Origin: an uncultured Methanosarcinales archaeon
Lineage (GTDB): Archaea > Nanobdellota > Nanobdellia > Woesearchaeales > CAYZNE01
Assembly (NCBI GenBank): GCA_964461035.1
Contig: CAYWRI010000003.1
Coordinates: 3,213 to 67,212 of the forward strand
Reading direction: 5' to 3'
Length of the DNA stretch: 64,000 bases
The notes below the pieces were generated by a model that had not been told where the DNA came from, ran no database searches, and saw nothing but the letters and a program-made list of their open reading frames with translations. Below are positions 1-64,000 of the stretch, one piece after another; within the stretch, counting starts at the first letter, position 1, and each line of letters begins with the position of its first letter. The translations under genes and the position numbers were made by a program.

Positions 1-70
1 TCAGAATTGATATGTATACTTTGTTTGGAATATCATCTTCATTATCAGGATTTAATTTAAGCACAAATAA

Positions 71-571
71 TTGGATGCCCGTTTGCAGTGTGTGTCCATG
101 ATAATTAAAATGGGAAAAATAACAAAAGATACAGCTTTATTTGAGTTAACACTAAGAAAATATGAAAAACCTCAAAGTCTTGAAGATCGAGAACTAGTTA
201 GAAAACTCTGTTTATCATTAGGTGTTTTACAACCAGGTGATTCAAGAGATGTTATAGTGGACATACTCTGGGTTTTTCTTAAGAATAAATCTAAACTAAT
301 GTCAAGTAGAGAAATCGAAGAAAAGACTATTGAACTTAGAACAAAACTAAATCAACCATTAAAAGGTATAGCTCCAAGTAATATACGACGACAAATACTA
401 AGATTAAGAGACATATTTCTTATTGAAAAAATTAATACAGAATATAAAATAAGAGAAAACAATACTTTTTCAGAAATATTCTCTGAAAACATAGAAAGAT
501 ACTATCTAAAATCAATACTTGATAGAGTTAAAGAATATCTTAAAGAAACTGATAAACGATTTGAGTTGTAG
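71..571 (+). CDS. Hypothetical protein, possibly winged-helix-like. The TTG at 71 may be replaced by an ATG at 98 as the real start.
   Basis: ORF with no recognisable catalytic motif; charged, helical composition. The frame is closed by TAA at 68-70, so the start lies inside the window. Confidence 0.3.
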   Translation: MDARLQCVSMIIKMGKITKDTALFELTLRKYEKPQSLEDRELVRKLCLSLGVLQPGDSRDVIVDILWVFLKNKSKLMSSREIEEKTIELRTKLNQPLKGIAPSNIRRQILRLRDIFLIEKINTEYKIRENNTFSEIFSENIERYYLKSILDRVKEYLKETDKRFEL

Positions 572-572
572 T

Positions 573-1145
573 ATGAATAAAATAATTAGTCTAATTGGGC
601 CTAGAACTGTTGGCAAAACAACAATTGGGAAAGAATTAAGTTTAATTTCTGGTTATAAATTAATTGATATTGATCAGATAATGTTAAAAGTTCTAAAAAA
701 TAAAGGAAAAATATTTGGTTATGCAAACAAATATGGTTGGAATAAATATTTTGAAAAAGTTAATAAAAAATTAAATAAAATAATAAAAGATAACAAAAAC
801 AAAAACATGATATTAGATTTAGGTGGAGGGACAATTGCAGCAAATTATCCTTCATGTAATCTGAATGCAAAATTCATTAAAAAAAATTCAACAACCTTCT
901 TAATTTTGCCAACTGTTAACAATGAAGAAAATATAAAAATCCTTTTCAAAAGAGAAAAAAATAGAAATAAATCTGATAGTAATATTTGGGTCACAGGTTG
1001 GTCAGAAGAAAAACTTAATAAAAAGGTCAAAAATGATTATGTTACAAGAATATCAACTTTTAAGAAGTATGCAAATTTCAGTGTTTATACAAAATATAAA
1101 TCTCCTAAACAAGTTGCTAAAAATATATTGAAGGAGTTTAATTAA
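573..1145 (+). CDS. P-loop nucleoside/shikimate-kinase-like kinase. Start re-set to the internal ATG at 573 to avoid overlap with the upstream ORF.
   Basis: Walker A 'LIGPRTVGKTTIGKEL', followed by 'LIDID' and 'LDLGGGTI'. This resembles the AroK/gluconokinase-type layout (GxxGxGKST ... DxD ... GGG). Confidence 0.45.
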   Translation: MNKIISLIGPRTVGKTTIGKELSLISGYKLIDIDQIMLKVLKNKGKIFGYANKYGWNKYFEKVNKKLNKIIKDNKNKNMILDLGGGTIAANYPSCNLNAKFIKKNSTTFLILPTVNNEENIKILFKREKNRNKSDSNIWVTGWSEEKLNKKVKNDYVTRISTFKKYANFSVYTKYKSPKQVAKNILKEFN

Positions 1146-1146
1146 A

Positions 1147-2400
1147 ATGGTCTATATGTCTGAAGATGATTCAGATTTGTTATTGGAAATTGTAAAAAGA
1201 GAATTATTTGATTTAAATTACAACCCTTTTTTCTTAGATATGGGCACAGGTTCAGGAATAATAAGTTTAAATATTTTTAATAAAGTGAAAGAAGTTTATG
1301 CTGTTGATATTGACCAAAAATCAATTAACTACATTCATAATAAAATAAATTCTCTAAACAATTCAATAATAATTAAAGACCAACGTAAAAATAATAAACA
1401 AATAAAGACTTCAAACAATAATTCGGTAGTAGACTTAAAAAAATCAGAACAACAATCCAAAATAAAAAACATTCATCTTGTAAGATCTGATTTATATTCA
1501 AATCTTAATTTTCTCAAAGCGAAATTTGATATTATCTCATTTAATCCACCATACTTACCTGATGAAAAGAATAAAAAAGACAATGATATTGCATTAAATG
1601 GTGGAAAACAAGGTTATGAAACAATAATAAAATTTCTTGAAAATTCAAAGGATTACTTAAAAAAAGATGGTTTTATTCTGCTTTTATTCTCTTCAAAAAG
1701 CAAAAAAAACATTATTTTTCAAAAAGCTAAAGCTCTTAACTATTCATGTTCACTATTAGCAAAAAAAGGTCTTTTCTTTGAAAAATTATATGTTTACAAA
1801 ATAAAACCCTCTGAGTATTTTCTTGCTCAAGGAAAAAGAGGAAAAATATATTTCTTTGAAAAAAATAATGAAAAATTCATAAGAAAAATGGCATTGAAAG
1901 AAAGCAAAGCCATGGGAAACATAGAAAATGAAGCAAGATTTAATCAATTATTGAACAAACACGATATTGGTCCAAAATTTATAAGTTATAATAAAGAAAA
2001 CAATTCTTTAATACGAGAATTTATTGAAGGTGAATTCTTAGGAGATTATTTAATTTCCCATTTAGAAAAAGAAATAATATCTGTTCTAAAAAAAATACTT
2101 TTGTTAATGTTAGAACTTGACTCACTAAAAATTAATAAACAAGAAATGACAAATCCTTACAAAAATATAATTGTAACAAACAATGGAGTTCCAGAACTAA
2201 TCGATTTTGAGAGGTGTAGATTTTCTCAAACTCCTAAGAATACAACTCAATTCCTACAATATTTATCTTCAAATCCTTTAAAATTAATACTTAAAAAAAA
2301 GAAAATAAACTTTAATAGACAAGAAACAATGCGTATTTCTAAGAAATACAAAGAAACCTATAATAAAAATTTAATTCTGGAATTTATTAAGAAATTATAA
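1147..2400 (+). CDS. HemK/Mtq2-like (N5-glutamine) methyltransferase fused to a C-terminal Bud32/RIO-like atypical kinase-fold domain
   Basis: The N-terminal half has SAM-binding 'LDMGTGSGII' and catalytic 'FNPPYLPD' (NPPY) motifs. The C-terminal half has 'LAQGKRGKIY' (Gly-loop-like), 'REFIEGEFL' and 'LIDFE' (DFG-like), arranged as in Bud32/RIO kinases. No canonical HxD catalytic loop is seen. Confidence 0.55.
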   Translation: MVYMSEDDSDLLLEIVKRELFDLNYNPFFLDMGTGSGIISLNIFNKVKEVYAVDIDQKSINYIHNKINSLNNSIIIKDQRKNNKQIKTSNNNSVVDLKKSEQQSKIKNIHLVRSDLYSNLNFLKAKFDIISFNPPYLPDEKNKKDNDIALNGGKQGYETIIKFLENSKDYLKKDGFILLLFSSKSKKNIIFQKAKALNYSCSLLAKKGLFFEKLYVYKIKPSEYFLAQGKRGKIYFFEKNNEKFIRKMALKESKAMGNIENEARFNQLLNKHDIGPKFISYNKENNSLIREFIEGEFLGDYLISHLEKEIISVLKKILLLMLELDSLKINKQEMTNPYKNIIVTNNGVPELIDFERCRFSQTPKNTTQFLQYLSSNPLKLILKKKKINFNRQETMRISKKYKETYNKNLILEFIKKL

Positions 2401-2540
2401 TTAAATTGAATATTAATCCGGTTATTTCTTAATAAAAGAAGAAGCAACCATCAATATTCTGCAATCTGTAAAAGGAAGTTATTCTAATCCCTTCAGAGAA
2501 TTAACAAATTTTATAAACACATAATTTTATATTACTGGAT

Positions 2541-3089
2541 ATGCAGCACCATAGAAAATTAGTTAATGCAATGCACAAAAATGCATGGTCTAAAGAAGAA
2601 ATAGCTGAAAGTGTGGAAAAATTGCATAAATTTAGAACTCAAGAATCTAAATCTTTAATGATTAGTAAATACTGGATTAACATAGTTTTAATTTTTCTTT
2701 CAGTTGTCTTTAGCATTTCAATTTTGGTTCCAATAATTTTTGTAACAGATAAACTTACAGCTTTAACTATAACTATATTTTTTGGATTAATAATGGGCCT
2801 TACTCTAACAAATTCAATTTTGAGTTTAGAAGATTTTAATAATAAACATAAATTAATGTCGGATGTAATATTGTTTATTGTAATTTTAATACTTTCTTTT
2901 ATTACACTTAAATTAATTTTTAATTACATAAACTTTAATAAAACGCCAATTTATTATTGTGTAAGTTTTGCAATTAGTTTTGCTATTCCTACCTTAATTT
3001 CAAAATTACATTACATTCATGAAACTAAGAAATTGCAAAAAAACAAAAATAAAAAAACAAAACTTAAATATTATAAGAATATAAAATGA
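2541..3089 (+). CDS. Hypothetical integral membrane protein
   Basis: Several long hydrophobic segments (for example 'WINIVLIFLSVVFSISILVPIIFV'). Overlaps the next ORF by 4 nt. Confidence 0.4.
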   Translation: MQHHRKLVNAMHKNAWSKEEIAESVEKLHKFRTQESKSLMISKYWINIVLIFLSVVFSISILVPIIFVTDKLTALTITIFFGLIMGLTLTNSILSLEDFNNKHKLMSDVILFIVILILSFITLKLIFNYINFNKTPIYYCVSFAISFAIPTLISKLHYIHETKKLQKNKNKKTKLKYYKNIK

Positions 3090-3493
3090 AAAAGATGAAT
3101 ATTAAAGAATGGACAGAAGTTTATTTCAGGCATAAAGATTTGTTTGAAAAATCACTTGATAATATAAAAGAAGAAGAAAATCATTTAATACTTGAATATA
3201 AAAATAGAAAAGATGTAGCAATACTAAGACCTGTTTTTGATGATTCAATCTTTGAAGAATTACATACTTTAGAAAATAAATATGATAAAAAATTCATTGT
3301 ATGTTCAAAAGCAAGTACAAATGTAGAATTCTTGATTAAAAATTGGAAAAGATTTTTAATAAAAAAATTAGTTATCATATTTGTAGACATAATTACAAAC
3401 AATAAGATTCTCATAAACACTTATTTACATAACATGGTTTCTGATACGGATAAACTAGACATTTCTGTTAAAACACTTTTTGCTAATCAATAA
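3086..3493 (+). CDS. Hypothetical protein
   Basis: ORF translationally coupled to the upstream membrane protein; no motif recognised. Confidence 0.35.
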   Translation: MKKMNIKEWTEVYFRHKDLFEKSLDNIKEEENHLILEYKNRKDVAILRPVFDDSIFEELHTLENKYDKKFIVCSKASTNVEFLIKNWKRFLIKKLVIIFVDIITNNKILINTYLHNMVSDTDKLDISVKTLFANQ

Positions 3494-3496
3494 TAT

Positions 3497-3820
3497 TTAT
3501 TTCTTAGAACTTTTTTTAACAGTTTTCTTTTTAGTGGCTTTTCTCTTAGTTTTCTTCTTTTTAACAGGTTTTTTTTGAGTTGGTTTAGCAACAACTTTAT
3601 CTGCTTCTTTAAGAAATTCTTTAACATGTTTTTCAACAAGGTCTTTTATTTTTTTATTTGACTCCACAGAATGTTTAATTATATCTTTTGCAAGTTTTTT
3701 AGATTGAACAGCATCAAGATTGTATTTATCTTTAAGTTCTTTCATAAGAACATCTAAATGCTCTTTACCTATGTAAGCAAGACCAAAACCAAATTGTAAA
3801 GTTTTTTTTAATATATCCAT
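3497..3820 (-). CDS. Hypothetical small protein with a Lys-rich C-terminal tail
   Basis: 107-aa ORF ending 'KKPVKKKKTKRKATKKKTVKKSSKK'; helical N-terminal part. Confidence 0.4.
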   Translation of the reverse strand: MDILKKTLQFGFGLAYIGKEHLDVLMKELKDKYNLDAVQSKKLAKDIIKHSVESNKKIKDLVEKHVKEFLKEADKVVAKPTQKKPVKKKKTKRKATKKKTVKKSSKK

Positions 3821-3863
3821 TTTATTACCTCCCGTAAATATAACATTTATTTATTTTTATTAT

Positions 3864-5525
3864 TTAATAATTTTCTTGTTTATTAGTATTCGTATTCATC
3901 ATTCTTATTAAACGTATTAATAAAATTAAAGCAAGTAAAAATGTTATATATCCTAGATTAATTCCGAGTATTGTTGTTGCTTTACCAGCATAAAAAAATA
4001 TTGGTGTGGCAATAAATAATGCTGCAATTATATATGATATTGATTTTTTATTACTGGAAGAATCCATATGTTTTTCTATATCTTTAATTTCTTGATCTTC
4101 AACATGAAATTCAAAGTTACCTGATTCAATTTTTTTAAGAAATTCTATCAAATGTTCAGGAAGCTCGGTATATAAATCCCTATTTGAAATCATTTTTTTA
4201 ATTGTTTTCTTTGCAATATTTATAGGATTATACTTTTCCGCAACAATCTTTTCAATATTTGGACGCATCATTTCCTCAATATTTGTTTTAGGATAAATTT
4301 CTAAGCCAATACCTTCAAGATCCACAAGTGATTTTACTAAAAGCATTACACTTGATGGAAAAACCAAACCATGATTTACACCTGAATTTATTCCTTTATA
4401 CGCAGTCAAAATAAAACTACACTTACCAATTGATTTTCCATACCAATTCTTTATTATTTCTTTAGCGTCTTTTTTAAATGATTCAAGTTGTGCATTCTCA
4501 GTTTTTTCAGATAAATTAATAAGTCCTTGAATACATTGATTTATATCTTCATTAATTAAAGCTACAAAAACTTCACTTATTTTTGTTCTTATTTCTTTAC
4601 TTATATAACCAACCATTCCAAAATCAAGAAGTAAAGGAGTGTTATTTTTTGCAATAAAAATGTTTCCCGGATGTGGATCTGCATGAAAAAATCCGTCAAC
4701 AAAAATCATTTTGGAAAAAGAATTTATCAATTTTTGACAAAATTCTTTTCTATCATCTTCATTTTTAAATTTATGATAATATATATTTTCAGCTTTTTCA
4801 AATTCTAAAACCAGAATCTTATCTGTTGTAAATTCTTCAAAAGTTTTTGGAATTATAACGTTTTGTTCTTTTAAATTTTCACGAATAATATTTATGTTTT
4901 CTACTTCTTTTCTAAAGTTAAGTTCATTCAGTGTCCATTCTGCATACTCTTTTATTATTTCAACAAGATTATAATTTCTTAGCTTAGGAAAATGCTTATC
5001 TAATAAATGTGCTAGGAAAAAAAGAATATCAAGATCTCTTAGAATAATCTTTTTTGCATCAGGTTTCTGAACTTTTACAACTACTTCTTCCCCTGTCTTT
5101 AATTTTGCTCTATGAACCTGTGCTAAAGATGCAGTTGCAAGAGGGCTTTTATTAAAACTAGCAAATAATTTATTTAATTTTTTACCTGTTTCTAATTCAA
5201 TAGTTTTTTTAACCACAAAATATGAAATTGGTTTTGAATGCTCTTGCAATTTTCTTAACTCTTTACAATATTCATCAGGAACCATATCAGGTCTTACACT
5301 TAGTATTTGTCCTAATTTAATAAATGCGGGACCCAATCTTTCAAAAGCTCTTCTTAATCTTACTGGGTGTGAATCAATAATATTTTTATTTTTCTTAGAA
5401 CTTTTTTTAACAAAATGATGCAAATTTATTTTACTAATAGCAAAATCAAATCCTTCTTCAAAAAACACACTAAGAATCTTACTAAATCTACTTATATCTT
5501 TTATGTTTTCAGACAATTTACTCAT
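3864..5525 (-). CDS. ABC1/UbiB (AarF)-family atypical kinase with a C-terminal membrane anchor
   Basis: 'FERLGPAFIKLGQILSVRPDMVPDEY' and 'ASLAQVHRAKLKTGEEVVVKVQKPD' are hallmark ABC1/UbiB motifs. 'HADPHPGNIF' and 'DFG' are also present. Two C-terminal TM helices. Confidence 0.8.
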   Translation of the reverse strand: MSKLSENIKDISRFSKILSVFFEEGFDFAISKINLHHFVKKSSKKNKNIIDSHPVRLRRAFERLGPAFIKLGQILSVRPDMVPDEYCKELRKLQEHSKPISYFVVKKTIELETGKKLNKLFASFNKSPLATASLAQVHRAKLKTGEEVVVKVQKPDAKKIILRDLDILFFLAHLLDKHFPKLRNYNLVEIIKEYAEWTLNELNFRKEVENINIIRENLKEQNVIIPKTFEEFTTDKILVLEFEKAENIYYHKFKNEDDRKEFCQKLINSFSKMIFVDGFFHADPHPGNIFIAKNNTPLLLDFGMVGYISKEIRTKISEVFVALINEDINQCIQGLINLSEKTENAQLESFKKDAKEIIKNWYGKSIGKCSFILTAYKGINSGVNHGLVFPSSVMLLVKSLVDLEGIGLEIYPKTNIEEMMRPNIEKIVAEKYNPINIAKKTIKKMISNRDLYTELPEHLIEFLKKIESGNFEFHVEDQEIKDIEKHMDSSSNKKSISYIIAALFIATPIFFYAGKATTILGINLGYITFLLALILLIRLIRMMNTNTNKQENY

Positions 5526-5690
5526 ATTCTTATCTTAACATCGAGTTTTTAAAAATCTTTTCAAATTTTAGTTGTAAACAGATAAAACTTTTATCATAAT
5601 TTATCGAGATATTGTTTCTGCTTCTTTGTTGTCCTTTTTTTTATAGAAAAAATGGCAGAAGCTAAGAAATAGTGTGGTATGGACGCTGAC

Positions 5691-5993
5691 TTACTCCACA
5701 TTGTCAAGAATAATCTTATTCTTAAAACCGCCTCTTTCATTCATTTTTTTAGAACGAATTTTCTCGATTTCTTCTTTTGAAAAACCTTTGAAATCATAAA
5801 TAGCATAAAGAACTTCTTGAATATCAGCTAATTCTTCAGAATTATTATCTTCTAAAAACTCATTAACTTCTTCTAAAAGCTTACTTTTCAATTCATTCCA
5901 ATATTCTTCATCATTAGCGATATGTGTTTTTGATATTTTATTAGACTTTTTTATGATTTCAGGTATTTTATCTCTAACTAATTTTGGTTTCAT
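5691..5993 (-). CDS. MazG/HisE-like all-alpha NTP pyrophosphohydrolase
   Basis: 'LVRDKIPEII ... EELADIQEVLYAI ... ERGGF' matches the small MazG-like NTP-PPase family pattern. Confidence 0.5.
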   Translation of the reverse strand: MKPKLVRDKIPEIIKKSNKISKTHIANDEEYWNELKSKLLEEVNEFLEDNNSEELADIQEVLYAIYDFKGFSKEEIEKIRSKKMNERGGFKNKIILDNVE

Positions 5994-6163
5994 ATTATAA
6001 AAAAAAGCGGTTTTATTTATTAATTTATTGTAAGTAGCTTTGAAAAAATCATAAATAACATATTATTCTACTTCTATTACTAACTCTTTAGAATAAATAT
6101 AAGGTTTTCACAAAACTTTTAAAAGAATCTTATTTCATAAAATGAATTGAGTGGGGTGTAACA

Positions 6164-6925
6164 ATGGGTTTAATTGATCCTTTATTAGATTGGATTTTGT
6201 ATTTTAGTCCCTTTATGGGAATAGTCATAATTTCATTAATTATGTCTTTATTAACTACAATCATATACAAATTTGCTTCTGACCAGAAAAAGATAAAGAC
6301 GATAAAAGAAAGAATGAAAGAACTTCAAAAAAAAATGAAGATCATTCCTAAAGATCAGCCAGAAAAAATGATGGCAATAAATTCCGAGATGATGAAACTA
6401 AATGGTCCTATGATGAAAGAATCATTTAAATCAACATTTTATACAATAATTCCTTCCTTACTAATACTTGCCTGGATGAGTGCAAATCTTGCTTTTTATC
6501 CATTATATACAGAACAACCTTTTACTGTAACAGCAGAATTTAATGAAGGTGTTACGGGAAGTGTTTCAATGAGTGAACTACCTCAGGGATTTAATTATTT
6601 AAATAGTGCTGAACAAAACATTACTGATTCTCAAGCTATTTGGAGACTTCAAGCAGATTCTCCTGGAACTTATACTGCAATAATAGAATTTCAGAATAAA
6701 GACTTTAATCAAGATATACTTATTGTTGAAACACCTGATAGAAAATATTCTAATCCTGAACAAATAGTTAAATCAGGTGGTTTAAATAAAATAACTGTAA
6801 GCAATAACAAAGTAAAACCTTTTGAAGGAGCACCAATAGTGGGTGGATTAAATTGGTTATGGGCTTATATTTTAATAACGGTCATTATGAGTTCTGTTTT
6901 AAGAAAAGTCTTTAAGATATATTAA
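6164..6925 (+). CDS. DUF106/Oxa1-superfamily (YidC/EMC3-like) membrane insertase homologue with a C-terminal extension
   Basis: TM1, then a basic coiled-coil 'KERMKELQKKMK', then TM2/TM3 ('FYTIIPSLLILAWMSANLAFYP'), typical of archaeal DUF106. About 120 aa of extra soluble region and a final TM follow. Confidence 0.5.
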   Translation: MGLIDPLLDWILYFSPFMGIVIISLIMSLLTTIIYKFASDQKKIKTIKERMKELQKKMKIIPKDQPEKMMAINSEMMKLNGPMMKESFKSTFYTIIPSLLILAWMSANLAFYPLYTEQPFTVTAEFNEGVTGSVSMSELPQGFNYLNSAEQNITDSQAIWRLQADSPGTYTAIIEFQNKDFNQDILIVETPDRKYSNPEQIVKSGGLNKITVSNNKVKPFEGAPIVGGLNWLWAYILITVIMSSVLRKVFKIY

Positions 6926-7088
6926 ATATTGCTTTTTTTCTTTTTTATGTATTCTTTTAATTATAAATATCATTTTTAACAAACACCTATTTAATTCTAA
7001 TTAGAATAATATTTTATGAAATTTATAACTTTAAATTACATATAATTTAGAAAAATTATAAAAAAAATTAAAATAAATAAAAAAATAA

Positions 7089-7709
7089 CTACTTGATATT
7101 TTTATTATCTTTTTTCCTATACTTAGGAGGATCATGTCTGTGCTTTTTTCTATAAACTGCAGCAGTACTAGGTCTGTGTTTTTCAGTTCCATGTCCCTTT
7201 GCATCAAGATGTCTTGATTTTCTTCCAGCACTGGTAAGTCCCCTGAAAACTCTTCCTCTTTTCTTAGCAAGATCGCTAAGACCTTTATTTGCAAGTATTT
7301 GAGGATGTTCTCTATCTATTAGAATAACTTCATACCATATGTATAATCCATCTTTAGTAATATAATAGCTATTCAAAACTTCACAATTAGTGTATTTTTT
7401 ATTAGCTCTTTCTTCACAGACTTGTTGATAAGATTTATTCAAGACTAAACTTCTACGATTGTGTTTAGGTCGTCTTCCTCTTTGATCATGAGGTCTTTCA
7501 TGTCCTCCTCTTGCAACTCTCTGTCTTACAATTAAATATCCTTGCTTTGCTTTATAACCAAGTTCTCTTGCTCTATCAATTCTAGTTGGTTTAGCAACTC
7601 TTATGGTTGCAAGTTCTTTTCTGTATCCTAATAATCTTTCTCTTGATAATTTTTTAGCTTCTATTGTGGGATTTTTCCACGCTTCTTTCATATATTTTTG
7701 ATAACCCAT
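7089..7709 (-). CDS. rpl15e: Ribosomal protein eL15 (L15e)
   Basis: 'MGYQKYMKEAW ... RARELGYKAKQGYLIVRQRVARGG ... VLNSYYI ... YEVILID' closely follows the eL15 consensus. Confidence 0.9.
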   Translation of the reverse strand: MGYQKYMKEAWKNPTIEAKKLSRERLLGYRKELATIRVAKPTRIDRARELGYKAKQGYLIVRQRVARGGHERPHDQRGRRPKHNRRSLVLNKSYQQVCEERANKKYTNCEVLNSYYITKDGLYIWYEVILIDREHPQILANKGLSDLAKKRGRVFRGLTSAGRKSRHLDAKGHGTEKHRPSTAAVYRKKHRHDPPKYRKKDNKNIK

Positions 7710-7765
7710 TTTTTTTCACCTTAAGGATTCAAAGTAGCTAATACTTCACATCTCCATCATAATAA

Positions 7766-8191
7766 TTATTTTTTCTCCTCTTCTTTTTTCTTTTCAACTT
7801 CTTTAGTTTCAGAAGTTTCAGCAGGTTTTTCCATTGGTTCAGGTCCATATTTAACTGTTTTCATATTTATTTGAACTGTGTTTTCATTAATAACACTGCC
7901 TGCAACGGTTTTTCTAAGTCTAATTCCTTTTCTTTTTCTTTTCTTTATGCCTACTCCTGAAGCAATAAGAATTTTTTTCCTTTGAGAACCATTAACATCT
8001 TTTCTCATAGGAAAACCACAATAATCAGAACCACCAGTTATTTGAAATTCATAACCTTTGAATCCGACAGCTTCACCTTTTATGATGTCACCAATTTTCT
8101 TTTCAATTAGAACTCTACAATCGTCGTCTTTAAGTTCTTTTTTATAACATTTTTTGGCTTTTGGACAGCCAATATTAAGTTTAAATTCCAT
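7766..8191 (-). CDS. rps6e: Ribosomal protein eS6 (S6e)
   Basis: 'FKLNIGCPKAKKCYKKELKDDD ... GYEFQITGGSDYCGFPMRKDV ... KKILIASGVGIKKRKRKGIRLRKTV' matches eS6. Confidence 0.9.
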   Translation of the reverse strand: MEFKLNIGCPKAKKCYKKELKDDDCRVLIEKKIGDIIKGEAVGFKGYEFQITGGSDYCGFPMRKDVNGSQRKKILIASGVGIKKRKRKGIRLRKTVAGSVINENTVQINMKTVKYGPEPMEKPAETSETKEVEKKKEEEKK

Positions 8192-8194
8192 TAT

Positions 8195-8247
8195 TGTCTC
8201 CTCCGAGCGCCCTTAACTTTGCAAGGACTCAGTCGATATAAATATAT
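8195..8247 (-). promoter_or_regulatory. Putative promoter and RBS of rps6e. On the minus strand a TATA-like 'TTTATAT' lies about 45-55 nt upstream and a 'GGAGGAG' Shine-Dalgarno 4-5 nt before the ATG.
   Basis: Read directly from the sequence: the plus strand carries 'ctcctcc' at 8195-8201 and 'atataaatatat' at 8236-8247. Confidence 0.4.
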
Positions 8248-8694
8248 GCGAACCTCATTTCATTTAAAAATCTTTTTGAATCTTTCTATCTTTTTTTAGA
8301 TTTAATTTAATGTTAAATAAAATAGAATTTTCACTTTTTAATAGAAGTAATCAGAGCTAAAAAATAGAGTGGGATTTTATTTATACTTTTTTTGAATTTC
8401 ATTTTTTCTTAAAAAAGTTGTAAAAATATAAATGTAAAATAGAAATAAAGATTTTTCAGACATCAGTTCTAATTTTGATAACCTTGGTTGTCTTTCTTGT
8501 ATTGTGTAGTTTGATATTTACTTAATCATGAAGTATCGCTAAAGCTTTTCGGATTGAACGCTGCAGACTCTAGATGCATTAATATTTATTTTGATTAACT
8601 CAATTAACTTAAGTAAGAAATATAATTTTGAACAATATAATCTACAATAAAAAATCAGTGAAATTTTTAAATGAATTTATATTCCTAATGAACT

Positions 8695-8874
8695 ATGGAA
8701 AATTCAACTAATGACGCTTTAGGCTTTTTCTTTTGTTATGATGAGGTATATAATCAAGCATCAACTTGGTTTAAAAAAAATGAAATTACAACACCTCTTT
8801 CATCTAGTGAACGGCAGGATCAACTAAGAGCATACACATCTGAAGCAAATGGACTTTATAATTCAAAAAGGTAA
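8695..8874 (+). CDS. Small hypothetical ORF (59 aa) below the ORF-track cutoff
   Basis: ATG...TAA ORF (MENSTNDALGFFFCYDEVYNQASTWFKK...) in the AT-rich islet upstream of the 8931 ORF. No homology recognised. Confidence 0.2.
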   Translation: MENSTNDALGFFFCYDEVYNQASTWFKKNEITTPLSSSERQDQLRAYTSEANGLYNSKR

Positions 8875-8930
8875 CTTCTTATATTTATTTAACAGTAAAG
8901 TTTAATAATGCCTATTGATTTGCATCATTA

Positions 8931-9461
8931 ATGGAAGATATACTGGTTCCAAATATTATTTTAACAAAACTTTATACTTTGCAAAAGGTAAGTGACTCTA
9001 AAATTGTGAGTTCAGGAAATTTATTATCTGATATTGCAATCGCACTTTATTTTGATTATTCTGGAAATTATTCTTCTGAAGGTTACATGTTTAAAATAAA
9101 TTCTTGTTCAGAGCGTCTTTGTGATATTTATCGTTTTAGAGCTAAAACAAAAAGGATTTTGGATGAAATAACTGAACATGTTGAGAGCAAAAATGTATCA
9201 AACGTTAAAGGCTGTGTTTTCGGTCAGTCTACTTATGTATTGGAAAAACAATATTTATCTAAAAGATTTTATTTTCATGGAACTTTATCTACTTTACTTA
9301 AACAGTATTTTTCTGAGCAAAATATTGATATGGATTGGCAATTAAAACCTGCAATGTTAGAATTATTTTTAGATTCTCAAACTGGTAGATTCTCAAAAAA
9401 TATTGTTCTTTACAAAAATTTATTAAAACACACAGAACCTACGAGCGTTCTTTTAATGTAG
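8931..9461 (+). CDS. Hypothetical protein
   Basis: 176-aa ORF; no recognisable motif. Confidence 0.4.
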   Translation: MEDILVPNIILTKLYTLQKVSDSKIVSSGNLLSDIAIALYFDYSGNYSSEGYMFKINSCSERLCDIYRFRAKTKRILDEITEHVESKNVSNVKGCVFGQSTYVLEKQYLSKRFYFHGTLSTLLKQYFSEQNIDMDWQLKPAMLELFLDSQTGRFSKNIVLYKNLLKHTEPTSVLLM

Positions 9462-9672
9462 GCTGTTTAAAAATATAAAAAATTAAATTGTTTTGCAATA
9501 TCATAAACTATCGGTTAATATGAAAACTTCTTTATTCTGAATTGTGTAACTTGTTACATGTGCCAACAATTTTTGGTTTAGCATAGAACTCAAAAATACA
9601 AAAAAGATAAAAGGTTTCACAATAGCCAATCATCTAGAAAGATTTAAATATCAATCTAAATTCTCAAGAAAT

Positions 9673-10551
9673 ATGGTTGATAATAAAAAAGATTCAAAAT
9701 TTGATTATGATTTAGTATTTAGACAGTTTCAATCACAACTATTAACACCTTTTTGTAAGGATGGTTCAGGAAATCGTTTAGTTATTGGAGGACTTTTAGG
9801 TGTTGTTCAAGATAAAACTCTTTTATCAATTATGGAAGAGATGTTACGGGATAAAATTACTCAAAAAGGTAATCCTAAAGAACTTCCTGGAAATATATTT
9901 GAATTAGGATATAGTCAATTCAGTGTTGTATTATCTGGCTATGCAGGACATATAACCTATTCTCCAATAACAGAATGGATATTGGGTGGTGAAATTGCAG
10001 AAAAATGCAAGACTTTAGAATTAGATAAGACTGAAACATATTTAAACTATCAAAGAAAATATAATAATTTCAATCCTGAATTTTTATTTTCATTTCTGTT
10101 AGATTTTAGTGTTGCAGGTAAAGATCCAAATAAACAGTTTATCTTCTACTTAAAAGAAGAAATTCTCAGCACTGAAGATAGAAAAGTAATTACAAATAGA
10201 TTAGATTATCTTTTGAATATTCTTGAAGTATCTGAAACTTATTATGATAGAGCAAAAGAATTTAATCCTTGGGATTTATTAATTGGTCTTACTAGAGAAA
10301 TGTATGCTAAATTAAATCCTGATTCTAATAAAGATTTTATTAAAAGAGGAATAATACAATATCAAGAGGGATGTTCGAGTTACATACCTGAAGGATTAAT
10401 ATTGGAATCGCCTGAAGAGAACCTATTTCTAAGAAATTGTGATAAACAAGACAAGACTTCGTATGTTGATAAAAAAGCAATTGCGGTATATACAAAAACA
10501 GATATAGAAATAGGCACTCGTTTTGGTAGATTAGCAAAAATAATTAATTAA
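9673..10551 (+). CDS. Hypothetical protein
   Basis: 292-aa ORF; no recognisable motif. Confidence 0.45.
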   Translation: MVDNKKDSKFDYDLVFRQFQSQLLTPFCKDGSGNRLVIGGLLGVVQDKTLLSIMEEMLRDKITQKGNPKELPGNIFELGYSQFSVVLSGYAGHITYSPITEWILGGEIAEKCKTLELDKTETYLNYQRKYNNFNPEFLFSFLLDFSVAGKDPNKQFIFYLKEEILSTEDRKVITNRLDYLLNILEVSETYYDRAKEFNPWDLLIGLTREMYAKLNPDSNKDFIKRGIIQYQEGCSSYIPEGLILESPEENLFLRNCDKQDKTSYVDKKAIAVYTKTDIEIGTRFGRLAKIIN

Positions 10552-10618
10552 AAAATAATTTCATTTAATTCTAATAGTTTTACAATAACCTAAACAACCG
10601 ATAAATTTATATATATGT

Positions 10619-10638
10619 AGTATACATTAGTGTATACT
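10619..10638. promoter_or_regulatory. Perfect 8-bp inverted repeat AGTATACA-ttag-TGTATACT, about 40 nt upstream of the PRC-barrel gene
   Basis: Seen in sequence next to a 'tttatatatat' TATA-like stretch; a 'aaagggtgg' RBS precedes the ATG at 10677. Confidence 0.35.
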
Positions 10639-10676
10639 GCAATAATCAATTAAAGAATTTAAAGGGTGGTATTAAT

Positions 10677-10943
10677 ATGTTAAAAGTAAAAAGAATATCT
10701 GAAACCTATGATATGAGAGTTTTCACAGACTTGGGCGACTATTTCGGTGATATAGAGGAAGTAATTCTTGCTCACACAAAAATTGCCGGTTGGAGAGTCA
10801 GAGCAACTAAAAATTCGTTTTTGAGTAAAGTACTAGGAAATGCTAAAGGAGTTATTGTTCCACATCAACTTGTAAAAAGTATCGGAGACATAATGATTAT
10901 AAATAAAACAGCAGTTCCTGCATACTCTGGAGACGAAGAGTAA
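10677..10943 (+). CDS. PRC-barrel domain protein
   Basis: 88 aa. 'MRVFTDLGDYFGDIEEVIL ... GWRVRA ... GVIVPHQLVKSIGDIMIIN' is the typical small archaeal PRC-barrel pattern. Confidence 0.55.
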   Translation: MLKVKRISETYDMRVFTDLGDYFGDIEEVILAHTKIAGWRVRATKNSFLSKVLGNAKGVIVPHQLVKSIGDIMIINKTAVPAYSGDEE

Positions 10944-11014
10944 ATCTTTTTTATTTTATTATTTTTTAAAAAAATTATTTCTTATTGACAATTTAGAAAT
11001 ATTTTAAAATATGT

Positions 11015-12019
11015 TTAGTCATTAATATGTCTTTTAATTTGAGTAATCTGTTTTATTAATTCTTCACCATTTTCACACATTTGATATTTATATTTTTTTT
11101 GAAAGTCTTTAATAAAATCTGCTACTTGCTTTTTATCTAGAATATCTTTTTTACTTAAATAAATAATAATCGGCTTTTCTAATTCTATAATTCTATCTAA
11201 TAAGTTAAATTGATCTTTAATAGGATATTGCTCTGTTAAATCAAAAACATAAATTGTCATATTTGCAGCATATTTCATTGCAATATCTGCTTGTTTTTCA
11301 ATATCATTCATCTTATTAAACCGAGCTAAAGTTCCAGGTGTATCAATCAATTGTATTTTTTCAGCATGATGTTTAAAGTAACCTGTATTTAATTTTCTTG
11401 TAGTAAATGGATAATCATTTATTTCAGGTTCAGAATTAGTTACCTGAGATAATAAAGTACTTTTTCCAACATTAGGAAAACCAGCTATCGCAACAGTGAA
11501 TAATGTTGTTTTTATAGCAGGATAGTTTTTCATAATCTTTCTATTTTTTTCTATTATTTTTAGAAATTTATCAACTTGTTTTAAAATACTTGATACTCGA
11601 CCAATACAACCACCACTTAATTTATTCAAAAAACCTATATCTCTTTCTTCATTGAAAACTTTTAATTTTCTCATAGCTTCACAACATATTTTATTTATAT
11701 TATATTCTGCCCATGAAATACTTGCTAACGCTTTTTTTAAATTATCGACATCAAGAGTTAATTCAATCAACTGCCTATAAAATTCAGGAAGTGAATCAAT
11801 ACTTGGAAAATTAGAATGAATATCATGTAATCTTGAACAAAGTTCATCTCTTAATATTTTTATTTTATCTATTTCGATTCTCTTAGATTTAATTAGTTTA
11901 CTAACACTCCTAAGTCTAATAGTGCTACGTAAAGCTTTACTCTTAATTTCTCCTTTTCTTAGAGCCACATCAAGATAAACTTGATAGTCCTCTATACTTT
12001 TCATATTCTGAAAATTCAT
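11015..12019 (-). CDS. Nog1-family GTP-binding protein (NOG1 N-terminal domain plus GTPase)
   Basis: G1 'IAGFPNVGKSTLL', G2 'YPFTT', G3 'IDTPG' and 'SKKD'. The N-terminal roughly 170 aa match the Nog1 N-domain layout. Confidence 0.75.
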   Translation of the reverse strand: MNFQNMKSIEDYQVYLDVALRKGEIKSKALRSTIRLRSVSKLIKSKRIEIDKIKILRDELCSRLHDIHSNFPSIDSLPEFYRQLIELTLDVDNLKKALASISWAEYNINKICCEAMRKLKVFNEERDIGFLNKLSGGCIGRVSSILKQVDKFLKIIEKNRKIMKNYPAIKTTLFTVAIAGFPNVGKSTLLSQVTNSEPEINDYPFTTRKLNTGYFKHHAEKIQLIDTPGTLARFNKMNDIEKQADIAMKYAANMTIYVFDLTEQYPIKDQFNLLDRIIELEKPIIIYLSKKDILDKKQVADFIKDFQKKYKYQMCENGEELIKQITQIKRHIND

Positions 12020-12050
12020 AGAATTATAGAATCACACACTCTTTATAAAT

Positions 12051-13004
12051 TTAGTCAGATGTTTGGTATTGCTTTATCTGAATTGGTTCTGCTCTTGAAA
12101 CATTATTTTTTATTTTTTCAGCAAGATAGTTAAGTCCTTTTTTAATAAAGAATATATCTCCTAAAAACATAAGGGTTTTACATAACATATTATAATTTTT
12201 CCTTTGATTAGAATTTTGAATTAAAAACTTAGAATCTCTAAATAAAGAAACAGTTTTCTTTCTGTGATTATATAAATTTAACGTATTCTCAGACAAACTA
12301 ATATTTTTATCCAAAATATAACTTTCATTTCCATCTTCAATTATATCTACAAAATCATCATATAGTGTACTTATAGCGCAAAAGTTTTGAATAACTTTTT
12401 CTTCGTTAGAAGCTAATTTTTTCTTTGAATATAAATTAATAAACGCAGATTGAATTTTACCATAAATCATTCCAATGTTTAATCTTTCAAGTTTTTTTTC
12501 TTCAGAAGATTGTGTATCAAAATAATTAATTATTGAAGAAGCATATTCTGTTAAAAGATCATGCAAAATAAATTTAAATGAGTTATCTTTAGATAAAACG
12601 GATTGATTTAAATAATCAACTAGGGGCTGAGCTTTTAATAAAAATTCATTTTTTGTATTTCTAGTTTCTAAAAATTTAATTCCTTCTGAAATCAATTCAA
12701 AAATATTTAAATTCGAATTTTTTTGGGAACTGAAAATTTCGGAATGTGTTCCATCAATACAACAATCTAGATAAGACGAGTAAAGATTAAATGCTGCTGT
12801 AACTTTAATAGATTCATAATCTATATCTAAATTAAAAAGTTTACCAAAAACTAAAGAACCTAAACCGGATATGGCCACACCTTTTTTAGCTTTATTTAGT
12901 TTGATAACATCATTTTCTAAATCATTATCAAACATTTTCTCTAAATTTTGTTGCCAAGACTTTAATTCTCTAAAAGATGTTCTAACAATCGAAATCAAAT
13001 TCAT
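12051..13004 (-). CDS. Hypothetical protein, possibly an isoprenoid-synthase-like fold
   Basis: The only suggestive motifs are 'LYDDFVDIIEDG' (DDxxD-like) and an upstream 'YLDCCIDG' about 130 aa earlier. This is weak. Confidence 0.35.
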   Translation of the reverse strand: MNLISIVRTSFRELKSWQQNLEKMFDNDLENDVIKLNKAKKGVAISGLGSLVFGKLFNLDIDYESIKVTAAFNLYSSYLDCCIDGTHSEIFSSQKNSNLNIFELISEGIKFLETRNTKNEFLLKAQPLVDYLNQSVLSKDNSFKFILHDLLTEYASSIINYFDTQSSEEKKLERLNIGMIYGKIQSAFINLYSKKKLASNEEKVIQNFCAISTLYDDFVDIIEDGNESYILDKNISLSENTLNLYNHRKKTVSLFRDSKFLIQNSNQRKNYNMLCKTLMFLGDIFFIKKGLNYLAEKIKNNVSRAEPIQIKQYQTSD

Positions 13005-13050
13005 AAAATTTAGGAATAATTTAACTTATATAAATCTTAAGGTATTTTGG

Positions 13051-13752
13051 CTATCTAATAAGAACATCGGATATGGGTATGTTTACTTCAGCAGGTTTAA
13101 TTAGAGTTCCATTTTGATTGAATTTTAGAATAGTTACTTCTGTATTATCTTGAAGATAAAACTTTTTATCATTATCATAAAAATTATAACCACAAGTTCC
13201 GTGAAGTGCGTATTCAACAAGATATGCATTAATAGCTCCATGTGCTACACTCATAATAATGCCTGATTTTTGTTTAATATTTTCAATAACATTATTTACT
13301 CGAGTCTCAATATCATTAATTGATTCTGCGTTAAATTCATTTACAAAAGGGGCTCTAGAATCTACTTGCATATATCTTAAATCATCATAAGTTAAATTAT
13401 TAAATTGCGTTAATCCTTTTTGAGTTAGTAAAGCTTGAATGTCATTTTGAGTTTTGTTTTGTAAGCTACCAAAATATATTTCTCTTAAGTTTTTGTCATA
13501 AATTATTTCTTTTTTATATTTTGCAAATTCGGATGCTAAATGCGCAGTGGATTTCGCTCTTTCCAAATCACTGCTATAAATTATAGAAGGATTAATTAAT
13601 TTAATTAATTGAGCTAATAGAGTTTGAGCAAAATCTTCACCTTCTTTGTCTAATTTTCCATCTAATTGACTCGTCCAGATTTCCTGAATATTATCTGTAG
13701 TTTTCCCATGTCTACAAATGTACCATATTAGGTAAGGTTCAATATCATTCAT
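13051..13752 (-). CDS. Histidine phosphatase superfamily protein (phosphoglycerate-mutase-like)
   Basis: 'ICRHGKTTDN' (RHG catalytic motif), 'SDLERAKSTA', and 'MSVAHGAINAYL' (second His). Confidence 0.7.
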   Translation of the reverse strand: MNDIEPYLIWYICRHGKTTDNIQEIWTSQLDGKLDKEGEDFAQTLLAQLIKLINPSIIYSSDLERAKSTAHLASEFAKYKKEIIYDKNLREIYFGSLQNKTQNDIQALLTQKGLTQFNNLTYDDLRYMQVDSRAPFVNEFNAESINDIETRVNNVIENIKQKSGIIMSVAHGAINAYLVEYALHGTCGYNFYDNDKKFYLQDNTEVTILKFNQNGTLIKPAEVNIPISDVLIR

Positions 13753-13959
13753 AATGACTACTAATCAGTAAATATTTATAAATTTATTTGAGTTTTAATT
13801 GTGAACATAAGTTTTTAATAAAATTATGTGCTTTCGCTGAATTGCTTCTTTTTTCGAAAGTGCGGTCTACCTACAGGGTGTGACCCCTGACAACGCACTT
13901 GATTATATATTTTAATCAGCTCACCCTAAGTGCATAATATCCCTTATTTATGTCTACAA

Positions 13960-15369
13960 TTATTTTTGGTTAAGAATTGTAATAATTCCTTTTTCAGCAT
14001 CTAATTCAATTAACTCATTATTCTTTAATAGTTTTGTAGCATTTTTAACTTGAATGATGCAGGGTTTGTTTAATTCTCTTGCAATAACTGCAGCATGACT
14101 TGTAATTCCACCATATTCAGATATTATTCCTGCAGCTCTTTCCATTGCTGAGATATACTCAACAGATGTTCCTGAAACAATCATAATATTTTCTTTCTTA
14201 ATTTTATCTAAATCTTCCAATTTATGAATTACAAAAACTTTACCTTTTGCTGTTCCTATTGAACCAATAATGCCTCTTAGCGTATTTTGAGCTTTAATCT
14301 TTTTCACATCCGTTTTAACATTCTCAATAATTTTAGATTTTATTTCATTAACTTTTAATTGAGCTTGTTTACTAGTGTAAATAAAATAATTACCATTTTT
14401 AAAAATTGCAAAACAATATTTTTGTCTTTCAATAATAATATTTTTTATATTTGAATTGAGTTTTTGTAAATTCTCTATAATTTCGGTGTCAGTTAAAAAT
14501 TTTAAATCATTCAAAGAAATATTTAACTTAGTACAAATCATCTTTCGAATGCTTAAACCTTGATAATTATGATAACTAATTTGTATTTCTCCTTCTTGAC
14601 GAAGATGTGCAAACTCTGAAATTATATTTATCAGCTCAATTATTCTTTTTGGAGGATCTAATTCACTAATAATTTTATTTATTTCTTGTTTTCTTGTTTT
14701 AATCAAAGAAGAAAATTCGTTGATTTTATTTTCAACTTCATTTTTATAAAGTTCAGCTCGTCTTCTTAAATCTTTAATTGTCCATGGAGAATTATCAAAC
14801 CACATCGGAATAAATGCCCACTTTTTCAAATGAAATTCAAAATTCGGTTTTTTTTGTAAAAGAAGATTTAGAAATCCCGATTCTTCTTTTTGAGTTCTAG
14901 TTAGTTTAATTGGGGCTGTAATAATACTGAACACTCTATTATATTTACTTTTATTGTTTATTTTTTTCTTTAAAAAACTTGATAATTCAGAACATAAAAT
15001 ATCATCAAAATAAATATCAATTGCCATTCCAAAAACAACTTCTTCATATAAACTCCAATATCGCTTAAATGACTCAATAAGATTATCTTCAGATAATTTA
15101 TTATTAATTTTCTGAAGTTCTTCAGTATCTTTTTGTATTTGATTTTTTAAGTCATTGAGTTTGTTCTTTATAGTGCTTTGATTAAAGTTTTTACCAACAT
15201 TATCTTTAATTCTTTGAAGTTCTTCTGCTGTTTGATATGCAATAGACGTATTATTTTTGAATTCAAGATACATTGGATTACAATCTTTTCCTTTTCTATA
15301 CATTTTTGCAAAGATTGTCCAACTTAACAAACTTATTGTCCAAACTCCACAATGTTTCCAAGTCACCAT
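13960..15369 (-). CDS. Protein with a C-terminal PEP-utilising-enzyme mobile (phosphohistidine swivel) domain; the N-terminal roughly 350 aa are unassigned
   Basis: 'GGITSHAAVIARELNKPCI' is the canonical GG(x)TSHAAIxARE motif of PEP synthase / PPDK / rifampin-phosphotransferase swivel domains. Confidence 0.65.
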   Translation of the reverse strand: MVTWKHCGVWTISLLSWTIFAKMYRKGKDCNPMYLEFKNNTSIAYQTAEELQRIKDNVGKNFNQSTIKNKLNDLKNQIQKDTEELQKINNKLSEDNLIESFKRYWSLYEEVVFGMAIDIYFDDILCSELSSFLKKKINNKSKYNRVFSIITAPIKLTRTQKEESGFLNLLLQKKPNFEFHLKKWAFIPMWFDNSPWTIKDLRRRAELYKNEVENKINEFSSLIKTRKQEINKIISELDPPKRIIELINIISEFAHLRQEGEIQISYHNYQGLSIRKMICTKLNISLNDLKFLTDTEIIENLQKLNSNIKNIIIERQKYCFAIFKNGNYFIYTSKQAQLKVNEIKSKIIENVKTDVKKIKAQNTLRGIIGSIGTAKGKVFVIHKLEDLDKIKKENIMIVSGTSVEYISAMERAAGIISEYGGITSHAAVIARELNKPCIIQVKNATKLLKNNELIELDAEKGIITILNQK

Positions 15370-15536
15370 AATATTGTTATTTCTAATATAAAACTATATA
15401 AATATTCTTATTAACTGGATAATATGATAGGTCTAGTATGATTAGAATTCATAAACAATTTTTATTTTATCCTTAACTCTGTTTTGTTATCACTAAATAA
15501 TAAAAACTTTATAAATTAATTATTACTTCTGAAAAT

Positions 15537-18500
15537 ATGACTGTTTTTAGTGAGTTAGATGAAATTGAGCCAGGTGAACGTAAGCTGGGTGAAAGTGTGC
15601 TGGCTGAAAATGAAATGGGTGATAGATTAGCTTTGTTTGAAAAAGGACTTCAGAAAGCAGGTGCTTATGGATTATATGCTAATCTATTTAGAAATAATTT
15701 ATTTGGTAGAATCGCACATTTATTTTTAGAACCTATTGACTCGGATTCGAACGAAACATTTCCTGAGCAAGTTCTTGAAGACAAAATTAACAAAATATTA
15801 ATTTATGAAAATTCTGATGCTGAATTAGATACAGAAGTGCTAATTAAAAATTATTTATTTGAAGATTTAAGTGAAACAGATATTAAAGTTATAGATCTTC
15901 TTTATAATCTTCAATACAATTTAACTAACTTTTTTTATATACAAAATAGTGAGAATTATGCAAATTTGATGGTGCGATTGGAGGATCGATTTCAACTTCT
16001 CGAATCTATATTAGTTCATATGCCTGATTATTATCAAAATTTGCCTTTAATAAAATTTGAATCAGAATGGAATCATTATTTAGATTTCAACAAGGAAATT
16101 ATTGGAAAAAGACTTCAATTTAAAGAAAAAAGTATTAAATTAATAAGTAAGTCTAGAGAAATTTTAGATCAAAATGATGAAATGCAAAAGTATTTTCAGA
16201 AATTTGACCCGAAAGGAATTGCAAAGACATTAATTGAAAATAATGAAATAAAACAATTAATTAAATGTGCATCTTCTAATTTTAATGAGCAGGATCATTA
16301 TTTTTGGATAAATATTCTTTTTAAAAATATAACTTTTCAAAAAATTATGGAAATCTTACCTTTTAAAGATTATGAAGATCAAATAACTCAACTAGCAAAG
16401 ATTTTAAATCATGGAAATTCAGATAAGATAGAACGAGAAATTCAAATTAAATATCTTTCTTTTTTAGGAAATAAAAATATTGCTGGAAGACATTTATTTC
16501 AGTTGCAAAAAAATATTAGTTCAGATGAACAATTTGGTGTTAATGATAGATTAAGTTCCAATCTTGATACAATTGCAAGTTTTTTTTACAATAATGATAA
16601 CTATTCAAATTTTACTTCAGATTTATCAAATCCTGCTAATTTTTTATTGGTAAATAAACTAAAAGAAGTTTCTTCAGGTCATATTAATGCAATATTGTAT
16701 TATGCAAAACCTGAGAACATATCGCAATTAACTGAACTTTTTATAAATTTAAATGAAGGCATAGCAAATAATTTAAATGAAGTTTATGAAAATTTTAAAG
16801 ACTTATTTCCTCACATATTTGAGCCCTTGAAAGGTTTAGATACAAATCGTAAAGACCACAAGATTATTAATTTGAATTATGGTGAGGAAGGTTTGCAAAA
16901 TCACTTTTTACGAGATAATGATGAACAAGGATATTTTCAATTATTAACCCCTTTGAATTATCCTTTAAGTATAATGAGTTCTAGTAAACATGAACTGATT
17001 CTAGAACAGTTTAAAGTTTCTAATGCTGCAGAATATGTAACAACATTTTCTCAATATTCAAAAGAGATTACAATTATTACCAAAACACCGTTTCTTTTTA
17101 ATTATTTTACTCAAATAAATGAGTCTGAAACAAGCGAACAAATATTAAATTTATTTCCTAAAAAACAGAATAAAGTAGATGTAGATAATTTAACAGAAAT
17201 AATTCAAAGCATAACAACTTATTCAGATCAACAAAATATTCATGAACTTTGTAAATATTTACAAATTAGTTCATACAGGGAACTTGCATCAAAACCTAAA
17301 CAATCAATAATCAATTTTATTGAATTATTTCAAAAATTGGATGATGTTAAATTTAATAATTTGACAATAAATCTAAATCAGGATGAAATATTGAATTTAT
17401 TTGATGTAATGAAAAATCAATTAGATCAAGAAGGAAGATTTATTTCGCACGAATTATCGTATAAATCAATTATAAAAAATCTTGTTGACTCACTTGATTT
17501 AGATTCATATCAAAGAAACCCTGATTTATCACCAATTTTGTTAAAATGTATCACAAGTGAAAACTATAATAAGCTCAATTTAATTGAATTGACTAAATTA
17601 ATTAATTCACAAGAAGATACTTTAGAACTTAATTTGGTTTCAGAATTATTAAATATAACTAAGGGGGTTTTAAGTAATAATTTATATGAGCGACTAAAAA
17701 AATCTAATGATTTTTCTAAAACAAAATTCGAATGGAATAAAATAAGAAATGAATTTCGACAAGGACATTTTAATATTAATGATCCTTTACATGTAGATTT
17801 AGAATATATAACTTTTTGCGATATTGTAACAGCAGATACAAAAACTGAAACAATCTCAAATAATATTCTTTATCAAAGTGTAATTAAATCCGAATCGTTA
17901 GATGGTTTCTTAATAGAAGATGAACTAGAATTAAGAGCACTTGTATATGAGGGAAGCTTATTAAGAAAGTATATTGAACAAGTTCAAATAAGTTCGAAAG
18001 AACAAAATAGAGAATTATGGATTGTTCCTAATCTAAGCTATGGATTAATGCCTGTTCTTGCGATAAGTAATTTTTTAGATGAAAATAATATACCTCTAAT
18101 GAAAGATGTTAAAGTAGGTTCAACCCAATGTCATGATAATCCTTATTATGTTAAAGAAAATTTATTCGGTCACTATACTTCAACAATTATTAACAATCAA
18201 CCAAATATTTTAATAGTTGATGGAACAAACCATTTAGTATCAAGAGAAGAAAAAAATCCTAGATATCCTGATGCACATCAAGGGTATTTGAATTATATGA
18301 TGTTGTTAAATATTTTAATTAATCCTAGTCTTAGACTTGATTGTGAATTTGCAAATGAATATAATTACCTTTTTAATCATCCTGAATTAAAAAATTGCGA
18401 AAAACATCTTCAAATTAAACAAGCTAATTTTATGGAACAGAAATCAAACTACACATTTCATTTTTGGAATACTGCTAATATGAACTTAAGTTTAAGACGA

Positions 18501-18770
18501 GAAAGACAGGAAATTGAAGTAATAGAACCTTATGATGTTTTTCAAGAAAATTCACCTAAATTTATTTTTTGTTGTGTTGGAGTTTTGCATGATCAGCTAG
18601 AAGAAAAATTGAAAGAAGAGTTTGAAAAAAATAATTTAACTCATCAGCCTGCATTTTTTGATGATGATTCTAGAATCACGAGCATGATTCTTGGTTTTAA
18701 TAATTTTGGACTTACGAAAAAGCAAAGATTCGAATCCATACTTCAAAAATTTCAAAATGAATATGAATAA
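15537..18770 (+). CDS. Large hypothetical protein (1077 aa), cytoplasmic, no recognisable domain
   Basis: Long uninterrupted ORF. No signal peptide or TM, and no nucleotide-binding or catalytic motif recognised by eye. Confidence 0.6.
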   Translation: MTVFSELDEIEPGERKLGESVLAENEMGDRLALFEKGLQKAGAYGLYANLFRNNLFGRIAHLFLEPIDSDSNETFPEQVLEDKINKILIYENSDAELDTEVLIKNYLFEDLSETDIKVIDLLYNLQYNLTNFFYIQNSENYANLMVRLEDRFQLLESILVHMPDYYQNLPLIKFESEWNHYLDFNKEIIGKRLQFKEKSIKLISKSREILDQNDEMQKYFQKFDPKGIAKTLIENNEIKQLIKCASSNFNEQDHYFWINILFKNITFQKIMEILPFKDYEDQITQLAKILNHGNSDKIEREIQIKYLSFLGNKNIAGRHLFQLQKNISSDEQFGVNDRLSSNLDTIASFFYNNDNYSNFTSDLSNPANFLLVNKLKEVSSGHINAILYYAKPENISQLTELFINLNEGIANNLNEVYENFKDLFPHIFEPLKGLDTNRKDHKIINLNYGEEGLQNHFLRDNDEQGYFQLLTPLNYPLSIMSSSKHELILEQFKVSNAAEYVTTFSQYSKEITIITKTPFLFNYFTQINESETSEQILNLFPKKQNKVDVDNLTEIIQSITTYSDQQNIHELCKYLQISSYRELASKPKQSIINFIELFQKLDDVKFNNLTINLNQDEILNLFDVMKNQLDQEGRFISHELSYKSIIKNLVDSLDLDSYQRNPDLSPILLKCITSENYNKLNLIELTKLINSQEDTLELNLVSELLNITKGVLSNNLYERLKKSNDFSKTKFEWNKIRNEFRQGHFNINDPLHVDLEYITFCDIVTADTKTETISNNILYQSVIKSESLDGFLIEDELELRALVYEGSLLRKYIEQVQISSKEQNRELWIVPNLSYGLMPVLAISNFLDENNIPLMKDVKVGSTQCHDNPYYVKENLFGHYTSTIINNQPNILIVDGTNHLVSREEKNPRYPDAHQGYLNYMMLLNILINPSLRLDCEFANEYNYLFNHPELKNCEKHLQIKQANFMEQKSNYTFHFWNTANMNLSLRRERQEIEVIEPYDVFQENSPKFIFCCVGVLHDQLEEKLKEEFEKNNLTHQPAFFDDDSRITSMILGFNNFGLTKKQRFESILQKFQNEYE

Positions 18771-19066
18771 AGTCTTCTTAATTAAATTTTTAACAAAACA
18801 GAACCTTTTTAAATACCCTGATATTCGCTATTTCATCGAACATTAATATTTTAGTGATGTTAGAATTATTAATTGGTCATCTTAACGATGTCAATTATGT
18901 AAACAGTACCTGAGAAGAATGCTTTTGTTGTATACATACCATTTATGCTGTATGCAAAATTCTAAAAAAGTGTTTGACTAAAAGGTATATTTCAATATTC
19001 ATCAACATGGATTAATATCAACCAATTATTTATTGGTGTATTTATTAAAATGTGTGTGTATAAAAA

Positions 19067-20041
19067 ATGAAGAAAGTAAATCCGAGACATGGAAGTATGC
19101 AGGTTTGGCCAAGGAAAAGAGCCAAAAGAGAACAACCTAGAATTAGATCTAGACCTGTTGTTAAAGAAGCTGTTCCTATTGGGTTTGCAGGATATAAAGT
19201 CGGCATGACTCATGTTCAAGCAATTGATGCATACAAAAATTCTATTACAAAAGGTCAAGAGATTAGTGTTCCTGTAACAATTATTGAATGTCCTCCTTTA
19301 AGAATACATTCTTTAAGATGTTATGTTTCAAAAGGTTACGGGTTTGAAATTGCCAATGAAATCTTTTTCAAAGGCACCAAATATACCTCAAGACGCGTTA
19401 CCTTCAAAGTATCTTCTCCTGATAAACTTGATAATCTAAATCTTTCTGATTATCATCATTTTTCAATAACTCTTTCTACTCAACCTAATTTAACTGGTTT
19501 AAAAAAAACTCCTGAAATATTTGAGTTACCAGTTGGTGGAAGTAATGAGGATGTAATTAACTTTGTTAAGGAAAATAAAGAGAAAGACATTAAAGTTTCT
19601 GAAATATTAAAAGAAGGAGACATTGTTGATTTTCATGCTATCACTAAAGGAAAAGGTTATCAGGGTTCAGTAAAAAGATTTGGTATTGGATTAAAAAGTC
19701 ATAAATCAGAAAAAGGACAAAGAGCTCCAGGTTCAATTTCTGGAGGATGGGTTGCACAAGGTCATATGATGTGGAGAGTTGCTTTTCCCGGTCAAATGGG
19801 GTATCATCAAAGAACTCAATATAATTCACAAGTATTCAAAATGTCAGATAAACCTGAAGAGATTAATCCTTCAGGAGATTTTGTTAGATATGGAAAAGTA
19901 AAATCAGATTATATTTTAGTTGCTGGTTCTGTTCCAGGACCTAAAAAAAGATTTGTTGTATTTACAAAAGCAATTAGGCCAACAAAAATCATAAGACCTG
20001 TTCCAACAATTTCAGAAATAAGTTTAGCTTCACAACAATAA
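19067..20041 (+). CDS. rpl3: Ribosomal protein uL3
   Basis: 'PRHGSMQVWPRKRA', 'GYKVGMTHV', 'TKGKGYQG' are uL3 signatures. First gene of the archaeal L3 operon. Confidence 0.92.
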   Translation: MKKVNPRHGSMQVWPRKRAKREQPRIRSRPVVKEAVPIGFAGYKVGMTHVQAIDAYKNSITKGQEISVPVTIIECPPLRIHSLRCYVSKGYGFEIANEIFFKGTKYTSRRVTFKVSSPDKLDNLNLSDYHHFSITLSTQPNLTGLKKTPEIFELPVGGSNEDVINFVKENKEKDIKVSEILKEGDIVDFHAITKGKGYQGSVKRFGIGLKSHKSEKGQRAPGSISGGWVAQGHMMWRVAFPGQMGYHQRTQYNSQVFKMSDKPEEINPSGDFVRYGKVKSDYILVAGSVPGPKKRFVVFTKAIRPTKIIRPVPTISEISLASQQ

Positions 20042-20091
20042 ACCATAATTACACTAATTGATAATAAACTAACTATATAATAAAAGAAAAA

Positions 20092-21228
20092 ATGAAATTA
20101 AAAATATTTGATGCAAAAGGAAATGAAAAAGGGGATGTGGTAATTCCTGCTCAGTTTTCAGAATTATACCGACCTGATTTAATTAAGAAAGCAGTATTGG
20201 TTATTCAAAATAATAGGAGACAACCTTATGGTGCAGATCAAAGAGCCGGTAAAAAACATAGTGCTTTTGTTTCAAAAAGAAGACATGCTTATAGAGGAAC
20301 TTATGGTATAGGACAATCAAGAACTCCTCGAAAAGTTTTAAGTTCAAGAGGAACCAGATTTAATTGGGTTGGAGCTTTTGCACCGCAAACAGTTGGTGGA
20401 AGAAAAGCTCATTCTCCTAAAGCAGATAAGATTTGGACTCAAAATATTAATAAAAAAGAAAATATGAAAGCTATTCGTTCTGCACTTTCAATGGTTTTCA
20501 ATCTTGAATTAGTTAAACAGAGAAATACTAATGTTCCTAAAAATTATCCTTTTATTATTGCAGATGATTTTAATGCAATTGCAAAAACATCTGATCTTAA
20601 AGAATCTCTTAACCAAGTAGGATTTAAAGAAGAATTAATGAGAATTGCTATTCGTAAAATTCGTTCAGGGATTGGTAAATTAAGAGGAAGAAAATATCAA
20701 TCAAAAAGTTCAATATTGTTTGTTGTTGCAGATGATTGTAAATTGTTAAATGCTGTATCAAACTTAAATGGTGTTGATATTGTTAATGTTCATAATTTAA
20801 ATGCAGAGCTTTTAGCTCCTGGAACTCATGCGGGAAGAATTGCATTATTCACAGAATCTGCAATTAAATTAATTGATAAGAAAAAACTTTACACTTTAGA
20901 ATCACTTCCTAAAATTGATTCAGATAATGAACAAGGTAAAGAAGATAAAAAAGTTAAGAAGAAGAAACCCGAAGTTGATAAAAGAAAATTGAGAAGAGAA
21001 AAAAGGAAAGAAAAACTTGCTAAAAATAAAGACAAACCAAAACTTTCAAAATCTAAAAAAACAAAAGTTAAAGAACCAAAAAAAGTTAAGATTAAACCTA
21101 CCAATAATAAAACTAATTCAAAAGAATCTACTGACTCTGTTAAACCTTCAAAAACAGAAAAAGAATCAATAAATAAAATTCAAAAAGGCAAAGGTAAAAA
21201 TGATAATAAAACACCCGATATCAACTGA
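20092..21228 (+). CDS. rpl4: Ribosomal protein uL4 with a roughly 130-aa Lys-rich C-terminal extension
   Basis: 'RPDLIKKAVLV ... RQPYGADQRAGKKHSA ... RRHAYRGTYGIGQSRTPR' matches uL4. The tail is KEK-rich ('KKVKKKKPEVDKRKLRREKRKEK ...'). Confidence 0.9.
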   Translation: MKLKIFDAKGNEKGDVVIPAQFSELYRPDLIKKAVLVIQNNRRQPYGADQRAGKKHSAFVSKRRHAYRGTYGIGQSRTPRKVLSSRGTRFNWVGAFAPQTVGGRKAHSPKADKIWTQNINKKENMKAIRSALSMVFNLELVKQRNTNVPKNYPFIIADDFNAIAKTSDLKESLNQVGFKEELMRIAIRKIRSGIGKLRGRKYQSKSSILFVVADDCKLLNAVSNLNGVDIVNVHNLNAELLAPGTHAGRIALFTESAIKLIDKKKLYTLESLPKIDSDNEQGKEDKKVKKKKPEVDKRKLRREKRKEKLAKNKDKPKLSKSKKTKVKEPKKVKIKPTNNKTNSKESTDSVKPSKTEKESINKIQKGKGKNDNKTPDIN

Positions 21229-21448
21229 AAAAGCGATAAGATTGTTAAATGAAGAGAATAAATTAATCTTTATAGTGGATCGGAAATCAAAGAAAAATGA
21301 AATTGCTATTGAGCTAGAGAAAATGTTTGATGCAAAAGTTGAACAAATAAGAACTCTTATCGATAGAAAAGGAAATAAAAAAGCATATGTTCGTTTTACA
21401 GCAGAAACTCCTGCTTTAGACATAGCTACAAAATTAGGATTATTATAA
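21200..21448 (+). CDS. rpl23: Ribosomal protein uL23
   Basis: 'IIKHPISTEKAIRLL ... IFIVDRKSKKNEI' matches uL23. Overlaps the rpl4 3' end by 29 nt. Confidence 0.88.
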   Translation: MIIKHPISTEKAIRLLNEENKLIFIVDRKSKKNEIAIELEKMFDAKVEQIRTLIDRKGNKKAYVRFTAETPALDIATKLGLL

Positions 21449-21457
21449 GGTGTTAAA

Positions 21458-22165
21458 TTGGGTAAAAGAATAATTCAACAAGCAAGAGGAAAAGGAGGTC
21501 CAAGATATGTTGCACACTCCTTTAGACATAAAGGTCCTGCTAAAGTGTTGAATAAAGAAACTGAAGGAATAGTTGTTGACATAATTAGTTGTCCAGGTCA
21601 TTCAGCTCCACTTGCAGTATTAAAATATCCTGAATTAAATTCATATGGTTTGATAATTGCTCCGGAAGGATTGCAAGTTAATCAAATAATAAAAATAAGT
21701 AAAACTGCTGAAGTAAGTATTGGTAATACATTACCCTTGAACTTGATTCCTGAAGGCGTAGTTATTTATAATATTGAAGGTGTTCCTGGTGATGGCGGTC
21801 GTTTTGTTAGAGCTTCGGGTGTTGGTGCAAGAATAATCACAAAAACTCCAACAAAAATTGTTATTGAATTACCTTCAAAAAAGAAAAAAGAATTTCATCC
21901 TAATTGCAGAGCTACAATTGGTAATGTTGCGGGTTCAGGAAGAGTTGAAAAACCTTTTTTCAAAGCAGGAAGAAAGTTTTATGCTATGCGTGCTAAAAAT
22001 AAGCTTTGGCCTATAGTTTCAGGTGGAGCAATGAATGCAGTTGATCACCCATTTGGTAATAAAAGGTCTAGTAGAAAAGCAAAAGCAAAACCTGTACCTA
22101 AAAATGCACCGCCTGGAAGAAAAGTTGGTATGTTAAGACCAAAACATACTGGAAGAAATAAGTAG
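21458..22165 (+). CDS. rpl2: Ribosomal protein uL2 (TTG start preceded by an AGGTG SD)
   Basis: 'GKRIIQQARGKGG', 'GGRFVRASG', 'HPFGNK', 'RSSRKAK' match uL2. 'taaggtg' lies 6 nt upstream of the TTG at 21458. Confidence 0.92.
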   Translation: MGKRIIQQARGKGGPRYVAHSFRHKGPAKVLNKETEGIVVDIISCPGHSAPLAVLKYPELNSYGLIIAPEGLQVNQIIKISKTAEVSIGNTLPLNLIPEGVVIYNIEGVPGDGGRFVRASGVGARIITKTPTKIVIELPSKKKKEFHPNCRATIGNVAGSGRVEKPFFKAGRKFYAMRAKNKLWPIVSGGAMNAVDHPFGNKRSSRKAKAKPVPKNAPPGRKVGMLRPKHTGRNK

Positions 22166-22188
22166 TTCAATAATAAAGGTTGTAAAAG

Positions 22189-22560
22189 ATGACTAAAAAA
22201 ATATTCAATTATCGTGGAAAAACAATGGAAGAACTTAAAGAGATGTCTTTAAATCAGCTTGCAGAAGTTTTTACTTCCAGAGTTAGGAGAAAAATAAAAA
22301 GAGGTTTTTCAGAACCCAAAAAAATATTCCTAAAAAAAGTAGACTCAAAAAATGTTATTAAAACTCATCATAGAACTGTTCCAATTCTTCCCAAAATGAT
22401 TGGAAAAACAATTAAAGTTTATAATGGTAAATCATTTATAGAAATTATTATAATTCCTGAGATGGTTGGTCATGTACTTGGCGAATTCGCATTTTCAAGA
22501 AGACAGGCAGGACATTCCAAAGCAGGAGTCGGCGATAAAAAAACAAAAAATAAAAGATAA
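22189..22560 (+). CDS. rps19: Ribosomal protein uS19
   Basis: 'RGKTMEELKEMSLNQLAEVFTSRVRRKIKRG ... HHRTVPILPKMIGKTIKVYNGKSF' matches uS19. Confidence 0.92.
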   Translation: MTKKIFNYRGKTMEELKEMSLNQLAEVFTSRVRRKIKRGFSEPKKIFLKKVDSKNVIKTHHRTVPILPKMIGKTIKVYNGKSFIEIIIIPEMVGHVLGEFAFSRRQAGHSKAGVGDKKTKNKR

Positions 22561-22571
22561 TTAACGATACT

Positions 22572-23306
22572 ATGGCAGCATACAATTATTCAATAAAAGA
22601 ACTGAAAGAGAACATGGCAAGAGCTGTTGCTAGAGACGCAGGTGTTTCTACAAAGTATGCTATTGAAACTGTTCATTTTTTAAAAAATAGAACAACTGCT
22701 CAAGCAAAAGCATATTTAGACAAAGTTATTGCTAAAAAAGCAGCAATTCCTTTCAGAAGATTTACTAATGGTGTAGGACATAGAAAAGGACCTAATATGG
22801 CTGCAGGAAGATATCCTAGAAAATTATCTTTAGAACTTATAAGACTAATAAAAAACGTAGAAGCTAATGCTTCAATGAAAGGTCTTGGTGATAACTTAAA
22901 AATCATATATTTTATTGCAAACAAAGCAGCAGTTCCTATGAGATATGGTCGACATCCTAGACGAGAAACAAAGAGAACTCACATTGAAATAATTGTTGAA
23001 GAAGTTGAAGAGAAAAGAGTTAAATCTTCCAAAAAGGCAGATTCTAAATCTAAAAAACCAACTTCGGCAGTTGAGCAAGATAAAAAAAATGTTAAAAAAA
23101 TAACTCCTAATAAATCTGATAAAGTTATAGAAACATCAGAAAAGAATATTAATGTTGATACAATTACTAAAGATAGTAAATCAAATAATTCAAAAGAAGT
23201 TGAAAATAAATTAAAATCAGAAGAAACAAAACCTTTAGAAGAACCTGAAGATTCTGATAATGCAAAAATGAAATCAACTCCTAAAGAGGAATCAAAAAAT
23301 GATTGA
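22572..23306 (+). CDS. rpl22: Ribosomal protein uL22 with a Lys/Glu-rich C-terminal extension
   Basis: 'ARAVARDAGVSTKYAIETVHFLKNRTTAQAKAYLDKVIAKKAAIPF' matches archaeal uL22. The last roughly 100 aa are K/E/S-rich. Confidence 0.88.
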   Translation: MAAYNYSIKELKENMARAVARDAGVSTKYAIETVHFLKNRTTAQAKAYLDKVIAKKAAIPFRRFTNGVGHRKGPNMAAGRYPRKLSLELIRLIKNVEANASMKGLGDNLKIIYFIANKAAVPMRYGRHPRRETKRTHIEIIVEEVEEKRVKSSKKADSKSKKPTSAVEQDKKNVKKITPNKSDKVIETSEKNINVDTITKDSKSNNSKEVENKLKSEETKPLEEPEDSDNAKMKSTPKEESKND

Positions 23307-24249
23307 GAGAAAATTTATTGCTCAAAACCTGAAAGAGTATGCAATAAAACAATTCATTGCAACCAAATTAAGTAGAGTTGGATTGAGTGATATAAAACTT
23401 AAAAGAACCCCCTTAGGAGATAAAATAGTAATAAGTACACTTAGACCGGGATTAGTTGTCGGTAGAGCAGGCTCAACCATAAATATGCTTACAGAAAAAT
23501 TAAAAGAAGAATTCAAACTTAATAATCCTCAAATAGAACTTGAAGAAGTTAAAGATCCTTATAAAGATGCAGATATTGTTGTAGAAACAATAGTAAATTC
23601 ACTAGAAAGATTTGGCTCTAAAAGATTTAAAGGTGTAGGTCACAAAGTAATTAGTGCTGTAATTAAATCAGGAGCATTAGGTGTTGAAATTTTAATAAGT
23701 GGTAAAGTTCCTAGTTCAAGAGCAAAAACTTGGAGATTTTATCAAGGTTATTTAAAAAAATGTGGTGACATATCCGTTAGTGGTGTAAATAAGGCACAGG
23801 GATTTGCTCGATTAAAGTCAGGTGTTGTAGGAGTTCAAGTAAGTATATTACCTGCAGATGTTGTTTTGCCTGATTCCATAAAAATTAAAGATGCTATTAC
23901 TGAAGTTGTTGAAGAAGTAGCTGAAACTAAATTAAGTGATGCTCAAAAAGCAATACTTACTAAATTAGAATCAGAGAATAAGATTGTGGATAAAAAAGAT
24001 AAATCATCTTCAAAATCAAAATCAAAATCTAAACCTAAGAAAAAAAAGACTCAAGATATTTCAGAAAAAAAATCTAAACCTAAGAAAAAATCTACAGACT
24101 CTAAAAACTCAATCGAAGAAAATTCAAATAAAAATAAAAAGGTTAATACAGATAAAGAAGTCAAAGAAGATAATACTCCAAAAAATGATACAAAAGAGAT
24201 TGAAGAAAAAAATAAAATTAAAACTGAAGATGTTGACAAAAAGGAGTAA
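23299..24249 (+). CDS. rps3: Ribosomal protein uS3 (KH domain) with a Lys-rich C-terminal extension
   Basis: 'LGDKIVISTLRPGLVVGRAGSTINMLTEKLKEEF' is the KH/uS3 core. The tail is 'KKDKSSSKSKSKSKPKKKK ...'. Confidence 0.9.
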   Translation: MIERKFIAQNLKEYAIKQFIATKLSRVGLSDIKLKRTPLGDKIVISTLRPGLVVGRAGSTINMLTEKLKEEFKLNNPQIELEEVKDPYKDADIVVETIVNSLERFGSKRFKGVGHKVISAVIKSGALGVEILISGKVPSSRAKTWRFYQGYLKKCGDISVSGVNKAQGFARLKSGVVGVQVSILPADVVLPDSIKIKDAITEVVEEVAETKLSDAQKAILTKLESENKIVDKKDKSSSKSKSKSKPKKKKTQDISEKKSKPKKKSTDSKNSIEENSNKNKKVNTDKEVKEDNTPKNDTKEIEEKNKIKTEDVDKKE

Positions 24250-24252
24250 TAA

Positions 24253-24471
24253 TTGATTAAAATGAAATATGATAAAATAAAAGCGATGTCAGAAGAAGAA
24301 AAAAATAATCTTATGACAGAACTAAAAATGAAACTACTAAAGCTTAATTTACAAGTGTCAACAGGAACAACTTTAAAGAAACCTAAAGAAATAAGAGAGA
24401 TAAAGAAAGATATTGCGCGTATATTAACAACCTTCAATGAACAAAAAGGAGGCTTGAATACAAAAACTTAA
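24253..24471 (+). CDS. rpl29: Ribosomal protein uL29
   Basis: 72 aa. 'KIKAMSEEEKNNLMTELKMKLLKLNLQ' is the uL29 coiled-coil pattern, at the conserved position after rps3. Confidence 0.85.
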   Translation: MIKMKYDKIKAMSEEEKNNLMTELKMKLLKLNLQVSTGTTLKKPKEIREIKKDIARILTTFNEQKGGLNTKT

Positions 24472-24478
24472 AAACAAA

Positions 24479-24793
24479 ATGGCGGAAATATGCCCAACCT
24501 GTGGCTTACCTAAAGAATTATGTGTTTGCGAAGCTATCGCAAAAGAGAGTCAATCCATAGTTGTGAGTGTTGTCAAAAAGAAGTTTGGTAAAAAACACAC
24601 TCTTGTTGAAGGATTAAGTGTTGCGGATTTAAATCTTAAGGATTTAACCAAAGACCTAAAAGGAAAATTTGCTTGTGGAGGCACAGTGAAAAAAGGAGTT
24701 ATTGACCTTCAGGGAAATCATTCCAAGCAAATAAAAGTTGTCCTTATCGAAATGGGGTTTAACGCAGACTCCATAAACATAATAAGAAAGTAA
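24479..24793 (+). CDS. sui1: Translation initiation factor SUI1 (aSUI1/eIF1 homologue)
   Basis: 'MAEICPTCGLPKELCVCEAIAKE ... KFGKKHTLVEGL ... ACGGTVKKGVIDLQGNH' matches archaeal aSUI1. Conserved position between rpl29 and the RNase P protein. Confidence 0.88.
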   Translation: MAEICPTCGLPKELCVCEAIAKESQSIVVSVVKKKFGKKHTLVEGLSVADLNLKDLTKDLKGKFACGGTVKKGVIDLQGNHSKQIKVVLIEMGFNADSINIIRK

Positions 24794-24806
24794 GTAAACA
24801 CTCAAA

Positions 24807-25049
24807 ATGTATAACGAGTTCATCGGTTTTACCCTTGAAGTTGCTGATTCAAAAAACAGTTCACTCATAGGGAAAAAAGGTAAAATAATAGATGAGACCA
24901 AGTACCTCATAATAATTGAGCAAGCTAATGACAATATTGTTAAGATTTTGAAATCAGGAACAACATTTATTATAAATGAAAAAAAAGTTAATGGTGACAA
25001 AATAATTAAGCGACCTGAAGATCGCATCAAACTTATTAAAAAATATTAG
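24807..25049 (+). CDS. rnp1: RNase P protein component 1 (Rpp29/Pop4 homologue)
   Basis: 'SLIGKKGKIIDETKYLIIIEQANDNIVKILKSGTTFII' fits the Rpp29 Sm-like core. Conserved location upstream of rps17. Confidence 0.7.
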   Translation: MYNEFIGFTLEVADSKNSSLIGKKGKIIDETKYLIIIEQANDNIVKILKSGTTFIINEKKVNGDKIIKRPEDRIKLIKKY

Positions 25050-25059
25050 GGTAAATAAT

Positions 25060-25407
25060 ATGAAAAATTCAATTGGAATTCAAGTGAAAAATAAACCAAA
25101 AACAAAATGTGATGATGTTAATTGTCCATTTCATGGAACTGTAAGTTTACATGGTAGAATATTCACTGGAAAAGTTACAAGTGATAAAATGCATAAAACT
25201 GTTACTGTTTTTTGGGAAAGAAGAGTGTTTGTTCCAAAATATGAAAGATATGACCGAAAATTTTCAAAAATAAAAGCACATAATCCTGAATGTATTAATG
25301 CTAAAACAGGAGATATAGTTAGAATTGCTGAAACAAAACCTTTGTCTAAAACAAAGAATTTTGTTGTAATAGAAATTTTAAATAGTAATGAGGCGACAAA
25401 ACAATGA
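25060..25407 (+). CDS. rps17: Ribosomal protein uS17
   Basis: 'CPFHGTVSLHGRIFTGKVTSDKMHKTVTV ... YERYDRK' matches uS17. Confidence 0.9.
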   Translation: MKNSIGIQVKNKPKTKCDDVNCPFHGTVSLHGRIFTGKVTSDKMHKTVTVFWERRVFVPKYERYDRKFSKIKAHNPECINAKTGDIVRIAETKPLSKTKNFVVIEILNSNEATKQ

Positions 25408-25805
25408 AAGCTGTAGCTGCACATATAACCCGTGCATTGAATGTTGGTTCACAATTACAAACTTGTGATAATTCAGGTGCTAAATCACTTAAAATAACAG
25501 GTGTAAAAAGATCCAAAACTGTTAAAGGAAGACTTCCTGCAGCAGGAGTTGGAATGATGGTAACTGCAGCTGTTAAAAAAGGTAAACCTGATATGAGAAA
25601 AAAAGTTGTCTTTGCAGTTATTGTAAGACAAAGACGAGAATATAGACGACCTAATGGTCTTAGAGTTAAATTTGAAAATAATGCGGCAGTAGTATGTAAA
25701 GATGAAAAAGGCAATCCTAAAGGAACAATATTCAAAGGACCAATTGCTAAAGAAGCTTGTACTAAATGGCCAGGAATAGCAAAAGTAGCAAGCATTATTG
25801 TTTAA
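25404..25805 (+). CDS. rpl14: Ribosomal protein uL14
   Basis: 'LQTCDNSGAKSLKITGV' matches uL14. 4-nt overlap with rps17. Confidence 0.92.
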   Translation: MKAVAAHITRALNVGSQLQTCDNSGAKSLKITGVKRSKTVKGRLPAAGVGMMVTAAVKKGKPDMRKKVVFAVIVRQRREYRRPNGLRVKFENNAAVVCKDEKGNPKGTIFKGPIAKEACTKWPGIAKVASIIV

Positions 25806-25820
25806 AATATAGGTGTTCAA

Positions 25821-26285
25821 ATGAAAACAAAATTTTCAACTTCATGGAATTCAAGCAAGCAACCTCGAAAGCAGAGAAAGTATAGATATAATGCTCCGCT
25901 TCATATTAGAGGGAAGTTTCTTGCAGCACATTTATCTCCCGAGTTAAGAAAAAAATATGCTCTTAGATCATTGAGAGTTAGAAAAGGAGATAAAGTTAAA
26001 GTGATGAGAGGCGCTTACAAGGGAAGAGAAGAAAAAGTTGAAATAGTTAATGTTAAACGTGAAAAAGTTTATTTGGAAAAGTTAACTTTGGTTCGTGTTG
26101 ATGGTAATACTGCAAAAATTCCTTTAAATGCATCAAATTTAATGATCATAGAACTTGAGCTTTCAGATAAGTTAAGAAAAAAGAAATTAGAATCATCTAA
26201 TTCAACAACTCCTAAATTAAAATTGGAAAAATCAAAAGAGATAAAAAAAGAATCAATTAAAAAGAAACAAAATGAGGAATTATAA
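25821..26285 (+). CDS. rpl24: Ribosomal protein uL24 (KOW) with a C-terminal Lys-rich extension
   Basis: 'SKQPRKQRKYRYNAPLHIR ... RKGDKVKVMRGAYKGREEKVEIVN' matches archaeal uL24. Confidence 0.88.
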   Translation: MKTKFSTSWNSSKQPRKQRKYRYNAPLHIRGKFLAAHLSPELRKKYALRSLRVRKGDKVKVMRGAYKGREEKVEIVNVKREKVYLEKLTLVRVDGNTAKIPLNASNLMIIELELSDKLRKKKLESSNSTTPKLKLEKSKEIKKESIKKKQNEEL

Positions 26286-26983
26286 TGACTAAATCACACC
26301 TTAAAAGATTATTTGCACCAAAAACTTGGAAGTTGAATAGAAAAACGATTACATTTATTCTTCGACCTAATCCGGGCGCTCATAAGATGCAACTTGCAGA
26401 AACTTTAAACATGTTTATTATTGAATCTGGAAAAGCTTCAAATAAAAAAGAAGTAAATTATATTTTGAATAATCATCAGGTTATTGTCGATGGAAAACAA
26501 AGAAAAGATAGAGCATTCAGTGTTGGTCTTTTTGATTTAATTTCCTATCCAGAACTTAATGAAACTTATACTTTAGTAATGAATAAATTAGGTAAACTTC
26601 AAATTGTAAAAGTTGATTCTGCTTTGAATTCAAGAATAGTATCAATTAAATCAAAGAAAAAAATTCGTGGTAATAAACTTCAAGTTTTTACGAAATGTGG
26701 AAGAACTTTACTTACTGAAGATAAATTTGATAAAGATTATTCGGTTGGTGATAGCTTAAGAATAGAACTTCCAACTCAAAAAGTATTAGCTCATGTTAAA
26801 TTTGAAAAAGGTGCTGAAGTTTTTACTTTTGCAGGTTCACATAAAGGAATAAGTGCAGTTATTCAAAAAATAGAAAACACTAGAATATTTTGTAAATTCA
26901 AAGAAATTGAATTTGAAACAAATAATTATAGCATTATAGTTATAGATGACAAAATGAAAAAATTATTACAAACAATTGATTAA
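26285..26983 (+). CDS. rps4e: Ribosomal protein eS4 (S4e)
   Basis: 'MTKSHLKRLFAPKTWKLNRKT' matches eS4. Stop and start share 1 nt (TAATG). Confidence 0.9.
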   Translation: MTKSHLKRLFAPKTWKLNRKTITFILRPNPGAHKMQLAETLNMFIIESGKASNKKEVNYILNNHQVIVDGKQRKDRAFSVGLFDLISYPELNETYTLVMNKLGKLQIVKVDSALNSRIVSIKSKKKIRGNKLQVFTKCGRTLLTEDKFDKDYSVGDSLRIELPTQKVLAHVKFEKGAEVFTFAGSHKGISAVIQKIENTRIFCKFKEIEFETNNYSIIVIDDKMKKLLQTID

Positions 26984-26985
26984 AA

Positions 26986-27525
26986 ATGGTTCATAATATG
27001 AAAACAATAACTGTGGGAAAATTAACTTTGAACATAGGTGCAGGTAAAGAACAGAAAAATCTTGATAAAGCAATCAAAGTAATTCAAGATATAACTAAAA
27101 TGACTCCTGTTAAAACAACATCCACTAAAAGAATTGCGGGATGGGGTATAAGACTTGGTCTTCCTATTGGTTGTAAATTAACTTTAAGAAAAACTCAAAT
27201 TCCAGAATTACTTAAGAGATTACTTGTCTCAAAAGATAATGTACTTTCAGCTAAATGCTTTGATAACAATGGAAATATTTCATTTGGAATTCCCGAATAT
27301 ATTGATATTCCTGGAACAAATTATGATCCTAAAATTGGAATAATGGGTTTACAAGCAAGTATCACGCTTGTAAGACCTGGGTTTAGAATAAAATTAAGAA
27401 AACTCAATAAAACAAAAATTGGGAAAACTCACAGAATTAGTAAAAAAGATGCTATTGACTTCATGAAACTTAATTATAATGTTAAGATAAAAGAAGAAGT
27501 AGAAGCTGAAGAGGATGATGATTAA
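26986..27525 (+). CDS. rpl5: Ribosomal protein uL5
   Basis: 'KLTLNIGAGKEQKNLDKAIKVIQDITKMTPVKTTSTKRIAGWGIR' matches uL5. Confidence 0.9.
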   Translation: MVHNMKTITVGKLTLNIGAGKEQKNLDKAIKVIQDITKMTPVKTTSTKRIAGWGIRLGLPIGCKLTLRKTQIPELLKRLLVSKDNVLSAKCFDNNGNISFGIPEYIDIPGTNYDPKIGIMGLQASITLVRPGFRIKLRKLNKTKIGKTHRISKKDAIDFMKLNYNVKIKEEVEAEEDDD

Positions 27526-27527
27526 AA

Positions 27528-27758
27528 ATGACAACTTCAGATCCAAAAAAAATGCTTAAGCAACTTGAAGGAAAACCGGGTAAAAAAATAAAATACCTTA
27601 AGCATAATTTACCTAGAGAAAGAAAATTTGGAGAATCAGTTCATAAATGTAGTTTATGTGGAAGAACACATGCTCACATAAGTAAATATGGCTTGAATCT
27701 TTGTAGACAATGCTTTAGGCTTAAAGCAACAAAATTAGGTTTTAAAAAATATAGTTAA
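27528..27758 (+). CDS. rps14: Ribosomal protein uS14 (zinc-binding type)
   Basis: 'CSLCGRTHAHISKYGLNLCRQCFR' is the uS14 CxxC...CxxC motif. Confidence 0.9.
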   Translation: MTTSDPKKMLKQLEGKPGKKIKYLKHNLPRERKFGESVHKCSLCGRTHAHISKYGLNLCRQCFRLKATKLGFKKYS

Positions 27759-27779
27759 GTCATGATTAGGTGTTAAAAA

Positions 27780-28172
27780 ATGAGTTTGAATGATCCGTTG
27801 GCAAATGTGCTGTCACATATAAAAAACTATGAAAATATTGGAAAGACCGAACTAGCGACAGCTAATAATTCCAAAGTTATAAGAAATATATTAAAAATAC
27901 TTCAAACAGAAGGATATATTGGAGACTTTGAAGTTATTGATGATGGGCGAGGAGGAGTTATTAAATTAAATCTTCTTGGTCGTATTAACAAAATTGGTGT
28001 TGTAAAACCTCGGTTTGCTATTAAAAAAACAGACTTTGAAAAGTTTGAAAAAAGATTTTTACCCGCAAGAGGATTTGGTATAATTATAGTATCAACTTCA
28101 ATGGGTATAATGACAAATGTTGCTGCAAAAAAATTAGGTATAGGTGGCAAATTACTTTGTTACTGCTATTAA
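27780..28172 (+). CDS. rps8: Ribosomal protein uS8
   Basis: 'LNDPLANVLSHIKNYENIGK ... KILQTEGYIGDFEVIDDGRGG' matches uS8. Confidence 0.9.
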   Translation: MSLNDPLANVLSHIKNYENIGKTELATANNSKVIRNILKILQTEGYIGDFEVIDDGRGGVIKLNLLGRINKIGVVKPRFAIKKTDFEKFEKRFLPARGFGIIIVSTSMGIMTNVAAKKLGIGGKLLCYCY

Positions 28173-28179
28173 TGTATGA

Positions 28180-28731
28180 ATGAAAATGGTTATAAGATAT
28201 TTTGAAAGAAAAATAGAAATTCCTGAAGGATGTAGTGTTGTAATAGATAATGCACTTATAAAAATTACAAGCCCAAAAGGAAATGTACAGAAAGATATGA
28301 AAAATAAATTAGTAAAATCTGAAGTTACTAAAGATTCTGTTTTACTTTATGCTGAAAAAAATACAAAAACTTTCAAAAAATTAGTTTTCACTTTTTCATC
28401 ACACTTAAAGAATATGTTAACTGGTCTTGTTGAAGGTCATAAATATGTGTTAAAAATATGCTCAGGACATTTTCCAATGTCTGTCGCAGTAAAAGGAAAT
28501 AAGTTTGAAGTGAAGAATTTTATAGGGGAAAATAAACCTCGTATATTAAAACTTCATGAAGGTGTTAGTGTTAAAATGAATGGTACTGAAATTGTTGTTG
28601 AAAGTATAGATAAAGAATTGGCAGGTCAGACTGCTGCAAGTATCGAACAGTTAACCAGAAGACCTGGATTTGATCGTAGGATATTCCAAGATGGAATATA
28701 TATAACAGAAAAAGATGGTAAGAAAATTTAA
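28180..28731 (+). CDS. rpl6: Ribosomal protein uL6
   Basis: Two-domain L6 pattern ('IEIPEGCSVVIDNALIKITSPKGNVQ', 'KYVLKICSGHFPMSVAVKGNKFEVKNFIGE'), at the conserved position. Confidence 0.85.
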   Translation: MKMVIRYFERKIEIPEGCSVVIDNALIKITSPKGNVQKDMKNKLVKSEVTKDSVLLYAEKNTKTFKKLVFTFSSHLKNMLTGLVEGHKYVLKICSGHFPMSVAVKGNKFEVKNFIGENKPRILKLHEGVSVKMNGTEIVVESIDKELAGQTAASIEQLTRRPGFDRRIFQDGIYITEKDGKKI

Positions 28732-28742
28732 TTATAGTTAAA

Positions 28743-29384
28743 ATGGCAGACAAAAAAACATTACTGGATTTAAAGAAGAAAATGAAGGCTAAACGACCTA
28801 CATTTATTAGAAGCAGTGCTAAAATTAAAAAGCGTGTTTCTTGTTCTGGTTGGAGACGACCCAAAGGTCTGCAAAATAAAATGAGACTAAAGAAGAGAGG
28901 ATATCATAGATGTGTTGATACAGGGTATGGAACTCCTAATGAAATTCGTCATGTTGATTTGAAAACGGGTTTACTTTCAATAGTTGTTTCAAGTAAAAAG
29001 GATATTGAAAAAATAGATTCAAAAACTCATGCGGTTATTTTATCTTCCAAACTTGGAATAAAAAAGAAACAAGAATTAATAAAAATTGTTGAAGAGAAAA
29101 AACTTGTACTTGTTCAAGGTCTTGACAAAATTAAAAATTCGGTTGATAAAGCTTTGAAAACAAAGGAACAAAAAAAGAAAGAACAGTTGAATAGAAAAAA
29201 ATCAAAAGAAACTAAACAGAAAAAAGCTTCAGAAGAAAAAAAGAAAAAAGAAAAGAAAAAAGAAGAAGAATCTAAGAAAGGTTCTGAAGATTTAGATACT
29301 TTAGCTAATGATATAAAAGAAGAATCTGATGAGCAAAAAAGTGCTAAAAAAGTATTTACAAAAAAAGATGCTAATAATTTTTAA
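28743..29384 (+). CDS. rpl32e: Ribosomal protein eL32 (L32e) with a K/E-rich C-terminal extension
   Basis: 'KRPTFIRSSAKIKKRVSCSGWRRPKGLQNKMRLKKRGY' matches eL32. The tail is 'KEQKKKEQLNRKKSKETKQKKASEEKKKKEKKKEEE'. Confidence 0.85.
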   Translation: MADKKTLLDLKKKMKAKRPTFIRSSAKIKKRVSCSGWRRPKGLQNKMRLKKRGYHRCVDTGYGTPNEIRHVDLKTGLLSIVVSSKKDIEKIDSKTHAVILSSKLGIKKKQELIKIVEEKKLVLVQGLDKIKNSVDKALKTKEQKKKEQLNRKKSKETKQKKASEEKKKKEKKKEEESKKGSEDLDTLANDIKEESDEQKSAKKVFTKKDANNF

Positions 29385-29412
29385 AAAAATTTAATAATAA
29401 GTGATAATTAAA

Positions 29413-29871
29413 ATGAAACTCGATTTACAAAAAAGACTAGCGGCAAGGATTTTTAAGTCCTCGAAGAACAGAGTTAGATTTGAGACTGATGTTCTTGATG
29501 AAATTAAAGAAGGACTTACTAAATCAGATATGCGTGGAATGATTAATAGAGGTCTTGTATCTTTAAATCCAAAAAAAGGAATTAGTAGAGTAAGAGCTAG
29601 AAAAAGAGCTGAGCAAAAAGCAAAAGGGTTAAGAAAAGGTCCAGGAAAAAGAAAAGGTACAAAAAATGCTAGACAACCCGATAAAGAAACTTGGATGAAT
29701 AAAATAAGATTACAAAGACAATTCCTTAAAGAGTTATATGATAAAAAATATTTATCTACAGCTATTTATAGAAATCTTTACATGAAATCAAAAGGCGGAT
29801 TTTTTAGAAATAAAAGACATATTAAAGTTTATATAGATGATAATAATCTTTCATTGAAAAAAGCTAAATAA
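29413..29871 (+). CDS. rpl19e: Ribosomal protein eL19 (L19e). The start is taken at the internal ATG (MKLDLQKRLAA); the ORF track starts at 29401.
   Basis: 'LDLQKRLAARIFKSSKNRVRFE' is the canonical eL19 N-terminus. Confidence 0.85.
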   Translation: MKLDLQKRLAARIFKSSKNRVRFETDVLDEIKEGLTKSDMRGMINRGLVSLNPKKGISRVRARKRAEQKAKGLRKGPGKRKGTKNARQPDKETWMNKIRLQRQFLKELYDKKYLSTAIYRNLYMKSKGGFFRNKRHIKVYIDDNNLSLKKAK

Positions 29872-29884
29872 CTGGTGAATTATA

Positions 29885-30385
29885 ATGAGACGAAGTGTTC
29901 CAACAATACCCTTAAGACGGAAAAGAGAAAATAAAACAAACTATAGAAAAAGATTTGCTTATCTTAAATCTGGAAAAAATAGACTTGTTATTAGATTAAG
30001 TAATAAATATTTAACACTTCAAATTGTGAATTATACCCCTGCGGGTGACACAATTATAAAGTCTTGTGTATCAAAAGAATTACAAAAATTAGGTTGGACT
30101 AGTTCTTGTAATAATTTACCTGCAGCATATCTTACCGGTTTATTATTAGCGCATAAAATGAATTCAGAAGAAAACAAAGTATGTATTGTTGATTTAGGTC
30201 TGAGAAATCCTAAAAGTGGAAATAGCAAAATTTATGCCGCATTAAGAGGTGCTCTTGAAGGAGGATTAGATTTGCCTGTTGATACAAAAATTTTTCCAAG
30301 TGATGATTCAATAATTGGAAAGCACATAAGTGAAGACTTAGCAAAGTCTGTTGAAGATATAAAGAAAAAAATTCAAATAATTTAA
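29885..30385 (+). CDS. rpl18: Ribosomal protein uL18
   Basis: 'KTNYRKRFAYLKSGKNRLVIRLSNKYLTLQIVNY' matches uL18. Confidence 0.88.
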   Translation: MRRSVPTIPLRRKRENKTNYRKRFAYLKSGKNRLVIRLSNKYLTLQIVNYTPAGDTIIKSCVSKELQKLGWTSSCNNLPAAYLTGLLLAHKMNSEENKVCIVDLGLRNPKSGNSKIYAALRGALEGGLDLPVDTKIFPSDDSIIGKHISEDLAKSVEDIKKKIQII

Positions 30386-30403
30386 TGATTAAGGTAAAGC
30401 AAA

Positions 30404-31315
30404 ATGTCTCCTAAACAAAAAAAACCAAATTCAAAAACAAAATCGGATCTTAAACCTAGAAGAGATAATAATAGGAAAGATAAAAGATTTTCTAATAAAA
30501 GAAAAGATCTTAAACCTAAAGTGTCCAAAAAACAATTAATGGATGCGTGGATTCCTAAAACAGAAATTGGAAAAAAAGTAAAATCAAAAGATATCATAGA
30601 TATAGATACAATTCTTAATTCAGGAATTAATATACTTGAACCAGAAATCGTAGATTTTTTAATTGAGTTAGAAGATGAACTTCTTCTTGTTGGTCAATCC
30701 AAAGGTAAATTTGGTGGTGGTCAGAGAAGAGTTTTTAGACAAACTCAAAAGAAAACCAGAGAAGGTAATAAACCAAAATTTTCAACTGTTTGTGTAGTTG
30801 GAGATAAAGATGGTCATGTTGGTGTTGGGTTTGGTAAAGCAAAAGAAACTGTTCCTGCAAGAGAAAAAGCAAAAAGACAAGCAAAACTAAGCATATTCAA
30901 AATAAGAAGAGGATGCGGAAGTTGGGAGTGTAATTGTGGTGAACCTCACACAGTTCCTTTTGCAGTTGAAGGAAAATGTGGTTCAGTAATTGTTAGATTA
31001 ATGCCTGCACCAAAAGGTAAGGGTTTATGTGTTGAATCAGAAGTCGCAAAAATACTTGCATTTGCAGGTATAAAAGATGTTTGGTCAAAAACTTTTGGTC
31101 AAACAAAAAATCGTCTTAATTTATTCAAAGCAACCGTTGAAGCATTAAAAAAATTATCTTCAACAAAAGTTAGACCATTAGATATAGCTAATTGTTCTAT
31201 AATTGATTATTCTTTAATCAAAAAAGAAAGACAAGAAACAGGTATTGAAGAAAAAAAAGAAATTTTAGAAGAGCCAATACTTAATGTTGAAGAAATAGAA
31301 GATGTTGATAGATAG
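30404..31315 (+). CDS. rps5: Ribosomal protein uS5 with a Lys-rich N-terminal extension
   Basis: 'GGQRRVFRQTQKKTREG ... TVCVVGDKDGHVGVGFGKAKETVPA' matches the uS5 dsRBD and C-domain. The first roughly 50 aa are 'KKPNSKTKSDLKPRRDNNRKDKRF ...'. Confidence 0.9.
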   Translation: MSPKQKKPNSKTKSDLKPRRDNNRKDKRFSNKRKDLKPKVSKKQLMDAWIPKTEIGKKVKSKDIIDIDTILNSGINILEPEIVDFLIELEDELLLVGQSKGKFGGGQRRVFRQTQKKTREGNKPKFSTVCVVGDKDGHVGVGFGKAKETVPAREKAKRQAKLSIFKIRRGCGSWECNCGEPHTVPFAVEGKCGSVIVRLMPAPKGKGLCVESEVAKILAFAGIKDVWSKTFGQTKNRLNLFKATVEALKKLSSTKVRPLDIANCSIIDYSLIKKERQETGIEEKKEILEEPILNVEEIEDVDR

Positions 31316-31322
31316 GTGTAAA

Positions 31323-31727
31323 ATGTCAGAAGAAACTAATAATAAAAAATCTGTAAACGAGAAAATTGCAATTATACTTATTCGAGGAAGAATAGGTATG
31401 AGACATGATATGCGCATGACTGCAGATTTACTTAAATTAATAAAAAAGAATACTTGTGTAGTTCTTGAAAATACTCTTCCGAATAAGGGCATGGTTGAAA
31501 AAATTAAAGATTATGCAACTTATGGACTTTTAGATGATTCAACTCACAAATTACTTATCAGTAAAAGAGCACAGAAAGATAAAGAAGGTAAAGTTTTAAA
31601 CATTTTTAAACTTCATCCTCCTAGAGGCGGATTTGAAAGAAAAGGAACAAAACAGCCTTTTTCCAATGGTGGTGCTTTAGGTAATAGAAAAGATAAAATA
31701 AACTTACTTATACAAAGAATGATTTAG
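31323..31727 (+). CDS. rpl30: Ribosomal protein uL30. The start is taken at the ATG after a GGTG SD; the ORF track starts at 31302.
   Basis: 'IAIILIRGRIGMRHDMRMTADLLKL' matches uL30. Confidence 0.85.
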   Translation: MSEETNNKKSVNEKIAIILIRGRIGMRHDMRMTADLLKLIKKNTCVVLENTLPNKGMVEKIKDYATYGLLDDSTHKLLISKRAQKDKEGKVLNIFKLHPPRGGFERKGTKQPFSNGGALGNRKDKINLLIQRMI

Positions 31728-31728
31728 G

Positions 31729-32208
31729 TTGATTATTATGGTAAATTTTAAAAGAAAAAAGAATACACGGCAAAGAGGAACACACACTCATGGCTGCGGC
31801 TCTAAAAAGAAACGAAGAGGAGCGGGTAATCGTGGTGGACGAGGAGATGCAGGTTCAGGTAAAAGAGGAGATGCAAAAAAACCTAGTTACTGGGCCATAA
31901 AAAATAGATTTGGTAAAAACGGATTCACTTCAAAATCTAAACTAGTAATCAATCAAATAAATTTAGTTGAATTACAATCTGCAGTAGAAACTTATATTAA
32001 ACAAGGCAAAGCTGAACTAAAAGCAGATACTTATATTGTTAATCTTAAAGATATAAAAAGAAATAAATTACTCGGAACTGGAAAATTATACAAGAAATTT
32101 GAAATAACAACAGAATACGCATCAGAAACCGCAGTAAAAAAAGTGCAAGAAGCAGGTGGTAAAGTAATTTTACTTAAATCCTCAGTTGCAAATGAATTAG
32201 AGAAATAG
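31729..32208 (+). CDS. rpl15: Ribosomal protein uL15
   Basis: 'RQRGTHTHGCGSKKKRRGAGNRGGRG' matches uL15. Confidence 0.88.
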   Translation: MIIMVNFKRKKNTRQRGTHTHGCGSKKKRRGAGNRGGRGDAGSGKRGDAKKPSYWAIKNRFGKNGFTSKSKLVINQINLVELQSAVETYIKQGKAELKADTYIVNLKDIKRNKLLGTGKLYKKFEITTEYASETAVKKVQEAGGKVILLKSSVANELEK

Positions 32209-32329
32209 TTCAAAGTTATTTACTTTTATTGTTTTACTTTTATCATTTTTATTGATAGTTTAGTATTACATTATGTTATGTGACTATTTCTCAAAAAATA
32301 TTTAAATGTTTTTAATAATGTGATGTTTT

Positions 32330-33661
32330 ATGGTATCAACTCTAGATAAACTATTATTTAATCTGCCCGAAGTATCTCACCCGACAGAAAAGAAAGTATC
32401 TTTTAAGACTAAAATAAAGTGGACTCTAATTACTCTTGTTTTATTCTTTGTTTTGGGTGTTGTTCCTTTATATGGTGCAGATGCGAGTGTATTACAACAA
32501 TTTGAATATCTTTCTATATTGCTTGGTGCACAATTTGGTTCTTTAATCAGTTTAGGCATTGGTCCTATTGTAACTGCATCCATAGTTTTACAATTACTTA
32601 ATGGCTCAGGAATTGTGAAATTTGATCTTTCATCAGATAATGGTAAAAAAAGATTTCAAGGAGTTCAAAAATTACTTGCAATGTTTTTTATACTTTTTGA
32701 AGCATACATATATGTTGCGGTTGGCGGATTAAAAGCAATGCCTGGTGTTTCTCCTGTACTTATTATTGGTCAATTAATACTGGGTGGAATCTTAATTATG
32801 TTTATGGATGAAGTAATAACTAAATGGGGATTTGGTTCAGGAATAAGTTTGTTCATTGCTGCAAATGTTTCTCAGTCTTTATTCGTTAGAATCTTTAGTC
32901 CACAGCATCTTCAGGGAAGTAATTATTCTGTAGGTGCATTATTTGCATTAGTACAAGCATTTGCAGATAATAATCCTCAAACAGCAGGATTAATGCTTGC
33001 AGCACTTCTTGCAACCGCAGGTGTTTTCTTATTAGTAGTTTATGTTCAATCAATGAATATTGAAATTCCTTTATCATATGGTCGAGTTAGAGGTTTTGGT
33101 ATAAGATGGCCCTTAAAATTTTTATATACTAGTAATATTCCAGTTATATTAATTGCAGCTTTAATGGCAAACATACAATTATTTGCTCGATTATTTGGAA
33201 ATAATGGTTCTGGGGGAATAATTGCTTGGTTACAGGCACCTAAGCTGATTGAATTAATTATAAAAGGGAGTGTAGCTCCAATAAACTTTGCTCAAGCACT
33301 AGTTTATCTGTTGATTTTAGTTAGTGGAGCAGTATTATTTAGTATGTTTTGGGTTCAAACATCGGGTCTTGATGCTAGAAGTCAGGCTAAAAAAATAATG
33401 GAATCAGGCTTACAAATGCCTGGTTTTAGAAGAGATGCACGAGTTTTAGAAAAAGTGCTCAATAGATATATTACTCCTTTAACTGTTATGGGTGGAATAA
33501 CTGTGGGTCTTTTAGCAGGTCTTGCAGATATTGCAGGAGCGTTGGCTAATGGAACAGGTATTTTATTGGCTGTTATGATTATTTATCAATTGTATGAACA
33601 GATAGCTCAACAACATATGATGGATATGAATCCTATGATGCGAAAATTCATGGGTAAATAA
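32330..33661 (+). CDS. secY: Preprotein translocase subunit SecY
   Basis: Ten-TM protein at the conserved end of the r-protein cluster. 'KLLFNLPEV ... KIKWTLITLVLFFVLGVVPLYG' matches the SecY N-terminus; the plug/TM2 region is present. Confidence 0.9.
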   Translation: MVSTLDKLLFNLPEVSHPTEKKVSFKTKIKWTLITLVLFFVLGVVPLYGADASVLQQFEYLSILLGAQFGSLISLGIGPIVTASIVLQLLNGSGIVKFDLSSDNGKKRFQGVQKLLAMFFILFEAYIYVAVGGLKAMPGVSPVLIIGQLILGGILIMFMDEVITKWGFGSGISLFIAANVSQSLFVRIFSPQHLQGSNYSVGALFALVQAFADNNPQTAGLMLAALLATAGVFLLVVYVQSMNIEIPLSYGRVRGFGIRWPLKFLYTSNIPVILIAALMANIQLFARLFGNNGSGGIIAWLQAPKLIELIIKGSVAPINFAQALVYLLILVSGAVLFSMFWVQTSGLDARSQAKKIMESGLQMPGFRRDARVLEKVLNRYITPLTVMGGITVGLLAGLADIAGALANGTGILLAVMIIYQLYEQIAQQHMMDMNPMMRKFMGK

Positions 33662-33790
33662 TTTCTCTTTTTTTTAATCTGAGATAAACTTACAATACGC
33701 TGATTTTATGTTAATTTATGTAATTCAGCTCAAAATATTTCCGGAGGGATTAAAACGACTGAAAGTTATGGTGGACTTAAAAGTCCAAAA

Positions 33791-33985
33791 ATGCAGGTTA
33801 CAAAGGGTGTACAGAATATTTTTAAGGAGCCCTTAGACCTTTGTGATGACATTGCTTATTCAAATTTAGCAGCTCGAGAAAACTTGAGACTTCTTGGTGG
33901 AAGAGAGTTATATCGTACTTCTGAAGGAGAAAGAATAAGTGAGGGATTTAAACTTTTTAAAATGAATGAAACTGATAATTTTTAA
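33791..33985 (+). CDS. Small hypothetical ORF (64 aa) inside a GC-enriched noncoding-looking region; may instead be part of a structured RNA
   Basis: Contained in the ORF track only. No motif; the surrounding 33.66-34.12 kb lacks other genes. Confidence 0.15.
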   Translation: MQVTKGVQNIFKEPLDLCDDIAYSNLAARENLRLLGGRELYRTSEGERISEGFKLFKMNETDNF

Positions 33986-34119
33986 TTTAAATTTAGAACC
34001 ACAAATATTTAGTTGTCGGATTTATAGATATTAATGTTCTATTAGTTTTTTTAATATTGTAAAAGGATTTCTATATTTATGTTATATTTCCTTTCATCAG
34101 ATTTCCTTTATCATAATAT

Positions 34120-34707
34120 TTAGATTTTTGTTAATTCTGTTTTTATTTGTTCATTACTTAAGAATAAAATACAATTTATTCCTTGTTTTTTAGCAGGTTC
34201 AAAGTATTTTTCTTTATTATCTATAAAAACTAATTCATTCGTTTTAAATTCAATTTCAGGAAGAATTTTATCCCAAATCATATCTTGAGTTTTACTGATT
34301 TTTAGTTTATGTGATAAAAATACTTTATCAAAATATTTATTGAAATCAAGCTGTTTTTCATAATTAGGAAATACTTGTTCAAAATTATTTGATAACAGGA
34401 AAATAGCGTACTCTTTTTTTAATTCTAGAATATACTCAAGTAACTCAATATTTAGTTTAGGAATTGTTTCAAATAGATACATAAAATCTTCAGGATTTTT
34501 GTTTTTATTTAAAGAATAAATAAATTAATCTAAAAATTGTTTAGGAGATAATTTTGCTCTTGCAAATGGTTGAATTAGTGGTTTAAATTTTTCTTTAACA
34601 AATGATTCATCCAAATTTAACTTAGTGCTTAGTTCTCTTGCAAGAGTATCTGCCCAATTTTCTGTGGTGCAAACTCCAAACCAATCAAAAATAATTGCTT
34701 TAATCAT
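34120..34707 (-). pseudogene. HAD-superfamily hydrolase-like gene interrupted by a single in-frame TAA, with a degenerate motif I
   Basis: Two ORF-track pieces (34525..34707 and 34120..34482) are in the same frame. They are separated by a TAA at 34525-34527 plus 14 sense codons. The N-terminal piece has 'IIFDWFGV' (DxDx[TV] with the second Asp replaced by Phe). The C-terminal piece has 'VFIDNKEKYFEPAKKQGINCILF' (motif III/IV-like). Confidence 0.45.
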
Positions 34708-34910
34708 TTCATTTTTTTTTGGGACTTACTTTATTTAAATTTTTCGATTTTAAAACTTAAAAAATAAAAATGGTTGAATTCTCAACCACTATCAATTATG
34801 AAATTGGTTTCCATAAATGAAATAATAAATCAAAAATGAAAAGAGTTTTCTATAAATGATAAAGTTTATAAATAATTGGGTTTAAGCTAATATTAATAGG
34901 TGTTTGATAT

Positions 34911-35444
34911 ATGAACTACAAAGATTCAGTTTTAGGGTTAATAGATAAGAAAACTATTGCGGTTATAGTGTTTTTATTTCAAAATCCAACTAAAGAATTT
35001 TGTCTTAATGAGATTTCTGAAGGTAGTAAAGTGCCTGTAGCAACAGTTTATAGGATTCTTAGAAAGCTTACAAGATATGACCTTATCAAATTTAATAAAA
35101 TTAAATCGTTAAGGTTATATAAAATAAGTAATAATGATGCTATAGAGTTCTTGAGGCCCCTATTTGAAGATTCAGATGCTCATCTTGCAGAATTCATAGA
35201 TTTAGTGAGTCCTGATCCTAATATTTATAGTATCATACAATATGGTAAAGAATCAAAAGATAGAATCAATCTATTAGTAATAGGTGATAAAGTTGATTCA
35301 GAGCCGGTTAAAGGCGTTGTATATGCTATTAAAGAGAAATATGGTATAACTTTAAACACTTTAGTTCTAGAACCTGATCAATATGTTCAAATGTCTGATA
35401 TGGGGCTTTATTCTGGTAGAAAAAAAGAATTATTTTCTAGATAA
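34911..35444 (+). CDS. Winged-helix (TrmB/MarR-like) putative transcriptional regulator
   Basis: N-terminal 'FCLNEISEGSKVPVATVYRILRKLTRYDLIKF' is an HTH-recognition-helix pattern. The C-terminal domain is unassigned. Confidence 0.45.
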   Translation: MNYKDSVLGLIDKKTIAVIVFLFQNPTKEFCLNEISEGSKVPVATVYRILRKLTRYDLIKFNKIKSLRLYKISNNDAIEFLRPLFEDSDAHLAEFIDLVSPDPNIYSIIQYGKESKDRINLLVIGDKVDSEPVKGVVYAIKEKYGITLNTLVLEPDQYVQMSDMGLYSGRKKELFSR

Positions 35445-35721
35445 TTGGTTGAATTTGATTGATTTATATACTAAACTATAGAAAGGTTTAAATATAAGTT
35501 ATGACACAGTTATTATAAAAGATTCTAAAAAGCAAATCTGCCCCTTACTCTTCAGTATTGGCGAAATGGCTTTTTAGCAGTGTTTCAGCAAGATTAAACC
35601 CGAAGATGTTCAAAATCCTAAAACTTTGCTTTTAAACCTTTGGGTTTTTTAATATATATGTTTTAGGATATAAGTGCTGAGTTTTGGAATCTTAAAATAA
35701 AATGGTGTGTGGTGTATAAAA

Positions 35722-36798
35722 ATGGATTTTATTGTGGAAAATGCTTTAAAGCAACAAGAAAGTATGGCAACTCCAGATGATTTATCTGTGGGTCAAGCTA
35801 ATATTAAAGTGTTAGGAAGTGGTGGAGCTGGAAATAATATGGTTAACTGGCTTTACAAGAAAGGAGTTAGAGGAGCAGAAATAATCGCATGTAATACTGA
35901 TTTGCAACATTTAAATATGATAGAAGCAGATAAAAAATTCTTGATTGGAAAAGATGTTACAAGAGGTTTAGGTTGTGGTGGTTTCCCGGAAAAAGGGGCT
36001 GAGGCAGCAAGGGAATCAATGCAAGAACTTAAAGAAGCATTAAAAGGTGCAGATATGTGCTTTGTATGTGCTGGAATGGGTGGAGGAACTGGAACAGGTT
36101 CATCACCAATCGTAGCTCAAGTAGCTAAAGAAGCAGGTGCAATTGTTATAGGAACTGTAACAATGCCATTTAAAATAGAAAGAGCAAGAGTTGATAAAGC
36201 AGAATTTGGTTTACAAAAACTGAGACAAGTTGCAGATACAGTAATAGTAATAGATAACAACAGATTAGTTCAAATAGCTGGAAATCTACCTGTTCAACAA
36301 GCATTTGCAGTAGCAAACGAACTTATAGCTACAATGATTAAAGGAATTGTTGAAACAATCGCTGTACCTTCACTTGTTAACTTAGATTATGCAGATGTAA
36401 AAGCAATAATGACTGATGGTGGAGTTGCTGCAATCGGAGTAGGTGCTTCAGACACAAACAATAGGGTTGAAGAAGCAGTTAAAGGTGCTTTAAGTAATCC
36501 TTTATTAGACATATCTTACGAGGGTGCAACAGGAGCAATCTTACATATTTCAGGAGGTCCTGATATGACTCTTGATGACATAAACACTATTGGTGAATTA
36601 GTTACTGAATCAATGGATGCTGATGCAAATGTTATCTGGGGTGCAAGAGTTGATGATGATATGAAGGAAAAAATTACGGTTATGACTATTATAACTGGAG
36701 TTCAGAGTCCTTGGATTCTTGGAAAGCCTTCACAAAGAGAAGCTCAAGCAGCTAAAGTTCGATTATCAAATGAGCTTGGCATAGAAATTGTAAGATAA
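35722..36798 (+). CDS. ftsZ: Cell division GTPase FtsZ. The ORF track starts at a GTG at 35707; the ATG at 35722 is preferred.
   Basis: '[15 protein letters not shown]' and '[20 protein letters not shown]' (tubulin/FtsZ GGGTGTG signature); '[10 protein letters not shown]'. Confidence 0.92.
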
Positions 36799-36948
36799 TT
36801 TTTTTATTACTTTTATTTTTTTCATTACATTACAAATATAGTATTTCATGTAAACTAGAGCATATAGAATTCAAAATTATTGATTTTAAAAGAAGAATGC
36901 TCAAAACAACATGAATTTTTCTATTTTTTTTAAAATATTTAGAAATTA

Positions 36949-37107
36949 CTATCTGAATTCTTTTTTAGCTTGTCGTCTATAGCGTGCATATTTGTCAGAT
37001 AAAGAAAATTTAGGCGGTCTTTGTCGAATTGCTTTAGATGAGCAAGAAGGACAAATTTCTTCAAGAGTATACATATTACATTTTGAGCATTTATGAATAT
37101 GTTCCAT
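36949..37107 (-). CDS. nop10: H/ACA ribonucleoprotein subunit Nop10 (52 aa; not in the ORF track)
   Basis: Hand translation of the minus strand gives 'MEHIHKCSKCNMYTLEEICPSCSSKAIRQRPPKFSLSDKYARYRRQAKKEFR'. This has the CxxC...YTL...CPxC zinc ribbon and the 'PPKFSxxDKYxxYR' Nop10 signature. It starts 2 nt after the aIF2alpha stop, the conserved archaeal aIF2alpha-Nop10 linkage. Confidence 0.75.
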   Translation of the reverse strand: MEHIHKCSKCNMYTLEEICPSCSSKAIRQRPPKFSLSDKYARYRRQAKKEFR

Positions 37108-37108
37108 T

Positions 37109-37948
37109 TTATTTTTTATTTATTCTAGAAAAACTAAATTCGGCATCATTTTTTTGACAATAAGCTTCAGCTTCACTAATACCTTTTTTCAATAGCTTTT
37201 CACCTTCAAGATAATCGTGAGTAAGCATTCTTAATTTAAATTTACCTGATCCCAAATACTTCACTGAAATAGGTTCTTTTTTTGAACTTTGAAGTGCATG
37301 TAACGTATCTTCAGACACTTCTTTTTCAAGAGCTTCAAATATTTGTAATGCTTTTTTTACAATTTCAAGACCATTTTCAGCATAAGTTTTAACCATAATA
37401 TCTCCAACAATTTCAACTTGTTTTGGTTTTATTCTTTCTCTAATAACTTTGTCAAGCGCTTTAACTTCTTCGGGAGTTAAGTTTTGTTGTTCGCTAAAAT
37501 CATAATCTTCTTCTATAACTGCTTCAAAAAGAGGATATACTGAATCATATTCTGATATTGCAAATGCAGAAACTTTTTTATAAAACAATTTAACATCTTG
37601 CTTAAGCTCTTTTGCAACATCAATTATTATTTTTTCTGCTTTTTCTTCAAGTTTAATTTTATTTAGAGTTTTTCTTTTTTGATTTTCATTAACTCTTCTT
37701 AAAGAAAGATCAATATAACCTTTTTCTTGATTAATTTTAAGAACTTTACATACAACTTGTTTATCAACTTTAACATAATCATTTAAACTTCTTATTCTTC
37801 CAGGGCTGACTTCTGAAATATGAATCATACCCTGTTTTCCATACATTTCAATATTTACAAAAACTGAATTAAATGAAACTTTTGTAACTTTACATAGGAC
37901 CAAGTCCCCGTCCTCTGGAAATCCTTCTTTAATTAATAACATATTCAA
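37109..37948 (-). CDS. eif2a: Translation initiation factor 2 alpha subunit (aIF2alpha/eIF2alpha)
   Basis: N-terminal S1 domain 'FPEDGDLVLCKVTKVSFNSVFVNIEMYGKQGMIHISEVSPGRIRSLNDYVKVDKQVVCKVLKINQEKGYIDLSLRRV'. Confidence 0.9.
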   Translation of the reverse strand: MNMLLIKEGFPEDGDLVLCKVTKVSFNSVFVNIEMYGKQGMIHISEVSPGRIRSLNDYVKVDKQVVCKVLKINQEKGYIDLSLRRVNENQKRKTLNKIKLEEKAEKIIIDVAKELKQDVKLFYKKVSAFAISEYDSVYPLFEAVIEEDYDFSEQQNLTPEEVKALDKVIRERIKPKQVEIVGDIMVKTYAENGLEIVKKALQIFEALEKEVSEDTLHALQSSKKEPISVKYLGSGKFKLRMLTHDYLEGEKLLKKGISEAEAYCQKNDAEFSFSRINKK

Positions 37949-38233
37949 TGTAGAATAAGGAACGCTTTATTAAGTTTACTATTCAAAGGGTGTGTCCAGA
38001 ATGATAAAAAATACTGCCTTGGAGTAAATTAAGTGAAATACATTTTGTGTCTAAACACAAAATTATTGTATTTCAAGATTAGAATTTGGCCACGAGTGGT
38101 CAACAATTCTCAGCAGTATAGAAACATATTCCATTCTGAACATACTATTCAATATTCTTAAGTTGATGAACTCTTTCTATTAAATTATACTACTAATTTA
38201 AGAAAATATTAATCAACTAATTTTTTTATAATT

Positions 38234-41053
38234 TTAAAGAAAAGATAAATCCTTAGAAGAAAGATTAACATCAGGGTTAGCATTTTCAATGTTTAAAGAT
38301 TCTGGATGACAAATTTGATAAAATCTAAATGATTTTAGCTCGTTTTTCCAATAAAATAATAAATTTTCTTCAGATTTATTTAGATTTGATTTATTATTAC
38401 TTAAATTGTTATATTTTCCTTGTAATTCATTTATGGTATTGTTAAGACCTTTAGTGGTTTTTTCTAAGTTAATTTTAGCTTGATTTTCTTCAAAGTTTAC
38501 TTTTTCTAATTCAGATCCTTCTAAACCGTCTTTAATAGTTCCGTAAAATCTATAAGATTCATACTTTGCATCAACATATTCTTTAAATATCTCTGCGAAT
38601 TTAACAAACTTAGGTATTAACTCTGAATACTCGAAAAAAATAGGAACATAAGGTTCTGAGCTATTAAAGTTATTAATAAGCTCATAAATATTTCTTAGAT
38701 TTCCATCTTTAAATATGAATTTTTCTGGATGAACAGATAAATCATGCAAATCTTTTATATCTATATATTTATCTTCTATTTTTGTTCTTGAATCTGACTC
38801 GAGAAATCTTCCAGCTATATAATATTCTTCACAAAAATTACATTTTTGCAGTGAGTCATAAATATCATCAATGTAATATTTATCATTTTGAACTAAAAAA
38901 GACAATATTTTTGGAAGACCATCATCTTGTAAAGTTTCAACTATTCTCTCCAAGTTATCACTAAGAAATCTTCTGTCTGCAAGTTTTTGTTTTACTATTT
39001 CTCTTCCCTCTTCATCTAATGATACTTCTTCATAAAAAGATAACCCGACGCCACGAATATAATCAGATAAAGTTTTTACAATAGCTAAAACATTTGAATA
39101 AATTAATTCCTGTTCATCTTTAATTTGAAATCCGAAATGATTGTCAATTTCAAAGGGCTCCAAGATAATTTTATTTCTCAATCCAAGATGAGCTATCCAA
39201 TTAATTGCATCTGCCTTTCTAATTGTTTCAATTACTTTATTAAAACTATATAACGTTTGATTAGGCATATGTAATGCTGCATGAGCCATAAACTCTTCAA
39301 GATATTTTTTTTTAAATTCTTCAGGAGATATATTTGTAAGAAGGGTATATGAATTTATAGGCACAACATCTTTTTCTACATCATTGATTGCATCTCTTAT
39401 TTTCTTCTCTTGAGAATCTGGTGCTAATTCTATTACTTTAAATTCTCTTCCTAAAGTAGAAATAAGCGCTCCATCTTCTGGTTTAGATTCTTGAGGTAAC
39501 AAATTAAGCCTATAAACATGACTTATTTCAAAATTATTTTTAGAAGAGTAATCATTATCAGAAATAAAAATACAATTAATTCCCTTGAATAATGTCTTAG
39601 ATTCCGAAAGAATTAATTCTTTTCTTTGATCAGAGTTATCATTTGATGGAGTTGTAGGAAGATATATGATTTCATCGGGAGAAAAAGATTTCTCTAAATT
39701 ATTTAATGGTAACATGGTTTGAGGATTATTATTCATTTTTAAATAATCTGAATCTATTTTTATGTGTGAACCTCCATTCAGATTATTTACAATTTCATTA
39801 TAAGTCAAATATTTGTCTTTTAAAGGGGGTTGAATTTGTTCTTTTGCAATAAGCTTATTTTCTATCATTGCATTTAATATTTCTGGAAGTCTTGCAAAAT
39901 CTTTTTCTTCACTAAATCTATTGAAATACTTTCCTTCTTTTATTGACCAAAAAATTGACATAAATTTTTTATCAGCAACATTGGGTTCATAATAATCAAA
40001 CAATCGTTCATGATCCACAGCAGTCGCTTTCCATCTTTCCAATATTTTCTTTGTATACCAAGACATAAACTTTGAAACTTCATCCTCTTGTTTTATGTTA
40101 TCATAATGAAATTTCAAAGTATTGTAGACAACATCCGTTATTTCTTTAGGTATATCATGATAATAATTAAAAAAAGTTCTTCTTTTAATAAACCCTGCTT
40201 CTTTGATTATTTTAGGATAAAGTAATTCTAATGCGCTTGAAAAAGATAAAGATTCTTCTTTATATCTAATAAGAAAAGAAGAAAGATACTTTGCAGTGTG
40301 AGAATTAAGAACAATTCTTGAATTAATCCATTTCGAGCGAGTATTACCTATTTCACGATAATTCAAAAGACTATACTCTGCTAATTTTATTTCTTCTGGA
40401 ATAAGATCCATTCCTTCGCGAAAATCAGACATATCTAAATTTAAATTAATCAGAGAATTTGCACAACGCTTGGCTTGATTAACTAAAACATATTTTTCAA
40501 ATATTTTTTTAGATTCTTCAAAACCAGAATTAGGTTCAACTTCAGACATATTATCAAATTTGTTAATTATGGTCATGACTTCTTTTAAATTATCAATCAT
40601 ATTTTTTAATTTCCTTGTTTTATAATTAATAGCAAACATTATTGCTAAATCTTCTCGTTTGTTAAATTTTCTATGATATCTTTCTTCTAATGAATCTTTT
40701 GAATTAGACCACAACTTATTAATTTCATCAATATTATTAAATTCAAGTTCTAAAAGCTTTTCTTCTTCTTTCCACCTTTCACGAAATTTTGATTTAAACT
40801 GAGATTCTTTATAAGAACTATAAATTCCGCTTCCCCAAGGCCAATTACATCGGTATTTAGCAGTTAATTCAACTAAAGCTTTCTTCGGAACAATTTGAGA
40901 AGTAGAATCTATTACTTTATCAGATTCTTCAATAATAACAGTACATAATTTATTTATTTCATTTTCTTCAAATAATTGAGTTAAAGTTTCTTCAAGACTA
41001 GGTTTGGGCATTTTTTTTCGAAAATCAACAAAGTTTAAATAAATTTCTATCAA
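38234..41053 (-). CDS. Large hypothetical protein (939 aa), cytoplasmic, no recognisable domain
   Basis: Long ORF; no signal peptide or TM and no nucleotide-binding motif recognised. The ending is coiled-coil-like and Asn/Lys-rich. Confidence 0.55.
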   Translation of the reverse strand: MIEIYLNFVDFRKKMPKPSLEETLTQLFEENEINKLCTVIIEESDKVIDSTSQIVPKKALVELTAKYRCNWPWGSGIYSSYKESQFKSKFRERWKEEEKLLELEFNNIDEINKLWSNSKDSLEERYHRKFNKREDLAIMFAINYKTRKLKNMIDNLKEVMTIINKFDNMSEVEPNSGFEESKKIFEKYVLVNQAKRCANSLINLNLDMSDFREGMDLIPEEIKLAEYSLLNYREIGNTRSKWINSRIVLNSHTAKYLSSFLIRYKEESLSFSSALELLYPKIIKEAGFIKRRTFFNYYHDIPKEITDVVYNTLKFHYDNIKQEDEVSKFMSWYTKKILERWKATAVDHERLFDYYEPNVADKKFMSIFWSIKEGKYFNRFSEEKDFARLPEILNAMIENKLIAKEQIQPPLKDKYLTYNEIVNNLNGGSHIKIDSDYLKMNNNPQTMLPLNNLEKSFSPDEIIYLPTTPSNDNSDQRKELILSESKTLFKGINCIFISDNDYSSKNNFEISHVYRLNLLPQESKPEDGALISTLGREFKVIELAPDSQEKKIRDAINDVEKDVVPINSYTLLTNISPEEFKKKYLEEFMAHAALHMPNQTLYSFNKVIETIRKADAINWIAHLGLRNKIILEPFEIDNHFGFQIKDEQELIYSNVLAIVKTLSDYIRGVGLSFYEEVSLDEEGREIVKQKLADRRFLSDNLERIVETLQDDGLPKILSFLVQNDKYYIDDIYDSLQKCNFCEEYYIAGRFLESDSRTKIEDKYIDIKDLHDLSVHPEKFIFKDGNLRNIYELINNFNSSEPYVPIFFEYSELIPKFVKFAEIFKEYVDAKYESYRFYGTIKDGLEGSELEKVNFEENQAKINLEKTTKGLNNTINELQGKYNNLSNNKSNLNKSEENLLFYWKNELKSFRFYQICHPESLNIENANPDVNLSSKDLSFL

Positions 41054-41205
41054 AAGTGACTATTTCCTTAAATAACGTATCCTTATAGTGTATACTGCTT
41101 AGGACTATTAAGAATAATAGAAATGGTTGCAAAATAATTTTCAGATATCCTAGTAATAATTAAATCTCAAAAGGATTTATAAACTAGTAGATTTATTTTT
41201 ATTAT

Positions 41206-41868
41206 GTGATCATTAAATCAATTGTTAAAGCAGTTATTTTTGATATGGATGGTGTTCTAGTAGAAACCATGAAATATCACATGCTAAGTTGGGAAAAAGC
41301 ACTTCACACATTTAATATTTTCCCAACAGATGAAGAATTATATTTAATCGAAGGAATGTCATATAAAGAAACTATTGATGTTTTATCTAAAAAATATTCT
41401 GTTGAATTAACACAGCATGAAAAAGAGCAAATTTACTCGACAAAAAAGAAAACATTATTAGAAATTTGTAAGTTTATTATTTATCCTTATGTTATTGAAA
41501 TACTTCAATTTTTAAAGCAAAAAAATGTGAAAATGGCTTTAGTTTCAGGTTCAAACAAAGAATTCGTTTCAACAGTAATTGAAAAGAACTTTAATAATTT
41601 TTTCAATGTAATAATTACGGGCAGTGATGTAAAAAATGGCAAACCCTCTCCCGAGCCCTATTTAGTTTCATTAAAAAAATTGCAATTAAAACCTAATGAA
41701 GTTTTAGTAGTTGAAAATGCACCTTTAGGTATCGAAAGTGCAAAAACTGCACAACTTAAGACTTTTGCTTTAACAACAACCTTGGACAAGAAACATCTTT
41801 TGAAAGCAGATAAAATCTTCTCCAATCATCTTGAGTTGCTTAAATACATAAAAACCTTAGTGATTTAA
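41206..41868 (+). CDS. HAD-superfamily hydrolase (beta-phosphoglucomutase/phosphatase-like subfamily IA)
   Basis: Motif I 'VIFDMDGVLVET', motif II 'LVSGSN', motif III 'KNGKPSPEPY', motif IV 'VVENAPLGIESAKTA'. Confidence 0.8.
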   Translation: MIIKSIVKAVIFDMDGVLVETMKYHMLSWEKALHTFNIFPTDEELYLIEGMSYKETIDVLSKKYSVELTQHEKEQIYSTKKKTLLEICKFIIYPYVIEILQFLKQKNVKMALVSGSNKEFVSTVIEKNFNNFFNVIITGSDVKNGKPSPEPYLVSLKKLQLKPNEVLVVENAPLGIESAKTAQLKTFALTTTLDKKHLLKADKIFSNHLELLKYIKTLVI

Positions 41869-41955
41869 CGTAACAAAAATCTGCTGAAAGCAGTCTATCT
41901 TAGTCATAAATGACGAGGCTTTAACGACTGTTTTCTTAAAACACAGATTTTTGGA

Positions 41956-42020
41956 ACATACGAAAGCAAGAGCTATTCATCTTAACCCTAAAGAGTTAAG
42001 CTTTCTGGCGTTTCGTATGT
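41956..42020. other. Extended hairpin (10-bp perfect outer stem acatacgaaa/tttcgtatgt, with nested 6-bp cttaac/gttaag) in GC-enriched DNA immediately upstream of glyS. Candidate structured RNA or regulatory element.
   Basis: Inverted repeats read directly from the sequence. The local GC content is clearly above the AT-rich background. Confidence 0.3.
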
Positions 42021-42065
42021 AATCAAATTTTACTCTTCAAGACCAAAAAATATTAAAACTAAGTA

Positions 42066-43610
42066 ATGTCAACTCTGCAAATGGAAAGAAACATTAATCA
42101 GAAAGATAAAATTAAAGCATCAAAAGAAAAATTAAAAGAACTTATGAGCTTTCTTAGTAATAAAGGATTTATCTGGGGTCCATCACCTGAAATATATGGA
42201 GGGATGGCTGGCTTTTACACCTATGGTCCTCTGGGAAAATTACTAAAAAACAATATTGAATCAATAATTAAGAATAAATTCTCTCAGGAAAAATTTTGGG
42301 AAGTCGAAATTCCAATTATTCAACCCGAAGAAGTCTGGAAAGCATCAGGTCATCTAGAAAGTTTTACAGATCCTTTAATTAAATGTGAAAAATGTAAATC
42401 AATATTTAGAGCAGACAATCTCATAGAAGAACTCTATCCTGATCTTCCATTTAAAATTGATGAAATATTGAAAATAATAGAAGAAAAAAACATAAAATGT
42501 CCTAGTTGTAAATCTGATTTCATTAAAAAAATAGAAGCTCATAATTTAATGATGCAAACTAAAATAGGTCTTGATAAAATTGCATATAATAGACCAGAAA
42601 CCGCAACCACTACCTATCTTCCATTCAAAAGATATACTGATTTTTTTAGAACAAAACTTCCCTTTGGAGTATTTCAAATAGGTAAAGCATTTAGAAATGA
42701 AATCAGTCCAAGACAAATGATGATGCGTTTAAGAGAATTCACTCAAGCTGAAGCTCAATTATTCATATTTAAAGACGATAAAGATCAATTTGAAGAATAC
42801 GAAAGATACAAGGATCTTGAACTCAATGTTATAACTAAAGATTCTCAAGAAACAGCGTATAAAGTTCAAACTTTGACTATTGAAGAGCTTTACGAAAAGA
42901 AATATATAAAAAATAAAGCATATGCTTATGCTCTGGGTATGACCTCATCATTATTTTTAGAAATCGGATTTCCAAAAGATAAAATGCGTCTTAGACAACA
43001 CACAGATGATGAAAAAGCATTTTATGCAGATGATGCCTGGGATATAGAGTTTTTCTTGAACACGTTTGGTTGGTATGAGATTGTTGGTATTCATGATAGA
43101 ACAGATTATGATCTTAAACAACATTCAAAACATTCTGGAATAGAATTAACAGAACTAAATGAAAAAACAGGTAAAAGAGAAACTCCTCATGTTATAGAAA
43201 TTGCATTTGGTATTGATAGACCATTATTCGCATTACTTGATATGTTTTATGAAAAAAAAGAAATCTCTGAAGGTAAAAACATTTTTGCAATTCCTGCAAA
43301 ATTAGCACCAATAAAAGTAGCAGTTTTTCCTTTAATGAAAAAACCAGATCTTATAAAAAAAGCTGAAGAAATATATTCTACGCTTTCAAAAGATTTCATG
43401 GTTAGATATGATGCTTCAGGCAGTATTGGAAAAAGATATCTTAGAGAAAGCGAAAGTGGAACGCCTTTCTGTATAACTATTGATTATGACTCGCTTGAAG
43501 ACAATTCTGTTACAATAAGAGACAGAGACACAGAACACCAAAAAAGAGTTCAAATATCAGAACTAAAGACCACTCTCGCATCTCTCATAGATGGAACAAC
43601 TCAGATATAA
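42066..43610 (+). CDS. glyS: Glycyl-tRNA synthetase (archaeal/eukaryotic-type class II)
   Basis: 'EIYGGMAGFYTYGPLG' (GlyRS motif 1 region), 'FRNEISPRQMMMRLREFTQAE' (motif 2), 'EIAFGIDRP' (motif 3), and a C-terminal anticodon-binding domain. Confidence 0.88.
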   Translation: MSTLQMERNINQKDKIKASKEKLKELMSFLSNKGFIWGPSPEIYGGMAGFYTYGPLGKLLKNNIESIIKNKFSQEKFWEVEIPIIQPEEVWKASGHLESFTDPLIKCEKCKSIFRADNLIEELYPDLPFKIDEILKIIEEKNIKCPSCKSDFIKKIEAHNLMMQTKIGLDKIAYNRPETATTTYLPFKRYTDFFRTKLPFGVFQIGKAFRNEISPRQMMMRLREFTQAEAQLFIFKDDKDQFEEYERYKDLELNVITKDSQETAYKVQTLTIEELYEKKYIKNKAYAYALGMTSSLFLEIGFPKDKMRLRQHTDDEKAFYADDAWDIEFFLNTFGWYEIVGIHDRTDYDLKQHSKHSGIELTELNEKTGKRETPHVIEIAFGIDRPLFALLDMFYEKKEISEGKNIFAIPAKLAPIKVAVFPLMKKPDLIKKAEEIYSTLSKDFMVRYDASGSIGKRYLRESESGTPFCITIDYDSLEDNSVTIRDRDTEHQKRVQISELKTTLASLIDGTTQI

Positions 43611-43625
43611 TCTGTGTTGAATAGA

Positions 43626-44330
43626 CTATCCAACATAGCTTAGATCTTTTTTCTTTACAGATTCTATTGCTTCGTTGCTTCTTTCCACTATTTTTTGAAG
43701 TTTATCTTGGAATAATTCCGCTTGTTTCAAAAGTGGTTTGTAATCAACATTCAAGTTAAGATATTTATCTACAACTTCTATAATTTTAGCAGATGCTTTA
43801 CTATCCGGAAGCTTTGATTCTGTGCTAGCAAATATGCAAGAAACATTATTTACTCTTTGTAAAAGCCCTGCTACAACTCCTAGCAAAATGCTTTCTTTTA
43901 GATGTTCAACTCCGAACTCTGCAAATTTGTGATCTCCAACATAATATAATTTAATATTTCCTTTTTGTTCAGGACCGCCTGCAACACCTTCTAAATTAAG
44001 AATTCTTTTTGCATTAATCTCTTTAGCAAATTTAGCCATGCAATCTGCAATTTTCCATTCTACACCTTTAGTAGAAACCATTATATTTATTAAAACAATA
44101 TTGTGAGATTTATCATAATAAACTGCCATTGGTTTTACAATTTTACCTTGATGAATTGCAAGAGTTGGAGGAATTTCTTCATAATGAAACACTGCCACTT
44201 CAACAGCACCCAAATGATTAATAAGAAATTCAGTTGATATTGTTCCAATAAGTCCAAAACTTGGAAATCCACAAATTATGGTTGCATTAGGTTTGATTTT
44301 TCCAAAAACTTTAATGTGCATAAGATTCAC
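43626..44330 (-). CDS. PAC2-family protein (proteasome-assembly-chaperone-like; archaeal PbaA/B type)
   Basis: 'ATIICGFPSFGLIGTISTEFLINHLG' matches the GFPGxGLVG core of the PAC2/DUF75 family. Confidence 0.6.
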   Translation of the reverse strand: MNLMHIKVFGKIKPNATIICGFPSFGLIGTISTEFLINHLGAVEVAVFHYEEIPPTLAIHQGKIVKPMAVYYDKSHNIVLINIMVSTKGVEWKIADCMAKFAKEINAKRILNLEGVAGGPEQKGNIKLYYVGDHKFAEFGVEHLKESILLGVVAGLLQRVNNVSCIFASTESKLPDSKASAKIIEVVDKYLNLNVDYKPLLKQAELFQDKLQKIVERSNEAIESVKKKDLSYVG

Positions 44331-44422
44331 CTCAAGATTATAATAATATTTATCTATTTAATATAGTATTTTTAAAAAGGTTGTGATTTGACAAATTCCC
44401 CTAAGAATAAATATAGATCCAA

Positions 44423-45544
44423 TTAACTTATCAGTCTATTGAATTCTTCATAATATGCTGAAGAAATATCCTGATTGTGAATTATCAATAAGTTTTCAGA
44501 ATTCTTATTAAAACCATTATTTGAAAAATTAGGTGATCCTACTATTACAACTTCTTCGTCTATAACTATGAACTTGTGATGCATATTTCCTTTATTCGAG
44601 TCTTCATAAATTTCAACTCCTGATTCTTGAAGATAATTAAAAACTGAACCAAGACCATTTTTACTTTTTGATTCCATAACAATTCTAACATCAACTTGAT
44701 TATCTTGAGCAGAAATTAAAGCATCTGCAATATCTTTAGATGTAAAACTAAATATTGCAACAACAACAGAATATTTTGCTTGATGAATCAAGTCAACAAT
44801 TCTATTTATTGTAGAATCATGTGGTAAAAAATAATTCTCAATAATGTAATTATCATGGATAAAGTACTTTGTTATGTTTGGAGTTGTTCCATATTTTAAA
44901 TATTCAAATTCTGCTAAATAATTATTTTTTAGAATCTCGGATTTAATTACTATAAAATTATTATTATTTCTCCGTGTACCAAATTTGGTTGGATTCATGC
45001 TTCCTGTTAAAACAGTATTGTTATCTAAAATACAAAATTTATTGTGCATAACTCCTGAATTTCTCATAAACTTTTTGTTGGTAATATTTTCAAGTAAAAT
45101 ATCCTGTTCAAGTTGAATATCAAAAATCAAATCAGTATTTTTCTTTTCTAAAATAGAAACTAATGGTTTTAAATTAATATCATAAAATGCACAGGATATA
45201 TTTTCAGAAGAATTAATTGTTTTAATAAGACCAGCACTACAATTATTATAATTACAAAAATATAACTTTAATGGGCCATTATCAAACGCAAGACGATTAT
45301 AAATAGAGTTATTTGATGAATTATCTGTTGAATCAACAAAAGAATTATTCAATTCGTTAAATCTTGTTGAATTTGAATAAAAGCTCAAATTTAATAAATT
45401 CATACTGAATAAATTTATTGGTCGAGTTGAAAAAATGACTACCAAACTAATCAAAATAATAAAAAAAAATATTAAAATAAACATTAGTGATTTTGATATC
45501 TTTACTCTTTTTTTCTGGTTTTTCTTCATTTTATCTTTAATCAT
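44423..45544 (-). CDS. Phospholipase-D-superfamily protein with two HKD motifs and an N-terminal TM anchor
   Basis: HKD-1 'HNKFCILDNNTVLTGSMNPT', HKD-2 'HHKFIVIDEEVVIVGSPNFSNNG'. N-terminal 'LMFILIFFFIILISLVVIF'. Confidence 0.75.
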   Translation of the reverse strand: MIKDKMKKNQKKRVKISKSLMFILIFFFIILISLVVIFSTRPINLFSMNLLNLSFYSNSTRFNELNNSFVDSTDNSSNNSIYNRLAFDNGPLKLYFCNYNNCSAGLIKTINSSENISCAFYDINLKPLVSILEKKNTDLIFDIQLEQDILLENITNKKFMRNSGVMHNKFCILDNNTVLTGSMNPTKFGTRRNNNNFIVIKSEILKNNYLAEFEYLKYGTTPNITKYFIHDNYIIENYFLPHDSTINRIVDLIHQAKYSVVVAIFSFTSKDIADALISAQDNQVDVRIVMESKSKNGLGSVFNYLQESGVEIYEDSNKGNMHHKFIVIDEEVVIVGSPNFSNNGFNKNSENLLIIHNQDISSAYYEEFNRLIS

Positions 45545-45796
45545 ATTGTTAAATAATACAATGTGATAAGAATATCTCTGAATTTATATTTATCTGCTAA
45601 ACTTTTCTGAAATAATTTTGATATTATTCGAATATTTATTTTCAAAAAAGCCGACATCATAATTTATGTAAAAACTTGCTGTTAGTTATGCTGTTTCATA
45701 ATTCAAAGGCTTAAGTTAGGGTGCAAGTTGTTTCCATCATTAAGGGATAACAAAATAGAAAGTTTTATAAAATTAATTTAATTCTTTAGTGTTAAA

Positions 45797-46618
45797 ATGT
45801 TTCAATTACCTGTTTTAGAATTATATGCATCAGCAGAAGAAGATGATTCTGCACTTAAATTCACACAGGGTTTAGTAACTAAAGTTTTTGAATCTAAGGG
45901 TTTATTTCAAACAAATTCTACTCAAGAAAGATTAGAGTCTTTAGATATTACACATATTAATTCAGATACTGCTACTAAAATAGATAAAATAAATCCAAAT
46001 ATGAATAAGCTTCTTATAATTGCAGGTTCAAATATGCGTCATCAATCTACTTATCATTTTGTAAAATATTTTGCAGGACATTTAGATGATTTGGTTTATG
46101 TTCATTTTGATCTTCATCCTGATGCACATCCAAGCACTTTTCCTGCTGAATTAGCATTGGAATTAGATATTTCAAATTATTCAAGAAGAGATTTAGGGCT
46201 TGGAACTTTTGTTTATCCAATACTTGGTCTTCCTACAGTAAAAACGGCGGTAATGTTTGGATATAGAGATATTCCTGAAGAAAATAATTATAATCCTCAC
46301 AGGATATATTCTAAAGTTTTCGGTCCAGCTGAAATAGTTACAAAAGATGAACTTAACAAATATTTTAAAGGAAAAAACATTTATGTATCAATTGATGGTG
46401 ATGTATTGAAAGATTGGAAAGGATTTATGTGTGGAAATGGGAAAATGGAAACTGAAACTCTTATTGAAAATATAAATTTAATTGCAGAAGCTGGAAATCT
46501 TGTTGGTGTTGATTTAACAGGATTTGCCAGAACCCAATCTGAAACAATATCTATGCCTAAACAACTTATTTTACTGGGTGAATTAAGATTAGAATTATAT
46601 AAAATAATAAGTAAGTAA
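45797..46618 (+). CDS. Arginase/agmatinase/formiminoglutamase-fold (ureohydrolase) family protein, divergent
   Basis: 'HFDLHPDAH' (DxHxD metal-ligand motif) and 'VSIDGDVLKD' (SxDxD motif). The first GGDHS-type motif is divergent ('AGSNMRHQS'). Confidence 0.5.
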   Translation: MFQLPVLELYASAEEDDSALKFTQGLVTKVFESKGLFQTNSTQERLESLDITHINSDTATKIDKINPNMNKLLIIAGSNMRHQSTYHFVKYFAGHLDDLVYVHFDLHPDAHPSTFPAELALELDISNYSRRDLGLGTFVYPILGLPTVKTAVMFGYRDIPEENNYNPHRIYSKVFGPAEIVTKDELNKYFKGKNIYVSIDGDVLKDWKGFMCGNGKMETETLIENINLIAEAGNLVGVDLTGFARTQSETISMPKQLILLGELRLELYKIISK

Positions 46619-46761
46619 TTATTAGTCATATTCTTATTCATAATTTAAGTTAAGATATGTGTGTAATTGGAAACGTTTGTGATTAAATTTTCTTTAATTA
46701 TAATAAAATATTGATTTGAGTTCATAAAATATATAAAACAAATTTGAATTAGTTCTTAGTT

Positions 46762-48606
46762 ATGTGTGGAATATTCGGATATATTGGTTCTGAAGAAGCA
46801 GTTCCAATATTACTTAAAGGTCTTAAAAGATTAGAATACAGAGGTTATGATTCTGCAGGCATTGCATTAATAGATAAAAACTTAGTAATTACTAAAGTCA
46901 AAGGAAACCTAAATCTATTAGGTGAAAAACTTAAACTTGAAACTCATAAATCAAATATTGGAATTGCTCATACGAGATGGGCAACACATGGTGTTCCAAA
47001 TGAAATTAATGCACATCCTCATGTAAATGAATTAAAAACTATTTCAATAGTTCATAATGGAATAATTGAAAATTATAAAACCATAAAACAATATTTACAA
47101 AAAAAAGGTTATAACTTTTCAACAGATACAGATAGTGAAGTTTTGGTTCATTTAATAGATTATAATTATAAATTAAATTCAAACAATTTAGTTAATGCAG
47201 TGAAAAAATCCTTATTAATGATTGAAGGAACTTATGGTCTTGCGGTTTTATCAATTTATGAACCAGAAAAAATAATAGTTGCAAAAAAAGGAAGTCCTGT
47301 TATAATCGGGAAATCTGATAAAAATGAGTTCTTTATTGCAAGTGACGTGAGTGCAGTTATTGAATATACTAAAAACATAACTTTTCTTAAAGATGGAGAA
47401 ATTGCGGTTTTGGACAAAAAAGAAATAAAAATATTTAATCTTAATAATGAAGATTGTAAAGATCCAAAATATGAACAAGTAGAAATGGAACTTGAAGAAA
47501 TTGAAAAAAAAGGATTTGAGCATTTTATGTTAAAAGAAATTTATGAACAAGATAAAACTCTATTAAATTCACTTAGAGGAAGAATAAATACTGAAACAGG
47601 AAATGTTACATTAGGTGGATTAACTGATAAACTAGAAACACTAAAACATGCAAAAAGAATTATTCTTATTGCATGTGGAACATCATGGCATTCTGCTTTA
47701 ATTGGAGAATACTTATTAGAATCAATAGCGGGAATACCAACAGAAGTTGAATATGCAAGCGAATTCAGATATAGAAATCCGATAATTGAAGAAGGAACAG
47801 TTGTTTTTGTTATATCTCAATCTGGAGAAACTGCTGACACTTTAGCAGCATTACGTGAATCAAAAAATCAAAGTGCAACAGTCTTTGGGATTTGTAATGT
47901 TGTGGGTTCAAGCATAGCAAGACAAACTGATGCGGGAGTTTATATTCATGCAGGTCCTGAAATAGGTGTTGCATCCACAAAAGCATTTACATCACAAGTA
48001 ATTGTTCTTGTATTAATAGCAATTCTTCTTGGAAGACAAAGAAACTTATCTGAAGAAGAAGGGAAAAAATTAGTTAAAGAATTAAAAAATATTCCAAAAA
48101 AAATTGAAAGTGCTTTAAAATATTTAGATGAAAAATCAATTAAAAGAATTACTAAATTATTTGCAAATACAAATAATGCACTTTTTTTAGGACGAGGAAT
48201 TAATTATCCTGTTGCGTTAGAAGGTGCATTAAAAGTAAAAGAAATATCTTATATTCATGCTGAAGGTTATCCTGCTGCAGAAATGAAGCACGGTCCTATT
48301 GCACTAATAGCTGAAAACATGCCCTGTATTGTTATTGCAACAGAAGATTCAATGTATAATAAATTACTTTCAAATATTGAAGAAATAAAAGCAAGAAAAG
48401 GAAAAATTATTGTTATTGCAACAGAAGGTGATGAAAGAATAAAAGAACTTGCAACTGAAGTCATATATGTTCCTAAAACACTTTCTCTTTTATCACCTAT
48501 AATAAATGTTATTCCTTTGCAACTACTTGCATATTATCTTGCAAAAGAAAGAGGATGTAGTATTGACAAACCAAGAAATCTTGCAAAAAGTGTTACAGTA
48601 GAATAA
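46762..48606 (+). CDS. glmS: Glutamine--fructose-6-phosphate aminotransferase (isomerising), GlmS
   Basis: N-terminal nucleophile 'MCGIFGYIG', 'AHTRWATHG', two SIS domains, and a C-terminal '...KSVTVE' typical of GlmS. Confidence 0.92.
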   Translation: MCGIFGYIGSEEAVPILLKGLKRLEYRGYDSAGIALIDKNLVITKVKGNLNLLGEKLKLETHKSNIGIAHTRWATHGVPNEINAHPHVNELKTISIVHNGIIENYKTIKQYLQKKGYNFSTDTDSEVLVHLIDYNYKLNSNNLVNAVKKSLLMIEGTYGLAVLSIYEPEKIIVAKKGSPVIIGKSDKNEFFIASDVSAVIEYTKNITFLKDGEIAVLDKKEIKIFNLNNEDCKDPKYEQVEMELEEIEKKGFEHFMLKEIYEQDKTLLNSLRGRINTETGNVTLGGLTDKLETLKHAKRIILIACGTSWHSALIGEYLLESIAGIPTEVEYASEFRYRNPIIEEGTVVFVISQSGETADTLAALRESKNQSATVFGICNVVGSSIARQTDAGVYIHAGPEIGVASTKAFTSQVIVLVLIAILLGRQRNLSEEEGKKLVKELKNIPKKIESALKYLDEKSIKRITKLFANTNNALFLGRGINYPVALEGALKVKEISYIHAEGYPAAEMKHGPIALIAENMPCIVIATEDSMYNKLLSNIEEIKARKGKIIVIATEGDERIKELATEVIYVPKTLSLLSPIINVIPLQLLAYYLAKERGCSIDKPRNLAKSVTVE

Positions 48607-48612
48607 AAGAAA

Positions 48613-49053
48613 ATGGAATACAAAATAGTAGAACTAACAAAAGAAATTATGGCAAAAGATTTTCAAGGTTTTTGTGAAACACTTAATAATCTTAGATTGG
48701 TGGGAGAAATTACATTAGAAAAAGCAAAAACAACTCTTGACAAAATTAACTTACAAGACTCACACATTTTTGTTGCAATAGATGATAATTTTAAGATATT
48801 AGCAACAACAACAATCATGATAGAACAAAAATTTATTAGAAACAATGCATTAGCAGGTCATATTGAAGATGTTTCTACAAGAAAAGGTTTTGAAAAACAA
48901 GGACTTGCTACAATAGTTATAAATTCCGCAATAAATTATGCTAAATCTCGAGGTTGTTACAAAATAATTCTTGATTGCGAGAATGAATTAAAACTTTTTT
49001 ATTCTAAATTCGGTTTTAAAGAAGAAGGACTTTTTATGGCTCTAAGATTTTGA
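48613..49053 (+). CDS. GNAT acetyltransferase most similar to eukaryote-type glucosamine-6-phosphate N-acetyltransferase (GNA1)
   Basis: 'AGHIEDVSTRKGFEKQGLATIVINSAINYAKSRGCYKIILDCENELKLFYSKFGF' parallels GNA1 'GHIEDIAV ... GQGLG ... GCYKIILDC ... FYEKCGF'. It lies directly downstream of glmS. Confidence 0.6.
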   Translation: MEYKIVELTKEIMAKDFQGFCETLNNLRLVGEITLEKAKTTLDKINLQDSHIFVAIDDNFKILATTTIMIEQKFIRNNALAGHIEDVSTRKGFEKQGLATIVINSAINYAKSRGCYKIILDCENELKLFYSKFGFKEEGLFMALRF

Positions 49054-49113
49054 GTTTATTTTAGAAAAATAAGATGTAAAACCTTATAAACAATTAAATA
49101 TTTCACGAATAAC

Positions 49114-49728
49114 ATGAAAGCAATAACTTTATTTAGTCATGGAATAGATAGTCCTGTAGCTTCAAAAATATGTAATGATAAAGGGATAGATTTAATTGGT
49201 TTACATTTTTGTTCTAAAGCAATAAATAAAACTTACTTAGATAACCTAAAACAATTAGCTCAACTAAGTGGAATAAAAAAATTATATCTTGCAGATCAAT
49301 CACATTATCATAAAGAATATAAAAAAATATGCAATACGAGATTACAATGTGTTTTTTGCAAAAGAATGATGCTTAGAATTGCAGAAAAACTTGCAGAAAA
49401 AGAAAATTGTAAATTTATTGTTACGGGAGATAATTTAAGTCAAGTAGCAACTCAAACAATAGAGAATATGAGAGTTGTTAGTAGCGTAATTAAAAATAAA
49501 GACATAATTATTTTAAGACCAATTCTAACAAATGAAAAAAACGAAACAATAGATATTGCGAGAACAATAGGAACTTATGAATTTAATCTTAAATTTAAAG
49601 AAGGATGTATCTTCTTACCTAAATCTCCTGTTACAAGAACTAAAATATTGGTAATAGAAAAAGAAGAAAACAAACTCGATATAAATAATTTAGTCGAACA
49701 AACTATTAATGAACTTAAATTAATCTAA
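49114..49728 (+). CDS. ThiI-like PP-loop ATP pyrophosphatase domain protein (no THUMP domain)
   Basis: 'LFSHGIDSPVA' (PP-loop SGGxDSPVA with G replaced by H) and 'VTGDNLSQVATQTIENM' (ThiI 'TGESLGQVASQTLENL'). Confidence 0.55.
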   Translation: MKAITLFSHGIDSPVASKICNDKGIDLIGLHFCSKAINKTYLDNLKQLAQLSGIKKLYLADQSHYHKEYKKICNTRLQCVFCKRMMLRIAEKLAEKENCKFIVTGDNLSQVATQTIENMRVVSSVIKNKDIIILRPILTNEKNETIDIARTIGTYEFNLKFKEGCIFLPKSPVTRTKILVIEKEENKLDINNLVEQTINELKLI

Positions 49729-49740
49729 AAATTAAAAAAA

Positions 49741-50016
49741 TTATATTAACTCATCAATAGGAGGTTTTTTATTATTCTTATCTTCAGGAGCTTCTTGATT
49801 TTGTTTAGCATTAATTAAATTCTTTGCATCTGCTTCTAAATCAATACCTTCTTCTTTCAAAGCAGCAACATGCATTTTCATTATCTCTTCAACTATCTGT
49901 AAAATTCTTGATAGCTCTTGTCTTTCTTTAGCAAGAGTTGATAAAGATCCTTTGTGAAATCCTATTTTTTCATCTTTTGACATACTGTCAGTACCATTTG
50001 GGTTATTATCTACCAT
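49741..50016 (-). CDS. Small hypothetical acidic coiled-coil protein. The ATG at 50016 is preferred; the ORF track starts at a GTG at 50028.
   Basis: ORF immediately downstream of the wHTH gene. No motif. Confidence 0.3.
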   Translation of the reverse strand: MVDNNPNGTDSMSKDEKIGFHKGSLSTLAKERQELSRILQIVEEIMKMHVAALKEEGIDLEADAKNLINAKQNQEAPEDKNNKKPPIDELI

Positions 50017-50028
50017 TTTATTTATCAC

Positions 50029-50298
50029 CTATATAATTAATGAATCAATTCTGTGAATACTTTTTGCAATTTCTTCGCCTTTTTTTGTTAAAGTAATTAT
50101 TTTAAGTCTTCCTTTTTTATGAAAAGTAACAATTCCATTTGTTTCCATTGCCTGTAAAATTTTGACTATGTGGCTATAAGTGCAATCAATTTTTTTTGCA
50201 ATTGTAGAAGCATAAACTTCTTCAGGAGTGTTTATTAAAGCCAATAAAAGTTTTGCAGGCTTCTCCCGGAATATTAACGTAAACACTGATCTTTCCAT
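50029..50298 (-). CDS. Small winged-helix DNA-binding protein (ArsR/MarR-like)
   Basis: 89 aa. 'EVYASTIAKKIDCTYSHIVKILQAMETNGIV' is an HTH recognition helix, followed by a wing. Confidence 0.5.
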   Translation of the reverse strand: MERSVFTLIFREKPAKLLLALINTPEEVYASTIAKKIDCTYSHIVKILQAMETNGIVTFHKKGRLKIITLTKKGEEIAKSIHRIDSLII

Positions 50299-50473
50299 GT
50301 TTAGAATAGAAAAATAACTTATTTATAAAGCTTTTGATTGCAATTATGTTTGTCCTAACTTAATATTTTTTATTGTAAAAAACAATCATAACTTAATGAG
50401 TTTCTCACGTTTTAAAGACATTTCGTCACTTAAAAGTGAAAACTTTATAAATGCATTTTGATTCTTCTCTTTT

Positions 50474-50962
50474 ATGAATAAATGGGCTATTTACAATGTA
50501 ATATTAGTAATTGCGGTATTTATACTTGGAATTCTAATTAGTAATCTATTAAATGATAATCTATTATATTCTCCTTTTTCAAATCAAGAAGTTATAGAAC
50601 AAAATTCTCCTAATAATTGGATATCTGAAAATAAAATTCATGTATATGAAGATTATGTGATGCTTGATATAGGCGAATCAAATTTTATAGGATTTGAAGA
50701 TACTGGTTCAATGGACCCAACTTTTGATTCTGAGGCCAATGCATTAGAAATAATACCTAAAAGTGCATCAGATATAACAACAGGAGATATTATTTCATTT
50801 AAAGCAAAAGATGGTAAAACATATGTTCATCGAGTAATACAAACAGGAATTGATTCAGAAGGAAACTATTTTATTACCAAAGGAGATAACAATCCAAATC
50901 CAGATCCATACAAAATCTATTTTTCAGATGTTGTCGGGGTTGTCGTTGCAGTTTTCTATTAG
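50474..50962 (+). CDS. Type I signal peptidase (S26 family, archaeal Sec11-like)
   Basis: N-terminal TM anchor, 'TGSMDPTF' (GSMxP Ser nucleophile box), 'ITKGDNNPNPD' (GDNN box). Confidence 0.75.
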   Translation: MNKWAIYNVILVIAVFILGILISNLLNDNLLYSPFSNQEVIEQNSPNNWISENKIHVYEDYVMLDIGESNFIGFEDTGSMDPTFDSEANALEIIPKSASDITTGDIISFKAKDGKTYVHRVIQTGIDSEGNYFITKGDNNPNPDPYKIYFSDVVGVVVAVFY

Positions 50963-50990
50963 TTATTAGATTCTATTAATTTTTATAAGT

Positions 50991-53033
50991 TTAAACAGAA
51001 CTAATATTATTTTCTTTTTTTATTCGAATAACTGTATCTGCATAACTTTCAAGTTTTGGCTCGTGACTAACAATTATTATTTGAGACATATTTAATCTCT
51101 CTAAAACTTCTCTAACTCTATCCATTTGCTCAGATGAAAATCCATCAGTTGGCTCATCTAATATTAAAAAGTTTTTAGTATTAATTCCAGTCATAAAATT
51201 ATTTATTACTTTATTCAAAGATAATCTATATGCGAGAGCAACACTGGTTTTTTCTCCACCTGAAAGATTTTGTATATTTGCATCATAACCATTCTGTTCA
51301 ATCAGGGGTGTAAATGAATCATCCAAAATTACATTTAAATTATCATCTTCTATAAGAATATTAAACCACTCTTGAAAATATTCATTACATTCTTTTAAAA
51401 TATTAGCAATAGTATACTTTTCCATTGACTCCATTAATTGAATAAAAAAAGAATCAAGCCAATCTCTTAAAATAATTTTTTCTTTAATCCTATTTTGAAT
51501 CTTTATTTTTTCTTTAATCTTTTCTTCGACTTCTTTAAGTTTTTCAGATAAATTATCAATATCTTTTTTAATTTCTGCAAATTTAATTTCTAAACTTTTT
51601 AAAATATTATTTTCAGCTTTAAACTCATTATTCTTTTCTTCAAATATTTTTGAAATTTCCTTGTTTATTTTTTTAGACCAATTCAAAATATTATTATTTT
51701 CTGTTTCAATAAGTGTTAAATAATCTAAGGATTCTTTTTCATAATTTGTAAGTCTGAGCTTTTTTTCTTTAATAGAAGCTAACTTAAGCTTTTTTATTTC
51801 TGCATCACGAATAATCTTAAGATACTTTTCAATATCATTTTCTACTTTTTCAAGCTTTTCAGCAATTAAGGGAATATTAAGATTGATTTTTTCTTGTTTT
51901 TCTTTCCTTGCTTTTATTTTTTCAGATTCTTTAGCAAATATTTGTTGTTTATATTCATTACTCACAGTTTGACCGCATTTAGAACATATTTCTAAAGAAG
52001 TTATATTATCAATTATTTTTTGACTTTCATTGATTCTTGAATCTAAAATACCTTTTTTACTAATCATTTCATTATTTTTATTAATTATTTGAATTTTTGA
52101 TTCTTTTAAATTTTGAATTTGTGTCTTAAGCTCTTCAACATTAGGCAATTCTAAATTGGAAGTTTCACTTAATTCTTTTTTCAACAAACTTGTTATTTTA
52201 TTATTTGATTCAATTCTATTTTTCATAGATTCAAGTTTTGTTTTAGAAATTGCAATTTTTCTTTTTATATCGTTTTGTGTCTCTATATCTTGTTTAATTT
52301 CTAAAATTTCTTTATTTAGTTTTTCAATTATCTCTTTTCTTTCTATTATTTTACTTTCAGAATTATTATACAATTCTTTTAACTCTTCGATTTTAACTTT
52401 AAGTTCTTTTTGTTTCTCTTTTAGAATATTGATATCTTCAACATGTGATTGATCATTGCGAATTTTCGCATTAATTTCTTTTAGGTATAATGAGACATTA
52501 GATCTTATCAGTTTATATTTATCAAGATTGAAGATTTTTCTTATGATTTCAACTCTTGAATCAGGAGAATCAAATAAAATTTTTTTCATATCTTCCTGAG
52601 GAGTATAAACTGTATATCTGTAAATAAGTGCAGGACTTCTTGTTATAAATTCTTTAGGATAACCAAGTATTTCAAGTAATTTAGCTCGTAATTCTTGAGG
52701 TGTTAATTGAATTTCAAGATCATTCATTGTTAAACCGCATTCATCTTGATTAATCCCTCGAGAAGTTTTTTTAATATGTCTTTTTATTTTAATAATCTCA
52801 TTATTTACTTCAATTTCTAATTCAACAAAACCCTTAGTTGTTCCATATCTAAGAAGCGAACTTCCATCCACACTACCCTTTATAAAACCAAACAATGCAA
52901 ATTCTGTAGCGATAAGCAATGAAGTTTTTCCACTTCCAATGTCACCACTTAAAAGAATTATTTTACCATCTAGGTTTATCTCTTGAAATTTATATGTTCG
53001 TATGTTCTTTAGAACAATCCTCTTTATTTGCAT
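50991..53033 (-). CDS. Rad50/SbcC-family SMC-like ATPase with a CxxC zinc-hook (680 aa)
   Basis: Walker A 'LSGDIGSGKTSLLIATEFALFG'. Long heptad coiled coil with a central 'EICSKCGQTV' hook. Signature 'LSGGEKTSVALAYRL', Walker B 'LILDEPT', H-loop 'IVSHE'. Confidence 0.75.
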   Translation of the reverse strand: MQIKRIVLKNIRTYKFQEINLDGKIILLSGDIGSGKTSLLIATEFALFGFIKGSVDGSSLLRYGTTKGFVELEIEVNNEIIKIKRHIKKTSRGINQDECGLTMNDLEIQLTPQELRAKLLEILGYPKEFITRSPALIYRYTVYTPQEDMKKILFDSPDSRVEIIRKIFNLDKYKLIRSNVSLYLKEINAKIRNDQSHVEDINILKEKQKELKVKIEELKELYNNSESKIIERKEIIEKLNKEILEIKQDIETQNDIKRKIAISKTKLESMKNRIESNNKITSLLKKELSETSNLELPNVEELKTQIQNLKESKIQIINKNNEMISKKGILDSRINESQKIIDNITSLEICSKCGQTVSNEYKQQIFAKESEKIKARKEKQEKINLNIPLIAEKLEKVENDIEKYLKIIRDAEIKKLKLASIKEKKLRLTNYEKESLDYLTLIETENNNILNWSKKINKEISKIFEEKNNEFKAENNILKSLEIKFAEIKKDIDNLSEKLKEVEEKIKEKIKIQNRIKEKIILRDWLDSFFIQLMESMEKYTIANILKECNEYFQEWFNILIEDDNLNVILDDSFTPLIEQNGYDANIQNLSGGEKTSVALAYRLSLNKVINNFMTGINTKNFLILDEPTDGFSSEQMDRVREVLERLNMSQIIIVSHEPKLESYADTVIRIKKENNISSV

Positions 53034-53187
53034 TAATCCAAGAAAGACCTTTATTCTTATAAATTTTGCTTTTATGATATATTAATAATAAAACATATTT
53101 AATTTGAACTTTGAGACCTTAATTCAAATCTTTGCAGAGTTCTTTTCTTACCAAAAATTTAAATAGTTCAATAAATTTAAATATTAT

Positions 53188-53634
53188 ATGAAAAAAGTTT
53201 TATGGTATGATTATATGATGACTTATACTTATACTAAAGACTGTATAATTGTCAGAGAAATAAAAGAATTGTTAAATAAAGAATCTGATTTTGAAATAGA
53301 ACTATTTCATTATATTAATCCTTTTCAGGATGAAAAGTCTGAAAAATACATTTCTGATTCAACAACTGATAGAATATATTGTAGAGATACTCCTAAGTAT
53401 CTTAAACGAGCAATAGCAAGACATAATCCTGCAGTTCTCTTAATACATCCGGGTTGGATTTTTCAGAAGCATCTTGGTGAATTACATGAGAAATATCCTG
53501 AAATGCATATTGGTTTACTTGTTAAGGGTGGAGAGTGTCCTGATATGTCTATTTATAATGAACTAGAAGTTCTTCCTGCTGATAATGCTGAAAAACAATT
53601 AGAATATATTCTAAAAGTATTGAAAAATGAGTAA
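53188..53634 (+). CDS. Hypothetical protein
   Basis: 148-aa ORF; no motif recognised. Confidence 0.35.
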   Translation: MKKVLWYDYMMTYTYTKDCIIVREIKELLNKESDFEIELFHYINPFQDEKSEKYISDSTTDRIYCRDTPKYLKRAIARHNPAVLLIHPGWIFQKHLGELHEKYPEMHIGLLVKGGECPDMSIYNELEVLPADNAEKQLEYILKVLKNE

Positions 53635-53923
53635 TTTTGTGATTTAATTCTTTTTTGAATTATTAGAATAATTGAAAATAACTAAAACTTCCTAATTATA
53701 ACTGGTTTATTGGTATTTTTCAGCATTATTTATTATAAACCCTAAGAAGCCCACAACGAGTTGCGAGCTTCCCGGGAAAAAGAGGTGAGTAGAATTTATT
53801 CTATTTGATGGAAATCAGATTGCCTATATAAATCTTTTGTTTTGTTTTTATTTAAAAATAGTAACAGAATGAGATAAACCTGAAATAATCTATAAAAAAT
53901 GAAATTTAAAAAGAACAAAAAAC

Positions 53924-54331
53924 CTATTTTTTCTTTGATTTAGTTGCTTTTAGTTTTTTAGTGATGCCCATTTTGTGATTGCATTTTTCACAATTAAAAA
54001 TTACGGCCTTAGTTCCAAGAAACGATTTTCTCTTAAAGGGCGCTTGAGTTTTACCAGAAAACCCGCATTCAGGGCAAGTATATTCAATATTACATGTTAG
54101 TAAATCTTCATATTCTTCAATAGGTGCACTATAACCACATTCAGGACAAACATATTCTTTCGCTCTAGTTTTGAATCTTCCAGTTTTAGGATTGATTGGC
54201 TTTCCCATTAGTCCTTTTTTACATTTAGGACATAATTCTCTAAAAACCCAGGCTCTCACTTTAAATTTATCGTGTTCTCTAATTGTTATATATACTAATT
54301 CTTTCATTGATTCAGGTTCTTTTAATTCCAT
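53924..54331 (-). CDS. Zinc-ribbon protein (four CxxC pairs)
   Basis: 'CPKCKK', 'CPECGY', 'CPECGF', 'CEKCNH'; a Lys-rich C-terminus. Confidence 0.45.
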   Translation of the reverse strand: MELKEPESMKELVYITIREHDKFKVRAWVFRELCPKCKKGLMGKPINPKTGRFKTRAKEYVCPECGYSAPIEEYEDLLTCNIEYTCPECGFSGKTQAPFKRKSFLGTKAVIFNCEKCNHKMGITKKLKATKSKKK

Positions 54332-54625
54332 TCATAACACCTCAAAAAGTTTCTGCTTTAAGTACAGTTTTTTATTCAAACTCTTCTCTTTTATATAATT
54401 ATTGATTTCTGCATCGGTCAGATGTCCATAATTCTTAGGTATGATACTAAGTTCTGAAGCTAATCTTCGATTTAGCCAGATTTTTTGTGAATCCATTGTT
54501 TTTTTAGGTTTTTTAATACATTCAACTTCCATAAGAATACCTTTGAATCTATGACCTTCAAAAGGTGAATGTTCATGAACATCTGCAACTTCTGCACTTT
54601 TTATTTTACATACAATTGTAGTCAT
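54332..54625 (-). CDS. Hypothetical protein (97 aa)
   Basis: ORF abutting the zinc-ribbon gene (a TGA stop immediately followed by ATG in the same frame). Confidence 0.35.
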   Translation of the reverse strand: MTTIVCKIKSAEVADVHEHSPFEGHRFKGILMEVECIKKPKKTMDSQKIWLNRRLASELSIIPKNYGHLTDAEINNYIKEKSLNKKLYLKQKLFEVL

Positions 54626-54770
54626 GCCTTTCCATTAGCTAATTCCATTTAAATACTTTTTTCTATAATGATATTAATAATAGATCCATTGCCTTCATAA
54701 ATATTTTTTAATCTTTTTTAAACAATTTATTATCGCAGATTTTATAAATTATTAATAATCTCACTAACTT

Positions 54771-55898
54771 ATGAATCAAAAAGATGCTGATTATCAGTTG
54801 AGTATGAAAGAGAGAAGAAAGCTTAAAGAATTTGTTAAAGAGTTATCAAAATACAAAGGAAGACACACAGAGCTTGTTTCAGTTTATGTTCCCGTAGGTT
54901 ATGACCTTGTGAAAATAACTCAACATCTTGAGCAAGAGAAAGATACAGCGAGCAATATAAAAAGTGCTTCTAATAGAAAAAATGTTCAAGAGGCTCTTGA
55001 AAAAATGATTCAATATTTAAAAACAATTGTGGTAAAAACACCCAAACACGGTCTTGCAGTTTTTGCAGGAAATATTGCTGAAAGAGAAGGTCAGTATGAT
55101 TTTAAGGTTTGGGCAATAGAACCTCCTGCACCAATGAATCAAAGATTATATAGATGTGATAAAGAGTTTATTTTAGATCCTTTAGAAGAGCAAGTAGAAG
55201 ACAAAAATGAATATGGCCTTGTAGTTCTTGATAGCAGGGATGCAACTATTGCAATTCTTAGAGGAAAAACAATAATTCCTATAAAAACAACTCATTCAGA
55301 GGTTCCAGGAAAAATGAGAGCTGGAGGACAATCTGCTCCGAGATTTCAAAGATTAAGAGCTGGAGCCCAAAATGATCACTTTAAAAAAATAGCAGATTAT
55401 ATGAAAGATGAATTTCTTCCAAGACAATATCTTCAAGGAATCATAATTGGTGGTCCAGGTACTACTGTAAATACTTTTTTAAATAGACATCACATAACGG
55501 GAGATGTTGAAAAAAAAATAATAGGTGTCAAAGATTTATCTTATACTGGAGATTTTGGTTTAAGAGAATTAGTAGATAAAAGTGATGATATTCTTGCAAA
55601 AGAAGACATAGTGCGTGAAAGGACTCTAATGAAAAAGTTTTTTGTTATGCTTTCAATAGAAGAAGGTAAAACATCTTATGGTAAAGATAAAGTTATGGAA
55701 TTACTAAAACAAGGTGTTGTTGATACAGTAATAGTTTCTGAAGCTTTGGACGATAAATTTCTTGATGAATTTGAAAAAGAAGCAGTTAAAGTAGGTTCAA
55801 ATGTTGAAATAATATCAACAGAAACCGCAGAAGGCGTTCAACTTCGAGATATGGGAAAAGTTGTTGCCATTCTTAGATTTGATTTAAATCATTCTTAG
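54771..55898 (+). CDS. prf1: Peptide chain release factor aRF1 (eRF1 homologue)
   Basis: Stop-codon-recognition 'TASNIKS' motif and catalytic 'RAGGQSAPRFQR' (GGQ); three-domain length. Confidence 0.9.
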   Translation: MNQKDADYQLSMKERRKLKEFVKELSKYKGRHTELVSVYVPVGYDLVKITQHLEQEKDTASNIKSASNRKNVQEALEKMIQYLKTIVVKTPKHGLAVFAGNIAEREGQYDFKVWAIEPPAPMNQRLYRCDKEFILDPLEEQVEDKNEYGLVVLDSRDATIAILRGKTIIPIKTTHSEVPGKMRAGGQSAPRFQRLRAGAQNDHFKKIADYMKDEFLPRQYLQGIIIGGPGTTVNTFLNRHHITGDVEKKIIGVKDLSYTGDFGLRELVDKSDDILAKEDIVRERTLMKKFFVMLSIEEGKTSYGKDKVMELLKQGVVDTVIVSEALDDKFLDEFEKEAVKVGSNVEIISTETAEGVQLRDMGKVVAILRFDLNHS

Positions 55899-55922
55899 TT
55901 ATGTGTTATTTTCATAGAATAT

Positions 55923-56435
55923 CTAATTATGTTGTTGAGGTTTAGGTGTGCAAACACATACTTTCTCATAAGATATATCATTTTTATCTAAGAACCCTAT
56001 TGCAATTTGTTCTAATTGACTTTTATCTGTTTTATCCAGAACTAGAATCATGAGATTATTTTTATCGTTTCCATTAAATTCAGGAATACACACAAAATCA
56101 TCTAAGTTATTACCATAAAATTCTTCCTCAGTCACATTTCTGGCAAGGTGACCTCTATCTACTGCAATTTTATAACTTTCAGTTGTTTTAGAATATAAGT
56201 ATCTGCTAAGTGCATTTATTTTATTTTCAAGAAAGTAATTAATAACTTCTGTGTCGAACAGGGCATCATTATTTACTCCAACAACATGAATAGTTTCTCC
56301 TTTATGCAAGATTATTTTTTCCCTCCATTGTATTCTCTCTAAGTTTTTCACTTGTTTTAAACATAGGTAATCTGAGATTGGATTTATACAATAATTTGGA
56401 AATTTTTTAGTAAGATTAGATATTACATTTTTCAT
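55923..56435 (-). CDS. Small DNA/RNA non-specific endonuclease-like protein (EndoG/Serratia-nuclease His-Me finger 'DRGH' motif)
   Basis: 'KIAVDRGHLARNV ... YGNNLDD' matches the DRGH active-site box plus a downstream Asn of the NUC family. It is shorter than typical members and has no signal peptide. Confidence 0.45.
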   Translation of the reverse strand: MKNVISNLTKKFPNYCINPISDYLCLKQVKNLERIQWREKIILHKGETIHVVGVNNDALFDTEVINYFLENKINALSRYLYSKTTESYKIAVDRGHLARNVTEEEFYGNNLDDFVCIPEFNGNDKNNLMILVLDKTDKSQLEQIAIGFLDKNDISYEKVCVCTPKPQQHN

Positions 56436-56520
56436 TTTTTTTAATCTCTTTTAAAATAAATATTTTTAAATTTCATAAACTATATAAAGTTATCTTGTTT
56501 CATATTAGTTAGGTGATAAT

Positions 56521-57375
56521 ATGAAAATATTTCTTGACAGTGCAAATTTAGATGAAATTAAAGAAGCTTTTTCCTGGGGAATAATTGATGGTATAACAAC
56601 AAATCCTTCTTTAATGAAAAAAGCAATTAACAGCTTGAATTCAAAAGGTTCTAATGTTAATATGTTAAATTATATTGAAGATATTCTTAAAATTGCAGGC
56701 AGTAATCATTCTGTTAGCTTAGAAGTAATAAGTCTTACTGAAAAAGAAATGTATTCTGAAGCAAAAATATTATATGATCAATTTAATAAAATTGTAGACA
56801 ATGTTTCAATTAAAATTCCAATATGCACTGCTAAAGATGTAAGTTCAATTAATTTTGATGCATTGAAAGTTATAAAAAAATTAGCAGATGAAAACATTTC
56901 TGTAAATGCAACTTTGATTTTTAATCCAGAACAGGCTCTCTTAGCCGCAAAAGCAGGAGCAAAATTTGTAAGTCCTTTCTTAGGTAGAATCGATGATTTA
57001 TTACGAATTGAAAAACTAGATCTGAAAAAAGTATCAGCTCCTGTCACGGATAAAGAATTTGCAGGACAGGATTATTATCCTGCAGAAGGAGTATTTATAG
57101 AAAAAGGAATGGCTGAAGATAATGGAATCATAAGTGGTATTGATTTATTAAGTCAACTAATTACAATATTTGACAATTATGAATTTGATTGTCAGATAAT
57201 CGCTGCATCTGTTAGAAACTCAAGACAAGCAAGAGAATCAGCTCTTGAAGGTGCAGATATAGCAACACTTCCTTTTACTGTAATAAAAGACATGCTTTGG
57301 CATAAAAAATCTGCAGAAGGAATAATTGCTTTTGAAAACGATGTTGTTCCAGAATACAAAAAACTGTTTGACTAA
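56521..57375 (+). CDS. Transaldolase / fructose-6-phosphate-aldolase family protein with a roughly 40-aa insertion
   Basis: 'MKIFLDSANLDEIKEA ... GITTNPSL', Schiff-base Lys in 'VSIKIPIC', and 'FVSPFLGRIDD'. Confidence 0.75.
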   Translation: MKIFLDSANLDEIKEAFSWGIIDGITTNPSLMKKAINSLNSKGSNVNMLNYIEDILKIAGSNHSVSLEVISLTEKEMYSEAKILYDQFNKIVDNVSIKIPICTAKDVSSINFDALKVIKKLADENISVNATLIFNPEQALLAAKAGAKFVSPFLGRIDDLLRIEKLDLKKVSAPVTDKEFAGQDYYPAEGVFIEKGMAEDNGIISGIDLLSQLITIFDNYEFDCQIIAASVRNSRQARESALEGADIATLPFTVIKDMLWHKKSAEGIIAFENDVVPEYKKLFD

Positions 57376-57383
57376 TTTTATAT

Positions 57384-58013
57384 TTATTTTTCTATTAAAT
57401 TATTTTTAACAAGAAATATTTTAATCAATTCATACATTTTCTCATATCCTTTAGAGTTTATATGTAATCCATCATCTAATAATTCAGTATAATTTGATTT
57501 AGAAAACTCTTGAAATATGTCAAGAAAAGGTATATTATTTTTTTCACAAATTTCTTTAATTGTGTTATTAAACTCATTTATTCTATTATTTGAGAACACC
57601 GTTTCTTCGTAGTTTTTGCAGATTTCTTCATCAACAGGAGTTAATCCTATAAAAGTAACCTCCTCAGTAAACTTTTTTGCTTTTTTGCATAATTTTATTA
57701 TGTTCTTTCTGAATTGAGCAATTTTTGTATCGTACAATTTATTTGGAAAACTTAATCTAGAATCATTCAGCCCTATCGCAATTATAATTATGTTTCTATC
57801 CTCAGATCTAAGAAATTTAATTCTTGCTTTTGCTTCGCAATCAAATCTTTTTAATAAGGTCTTTGTTGTGTCTCCACAGATACTTAGATTCTGAAGGCAG
57901 TTATAATAATCTTTAACTTCAAAATATTTTCTTAATCTTCCGCACCAACCCCTATTAAGATTGTCTCCTCTTCCAAAACTTATACTATCTCCAAATACAC
58001 ATATTTGATACAT
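57384..58013 (-). CDS. SGNH/GDSL-family hydrolase
   Basis: Block I 'VFGDSISFG', block III 'IGLNDS', and a C-terminal 'DGLHIN' (DxxH). Confidence 0.7.
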   Translation of the reverse strand: MYQICVFGDSISFGRGDNLNRGWCGRLRKYFEVKDYYNCLQNLSICGDTTKTLLKRFDCEAKARIKFLRSEDRNIIIIAIGLNDSRLSFPNKLYDTKIAQFRKNIIKLCKKAKKFTEEVTFIGLTPVDEEICKNYEETVFSNNRINEFNNTIKEICEKNNIPFLDIFQEFSKSNYTELLDDGLHINSKGYEKMYELIKIFLVKNNLIEK

Positions 58014-58073
58014 AATCGTAATTTGTCTTTATTGTAATATAAATCTTTTGTATTATTTTAGATTTATTATCAA

Positions 58074-58787
58074 TTAAACAAGTTCTATATTCATATTAGA
58101 ATAATTTTCAAGAATAATTCGCTTCAGAGTTTCTAAGAACTGGTTTGATGGTGGTTCTATTTTCTTAAATAGTTCAGCATTGTCTTCAGGATTAAATTTT
58201 TCTAATTCCCAAACACATTTCAAATCTTTAATAATTTTTGCGAGTTCAAGAAAAACCTCTTTTCTGTAAACAGATCCTGGAACAATCAGTGTTCTAAAAA
58301 TTATATCTACTTCTTTATCATATTCTTTCAATAAATTAATACTTTCTATTATTTCAAAATATGTTTTTTCTGCAGATTCAAAAAAAGTTCCTGCTTTTGT
58401 TATTTTTTTAAAATTTTCTTGAGATGTTATTAAATCAAAAACAATAATATCAAAAAAACTCTTTTGTAAAAAATACTTTAATACATCCGATTTTGTTCCA
58501 TTTGTTTTTAGAGCTATTTTAATTTTCATTTTTTTACAAAAATCTATTAATTCAATCATTGCTTGTTTTTGAAGAAGTGGTTCTCCACCTGAGAATAGTA
58601 TTACTGTTGGTTTTAATTTAATAAGTTCCTCTTTAAATAATTTTAATTCTATGAGTGCTTCAGAACGGAATTCAAAATACTTTGAATTTTTGAAAACACA
58701 ATTAATTTTATTACCATAAAAGTTTATTTCATAAGCTCCTTCAATAATTTTACTGGGTAAAATCTGCTTATCAACATATGCTTGCAT
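58074..58787 (-). CDS. Radical-SAM-activase-like (QueE/NrdG/PflA-type) fold protein lacking the CxxxCxxC cluster motif
   Basis: 'VILFSGGEPLLQ' is the GGEP SAM-binding motif. There is only a single Cys in the N-terminal 60 aa and no CxxxCxxC anywhere. Confidence 0.4.
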   Translation of the reverse strand: MQAYVDKQILPSKIIEGAYEINFYGNKINCVFKNSKYFEFRSEALIELKLFKEELIKLKPTVILFSGGEPLLQKQAMIELIDFCKKMKIKIALKTNGTKSDVLKYFLQKSFFDIIVFDLITSQENFKKITKAGTFFESAEKTYFEIIESINLLKEYDKEVDIIFRTLIVPGSVYRKEVFLELAKIIKDLKCVWELEKFNPEDNAELFKKIEPPSNQFLETLKRIILENYSNMNIELV

Positions 58788-58915
58788 AATACTCTAGAAG
58801 TATTAACTATTATATAAATGCTTTCAGTTTTTTTTTTGAGACCAACTCTTCATTTCAAAAGATATTTAAATAAGTAATATTTAGTTTAGTTAAATCCAGT
58901 AATGGGGGTGCAAAT

Positions 58916-59464
58916 ATGACAAATTGGTTGTTGATAGGAATTATAGTTCTTGTAGTTTTAGTTATAATAGGAATTTACAATGTTCTAGTAAGATTAAATA
59001 ATAGAGTAAAAAACGCTTGGTCTCAAATAGATGTTCAACTAAAGAAAAGATATGATTTAGTACCCAATCTTGTTGAAACTGTAAAAGGATATGCTAAGCA
59101 TGAAAGTGAACTTTTCTTAAAAGTTACCACTGCGCGTTCAGAAGCATACAAATCTAGTAAGATTAGTGATAAAATAGGGAACAATAATAAATTTTCAGCT
59201 TTAGTAGGTCAAATGCTTGCAGTAGCAGAAAATTATCCTAACTTAAAAGCTGATCAGCATTTTTTAAAAATGCAAGAAGATTTAAATGGCATTGAATCAA
59301 AAATTGCTTATGCACGACAATTTTATAATGACGTGGTTGAGCAGTTTAATACAAAAACACAGCTTTTTCCTAATAATCTTTTTGTAAAATTATTTGGTTT
59401 TGAAAAATATGTGTTCTTTGAAGCAAAAAAAGAAGAAAGAGAAAATGTTAAAGTAAAGTTTTAA
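58916..59464 (+). CDS. LemA-family membrane protein
   Basis: N-terminal TM plus '[35 protein letters not shown]', the LemA signature region. Confidence 0.8.
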   Translation: [182 protein letters not shown]

Positions 59465-59506
59465 TTTTTTTCTATTTTTTTGATTATTTAACTTAAGTTA
59501 TATACT

Positions 59507-60430
59507 ATGAAATCAGACTTTTACAAAGAAATGAGTAAGAATAATTGGAAAACGGTTCTCCTATTTATTATGTTCTTTATACTTGTAACTTTATTTGGCA
59601 TTGCATTTGGTGCATATTTTGGAGATATTTATTTTGGTGTTGGTCTTGCAATAATTGTTGGAATAATTTATACTGTGATTGCATACAATTTCGGTGCATC
59701 GACTATTCTTGCAAGTTTAAATGCAAAACCAGTAACTTCTGAAAGTGATCCTTATTTATACGAGGTTGTTGATGGGTTAAGAATTGCTGCAGGTTTAAAG
59801 AATACGCCTAAAATATTTATGATTAAAGAAGATTCTATGAATGCTTTTGCAACTGGAGTTAATCCTGAAAAATCATATATTTGCGTAACTTCTGGTTTAA
59901 GAGAAAAAATGAACAGACAAGAACTAGAAGGTGTTATTGCTCATGAAATGAGTCATATAAGAAATAAAGATATAAAAGTTATGCTCTTAGCTGCAGTTCT
60001 TGTCGGTGTTGTTATTTTACTTTCTGATGTAATATTTAGAAGTTTTATTTGGAGGGGTGCAGGAAGAAGTAGGCGAAGCAATTCTGGAGGTCAAGCTCAA
60101 TGGATTTTGATAATAATTGCTTTAGTATTGGCAATTTTAGCACCATTAATAGCTCAGCTAATAAAACTTGCGATTAGTAGAAAAAGAGAGTATTTAGCTG
60201 ATGCTTCAGCAGTTCAACTTACCCGATATCCTGCAGGTTTAAAATCCGCTCTTGAAAAAATCAAAGGAGATACTGATGTTACTGTTGATACTGCTAATAA
60301 AGCAACCGCACACATGTTTATAGAAAATCCTCTTAGAAATAAAAAAAGAACTAGTTTTATTACACGAATGTTTAGTACACATCCACCCATAGAGGATAGA
60401 ATTAAAGCTCTTGAATCCATGAGTTATTAG
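59507..60430 (+). CDS. M48-family (HtpX-like) zinc metalloprotease, membrane-bound
   Basis: 'IAHEMSHI' (HExxH), four TM segments, and 'FSTHPP' near the C-terminus. Confidence 0.75.
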   Translation: MKSDFYKEMSKNNWKTVLLFIMFFILVTLFGIAFGAYFGDIYFGVGLAIIVGIIYTVIAYNFGASTILASLNAKPVTSESDPYLYEVVDGLRIAAGLKNTPKIFMIKEDSMNAFATGVNPEKSYICVTSGLREKMNRQELEGVIAHEMSHIRNKDIKVMLLAAVLVGVVILLSDVIFRSFIWRGAGRSRRSNSGGQAQWILIIIALVLAILAPLIAQLIKLAISRKREYLADASAVQLTRYPAGLKSALEKIKGDTDVTVDTANKATAHMFIENPLRNKKRTSFITRMFSTHPPIEDRIKALESMSY

Positions 60431-60435
60431 TTTTT

Positions 60436-60957
60436 TTAATATTTATGTTGTTCTTCAAGTTTTATTGTTTGTAAATATCTTTTAAGATAAGCATCATCTT
60501 TTTCTTTATCGGAATAGAATTTTGTTTCTAACCAACTTTCAATAATATTTATACATTCTTCTATTGTTATTAAATCTGCACTTAATCCAATTACATTAGA
60601 ATTATTATGTTTCCGACTTGAAATAGCATCTTCTGCTGTTAAACATCTTGAAGCAATAATTCTACCATACTTTGATGCAGGTATAATAATTCCTATTCCA
60701 GAACCACATATTCCTATTCCGACACTATTTAAATAATTATTAGAAACATTACGCCCAATTTTATCAGATATTTCAGGATAATCACATCTTTCTTCAGAAT
60801 CAGTTCCTACATCAATTATTCCATAATTTTTTTCTTTTAGAAATTTTATAAGTTCTTTTTTATGTGCATAACCTCTATGATCAGAACCAATCACAATTAT
60901 TTTACCTTTATGAGATTCAATAGGGATTTCATAATTTTCAATTATTATTGAGTTCAT
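60436..60957 (-). CDS. rpiB: Ribose-5-phosphate isomerase B (RpiB/LacAB family)
   Basis: 'KIIVIGSDHRGYAHKKELIKFLKEKNYGIIDVGT', 'GIGICGSGIGIIIPASKYGRIIASRC', 'SRKHNNSNVIGL'. Confidence 0.8.
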   Translation of the reverse strand: MNSIIIENYEIPIESHKGKIIVIGSDHRGYAHKKELIKFLKEKNYGIIDVGTDSEERCDYPEISDKIGRNVSNNYLNSVGIGICGSGIGIIIPASKYGRIIASRCLTAEDAISSRKHNNSNVIGLSADLITIEECINIIESWLETKFYSDKEKDDAYLKRYLQTIKLEEQHKY

Positions 60958-61049
60958 ATCATCTTTTTTAATTTTAAAATATTTAAATCTTTTTAAAATT
61001 TAATCAGTTTTTCATAGGGTATCAATCAAAAAAAATAAAAAATTTATTC

Positions 61050-61253
61050 TTAGTCAATGTTTCTTCGTCTAAATCCTCTTCCTAATCCTTGTCTTCTTCC
61101 TAAACCTTGTCCTCGTCCAGCATAGTTTCTTTGACCTATTCGAAGTCTATTATCTGTTGTGTAGATTAGTTTATCATTGTCTGTGCAATCTCCTAATCCT
61201 CTTCCAGTTTTAGGGCCTTTTCCTTCTGGACCTGTTTTATCTCCATTTGGCAT
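61050..61253 (-). CDS. DUF5320-family small Gly/Arg-rich protein
   Basis: 'MPNGDKTGPEGKGPKTGRGLGDC' matches the MP(R/N)GDGTGPxGxGPxTGRGxGxC family start. Confidence 0.6.
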   Translation of the reverse strand: MPNGDKTGPEGKGPKTGRGLGDCTDNDKLIYTTDNRLRIGQRNYAGRGQGLGRRQGLGRGFRRRNID

Positions 61254-61322
61254 TTTATATTTTCCTCCGTGTGTTTTTATGGCTTTTCCATTAAGTAACG
61301 AATTTGTTATTTTTTTCTCTTG

Positions 61323-61532
61323 TTAAATTTTTTGAAAAGTTAATTGATGTATTTCTATTTTTTCAGTAGATTCAACTAGAGACAATTCTTTTATGTCATT
61401 AAGTCTTAAACACTCAATTTTGTTGTATGTTGACTCGTTAATTTCAAGTTCGTTTAATTTTATTCCTTGTGGCTTGAAATATTTTACTTCTGGCATAAAT
61501 TCAATTCTTCTTATCCGTTTTGGCCTTACCAT
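61323..61532 (-). CDS. DUF134-family predicted DNA-binding protein; Cys-less variant, apparently C-terminally short
   Basis: 'MVRPKRIRRIEFMPEVKYFKPQGI ... ECLRLNDIKELSLVESTEKIEIHQLTFQKI' parallels DUF134 'MPRPKKCRR ... FKPxG ... EALRLxDxEGLxQEEAAExMGVSRxTFxRIL'. Confidence 0.55.
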   Translation of the reverse strand: MVRPKRIRRIEFMPEVKYFKPQGIKLNELEINESTYNKIECLRLNDIKELSLVESTEKIEIHQLTFQKI

Positions 61533-61533
61533 T

Positions 61534-61549
61534 ATGCATTATAATGCAT
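61534..61549. promoter_or_regulatory. Perfect 16-bp palindrome ATGCATTATAATGCAT, starting 2 nt upstream of the DUF134 start codon
   Basis: Seen in sequence: exact dyad symmetry with an embedded TATAAT-like core. Confidence 0.4.
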
Positions 61550-61644
61550 AACTTATATATAAACTTTTTGGTATTTTGGGTCTTTTTTGTTATAAATTAA
61601 ATGTATTCAAAACCTTAATAAATACTAGATTTTAATGTGAATAT

Positions 61645-62850
61645 GTGTTACACTTAAAATCTGATTTGAGAACTATGTATGTAAATTATTTAATTCATAA
61701 AGAAATAGATGATCTCTACGTTTCAGTTTTTATTAAATTATTAGCAGAATCATTTATCTCAGTATTTATTCCTGTTTTTCTTCTAAACTTAGGTTATGGA
61801 ATTTTTGAAATAATCTTGTTTTACTTAGTTAGATTTATTGCATTATCTTTATTCATGTATATTTTTTTCCATGTTTGTTCTTTTATTGGTGTAAAAAAGG
61901 TTTTGGCCATAGGAACAGTATTTCTTATTTTAACTTATTTTTCACTAAATTTTTTGGAAACTGGGTTAAACTTTTTTATTCCTGCAATAATGATTGGTTT
62001 GAGTACAGGATCATATTATGCCGCATATCATTTTGAACTTTCAAAATCAATACAGCCTAAAAAGGAAGCTAAGAACATATCTATTGTAAAGATAATTGCT
62101 ATTTTAACTGCAACTCTTGGTCCCCTAATTGGTGCATTTATTATTGATACCAGGTCTTTTTCATTAGTTTTTATTATTGCATCAATTCTTCTTTTAATAT
62201 CAATTATTCCTCTTTTTTTTACAGCAGATTTCAAAATAAAAAAAGAAAAAGTAAATCTTAAAAAAATATTTAAATGTGATACTCCTGAAAAAGCTTTATC
62301 TTATCAATTTGAAGGTTTTTTACATGTTTTTGATCTTTTATTTTGGCCAATATTTATTTATGCCATGATTGGAAGTATTTCTGATTTAGGAAAAATAGTT
62401 TCTTTTGCATCATTATTCATGATTTTATTTGTAAAATATATTGGAAAGTGGTCTGATAAAAATCCTCACAAAGTTTTAGAAACAGGAGCTTTAATATATA
62501 GTCCCTTATGGTTAGTAAAACTTCTTTTAATAACTCCCACAGGATTTTTTATATCTAATATTTTAAATCAATCTTCTAGATCAATGATTGAATTAGGATT
62601 TCATAAAATTGTTTATGCTGATGCTCATAAAAGAAAAGATCTTATAGCATATTTTACATTTCGTCAGATAAACTTACTTATAGGCAGGATTGTTATGTTC
62701 TTAATAGCTTTATTTTGTTATTTTGTTATATCTGAGAAAAGCATTTATGCTTTATGCCAAGTAATATTTATTATTGCAGCGTTTGTTACTGTTGTTTATG
62801 TTTTTCTTCTTAAAAAAATAATATCTAAAAATGCGTCTAAATCATATTAA
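61645..62850 (+). CDS. Polytopic membrane transporter (MFS-like, about 12 TM). The ORF track starts at a GTG; the ATG at 61675 is a possible alternative.
   Basis: Repeated hydrophobic helices throughout; no specific substrate motif. Confidence 0.5.
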   Translation: MLHLKSDLRTMYVNYLIHKEIDDLYVSVFIKLLAESFISVFIPVFLLNLGYGIFEIILFYLVRFIALSLFMYIFFHVCSFIGVKKVLAIGTVFLILTYFSLNFLETGLNFFIPAIMIGLSTGSYYAAYHFELSKSIQPKKEAKNISIVKIIAILTATLGPLIGAFIIDTRSFSLVFIIASILLLISIIPLFFTADFKIKKEKVNLKKIFKCDTPEKALSYQFEGFLHVFDLLFWPIFIYAMIGSISDLGKIVSFASLFMILFVKYIGKWSDKNPHKVLETGALIYSPLWLVKLLLITPTGFFISNILNQSSRSMIELGFHKIVYADAHKRKDLIAYFTFRQINLLIGRIVMFLIALFCYFVISEKSIYALCQVIFIIAAFVTVVYVFLLKKIISKNASKSY

Positions 62851-62892
62851 ATGGTTTATAAAATAAATTTTAATATTCAGTTTTTTATTTTT

Positions 62893-63357
62893 TTACATTG
62901 ATTCAATTATTAAATCAATTGAAACCTTTTTCTTTTTCCTTAAAAAATATTTTATACTATTACTCAGCTCATATAACTTTTGAAGTTTTTCTCGTTCTAT
63001 GTATTTAATATGATTCCTTCTGCATATTTGTCTCGCTTTTTCTGTTAGATACTGGTTTGTTATAATTGTGCCTCTGTAAGTTTTTATTCTATGTAATTTT
63101 AATTTTTCAGAAAAATATGCTGTAGATTTTGCAGAAACTTTTTTGCCTTTTGATTTATACTTACATTCTATATACTTTGTTATGGGCCATCCATATATAA
63201 CATCAAATTCGGATCTAATTATGTTTTTTCTTATTTTTCGTTTAAGTATAATATTTGTTCTAACATTATTATATCCTAAATTACTGTAAATCTCACTAAC
63301 TACCTTTTCAAGAGAATGTCCGACTCTATTATTATGTTCATGAATATTTTCAATCAT
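62893..63357 (-). CDS. PD-(D/E)xK restriction-endonuclease-like fold protein
   Basis: 'SEFDVIYGWPITKYIECKYKSKGKKV' matches D...(E)xK spacing. Confidence 0.4.
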   Translation of the reverse strand: MIENIHEHNNRVGHSLEKVVSEIYSNLGYNNVRTNIILKRKIRKNIIRSEFDVIYGWPITKYIECKYKSKGKKVSAKSTAYFSEKLKLHRIKTYRGTIITNQYLTEKARQICRRNHIKYIEREKLQKLYELSNSIKYFLRKKKKVSIDLIIESM

Positions 63358-63460
63358 AGAATATTATTTTTAATCTAGTTTAATATAGTTTAGTCTATTT
63401 AAATCGGATATTTTATGCTTTATTTCAGAATAAAATTAATAAAAAAGTAAAAATAAAAAA

Positions 63461-64000
63461 TTACCTTCGTCCTCTTCCTCTAGAATGAAATGAGTTTCTG
63501 TCAAAAGATCTTCCTGCAGGAGTTTTGAATTTTAATTCAACTTTTTTAACATCAGGAACTTTTTCTTGTTTTACTTTAATTCCCTGTTCTCTTTCAACTC
63601 TTTCAAAATTATCATAATCTCTTCTAGAAACTATGCTGATAGCAATTCCTTCTTTACCTGCTCTCGCAGTTCTTCCAATTCTATGAATATATTGTTTACT
63701 ATCATTAGGAATGTCATAATTATAAACGTGGGAAACTCCTTTAATATCAAGACCTCTTGAAGCAACATCTGTACATACAAGAACCTCCACTTTCTGTGAA
63801 TTAAACTTAGTCATTGTTCTTGTTCTTTTGTTCTGTGTTAATCCACCATGAATTGGGGTAGCATCAATTCCCATAGATTTAAGATTTTTTGCAACAAAAT
63901 CTACATTATTTCTCGTATTACAAAATATCATTACTAATCCTGAATTTTCTTCGTTAAGAAGATGAAATAATAAAGAAAATTTTAATCTATTATCAACATC
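63461..64000 (-). CDS. DEAD-box RNA helicase, C-terminal part only (continues past the window end)
   Basis: Motif V 'TDVASRGLDI', motif VI 'YIHRIGRTARAGKEG', and an RG-rich tail 'FHSRGRGRR'. The frame remains open to position 64000 ('...LVMIFCNTRNN'). Confidence 0.85.
   Translation of the reverse strand, partial: DVDNRLKFSLLFHLLNEENSGLVMIFCNTRNNVDFVAKNLKSMGIDATPIHGGLTQNKRTRTMTKFNSQKVEVLVCTDVASRGLDIKGVSHVYNYDIPNDSKQYIHRIGRTARAGKEGIAISIVSRRDYDNFERVEREQGIKVKQEKVPDVKKVELKFKTPAGRSFDRNSFHSRGRGRR

Follow-up and report, generated by a model that had tools for sequence, protein, structure and literature searches.

The region 8192–11014 of the window (the whole stretch of DNA analysed, 64 kb long) is probably a normal but loosely packed piece of the chromosome of a Woesearchaeota-type (DPANN) archaeon in which gene order is poorly conserved. 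This degree of confidence applies to the explanation as a whole, that is, to a spacer, three lineage-restricted genes and a PRC-barrel gene that are linked by nothing beyond adjacency. The loose packing would result from the presence of an own promoter on every gene here and probably also from past rearrangement, a presumed history. The genes described in the earlier note (those of ribosomal protein eS6, a Nog1-type GTPase and ORFs of 59, 176, 292 and 88 aa) were all found where it had placed them; they are listed in Table 1 together with the other features of the region. The non-coding share of 8192–11014 is 34% vs 12% for the window, which puts the region into the top 0.2% of sliding windows. 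The earlier note gave the distance between the ORFs as about 200 nt. This holds for one spacer only, the actual values being 56, 211, 125 and 71 nt.

Table 1. Genes and sequence elements of the region and of its two boundaries (window coordinates).
Feature	Position	Strand	Remarks
Ribosomal protein eS6 gene	7766–8191	-	Pfam Ribosomal_S6e, E = 5.8e-35; left boundary
Non-coding spacer, 503 nt	8192–8694	.	Between divergently transcribed eS6 and orf59
Putative eS6 5' leader	8192–8239	-	Shine-Dalgarno GGAGGAG at 8198–8204 and a small hairpin; sequence read directly
Promoter-like ATTTTTAAATGA, putative eS6 TATA box	8260–8271	-	Inverted copy of 8663–8674 (inverted pair I3); sequence read directly
Promoter-like ATTTTTAAATGA	8663–8674	+	TATA-like octamer ends 22 nt before orf59 ATG
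orf59	8695–8874	+	Probable gene of a small acidic protein, 59 aa, pI 4.8; promoter at canonical offset
TATA-like TTTAATAA	8901–8908	+	22 nt before orf176 ATG
orf176	8931–9461	+	Soluble protein, 176 aa; coding score 0.385 per codon
TATA box TTTAAATA	9643–9650	+	Preceded by aaaga; 22 nt before orf292 ATG; leaderless-type promoter
orf292	9673–10551	+	292 aa; coding score 0.452 per codon; sparse unannotated family
Conserved PRC promoter block GATAAATTTATATATATGT	10600–10618	+	TATA box at 10606–10613; nearly invariant in window, L012, L017 and L018
8-bp inverted repeat AGTATACA-ttag-TGTATACT	10619–10638	+	Between TATA box and predicted start (~10636)
Shine-Dalgarno GGGTGG of PRC gene	10664–10669	+	Kept in closest relatives; GGTGG-/GGAGG-type in most others
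PRC88	10677–10943	+	Stand-alone PRC-barrel protein of putative CdpB type, 88 aa
Nog1-family GTPase gene	11015–12019	-	Pfam NOG1_N, MMR_HSR1 and NOG1; convergent with PRC88; right boundary

Five other assemblies hold contigs of this organism, which are 100% identical and so offer no polymorphism to exploit, and a search for paralogues inside the 64-kb window found none. The nearest relatives of the Nog1 protein are just 54–61% identical to it. Statements on the gap, orf59 and orf176 across relatives hold for the distance of the nearest comparison genomes (~60% Nog1 identity).

None of the relatives examined (five archaeal genomes from the genome scan, 79 PRC loci and another three contexts of Nog1) shares the gene order of the region, and the suggestion that the three upstream ORFs are restricted to this lineage is supported. 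Nog1 of the closest relatives is located inside a DUF5679-AsnC-SpoIIM-Nog1-ZPR1 block. In L005 and L007 the gene of Nog1 directly adjoins that of eS6, and the two diverge. This last arrangement is what would be expected if the segment 8.2–10.6 kb were an old ameliorated insertion (a mobile-element remnant or an islet) splitting an ancestral eS6-Nog1 adjacency, and the same reading is favoured by the lack of orf59, orf176 and orf292 at every relative's locus examined as well as by the patchy distribution of the orf292 family, which has no fixed context. An insertion, which the earlier note also had in mind, is nevertheless quite unlikely. The eS6-Nog1 adjacency is not general among relatives, the segment includes the core PRC gene, and both its GC content and its codon usage are host-like. 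Neither a tRNA nor an integrase match nor a flanking direct repeat is present, and the searches against PHROG, PADLOC (defence systems), phage, plasmid and viral-contig sequences gave nothing significant. The two possible ends of an inversion (the gap and the Nog1/orf317 junction) were compared as well and share no inverted repeat.

In archaeal leaderless promoters transcription begins at the start codon itself, and the BRE/TATA elements lie ~25 nt upstream of it. In the DNA analysed here the distance from the end of a TATA-like octamer to the ATG is exactly 22 nt in 11 genes, as compared with a background of ~0.4 per offset. The 11 genes include orf59, orf176 and orf292 as well as at least 8 others in the window; two of the 11, those of orf59 and orf176, depend on variants of the TATA element by which the pattern was extended once they had been seen. 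The TATA element of orf292 and its spacing are the same as at the gene 60436–60957 (−). Since each of the three ORFs has an offset-22 promoter, they look like three separate transcription units and not like an operon, the transcription starts being placed solely by the spacing. The rule itself (TATA-like octamer, 22 nt, ATG) can be used for validation of small ORFs in this genome.

The idea of a “module” put forward in the earlier note does not agree with these separate leaderless-type promoters, nor with the occurrence of orf292 homologues in four different contexts. Its most specific form, a lineage-specific functional cell-division module composed of orf59, orf176, orf292 and PRC88, appears very improbable. 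The four genes are indeed adjacent and lie on one strand, and PRC-barrel proteins do act in archaeal division, but a separate promoter precedes each of the three ORFs at the canonical offset and that of PRC88 is conserved independently. Moreover, none of the 79 PRC loci contains a homologue of the three ORFs. In the four loci with readable flanks the orf292 relatives are found in four different neighbourhoods and never adjoin a PRC gene or an orf176 partner. The comparative data already speak against such a module. Most consistent with the explanation preferred here, orf59, orf176 and orf292 would be independently transcribed, leaderless genes of soluble proteins that evolve fast and are restricted to this lineage.

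orf176 and orf292 are coding and have host-like codon usage: their coding scores are similar to those of the training genes (0.446 ± 0.10 per codon), and an ORF of 176 aa or more was met in 0 of 4000 simulations. The coding score of orf59 is weak (0.197 per codon) and its length is not beyond chance (P = 0.06–0.12). Independent pipelines nonetheless call it as a gene, and it probably is one, as suggested by the promoter spacing and not by the length alone. No match was found for orf59 in Pfam, NCBIfam, PHROG or PADLOC, and phmmer against PDB gave nothing significant for it. For orf176 the searches in Pfam, NCBIfam, PHROG, PADLOC, PDB, phage and viral-contig sequences gave nothing significant, and a word-indexed search of 5.8 billion proteins returned only the protein itself. 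Lack of a homologue is, however, a weak statement for orf176 and orf59, because one orf292 relative, which phmmer aligns at 43% identity, escaped the word-indexed search. The single-sequence AlphaFold2 model of orf176 is unusable (pLDDT 37). Pfam, NCBIfam, PHROG, PADLOC and a phmmer search of PDB gave nothing significant for orf317 either.

For orf292 the word-indexed search also returned self only, a false negative in view of the relatives found later with HMMER. The full HMMER search revealed eight of them (269–314 aa), with which orf292 shares 19–42% identity in alignment A1 and 22–43% in local phmmer alignments. orf292 is thus, as judged by this similarity, not a strict ORFan. The motifs FNPxxL, YY..NPW and YIKxG are conserved in the family, and seven columns of the alignment are invariant. 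Two of the relatives bear the name “hypothetical protein [Candidatus Woesearchaeota archaeon]”. No match of orf292 to Pfam or PDB was obtained even with the family profile, nothing significant was found in NCBIfam, PHROG and PADLOC, and the single-sequence AlphaFold2 model is unusable (pLDDT 33). A local HMM of the family detected no further member among all ORFs compared. The 273-aa ORF between eS6 and Nog1 of L007 was considered as a candidate member and turned out to be unrelated. The family deserves attention as a target for structure prediction.

The 88-aa protein was correctly recognized in the earlier note as a PRC barrel: residues 5–78 match Pfam PF05239 with 22.7 bits vs a cut-off of 21.2. 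Among the PDB chains, residues 6–76 match 8qzo_A (E = 2.2e-11) and 8onw_A/D (E = 5e-11 to 7e-11), which we take to be published CdpB structures. PRC88 has 412 metagenomic relatives, and the best 79 of them outside this organism are 74–90% identical to it. The gene was regarded in the earlier note as part of an accessory segment. Such conservation among the best 79 relatives characterizes it instead as a highly conserved core gene. The gene of FtsZ (Pfam Tubulin and FtsZ_C, 35707–36798) is located in the same window, and a tblastn search of the 64-kb window with an L005 ORF judged by eye to be SepF-like found no SepF homologue. Most likely PRC88 acts in FtsZ/SepF-based cell division. The identity of 74–90% in the PRC88-type protein, while that of Nog1 drops to 45–61%, fits an essential role in division in Woesearchaeota.

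The perfect 8-bp inverted repeat reported upstream of the PRC gene is present. A repeat of this kind is expected by chance in ~7% of 125-nt spacers, and 22 inverted repeats of 8 bp are observed in the window vs ~41 expected. In L018 a 9-bp inverted repeat occupies the same place with one compensatory change of G-C to A-T. L017 and L012 retain six of the eight pairs, and more distant relatives do not have the repeat. It is possible that this element serves as an operator. A broader reading takes orf292 and its eight relatives as an undescribed family, possibly with a new fold or function, and at the same time takes the repeat as an operator under repressor control in reduced symbionts; this combination seems rather unlikely.

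The gene-free stretch of about 500 nt noticed in the earlier note is the longest non-coding gap of the window (the next one is 318 nt, the median 53 nt). It was also described there as extremely AT-rich, which is not the case: the gap is not unusually AT-rich, since its GC content is 0.241 (24.1%), pooled intergenic DNA having 0.228 (22.8%) and the window as a whole 0.275, and many shorter spacers of the window have a GC content of 0.10–0.20. The promoter motif typical of this genome occurs at both ends of the spacer, in inverted orientation to each other. The spacer is probably a long divergent-promoter region: on the left it would hold the promoter of eS6 with the leader and its Shine-Dalgarno sequence, and on the right the promoter of orf59. 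The 5' end of the putative eS6 leader is placed by the TATA spacing; the hairpin in this leader (-12.1 kcal/mol, z = -1.3) is not significant. Function was not detectable in the central ~390 nt between the two promoters. No frame of 8192–8694 has a positive coding score. Comparison of the spacer with the relatives' loci (about 100) by blastx and blastn gave no significant match. A pseudogene remnant in the spacers was considered too, and blastx against 1393 ORFs of relatives gave no match. A scan for sigma-70 promoters and terminators found no excess over shuffled sequences, this model being a wrong one for an archaeon.

An unrecognised non-coding RNA specific to this lineage, e.g. one of ~130 nt extending from ~8460 to the T-run 8587–8593, is unlikely to be encoded in the spacer. 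In its favour, the spacer is the longest gene-free stretch of the window, the GC content is ~0.26 at 8400–8599 vs 0.195 at 8300–8499, and the GC-richer patch has a TATA-like sequence upstream and the T-run downstream. At the same time both strands of the patch have a fold z-score of +0.7, a scan of the spacer for the C/D-box pattern found nothing, and similar sequence occurs in none of the about 100 related loci. Rfam 15 at gathering score gave 0 hits in the whole window, and at E ≤ 10 the best E-values in 8000–11100 are only 3.2 and 8.6; the matches to snoU19 and DdR1 are at chance level. The tRNA search by ARAGORN found none. The fold z-scores of the 503-nt spacer run from +0.1 to +1.5, and among the eight spacer segments folded none has a significant value. 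Separately, the GC-richer patch at 8460–8580 could be an unstructured RNA.

It is extremely improbable that the spacer is a replication origin with the function of a DNA-unwinding element, an alternative raised in the earlier note. Its length, its lack of genes and its place between diverging genes would suit an origin, and the local GC skew changes its sign near 8300, but this flip coincides with the switch of gene orientation, and the spacer is no more AT-rich than other spacers. Apart from the two 12-nt copies of the promoter, the search for ORB and mini-ORB repeats yielded only low-complexity T-rich matches (70–85% identity). The Pfam scan of nine neighbouring genes and of ten large ORFs of the window revealed no Orc1/Cdc6, their assignments being other ones or lacking. 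The minimum of the cumulative GC skew, calculated for the 64-kb window only, lies near 14–15 kb, and this skew tracks gene orientation.

As a whole, the region has little significance beyond annotation. It shows that separate promoters for the single genes, together with fast-evolving lineage-restricted genes, can account for an island-like region of a DPANN genome, and neither an origin nor a mobile element is needed.

orf59, orf176 and orf292 resemble genes with archaeal leaderless promoters in having an A-rich stretch and a TTTAWAWA-like octamer with 22 nt to the ATG. In contrast to this promoter type, eS6 and PRC88 use Shine-Dalgarno-led leaders. The alignment of orf292 with the DPANN/Woesearchaeota hypothetical families represented by MBI5002628.1 and MBI2548725.1 covers most of the protein; unlike all its relatives, orf292 carries an insert of ~45 aa near the N-terminus.

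Nearly all archaea that use FtsZ, DPANN among them, have PRC-barrel genes; most of these are stand-alone, and translation genes and GTPases are frequent neighbours (bioRxiv 10.1101/2023.03.28.534520, 10.1101/2023.03.28.534543). PRC88, known here from its sequence, is assigned as a putative member to the CdpB type as a whole and not to a particular one of the clades B1, B2 and B3; known representatives include Haloferax CdpB1-3, the crystal structure of Archaeoglobus fulgidus CdpB1:CdpB2 and MTH1859 (PDB 1PM3). In most relatives the PRC gene adjoins a gene of ~230 aa (TraB-like by eye) and not Nog1 as here. Like the CdpB-type proteins, PRC88 has a single domain and is encoded by a stand-alone gene beside translation and GTPase genes, with FtsZ in the same window.

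The region between eS6 and Nog1 is ordinary: it comprises a long spacer between divergent promoters, three lineage-restricted genes, each predicted to be transcribed independently, and a highly conserved CdpB-type gene. The earlier note was largely right on this region, with its gene positions confirmed (see the table); its figure of about 200 nt for the spacers between ORFs does not hold in general, nor does "extremely AT-rich". The non-coding share of 8192–11014 is 34% vs 12% for the window overall. Around the FtsZ gene lies another loosely packed region, 30% non-coding, whose spacers measure 262, 310 and 285 nt.

Among the products encoded in the window (GC 27.5%) are archaeal ribosomal proteins, SecY, FtsZ, aRF1 and a Nog1-type GTPase. 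Even the nearest relatives of Nog1 share just 54–61% identity with it and belong to metagenome-assembled genomes labeled Woesearchaeota, Nanobdellota or (TPA assemblies) "uncultured Methanosarcinales archaeon". The sequence is real, since several ENA and JGI assemblies hold contigs 100% identical to it, with no polymorphism. A contig of the same organism from another assembly (L016) matches from window position 10331 at 100% identity except for its positions 1–43, where the mismatch probably reflects an assembly artefact at the contig end or else a junction between strains within orf292.

Positions of the features in the window
Feature	Position	Strand	Remark
Methyltransferase	1147-2400	+	weak Eco57I-type similarity; met during Orc1 search
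Gene	3086-3493		homologs recur near PRC in relatives
ABC1/UbiB-type atypical kinase	3864-5525	-	met during Orc1 search
eL15	7089-7709	-	
eS6	7766-8191	-	
Gap	8192-8694		
ATTTTTAAATGA, first copy	8260-8271	-	
GC-richer patch	8460-8580		slightly GC-richer than the rest of the gap
Abutting palindromes	8561-8579		
ATTTTTAAATGA, second copy	8663-8674	+	
orf59	8695-8874	+	59 aa
orf176	8931-9461	+	176 aa
Promoter-rule example	9643-9672		
orf292	9673-10551	+	292 aa
TATA box of PRC88	10606-10613		
8-bp inverted repeat	10619-10638		
PRC-barrel ORF (PRC88)	10677-10943	+	88 aa
Nog1	11015-12019	-	promoter-rule example
orf317	12051-13004	-	promoter-rule example
Loosely packed region	35434-38256		
FtsZ	35707-36798		
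PLD-domain protein	44423-45544	-	met during Orc1 search
Gene	59507-60430		homologs recur near PRC in relatives
Promoter-rule example	60436-60957	-	
Gene	63461-63931		homologs recur near PRC in relatives

The gap of 503 nt is the longest non-coding stretch of the window (next 318, median 53 nt), and none of its frames scores as coding under a codon-usage model built from 37 long window genes. Its GC of 0.241 compares with 0.228 for pooled intergenic DNA, and many short spacers of the window have GC of 0.10–0.20. The whole 64-kb window contains no tRNA gene and no Rfam match at gathering score; within the gap nothing credible appears locally at E <= 10, ARAGORN reports no tRNA and no C/D-box pattern is found. 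The folding z-scores of eight spacer segments lie between +0.1 and +1.5, with the eS6 leader alone at -1.3. Repeats are just T-rich low-complexity matches, and blastn and blastx reveal no similarity to ~100 related loci. The ends of the gap carry a 12-nt inverted pair, ATTTTTAAATGA, which fits the promoter motif of this genome. The minus-strand copy places the predicted start near 8239, in which case the eS6 leader would be ~48 nt long and contain a small hairpin as well as a GGAGGAG Shine-Dalgarno; the plus-strand copy has its TATA-like octamer ending 22 nt upstream of the ATG of orf59. From these RNA, repeat, similarity and promoter results it follows that the central ~390 nt are free of detectable features. 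The GC-richer patch is a weak candidate for an unstructured RNA. It contains three abutting 6-bp palindromes (CTGCAG-ac-TCTAGATGCAT; PstI, XbaI and NsiI sites), which are not a cloning artefact because they are found in independent assemblies.

It was proposed alternatively that the gap is an origin-like unwinding element. The local skew flip at ~8300 falls at the switch of gene orientation, and the cumulative skew minimum across the window lies near 14–15 kb. No ORB-like boxes are found in the gap, no Orc1/Cdc6 occurs among the nine neighbours and ten large ORFs scanned, and there is no excess of AT vs intergenic DNA. Nothing supports a replication origin in the gap.

The coding scores of orf176 and orf292 (0.385 and 0.452 per codon; training genes 0.446 ± 0.10) are accompanied by a GC1 > GC2 > GC3 pattern in both, and 4000 simulated spacers yielded no ORF of at least 176 aa. 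Orf59 is weaker (0.197 per codon; an ORF of its length would arise by chance with a probability of 0.06–0.12). The three products are predicted soluble proteins without a paralogue elsewhere in the window. The promoter octamer of this genome is TTTAWAWW, usually with an A-rich stretch before it. Of 70 genes, 11 have a TATA-like octamer whose end lies exactly 22 nt ahead of the start codon and 4 have one at 23 nt, against a background of ~0.4 per offset. An octamer at such an offset is a signature of archaeal leaderless transcription, and the rule would imply widespread leaderless mRNAs here; eS6, eL15, PRC88 and many ribosomal protein genes possess GGTG- or GGAGG-type Shine-Dalgarno sequences instead. 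The 22-nt class includes orf59, orf176 and orf292; the orf292 octamer fits the core pattern TTTA[AT]A[AT][AT], and those of orf59 and orf176 are variants put into the pattern after being seen. A leaderless-type promoter 22 nt before each gene argues for three separate predicted transcription units and thereby accounts for the longer spacers in this region.

For the three ORFs nothing is found in Pfam, NCBIfam, PHROG, PADLOC, PDB, phage, plasmid and viral-contig searches, and word-indexed searches of 5.8 billion proteins with orf292 and orf176 return the query only. An exhaustive HMMER search of 1.84 billion representatives yields eight relatives of orf292 (E 1.6e-48 to 6.5e-4; 269–314 aa) with 22–43% local identity by phmmer and 19–42% in the multiple alignment. 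The indexed search missed the relative with 43% phmmer identity and E = 1.6e-48, so "self only" there does not mean orphan status. For orf176 and orf59 that status is provisional because they were searched at lower sensitivity. The orf292 family alignment has seven invariant columns and common motifs FNPxxL, YY..NPW and YIKxG; neither the members nor the profile match Pfam or PDB, and two of the eight carry the database title "hypothetical protein [Candidatus Woesearchaeota archaeon]". Single-sequence AlphaFold2 models of orf292 and orf176 are unusable (pLDDT 33 and 37).

Four orf292 neighbourhoods are comparable (two further member loci are too short or unannotated), and all differ. The gene lies between orf176 and PRC88 in the window, between RadA and an AAA_33-type kinase in L102, and between a TrmB regulator and a P-type ATPase in L106. 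In L099 it precedes uL11 and follows a gene whose C-terminus resembles, by eye and with no family match on record, a class II aminoacyl-tRNA synthetase anticodon-binding domain. Judged from sequence, orf292 belongs to a sparse, fast-evolving family without conserved partner, whose two named members are Woesearchaeota proteins. The three separate promoters and the lack of a conserved orf292 partner speak against a "module".

In two compared loci (L005, L007) eS6 and Nog1 are directly adjacent and divergent, followed by L10e; the closest Nog1 relatives have a DUF5679-AsnC-SpoIIM-Nog1-ZPR1 block instead. Homologs of orf59, orf176 and orf292 are absent from the Nog1/eS6 loci of relatives and from 79 loci around PRC homologs, and the window gene order with these ORFs is not found in the loci examined. 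Gene order is thus fluid in this clade, since the surroundings of eS6, Nog1 and PRC differ among relatives and lack homologs of the three ORFs. An inversion or insertion between eS6 and Nog1 could have produced the window arrangement; no repeat marking either is found. Composition and codon usage are host-like, and the region has no tRNA, integrase or mobile-element match. The L007 Nog1 (9947–10956 of that locus; 61% identity, closest in the genome collection) is split into ORFs of 154 and 182 aa, which suggests a frameshift or assembly error. Orf317, directly upstream of Nog1 in the window, matches nothing in Pfam, NCBIfam, PHROG or PADLOC and lacks a homolog in the loci of relatives examined; its acidic DDFVDIIED motif is reminiscent of DDxxD motifs.

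"Lineage-specific" therefore holds for the three ORFs, absent from relatives' loci, and not for the PRC gene. PRC88 scores above the Pfam PRC cut-off and has matches at ~1e-11 to 8qzo and 8onw, chains of solved structures named "PRC-barrel domain-containing protein". It has 412 relatives in a metagenome scan, the best 79 of which outside this organism are 74–90% identical (Nog1 of the same lineages, 45–61%); it is a core gene. In the closest relative its neighbours are a 117-aa ORF and PolB, and Nog1 is 7.4 kb away. In L017–L095 it most often diverges from a ~230-aa gene of TraB-like appearance (judged by eye); this gene is among the three nearest PRC neighbours in 33 of 79 loci and immediately upstream in 26. 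A ~250-aa multi-pass and then a ~107-aa membrane protein follow it. None of these three genes is in the window, and the window homologs of other recurrent PRC neighbours (see the table) lie far from PRC88.

The 8-bp inverted repeat reported before the PRC gene is present. Such repeats are not rare (22 in the window vs ~41 expected; chance in a 125-nt spacer ~0.07). It sits between the TATA box and the inferred start at ~10636, the typical position of archaeal repressor sites. The window repeat (AGTATACA-ttag-TGTATACT) pairs 8/8. L018 (~5946–5967) has TAATATACA-tgtg-TGTATATTA, pairing 9/9 with one compensatory G-C to A-T change vs the window, and L017 and L012 have AGTATAGA-cata-TGTATATT at equivalent positions, pairing 6/8. 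The promoter block CGATA-R-R-TTTATATATATG and the Shine-Dalgarno GGGTGG are kept in all three; the repeat is absent from more distant relatives. This comparison is suggestive but thin as a sign of function, and the repeat may be a candidate operator. The threads that remain of note are the uncharacterised orf292 family, this possible operator and the featureless centre of the spacer.

SepF is not found in the window by tblastn with an L005 ORF that resembles SepF by eye, and FtsZ is present. Stand-alone PRC-barrel proteins (CdpB1-3) are brought to the FtsZ ring via SepF and occur in nearly all FtsZ-using archaea, DPANN among them; their genes often adjoin translation genes and GTPases (bioRxiv 10.1101/2023.03.28.534520, 10.1101/2023.03.28.534543).

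Follow-up and report, generated by a model that had tools for sequence, protein, structure and literature searches.

The 64-kb window (the whole stretch of DNA analysed), from the ~27% GC genome of a Woesearchaeota-like archaeon, carries a ribosomal gene cluster running from uL3 to uL15 on the forward strand (19067..32208), as recognised from open reading frames, Pfam domains and homology to related loci. Its genes follow one another in the order uL3-uL4-uL23-uL2-uS19-uL22-uS3-uL29-SUI1-Rpp29-uS17-uL14-uL24-eS4-uL5-uS14-uS8-uL6-eL32-eL19-uL18-uS5-uL30-uL15, with junctions of -29 to +50 nt, and SecY (32330-33661) comes next after uL15. Genes without extensions were named via homology to related loci, and ORFs and Pfam together account for all 24 of the 24 expected genes. 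Long low-complexity extensions are found on uL4, uL22, uS3, uL24, eL32 and uS5.

The limits between cores and extensions were set by Pfam domains and by alignment to chains from solved archaeal ribosomes, the non-DPANN baseline being about ten such ribosomes and a few database hits rather than a systematic survey. The solved archaeal chains measure 246-255 aa for uL4 (one 285), 150-156 for uL22 (one 184), 201-229 for uS3 (one 318), 118-128 for uL24, 123-161 for eL32 and 202-236 for uS5, and their ends correspond approximately to window residues 261, 146, 205, 124, 122-128 and 42-262, respectively. The ORF lengths given in a preliminary description of this DNA (378, 244, 316, 154, 213 and 303 aa, in the same order) are exact, and the extensions amount to 117 aa in uL4, 111 in uS3, 98 in uL22, 85 in eL32, 30 in uL24, and 44 (N-terminal) plus 41 (C-terminal) in uS5. 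The excess of 50 to 130 aa claimed there is therefore real, except that uL24 is just ~30 aa longer. Summed over the six proteins, the extensions comprise 526 aa, ~60 kDa and a net charge of +61.

The uL4 gene (20092..21228, +; 378 aa, PF00573 at 19-263) encodes a core of residues 1-261, aligning with 1-250 of the 255-aa Thermococcus-type chain 6skf_BE, and a C-terminal tail of residues 262-378 (117 aa; 20875..21225, +; K 0.33, net +25 by NCPR). This tail is the longest in a comparison with 65 relatives, whose tails span 0-67 aa, and the alignment with the nearest uL4 relative (69% identity) is restricted to the core; it is predicted to be disordered, with AlphaFold2 pLDDT of 39-64 over residues 270-378. 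The uL22 gene (22572..23306, +; 244 aa, PF00237 at 18-143), whose last 8 nt are also the first of uS3, has a core of residues 1-146, of which 4-146 align with 6-155 of a 156-aa chain, followed by a 98-aa tail rich in S/E/D/N as well (residues 147-244; 23010..23303, +; K 0.24, net ~+4). In uS3 (23299..24249, +; 316 aa, KH_2 at 16-87 and S3_C at 108-183) the core spans residues 1-205, of which 2-204 align with 3-203 of a 209-aa chain, and the 111-aa tail (residues 206-316; 23914..24246, +; K 0.31) contains SKSKSKSKPKKKK; the sequence quoted in the preliminary description, KSKSKSKPKKKK, is found in this protein. Residues 11-124 of uL24 (25821..26285, +; 154 aa, PF16906 at 12-125) align with 4-117 of a 121-aa chain, leaving a tail of residues 125-154 (26193-26282, +; K 0.30). 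The uS5 protein (30404..31315, +; 303 aa, PF00333 at 112-168 and PF03719 at 190-255; core 45-262, with 42-262 aligning to 9-219 of a 236-aa chain), described as extended at the N-terminus, does have a basic N-terminal part (residues 1-44; 30404..30535, +; K 0.32, net +15), but its C-terminus is also extended, by an acidic segment that is not Lys-rich (residues 263-303; 31190..31312, +; E 0.24, net -7).

The tails have a Lys content of 0.24-0.34 (but 0.10 in this acidic uS5 segment) vs ~0.10-0.15 in the cores, a charged-residue fraction of 0.46-0.58, a hydrophobic content of 0.11-0.18 vs 0.36-0.45, and a 20-residue Shannon entropy of 2.5-2.9 bits vs 3.2-3.4. Their DNA is 52-59% A, and AAA makes up 88% of Lys codons. 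The KSK/KEK repeats reported earlier are Lys-rich low-complexity sequence, but of a degenerate kind: Tandem Repeats Finder detected only scraps, such as TCAAAA x4, and no true repeats. Stretches of at least 42 aa rich in Lys occur in 6 of 25 ribosomal proteins of the window and in 3 of ~51 other ORFs (Fisher p = 0.05); eS6 and eL15, encoded in the window outside the cluster, have no tails.

Homopolymer-like A-rich DNA is prone to errors, and one database variant of uL4 has 389 aa rather than 378, so we considered whether the tails could be products of frameshift, read-through or mis-assembly of low-complexity DNA. The 389-aa protein is identical over the 378 aa and owes its extra length to two TGA stops read as Trp, a gene-calling code error, while independent assemblies carry identical uS3, uL4 and eL32 proteins, with uL4 100% identical in NCBI, JGI, Logan and ENA and uS3 on four contigs. 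Nucleotide shuffling of the tails left the frame open in 0/20000 (uL4), 0/20000 (uL22), 1/20000 (uS3) and 6/20000 (eL32) cases, so that the odds of the frames being open by chance are about 1e-4 to 1e-5. The longest A-run in the tails is at most 8 nt and none reaches 9, whereas, with the same AAA and AAG codons shuffled among the Lys positions, the longest run averaged 13.1 nt and runs of at least 9 nt averaged 5.4, and none of 5000 shuffles came down to the observed level; of the 19 AAG codons, 15 stand next to another codon for Lys. The tails extend as far as the gene that follows (-29 to +16 nt at the junctions), and dozens of genomes from different studies have them. The extensions are thus real and translated in frame, being present in relatives and attributable to neither frameshift nor assembly error, and an artefactual origin has a negligible probability. 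As had been proposed, the tails also generate spurious antisense and alternate-frame ORFs: stops within them number 0-5 in frames +1 and -1 and 4-26 in frame +2, and F/L/S-rich antisense ORFs overlie them, such as one of 128 aa at 24051..24437 (-) derived from A-rich tail DNA, with further spurious ORFs at 20889-21104(-), 21166-21423(-), 22896-23078(-) and 23984-24256(+).

Tails occur on the same proteins in 52-80 related genomes, with lengths between 0 and 170 aa. They reach at least 20 aa in 96% of relatives for uS3 (70 relatives, median 54), 98% for eL32, 55% for uL22 (range 0-150, median 24), 51% for uL18, 33% for uS5, 28% for uL4 and 27% for uL24 (range 0-127), and in 0% for uL3, uL23, uL2, uS19, uL5, uS14, uS8 and uL6; further tailed termini in relatives are the C-termini of uL18, uL15, uS17 and eL19. 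In uS5 the N-terminal extension, basic or acidic, varies from 0 to 120 aa and the C-terminal one from 0 to 149 aa. Sequence comparison therefore indicates that the tails are characteristic of a lineage, the DPANN archaea of Woesearchaeota/Nanoarchaeota type, with Micrarchaeota showing them too, rather than a peculiarity of this contig; the taxonomy of relatives, and with it the assignment of this archaeon to the DPANN type, is that of record titles, some of which are evidently wrong. The uS3, uL4 and uL22 tails cannot be aligned between relatives even when cores are 66-69% identical (in uS3, just the first ~25 residues align with the nearest relative), and blocks have been duplicated or shuffled between loci L002 and L003 and among L012, L015 and L019. 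Such hypervariable length, together with the absence of uL4, uL22 and uL24 tails from many relatives, implies that individual tails are dispensable, which fits weak or no function.

The tails could be a neutral by-product of AAA slippage inflating the 3′ ends of genes in an AT-rich symbiont with a small population, functionless but persisting because Lys/Glu-rich chains are harmless on the ribosome. Their A-rich codon usage, traces of microsatellites, unconserved sequence, block shuffling and frequent absence are all in line with such an origin. However, pooled tail length is uncorrelated with GC (rho -0.02), and the tail/core Lys ratio is 2.02, 2.00, 2.03 and 1.98 when GC between 0.20 and 0.70 is divided into four bins, with Arg 2-5 fold depleted and Glu ~3 fold enriched in the tails of relatives; composition that stays constant from 25 to 63% GC indicates that AT bias alone is an insufficient cause, although it could also reflect a tolerance filter that passes soluble K/E chains as the only harmless additions to a ribosome. 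Moreover, in 61-79 relatives junctions are tight at any tail length (the uL22-uS3 gap exceeds 60 nt in 1 of 69), with almost no decayed non-coding remnants; long A-runs are avoided; other proteins of the window seldom have long K-rich stretches; and 526 extra aa on the most abundant proteins would presumably be costly for a reduced organism. Neutral origin of the whole set is also at odds with the conserved architecture of the eL32 tail and with its motif, which is under selection at the protein level, and we regard it as unlikely, if the most serious of the alternatives.

The eL32 gene (28743..29384, +; 213 aa, PF01655 at 19-121) encodes a core of residues 1-128 and an 85-aa tail (129-213), while solved archaeal chains stop 5-10 residues past the aligned core. 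AlphaFold2 (61-sequence alignment) predicts residues 127-191 (29121..29315, +) to form a continuous K/E-rich alpha-helix of the ER/K single-helix type, with pLDDT of 90-97 to about residue 170, although K/E-rich sequence is readily given confident helices by this program; 17 i,i+4 opposite-charge pairs are present vs 10.5 in shuffles (P = 0.009). Beyond the helix, residues 202-208 (KKVFTKK; 29346..29366, +) are a diverged copy of a clade-wide C-terminal peptide, (E)KKEKDK[ILV]LTKK, which in relatives lies 2-3 residues before the C-terminus, and K203 is conserved in at least 90% of sequences in their alignment. The motif has only 2 matches in 4863 linker residues, its invariant Leu uses all six codons and its invariant Thr all four across relatives, and it is kept at locus L069, where the tail is acidic; it is conserved at the protein level. 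The eL32 tail would thus be a rigid charged helix of ~65 residues holding KDK(I/L/V)LTKK away from the large subunit, an arrangement that implies, we infer, a specific contact of the tip with a binding partner.

The preliminary description also suggested that the tails may substitute for rRNA helices or ribosomal proteins lost in a reduced lineage. RNA has been replaced by protein in mitochondrial ribosomes, this lineage is genome-reduced, the tails add ~60 kDa and much positive charge, and they are placed at peripheral termini, like eukaryotic extensions, which pack against expansion segments. No rRNA genes lie within the 64-kb window. Structural replacement, however, normally yields conserved, ordered segments, whereas the tails are hypervariable, often missing in close relatives and, in uL4, predicted to be disordered; nor is any expected gene absent from the cluster. 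Compensation of this kind is improbable, more so than neutral origin.

We consider it fairly probable that these are surface tails typical of the lineage and selected for their composition, together with one specific arm on eL32. A fixed set of termini (the C-termini of uL4, uL22, uS3, uL24 and eL32 and both ends of uS5) would receive tail DNA that arises and is remodelled within A-rich coding sequence through slippage, duplication of small segments and indels that preserve the frame, so that length and sequence change fast, while selection would keep the frame open and A-runs short and would maintain a composition of ~30% Lys and 15-18% Glu with almost no Arg or hydrophobic residues. Most tails would be highly charged, flexible Lys-rich chains that bind nucleic acid (rRNA or other) in a non-specific manner, neutralise it and maintain the solubility of the particle, such a generic role being the most likely one; nucleic-acid binding is made plausible by three relatives in which uS5 tails end in an HhH domain (HHH_5, E 1e-12 to 1e-14). 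A location on the ribosome surface is suggested by general knowledge of ribosome structure and by the parallel with eukaryotic extensions, and the tails could be trimmed off in mature ribosomes.

The proposed resemblance to eukaryotic ribosomal proteins extends to position only: in solved structures, the same terminus is extended in five of the six proteins, with eukaryotic chains of 330-427 aa for uL4, 153-213 for uL22, up to 281 for uS3 and up to 157 for uL24, and N-terminal additions in uS5. Retention of ancestral eukaryote-like extensions might be read from this coincidence and from a few long alignments, such as phmmer matches of uL4 entering eukaryotic C-terminal extensions (e.g., window residues 15-344 vs Euglena 6zj3_LR) and an alignment of the uL24 tail to that of human uL24 (15-150), but these are as expected from Lys-rich composition alone. 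The majority of alignments to solved structures end at the core, no tail matches any Pfam family at E <= 1, the eukaryotic uL4 C-terminal family included, tails are unalignable within the clade itself, and the eL32 tail has no eukaryotic counterpart; common descent is highly improbable. The use of mostly the same termini as in the independent extensions of eukaryotes rather suggests that these termini face the solvent and leave steric room for additional chain. In prokaryotic ribosomal proteins, C-terminal low-complexity regions at the surface are frequent, and 15% of the archaeal ones contain at least 30% Lys (PMC6821194). Lys-rich tails are therefore already known in kind, and in the present lineage they occur at a fixed set of termini.

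The ribosomal protein cluster of the window occupies positions 19067-32208 on the forward strand, where ORFs and Pfam matches define an archaeal cluster extending from uL3 to uL15 and then to SecY, in DNA with a GC content of about 27% along the whole length of the window. Neighbouring genes lie close together, their junctions measuring -29 to +50 nt. Among the six proteins with long extensions, uL4 matches PF00573 (Ribosomal_L4) at residues 19-263 with 112.2 bits against a curated cut-off of 25.8, and aligns with solved archaeal uL4 chains at E 1e-50; uS3 contains KH_2 and then Ribosomal_S3_C, in the expected order (45.1 and 44.9 bits), and aligns with solved archaeal uS3 at E 2e-49; and uL24 (PF16906, 90.6 bits), eL32 (PF01655, 74.3 bits) and uS5 (PF00333 and PF03719, 65.2 and 74.8 bits) all score above the curated cut-offs and have solved-structure matches as well. 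The Pfam assignment of uL22 is marginal (PF00237, Ribosomal_L22, 28.7 bits against a cut-off of 28.0); its match to solved archaeal uL22 has an E of 6.5e-24, and the gene also lies at the conserved cluster position. Between uL29 and uS17 (24479-25049) are found SUI1 (aIF1) and the RNase P protein Rpp29, both tail-less; these two calls were taken from the matching public contig, and the arrangement is ordinary for archaea.

Core boundaries were set in two independent ways, from Pfam domains and from alignment to solved archaeal ribosome chains, in which uL4 measures 246-255 aa, uL22 150-156, uS3 201-229, uL24 118-128, eL32 123-161 and uS5 202-236 aa, with one or two longer outliers for each protein. 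The C-terminal extensions in the window comprise residues 262-378 of uL4 (117 aa), 147-244 of uL22 (98 aa), 206-316 of uS3 (111 aa), 125-154 of uL24 (30 aa) and 129-213 of eL32 (85 aa), and uS5 is extended at both ends, by residues 1-44 (44 aa) at the N-terminus and 263-303 (41 aa) at the C-terminus. Together they amount to 526 residues, or about 60 kDa, with a net charge of +61. The six ORF lengths given in the preliminary description are exact; its estimate of a 50-130 aa excess is too high for uL24, which gains only about 30 aa, and its placement of the uS5 extension at the N-terminus alone captures one of the two ends.

With the exception of the acidic uS5 C-terminal tail, lysine makes up a fraction of 0.24-0.34 of the tail residues; about half of all tail residues are charged and about 15% are hydrophobic, and local entropy is 2.5-2.9 bits, compared with 3.2-3.4 in the cores. 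With low entropy, biased composition and a terminal position of every segment, the tails match the terminal low-complexity regions of prokaryotic ribosomal proteins in composition and placement along the chain. The KSK/KEK repeats initially ascribed to them did not materialize: Tandem Repeats Finder returned only arrays of 15-55 nt scoring 30-64, such as TCAAAA x4, and the tails are degenerate low-complexity sequence without true repeats. A tandem-repeat protein region was rejected on the same grounds, as head-to-tail DNA units are reduced to scraps. The tails do create spurious ORFs, as had been supposed: within them, stops are almost absent from two of the five other frames, and antisense ORFs overlie them. 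Long K-rich stretches in the window are concentrated in ribosomal proteins, and eS6 and eL15, which lie in the window outside the cluster, are without K-rich tails. The sole long Lys-rich tail outside ribosomal proteins belongs to a 107-aa ORF on the reverse strand (3497-3820), which has no Pfam match, a helical-looking N-terminal part and a histone H1-like C-terminal tail, KKPVKKKKTKRKATKKKTVKKSSKK.

It had been proposed as a test that the extensions might be absent from relatives or might stem from frameshift or assembly errors; instead, they are kept in relatives and bear no sign of error. An identical 316-aa uS3 is present on four contigs and an identical uL4 in four source collections; eL32 has an exact match in NCBI and, elsewhere, a variant differing by one substitution only. 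A 389-aa version of uL4 (database protein P0230) was considered as an in-frame length polymorphism and rejected, as its DNA is the same: at 21226-21261 the public gene call reads two TGA codons as Trp, i.e. applies the wrong genetic code, to yield 389 instead of 378 aa.

The reading frame in the tails appears to be actively maintained. When the nucleotides of each long tail were shuffled, an open frame survived in 0-6 of 20000 trials, and every tail finishes at or within the start of the downstream gene. Although 88% of tail Lys codons are AAA, the longest A-run is 8 nt, whereas upon permutation of AAA and AAG among the Lys positions the longest run averaged 13 nt, with about five runs of at least 9; none of 5000 permutations matched the observed low level of A-runs, and 15 of the 19 AAG codons adjoin another Lys codon. 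Such avoidance is expected if slippage-prone homopolymers are selected against in a sequence bound to stay in frame. The recurrent endings of the uL22 (D/E-K-K) and uS5 (K-N-E) tails were not counted as protein motifs, since they overlap the downstream gene's start region and a constraint at the DNA level is equally likely.

Relatives were found via uL14, the best being 81-83% identical, and are mostly titled Woesearchaeota or Nanoarchaeota MAGs, with a few Micrarchaeota and one Bathyarchaeota. The closest ones (loci L002-L004, L006, L012 and others) are titled "uncultured Methanosarcinales archaeon"; judging by the grouping of their ribosomal proteins with Woesearchaeota/Nanoarchaeota records, these are probably mislabelled public MAGs. 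Database names of the eL32 and uL4 homologues agree with Woesearchaeota/Nanoarchaeota. In 80 related loci, we measured tail length as the run past the position matching the core end in the window. Tails of at least 20 aa are nearly universal on eL32 (98% of relatives, median 74 aa) and uS3 (96%, median 54 aa), and occur in 55% of relatives on uL22 (range 0-150 aa), 51% on uL18 (maximum 34 aa), 33% on uS5 (0-149 aa), 28% on uL4 (0-67 aa), 27% on uL24 (0-127 aa) and 14-25% on uL15, uS17 and eL19 (maximum 58-77 aa); on uL3, uL23, uL2, uS19, uL5, uS14, uS8 and uL6 they occur in 0% of relatives, with a maximum of 0-11 aa. Summed over the six proteins, the tails of the window reach 473 aa, the second-highest of 53 totals (median 201), and none of the relatives measured has a longer uL4 tail; in the 52 genomes with complete clusters, summed tail length runs from about 100 to 480 aa. 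Micrarchaeota loci likewise have long tails on uL22, uS3, uL24 and eL19, and the sole Bathyarchaeota locus has tails of 34 aa on uS3 and 23 aa on uL24 and none on uL22, which, when pooled, are Glu/Ala-rich with zero lysine. Junctions are tight at any tail length (for uL22-uS3, the median is -4 nt and one of 69 gaps exceeds 60 nt), indicating that the extra DNA is almost solely open reading frame rather than decayed spacer.

Possession of tails is mosaic among genomes: a C-terminal tail of 20-34 aa is found on uL18 in about half of the relatives, and uL18 in the window (29885-30385) is without one. The apparent 67-aa uL4 tail of locus L081 is uL23 sequence in the same frame, through a uL4-uL23 fusion or else the loss of a stop codon. 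In three loci (L046, L047 and L050), uS5 ends in a helix-hairpin-helix (HhH) domain (PF14520, above the curated cut-off at E 1e-12 to 1e-14) which follows a Lys/Ala/Pro-rich linker, so that uS5, located where mRNA enters the small subunit, bears a folded nucleic-acid-binding module. The uS5 N-terminal extension of locus L008 includes RGGP repeats (…RGGPRGGPRGGPRGG…), recalling the Arg/Gly-rich eukaryotic uS5 N-terminus; there are also relatives in which this extension is acidic and Glu/Val-rich. The peptide VPTA(A/K)EL occurs nine times in 5,682 ORFs of related loci, all nine within ribosomal protein tails: those of uL22 in L012, L015 and L019, and those of uS3 in L054, L056, L060, L061 and L064. 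It thus spans two different proteins in two subclades, and may have a common docking role or stem from transfer of a tail segment.

The sequence of the tails turns over rapidly. Those of uS3, uL4 and uL22 span 0-170 aa and are unalignable past the first residues even where the cores are 66-69% identical, and in closely related genomes tail blocks are duplicated and rearranged. Their composition, in contrast, is constant: the tail/core Lys ratio is 2.02, 2.00, 2.03 and 1.98 in four bins covering GC 0.20-0.70, and the tails contain 2-5 fold less Arg and about 3 fold more Glu than the cores. Mean length is the same across the GC bins, and with all tails pooled, length shows no relation to GC (rho -0.02). 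At high GC, Ser and Asn give way to Ala and Pro, and Lys is still dominant. AT bias as the sole cause was rejected by this GC-binned comparison; such bias shapes the tails in the window, yet leaves their existence unexplained. A separate case is locus L069 (57% GC), in which the same ribosomal proteins have strongly acidic, halophile-like Asp/Glu/Thr tails and eL32 nevertheless retains the C-terminal peptide KEKVLTKK. Were the tails merely a functionless product of slippage, their variability would be accounted for; we consider this unlikely, as it leaves unexplained the constant composition across GC, the maintenance of frame and low A-runs, and the eL32 motif.

In the best-supported view, the tails are real, translated and typical of the lineage, and are located at termini where growth is allowed. 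They would arise and change by slippage and small duplications, with selection keeping the frame, the avoidance of homopolymers and a Lys/Glu-rich, Arg-poor, non-hydrophobic composition, so that its targets would be these properties rather than sequence. On its most conserved and expressed proteins, the ribosome would thus bear some 60 kDa of additional chain kept by selection, which calls for an explanation in organisms that shed dispensable parts. In practical terms, the tails explain spurious ORFs in DPANN gene calls and length "anomalies" mistakable for assembly errors, and should be masked when marker proteins are aligned.

Searched in isolation, the tails matched no Pfam family at E <= 1, the eukaryotic uL4 C-terminal domain included, and full-length uL4 matched PF00573 only; homology with eukaryotic extensions or any known domain was therefore rejected. 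The likeness to eukaryotic ribosomal proteins suggested in the preliminary description holds for position, as eukaryotes have extensions at five of the six termini too, but not for extension family or for conservation of sequence and length. By analogy, we read the shared termini as convergence at permissive solvent-facing sites, not as homology, and general knowledge together with the eukaryotic extensions at the same termini would place the tails on the solvent surface of the ribosome. This large overlap with independently extended eukaryotic termini helps to map where a ribosome can grow.

The uL4 and eL32 tails were modelled with AlphaFold2. The uL4 tail is predicted to be disordered (pLDDT 39-64, 62-sequence alignment), and the eL32 tail to form one helix at residues 127-191, with pLDDT mostly above 90 (61-sequence alignment), in a type of sequence for which the predictor favours helices. 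The helix has 17 i,i+4 opposite-charge pairs versus 10.5 expected (P = 0.009), and, by sequence pattern and predicted helix, the tail bears the signature of an ER/K single alpha-helix (SAH). Most database homologues of eL32 (104 of 109) are 166-254 aa long; the short ones include one from Thermoproteota of 138 aa and another of 126 aa. Behind the variable K/E helix, eL32 tails end in (E)KKEKDK(I/L/V)L(T/I)KK, 2-3 residues before the C-terminus, a pattern matched just twice in 4863 residues of linker. All six Leu codons occur at its invariant Leu and all four Thr codons at its Thr, which points to constraint at the protein level rather than a signal for the downstream gene; a ribosome-binding site for eL19 was rejected for the same reason. 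The copy in the window, KKVFTKK (residues 202-208), is diverged and still recognisable, with K203 falling in a column conserved in at least 90%. The modelled arm implies a specific contact with a putative partner; helix and conserved tip are a testable candidate for a lineage-specific ribosome contact, and may deserve separate study.

As a generic function, we infer that the tails act as flexible, highly charged chains which bind RNA or neutralise its charge and maintain the solubility of the particle; binding of nucleic acid is made plausible, indirectly, by the bona fide HhH domain that ends the uS5 tails of three relatives. It had also been suggested that tails replace lost rRNA or ribosomal proteins. 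No rRNA or tRNA genes, sought with rRNA truncation in mind, were found in the 64-kb window; the ribosomal protein cluster is complete, with none missing, and structural replacements are rarely as hypervariable, as often absent and as partly disordered as these tails, making compensation quite improbable.

Beyond a generic role, we tentatively put forward the possibility that Woesearchaeota-type ribosomes possess a lineage-specific appendage system, in which the eL32 arm, short recurrent peptides and the uS5 HhH domain serve as ligand tethers. A rigid eL32 arm of about 10 nm would dock a specific partner through its tip, KDK(I/L/V)LTKK, and this partner might be a site on rRNA, the opposite subunit, an adjacent ribosome, or a component of the host or of a membrane; VPTA(A/K)EL-like peptides in tails of different ribosomal proteins and the uS5 HhH domain would form the second part. 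If so, ribosomes of episymbionts would have evolved independent, protein-built docking elements, with a role analogous to that of eukaryotic expansion segments and extensions.

In a limited library, which makes for weak evidence, we found no literature on DPANN ribosomal protein tails or on the eL32 helix or motif; the literature present covers general ribosomal protein low-complexity regions (LCRs) and CPR ribosomes. The eukaryotic extensions of uL4, uL22, uS3, uL24 and uS5 affect the same proteins and termini, with similar or greater totals (uL4 is 378 aa in the window and 330-427 aa in eukaryotes), but they are conserved families folding onto rRNA, such as the uL4 C-terminal domain, whereas the tails described here are familyless and hypervariable, with that of uL4 predicted to be disordered. 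ER/K SAH spacers occur in myosin VI/X. The eL32 tail is similarly Glu/Lys-rich, with a predicted single helix of 65 residues and an excess of i,i+4 charge pairs, but it forms part of a ribosomal protein and terminates in a conserved peptide.

In prokaryotes, ribosomal protein LCRs are frequent, mostly C-terminal, reported to lie at the ribosome surface and rich in Ala, Glu and Lys; 15% of archaeal ones have at least 30% Lys, and archaeal uS3 is a recurrent carrier (Ntountoumi et al. 2019, PMC6821194). That survey covered 102 cultured-type archaeal proteomes, with a mean LCR of 36 aa and L12, L10, S24e and S3 as the main archaeal carriers (PMC6821194); the window, in contrast, has six proteins of one operon with 30-117 aa each, uL4, uL22, eL32, uL24 and uS5 are among the carriers, and the pattern extends across the DPANN clade. 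Histone H1-like Lys-rich extensions are found on mosquito RpS6 and RpL23a (Hernandez and Fallon 2007, cited in PMC11764897); they resemble our tails in being independently acquired, Lys-rich, low-complexity additions to conserved ribosomal proteins, and differ in animal lineage, the proteins involved and Ala/Lys/Pro composition, and the citing text reports no conserved terminal peptide for them. The snoRNP proteins Nop56, Nop58 and dyskerin have Lys-rich disordered KKE/D domains, in which electrostatics and not sequence matter (PMC11528048). These are K/E/D-rich disordered tails on RNA-protein particles, comparable in description to ours, and belong to eukaryotic nucleolar proteins. Finally, uS19 of Parcubacteria (CPR) has an Ala/Lys-rich C-terminal region (Tsurumaki et al. 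2022, PMC9297842), again a lineage-specific Lys-rich C-terminal addition in an ultra-small, genome-reduced and probably symbiotic radiation, but in that case it is bacterial and limited to about 25 aa on one protein, which in our archaeal set is tail-less.

Follow-up and report, generated by a model that had tools for sequence, protein, structure and literature searches.

The acetyltransferase (GNAT) gene located directly downstream of glmS in the window (the whole stretch of 64,000 nucleotides analysed here) probably encodes a glucosamine-6-phosphate N-acetyltransferase of the GNA1 family, co-transcribed with glmS, which would acetylate the glucosamine 6-phosphate (GlcN6P) made by GlmS en route to UDP-GlcNAc. 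The route to which it would belong is most likely a hybrid one, in which a eukaryote-style acetylation step is combined with partner enzymes of prokaryotic type. Sequence, predicted fold, active-site residues and recurrent gene linkage agree on this family, which bears out the description of the GNAT as GNA1-like in the initial annotation.

The first gene of the pair, glmS (positions 46762 to 48606, plus strand), encodes a protein of 614 aa with the Pfam domains GATase_6/7 and two SIS domains. Its identity as glutamine--fructose-6-phosphate transaminase (isomerizing), the product of which is GlcN6P, is secure, and in the NCBIfam scan TIGR01135 was matched with 795.7 bits (cut-off 418). This GlmS shares 53-55% identity with its counterparts in two CPR bacteria and 40-41% with those encoded in the DPANN four-gene clusters. 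The stop codon of glmS (TAA, 48604 to 48606) is followed, after a spacer of only 6 nt (48607 to 48612, read from the sequence as aagaaa), by the ATG of the GNAT gene, which occupies positions 48613 to 49053 of the same strand and encodes the predicted glucosamine-6-phosphate N-acetyltransferase of 146 aa. The immediate succession of the two genes had been reported by the initial annotation, and both reading frames were seen within the span that it gives. The 6-nt gap implies that the two genes would be co-transcribed, and the same pair is also present in the sister lineage L087. Beyond an AT-rich spacer, 60 nt 3' of the GNAT gene, there is a gene for a PP-loop ATPase of 204 aa with a ThiI domain (49114 to 49728, plus strand; Pfam ThiI, 3.5e-45), which is retained in L087 with 72% identity, is missing from 80 genome loci and probably stands outside the pathway. 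Neither a glmS ribozyme nor any other RNA family was returned by Rfam for the window, and no tRNAs were found in it.

The four motif blocks on which the proposed relationship with GNA1 had been based are all found in the 146-aa GNAT: GHIEDV (residues 82-87), GFEKQGLA (92-99), GCYKIILDC (114-122) and FYSKFGF (129-135). When the single sequence was searched against the PDB, the best nine matches, at E values of 1.7e-23 to 4.5e-11, were all GNA1, and the first GNAT outside GNA1 appeared at 2.9e-5; with the profile of the family, E values were 2e-35 to 1.8e-30 for the GNA1 structures and 1.9e-15 for the first other GNAT. The gap between GNA1 and other GNATs is therefore at least 6 orders of magnitude for the single sequence and 15 for the profile, and the comparison of GNA1 with other GNATs that had been proposed as a check places GNA1 ahead. 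The likeness to GNA1 is far beyond chance. The fold points in the same direction: the AF2 monomer model (pLDDT 96.8, pTM 0.90) gave GNA1 structures for all of its best 25 Foldseek matches in the PDB, the first of them being AtGNA1 (3t90; TMq 0.88, rmsd 1.6 A), and the monomer model contains the C-terminal strand (141-145) that would be exchanged in a beta6-swapped homodimer of the GNA1 kind, in which the acceptor site is formed at the interface.

It could be argued that the protein is a generic GNAT (RimI-like or an aminoglycoside acetyltransferase) adjoining glmS by chance, as Pfam returned only Acetyltransf_1/7/10 and NCBIfam listed sat4, PaiA, AAC(6') and RimI. Nevertheless, the NCBIfam scores were of 17-23 bits against cut-offs of 86-380, with no match near its cut-off, and neither database returned a GNA1-specific family for this protein, so the generic matches are not evidence against its membership of GNA1. 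This explanation is highly improbable considering that GNA1 structures are many orders of magnitude ahead of every other GNAT, and that the linkage with hexosamine genes recurs across phyla. The initial annotation had foreseen that a generic GNAT devoid of GNA1-specific residues might emerge; such residues are present and, together with the PDB and Foldseek matches, they effectively refute the generic reading.

The roles of the substrate and catalytic residues have been described for CeGNA1 (C. elegans) and ScGNA1 (PMC3413214). The sugar is bound by a Glu-Asp-(Val/Ile) motif at the beta4 bulge, which corresponds to E104, D105 and V106 in CeGNA1 and to D99 and I100 in ScGNA1 (PMC3413214, PMC4964394), and the ligands of the 6-phosphate in CeGNA1 are K136 and R164 (PMC3413214). 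The GNAT has all the GlcN6P-contacting residues named for CeGNA1, and its E85, D86, V87, K117, D121, C122, Y130, M142 and R145 fall on the substrate and catalytic positions of CeGNA1 and ScGNA1. E85, D86 and V87, within GHIEDV, match the sugar ligands E104, D105 and V106, which are conserved among the prokaryotic homologues (E in 119/119, D in 117/119 and V in 115/119). K117 and R145 match the 6-phosphate ligands K136 and R164, the former position being Lys in 118 of the 119 homologues; D121 stands at the position of CeGNA1 E140, and C122 is the active-site Cys found throughout the family (C141 in CeGNA1; 116/119 homologues). Y130 corresponds to the catalytic, leaving-group Tyr (ScGNA1 Y143, CeGNA1 Y149), invariant in the 119 homologues. 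Apart from R145, the active-site positions are conserved in 111-119 of these 119 prokaryotic sequences.

The C-terminus is where an alternative has to be weighed, namely that the bacterial order of steps is maintained and the GNAT acetylates the GlcN-1-P produced by a GlmM-type mutase, replacing the lost left-handed beta-helix (LbH) domain of GlmU. In most homologues, including most of the archaeal ones, the C-terminal Arg is found at M+1 and not at M+3, which alters the phosphate pocket (113 of the 119 have R or K no more than four residues from the C-terminal Met). The GNAT of the window, on the other hand, preserves the eukaryotic M-x-x-R spacing (M142, R145) together with all the GlcN6P contacts and both 6-phosphate ligands, and a 1-phosphate beside the C2 amine would require another pocket. 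Besides, it is encoded 6 nt after the gene for the enzyme that produces GlcN6P, and there is no mutase in the window. All in all, acetylation of GlcN-1-P is considered unlikely.

The family is not restricted to the lineage for which the initial annotation had framed its relevance: a GNA1-like gene was found in at least 389 species-representative genomes, which belong to DPANN archaea, to ammonia-oxidising Thaumarchaeota and to CPR bacteria. The nearest relatives of the GNAT belong to Woesearchaeota and Nanoarchaeota and, together with archaeal marker genes in the window, suggest the lineage of the DNA; cultured Nitrosopumilus and Nitrososphaera strains also carry homologues. Many homologues, from Nitrososphaeria and from DPANN and CPR metagenome bins, are named 'glucosamine-phosphate N-acetyltransferase' in JGI/IMG and share 39-69% identity and the same motifs with the GNAT, whereas NCBI names these proteins only 'GNAT family N-acetyltransferase'; the window gene adds a further, well-preserved member to this already labelled family. 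Apart from the contig itself, a metagenome scan for close relatives gave a single weak match. In a neighbour-joining tree, which is indicative only owing to the short alignment, the prokaryotic sequences fall into a branch of their own, to which none of the four eukaryotic GNA1s belongs. The membership of the GNA1 family claimed by the term 'eukaryote-type' holds, but the label itself is misleading, given this separate prokaryotic branch in a rough tree. A recent transfer from a eukaryote is provisionally rejected, as the four eukaryotic GNA1s group apart from all prokaryotic sequences. In the literature search, GNA1 of archaea or CPR bacteria was not the subject of any paper, and neither an assay of an enzyme of the prokaryotic branch nor a prokaryotic mutase accepting GlcNAc-6-P was come upon; subscription journals were largely outside its reach, so that such absence is weak evidence.

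Partners of the pathway were searched for in the 64-kb window by Pfam on its 46 ORFs and by tblastn with the genes of the relatives. No mutase, nucleotidyltransferase/uridylyltransferase or LbH protein was detected in the window by either approach, and neither an AGM1-type mutase nor a UAP1/AGX-type pyrophosphorylase is found within it. The canonical bifunctional GlmU, which the initial annotation had regarded as evidence against its proposal, is equally absent from these 64 kb. We infer that the mutase and the uridylyltransferase are encoded elsewhere in this genome. Related to this, the GNAT could serve salvage or detoxification, acetylating free glucosamine or excess GlcN6P, or lead to a dead end in which GlcNAc-6-P goes to a host or acts as a signal and the synthesis of UDP-GlcNAc is not completed. 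Many DPANN archaea have incomplete pathways, the window resembles a reduced genome of DPANN type without mutase or uridylyltransferase in 64 kb, and several close relatives carry the GNAT gene without any gene of the pathway beside it. Nonetheless, the conserved phosphate ligands speak against free glucosamine as substrate, the de novo gene glmS directly beside the GNAT argues against salvage alone, and the recurrent linkage with nucleotidyltransferase and mutase genes elsewhere among the lineages indicates a part in biosynthesis, so that a purpose of this kind is quite improbable.

Such linkage was observed among 80 genome loci. A short NTP-transferase gene adjoins the GNAT gene in 44 of them, in several gene orders, and glmS lies no more than 6 kb from it in 10, all from DPANN or CPR; the complete cluster (glmS, GNAT, NTP-transferase and mutase) occurs in L020, L021 and L068 and, permuted, in L025. 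The thaumarchaeal copies are linked to the short NTP-transferase and not to glmS. The GlmU-like proteins encoded beside the GNAT in the relatives (228-251 aa) comprise only the nucleotidyltransferase half: the match is confined to the N-terminal half of GlmU, the archaeal one for L068 (positions 1-213 of a profile of 393) and the bacterial one for L036 (positions 2-238 of 452, with E 5.8e-64). With 449.7 bits, the linked mutase exceeds the Arch_GlmM cut-off of 439. On the choice between AGM1 and GlmM/GlmU raised by the initial annotation, the partners visible in the relatives are consequently an archaeal GlmM-type mutase and a GlmU homologue lacking the acetyltransferase domain, and not AGM1/UAP1, so the pathway would be hybrid. 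These observations also bear on the acetylation of GlcN-1-P, in favour of which are the score of the mutase, above the curated threshold for phosphoglucosamine mutase of archaea, and the nature of its partner nucleotidyltransferase, the N-terminal half of GlmU. The known reaction of the GlmM equivalog family is the conversion of GlcN6P to GlcN1P, which would fit the bacterial order of steps instead and counts against the preferred explanation.

The eukaryotic order of steps is nevertheless the likeliest reading. GlmS would convert fructose-6-P and glutamine to GlcN6P, which the co-transcribed GNAT would immediately convert to GlcNAc-6-P, with acetyl-CoA as the donor. Judging from the related genomes, a phosphohexomutase of GlmM/PGM type would then produce GlcNAc-1-P, and a stand-alone GlmU-like nucleotidyltransferase without acetyltransferase domain would form UDP-GlcNAc for surface glycans; the GNAT would thus replace the left-handed beta-helix acetyltransferase domain that this GlmU-like protein lacks. 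Whether this constitutes a third, hybrid design of UDP-GlcNAc synthesis, widespread in DPANN, ammonia-oxidising Thaumarchaeota and CPR and composed of GlmS, a GNAT of GNA1 type with GlcN6P as substrate, a GlmM-type mutase that would have to accept GlcNAc-6-P and the uridylyltransferase half of GlmU, is in our opinion evenly balanced.

The difference in the acetylation step between prokaryotes and eukaryotes is an argument for GlmU as an antibiotic target. In reviews, prokaryotes are described as acetylating GlcN-1-P by means of GlmU and eukaryotes GlcN6P by means of GNA1 (PMC10087520). The presence of a GNA1-like gene in hundreds of little-studied archaea and bacteria makes this division too simple. 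The wide distribution of the gene and its repeated linkage to glmS and to an acetyltransferase-less GlmU suggest that UDP-GlcNAc is made in another way by many CPR bacteria and many archaea, among them the ammonia oxidisers that are abundant worldwide. Metabolic reconstructions would score such genomes as lacking the GlmU acetyltransferase, the NCBI name being only 'GNAT family'. If the hybrid design is true, prokaryotes too have the acetylation step and the order of reactions that are supposed to be specific to eukaryotes, and the GNA1 family would have a deep prokaryotic, possibly archaeal, branch, which matters for the question of how the hexosamine pathway of eukaryotes arose.

Compared with the eukaryotic GNA1/GNPNAT1 enzymes (EC 2.3.1.4) of Arabidopsis (3T90), yeast (1I12/1I1D), A. 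fumigatus (2VEZ), C. elegans (4AG7) and human (2HUZ), the GNAT of the window belongs to the same GNAT sub-family (E values as low as 2e-35 when the profile of the family is used; fold TMq 0.83-0.88) and has identical sugar, 6-phosphate and catalytic residues, C-terminal M-x-x-R included; its minimal single-domain size of 146 aa resembles that of the plant enzyme (149). It differs from them in its identity of 24-37% over aligned residues to the solved structures, in its position in a separate prokaryotic branch (by a rough neighbour-joining tree) and in that its gene forms an operon-like pair with glmS of prokaryote type, its activity being predicted. Unlike the eukaryotic GFAT-GNA1-AGM1-UAP1 route, the partners in the relatives are of GlmM and GlmU-N type, with no AGM1/UAP1 seen. 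With regard to bifunctional GlmU (TIGR01173/TIGR03992), the GNAT would carry out the same net chemistry, the N-acetylation of a glucosamine phosphate, and in the relatives it adjoins a GlmU homologue that lacks exactly the C-terminal LbH GlcN-1-P acetyltransferase domain; GNA1 and the C-terminal domain of GlmU have little sequence similarity, as has been reviewed (PMC10087520). The fold of the protein is that of a GNAT instead of a left-handed beta-helix, and the predicted substrate is GlcN6P instead of GlcN-1-P. A mixed route outside cellular eukaryotes, with a GNA1-type acetyltransferase and a prokaryote-like pyrophosphorylase, is also known from giant viruses. The UDP-GlcNAc pathway of Mimivirus includes GFAT, the GNA1-like L316 and a UAP; the setting is viral and eukaryote-associated, and an operon with glmS is not known there. 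Finally, the homologues labelled in JGI/IMG belong to the same family as the GNAT of the window, from which they differ in the C-terminal Arg, mostly at M+1 in the former and at M+3 in the latter.

The initial annotation placed a GNA1-like acetyltransferase gene directly downstream of glmS, and both open reading frames were recovered there on the forward strand. The first (46762-48606) encodes 614 amino acids and is certainly GlmS, with 795.7 bits against a TIGR01135 cut-off of 418, whilst the second (GNAT; 48613-49053) encodes 146 amino acids. Because only 6 nt separate the stop codon of glmS from the start of GNAT, the two genes almost certainly form a single transcript. The window has a G+C content of about 27% and carries several archaeal markers (ribosomal proteins L15e and S6e, eRF1, aIF2-alpha, PAC2, FtsZ and a ribosomal protein cluster); positions 1-64000 yielded neither tRNA genes nor Rfam families at the gathering threshold. 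Neither a mutase, nor a nucleotidyltransferase, nor a left-handed beta-helix protein (the fold of the GlmU acetyltransferase domain) was found in the 64 kb, which come from a contig of 67,424 bp, using Pfam on 46 ORFs and a DNA search with the NTP-transferase and mutase proteins of relatives, and the locus covers only the first two steps of the pathway.

The gene lying 60 nt 3' of GNAT (49114-49728, forward strand) encodes a 204-aa PP-loop ATPase with the ThiI domain alone (Pfam ThiI, 3.5e-45), THUMP and rhodanese domains not being detected in it, and is probably unconnected with the pathway. The sister lineage L087 has this neighbour too (72% identity), and in two other samples with an identical GNAT gene (L001 and L002) the gene as called is shorter, 145 and 167 aa long. 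Directly 5' of glmS there is a 273-aa ORF (45797-46618, forward strand) with a weak match to the arginase/agmatinase family (4.5e-6 in Pfam; 20 bits for NCBIfam agmatinase, whose cut-off is 174) and without a counterpart in any related locus. Further sugar-phosphate genes are dispersed through the window: a HAD_2 hydrolase (41206-41868, forward), whose family counts beta-phosphoglucomutases and sugar phosphatases among its members, a transaldolase/fructose-6-phosphate aldolase (56521-57375, forward), RpiB (60436-60957, reverse) and a PGAM-like histidine-phosphatase protein (13051-13752, reverse). Besides, two very large ORFs, of 1077 aa (15537-18770, forward) and 939 aa (38234-41053, reverse), have no Pfam match at E ≤1e-4.

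Pfam and NCBIfam returned only generic or far sub-threshold GNAT matches for the acetyltransferase, and no GNA1-specific family. Nevertheless, the four GNA1-type motifs quoted in the initial annotation are all present, and its main claim is supported by structural databases. When the single sequence was compared with the PDB, the top nine matches were all glucosamine-6-phosphate (GlcN6P) N-acetyltransferases, including those from Arabidopsis (1.7e-23), Aspergillus, C. elegans, yeast, Trypanosoma and human, while the first GNAT of another kind came at 2.9e-5. A profile of 24 homologues put GNA1 structures far ahead of other GNATs (2e-35 to 1.8e-30 versus 1.9e-15). The AlphaFold2 model has a pLDDT of 96.8, and the top 25 Foldseek matches to it are all GNA1 structures (best 3T90, TMq 0.88, rmsd 1.6 Å). 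By every sequence- and structure-level criterion applied, this protein is a predicted GNA1 enzyme.

The active site points in the same direction. The acceptor-site residues have been listed for the C. elegans enzyme, CeGNA1 (PMC3413214): the ligands of the 6-phosphate are K136 and R164, those of the sugar hydroxyls E104 and D105, whilst the acetyl group is bound by the D105/V106 backbone and the acetamido nitrogen contacted by the E140 carbonyl. Y149 serves as catalytic tyrosine, C141 is kept family-wide and M161 belongs to the conserved residues of the active site. MAFFT aligns K136, R164, E104, D105, V106, E140, Y149, C141 and M161 with K117, R145, E85, D86, V87, D121, Y130, C122 and M142 of the window GNAT. 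The sole non-identical acceptor-site residue is D121, a position that makes its substrate contact via the backbone and at which the yeast, plant and fungal enzymes likewise carry Asp. Other than R145, the mapped positions vary little or not at all, being conserved in 111-119 of 119 prokaryotic homologues. This arginine stands at M+3 ('MALRF', residues 142-146), as in yeast and C. elegans GNA1, and the eukaryotic C-terminal M-x-x-R is shared with the homologues P0002 and P0032, whereas 106 of the 119 prokaryotic homologues, among them the majority of the archaeal ones, have it at M+1 ('MRL..'); the two arrangements might place the acceptor phosphate differently.

Homologues of GNAT numbered 146 at E ≤1e-5 among 5.8 billion proteins, and a GTDB scan with one genome per species confirmed at least 389 relatives. 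The best 80 of these fall into three groups: i) DPANN (Woesearchaeota, Nanoarchaeota, Aenigmatarchaeota), ii) Nitrososphaeria, with many members (Nitrosopumilus, Nitrosopelagicus, Nitrosotenuis, Nitrosarchaeum, Nitrosocosmicus, Nitrososphaera), and iii) CPR bacteria (Komeilibacteria, Buchananbacteria, SR1, Saccharibacteria, Peribacteria). This spread corrects the initial annotation as to distribution: the gene is not peculiar to one lineage. In a rough neighbour-joining tree, only indicative given its short alignment and midpoint root, the window GNAT clusters with Woesearchaeota and Nanoarchaeota copies and four eukaryotic GNA1s fall into a clade of their own. Because of this separation GNAT seems to belong to a prokaryotic branch of the family, and 'eukaryote-type' is misleading as a phylogenetic label; a recent gain from a eukaryote was rejected on the same indicative basis.

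Among the best 80 loci, glmS lies within 6 kb of GNAT in 10, all DPANN or CPR, and in none of the 55 thaumarchaeal ones. In six of them (L019, L020, L021, L035, L036, L068) it immediately precedes GNAT on the same strand. The closest known relative (GNAT 69% identical, two independent samples) has the gene layout of the window: the glmS C-terminus (84-90% identical), 66 nt, GNAT, a 114-aa ORF and the ThiI gene. An NTP-transferase that is short (no longer than 251 aa; median 233 aa) and matches Pfam NTP_transferase alone adjoins GNAT in 39/55 thaumarchaeal, 4/16 DPANN and 1/9 CPR loci, the thaumarchaeal ones being closely related and not mutually independent. The order glmS-GNAT-NTP-transferase-mutase occurs in L020, L021 and L068, and glmS-mutase-NTP-transferase-GNAT in L025. 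The evidence for linkage draws its weight from recurrence in three distant groups with differing gene orders.

Window GlmS is 53-55% identical to two CPR proteins (L035, L036; 599-612 aa) and 40-41% to those of the DPANN four-gene clusters (L020, L021, L068; 590 aa), and since it is nearer to the former, glmS may have been exchanged between CPR and DPANN. In L035 (3344-4078) and L036 (3143-3883) a TrmB-family sugar-specific regulator (cluster c41, also in L009) is directly 5' of glmS-GNAT, with two GT2 glycosyltransferases farther upstream in L035. GNAT lacks pathway neighbours in L084 and L089. L084, a 145-kb contig that bears P0003, the nearest of the homologues found on long contigs, has two adjacent TIR-domain genes (ThsB_TIR/TIR_2; 18517-19310) about 8 kb from GNAT, possibly a defence locus. 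In L090 (1935-8441 of a 62-kb metagenome contig) a 46% identical GNA1-like gene starts 4 nt after ATP-citrate-lyase-like genes (Citrate_bind, Ligase_CoA/Citrate_synt), and glmS precedes it by 4 kb on the same strand; this arrangement may tie acetyl-CoA supply to GlcN6P acetylation.

Regarding the partners, the NCBIfam match of the DPANN NTP-transferase is limited to positions 1-213 of the 393-position archaeal GlmU model, and that of the CPR protein to positions 2-238 of the 452-position bacterial one (E 5.8e-64); the thaumarchaeal protein is less specific. Judged by these matches, the DPANN and CPR clusters place a GlmU homologue devoid of the acetyltransferase domain beside a GNA1-type acetyltransferase. 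The linked mutase exceeds the archaeal GlmM cut-off (449.7 versus 439 bits).

The best-supported reading is that GlmS would produce GlcN6P, which GNAT would then acetylate to GlcNAc-6-P. The known reaction of the GlmM family converts GlcN6P into GlcN-1-P; with it, GlcN6P would be the substrate of both enzymes and GlcNAc-1-P would be reached from neither product, which means that one of the two has to be non-canonical. Either the mutase takes GlcNAc-6-P or GNAT takes GlcN-1-P. The GlmM-type mutase of the relatives, with its family reaction, speaks for acetylation of GlcN-1-P, but this is rather improbable because all GlcN6P contacts, the two 6-phosphate ligands among them, are retained in GNAT. 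On the premise of a GNA1 enzyme, a mutase accepting GlcNAc-6-P is the fairly probable solution, also because phosphohexomutases of the GlmM superfamily are frequently promiscuous; a literature search covering few subscription journals returned nothing on that promiscuity.

Many homologues are already named 'glucosamine-phosphate N-acetyltransferase' by JGI (NCBI gives only 'GNAT family N-acetyltransferase'). A full-text literature search, weak evidence with most subscription journals outside it, found no paper discussing GNA1 in archaea or CPR. The prokaryotic GNA1 result is robust and counter to the textbook picture, its interest being tempered by the existing database annotation and by the two steps seen in the window. 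A hybrid pathway in which GNAT would replace the acetyltransferase domain of GlmU in three large, little-studied groups is an interesting and directly testable pattern. Acetylation of GlcN6P before the later steps is the order usually assigned to eukaryotes (PMC10087520). The initial annotation is supported as to the acetyltransferase and corrected as to the partners, which in relatives are a GlmM-type mutase and a homologue of the N-terminal half of GlmU; because these visible partners are prokaryote-type, the likeness is partial and this is not the eukaryotic pathway in the full sense.
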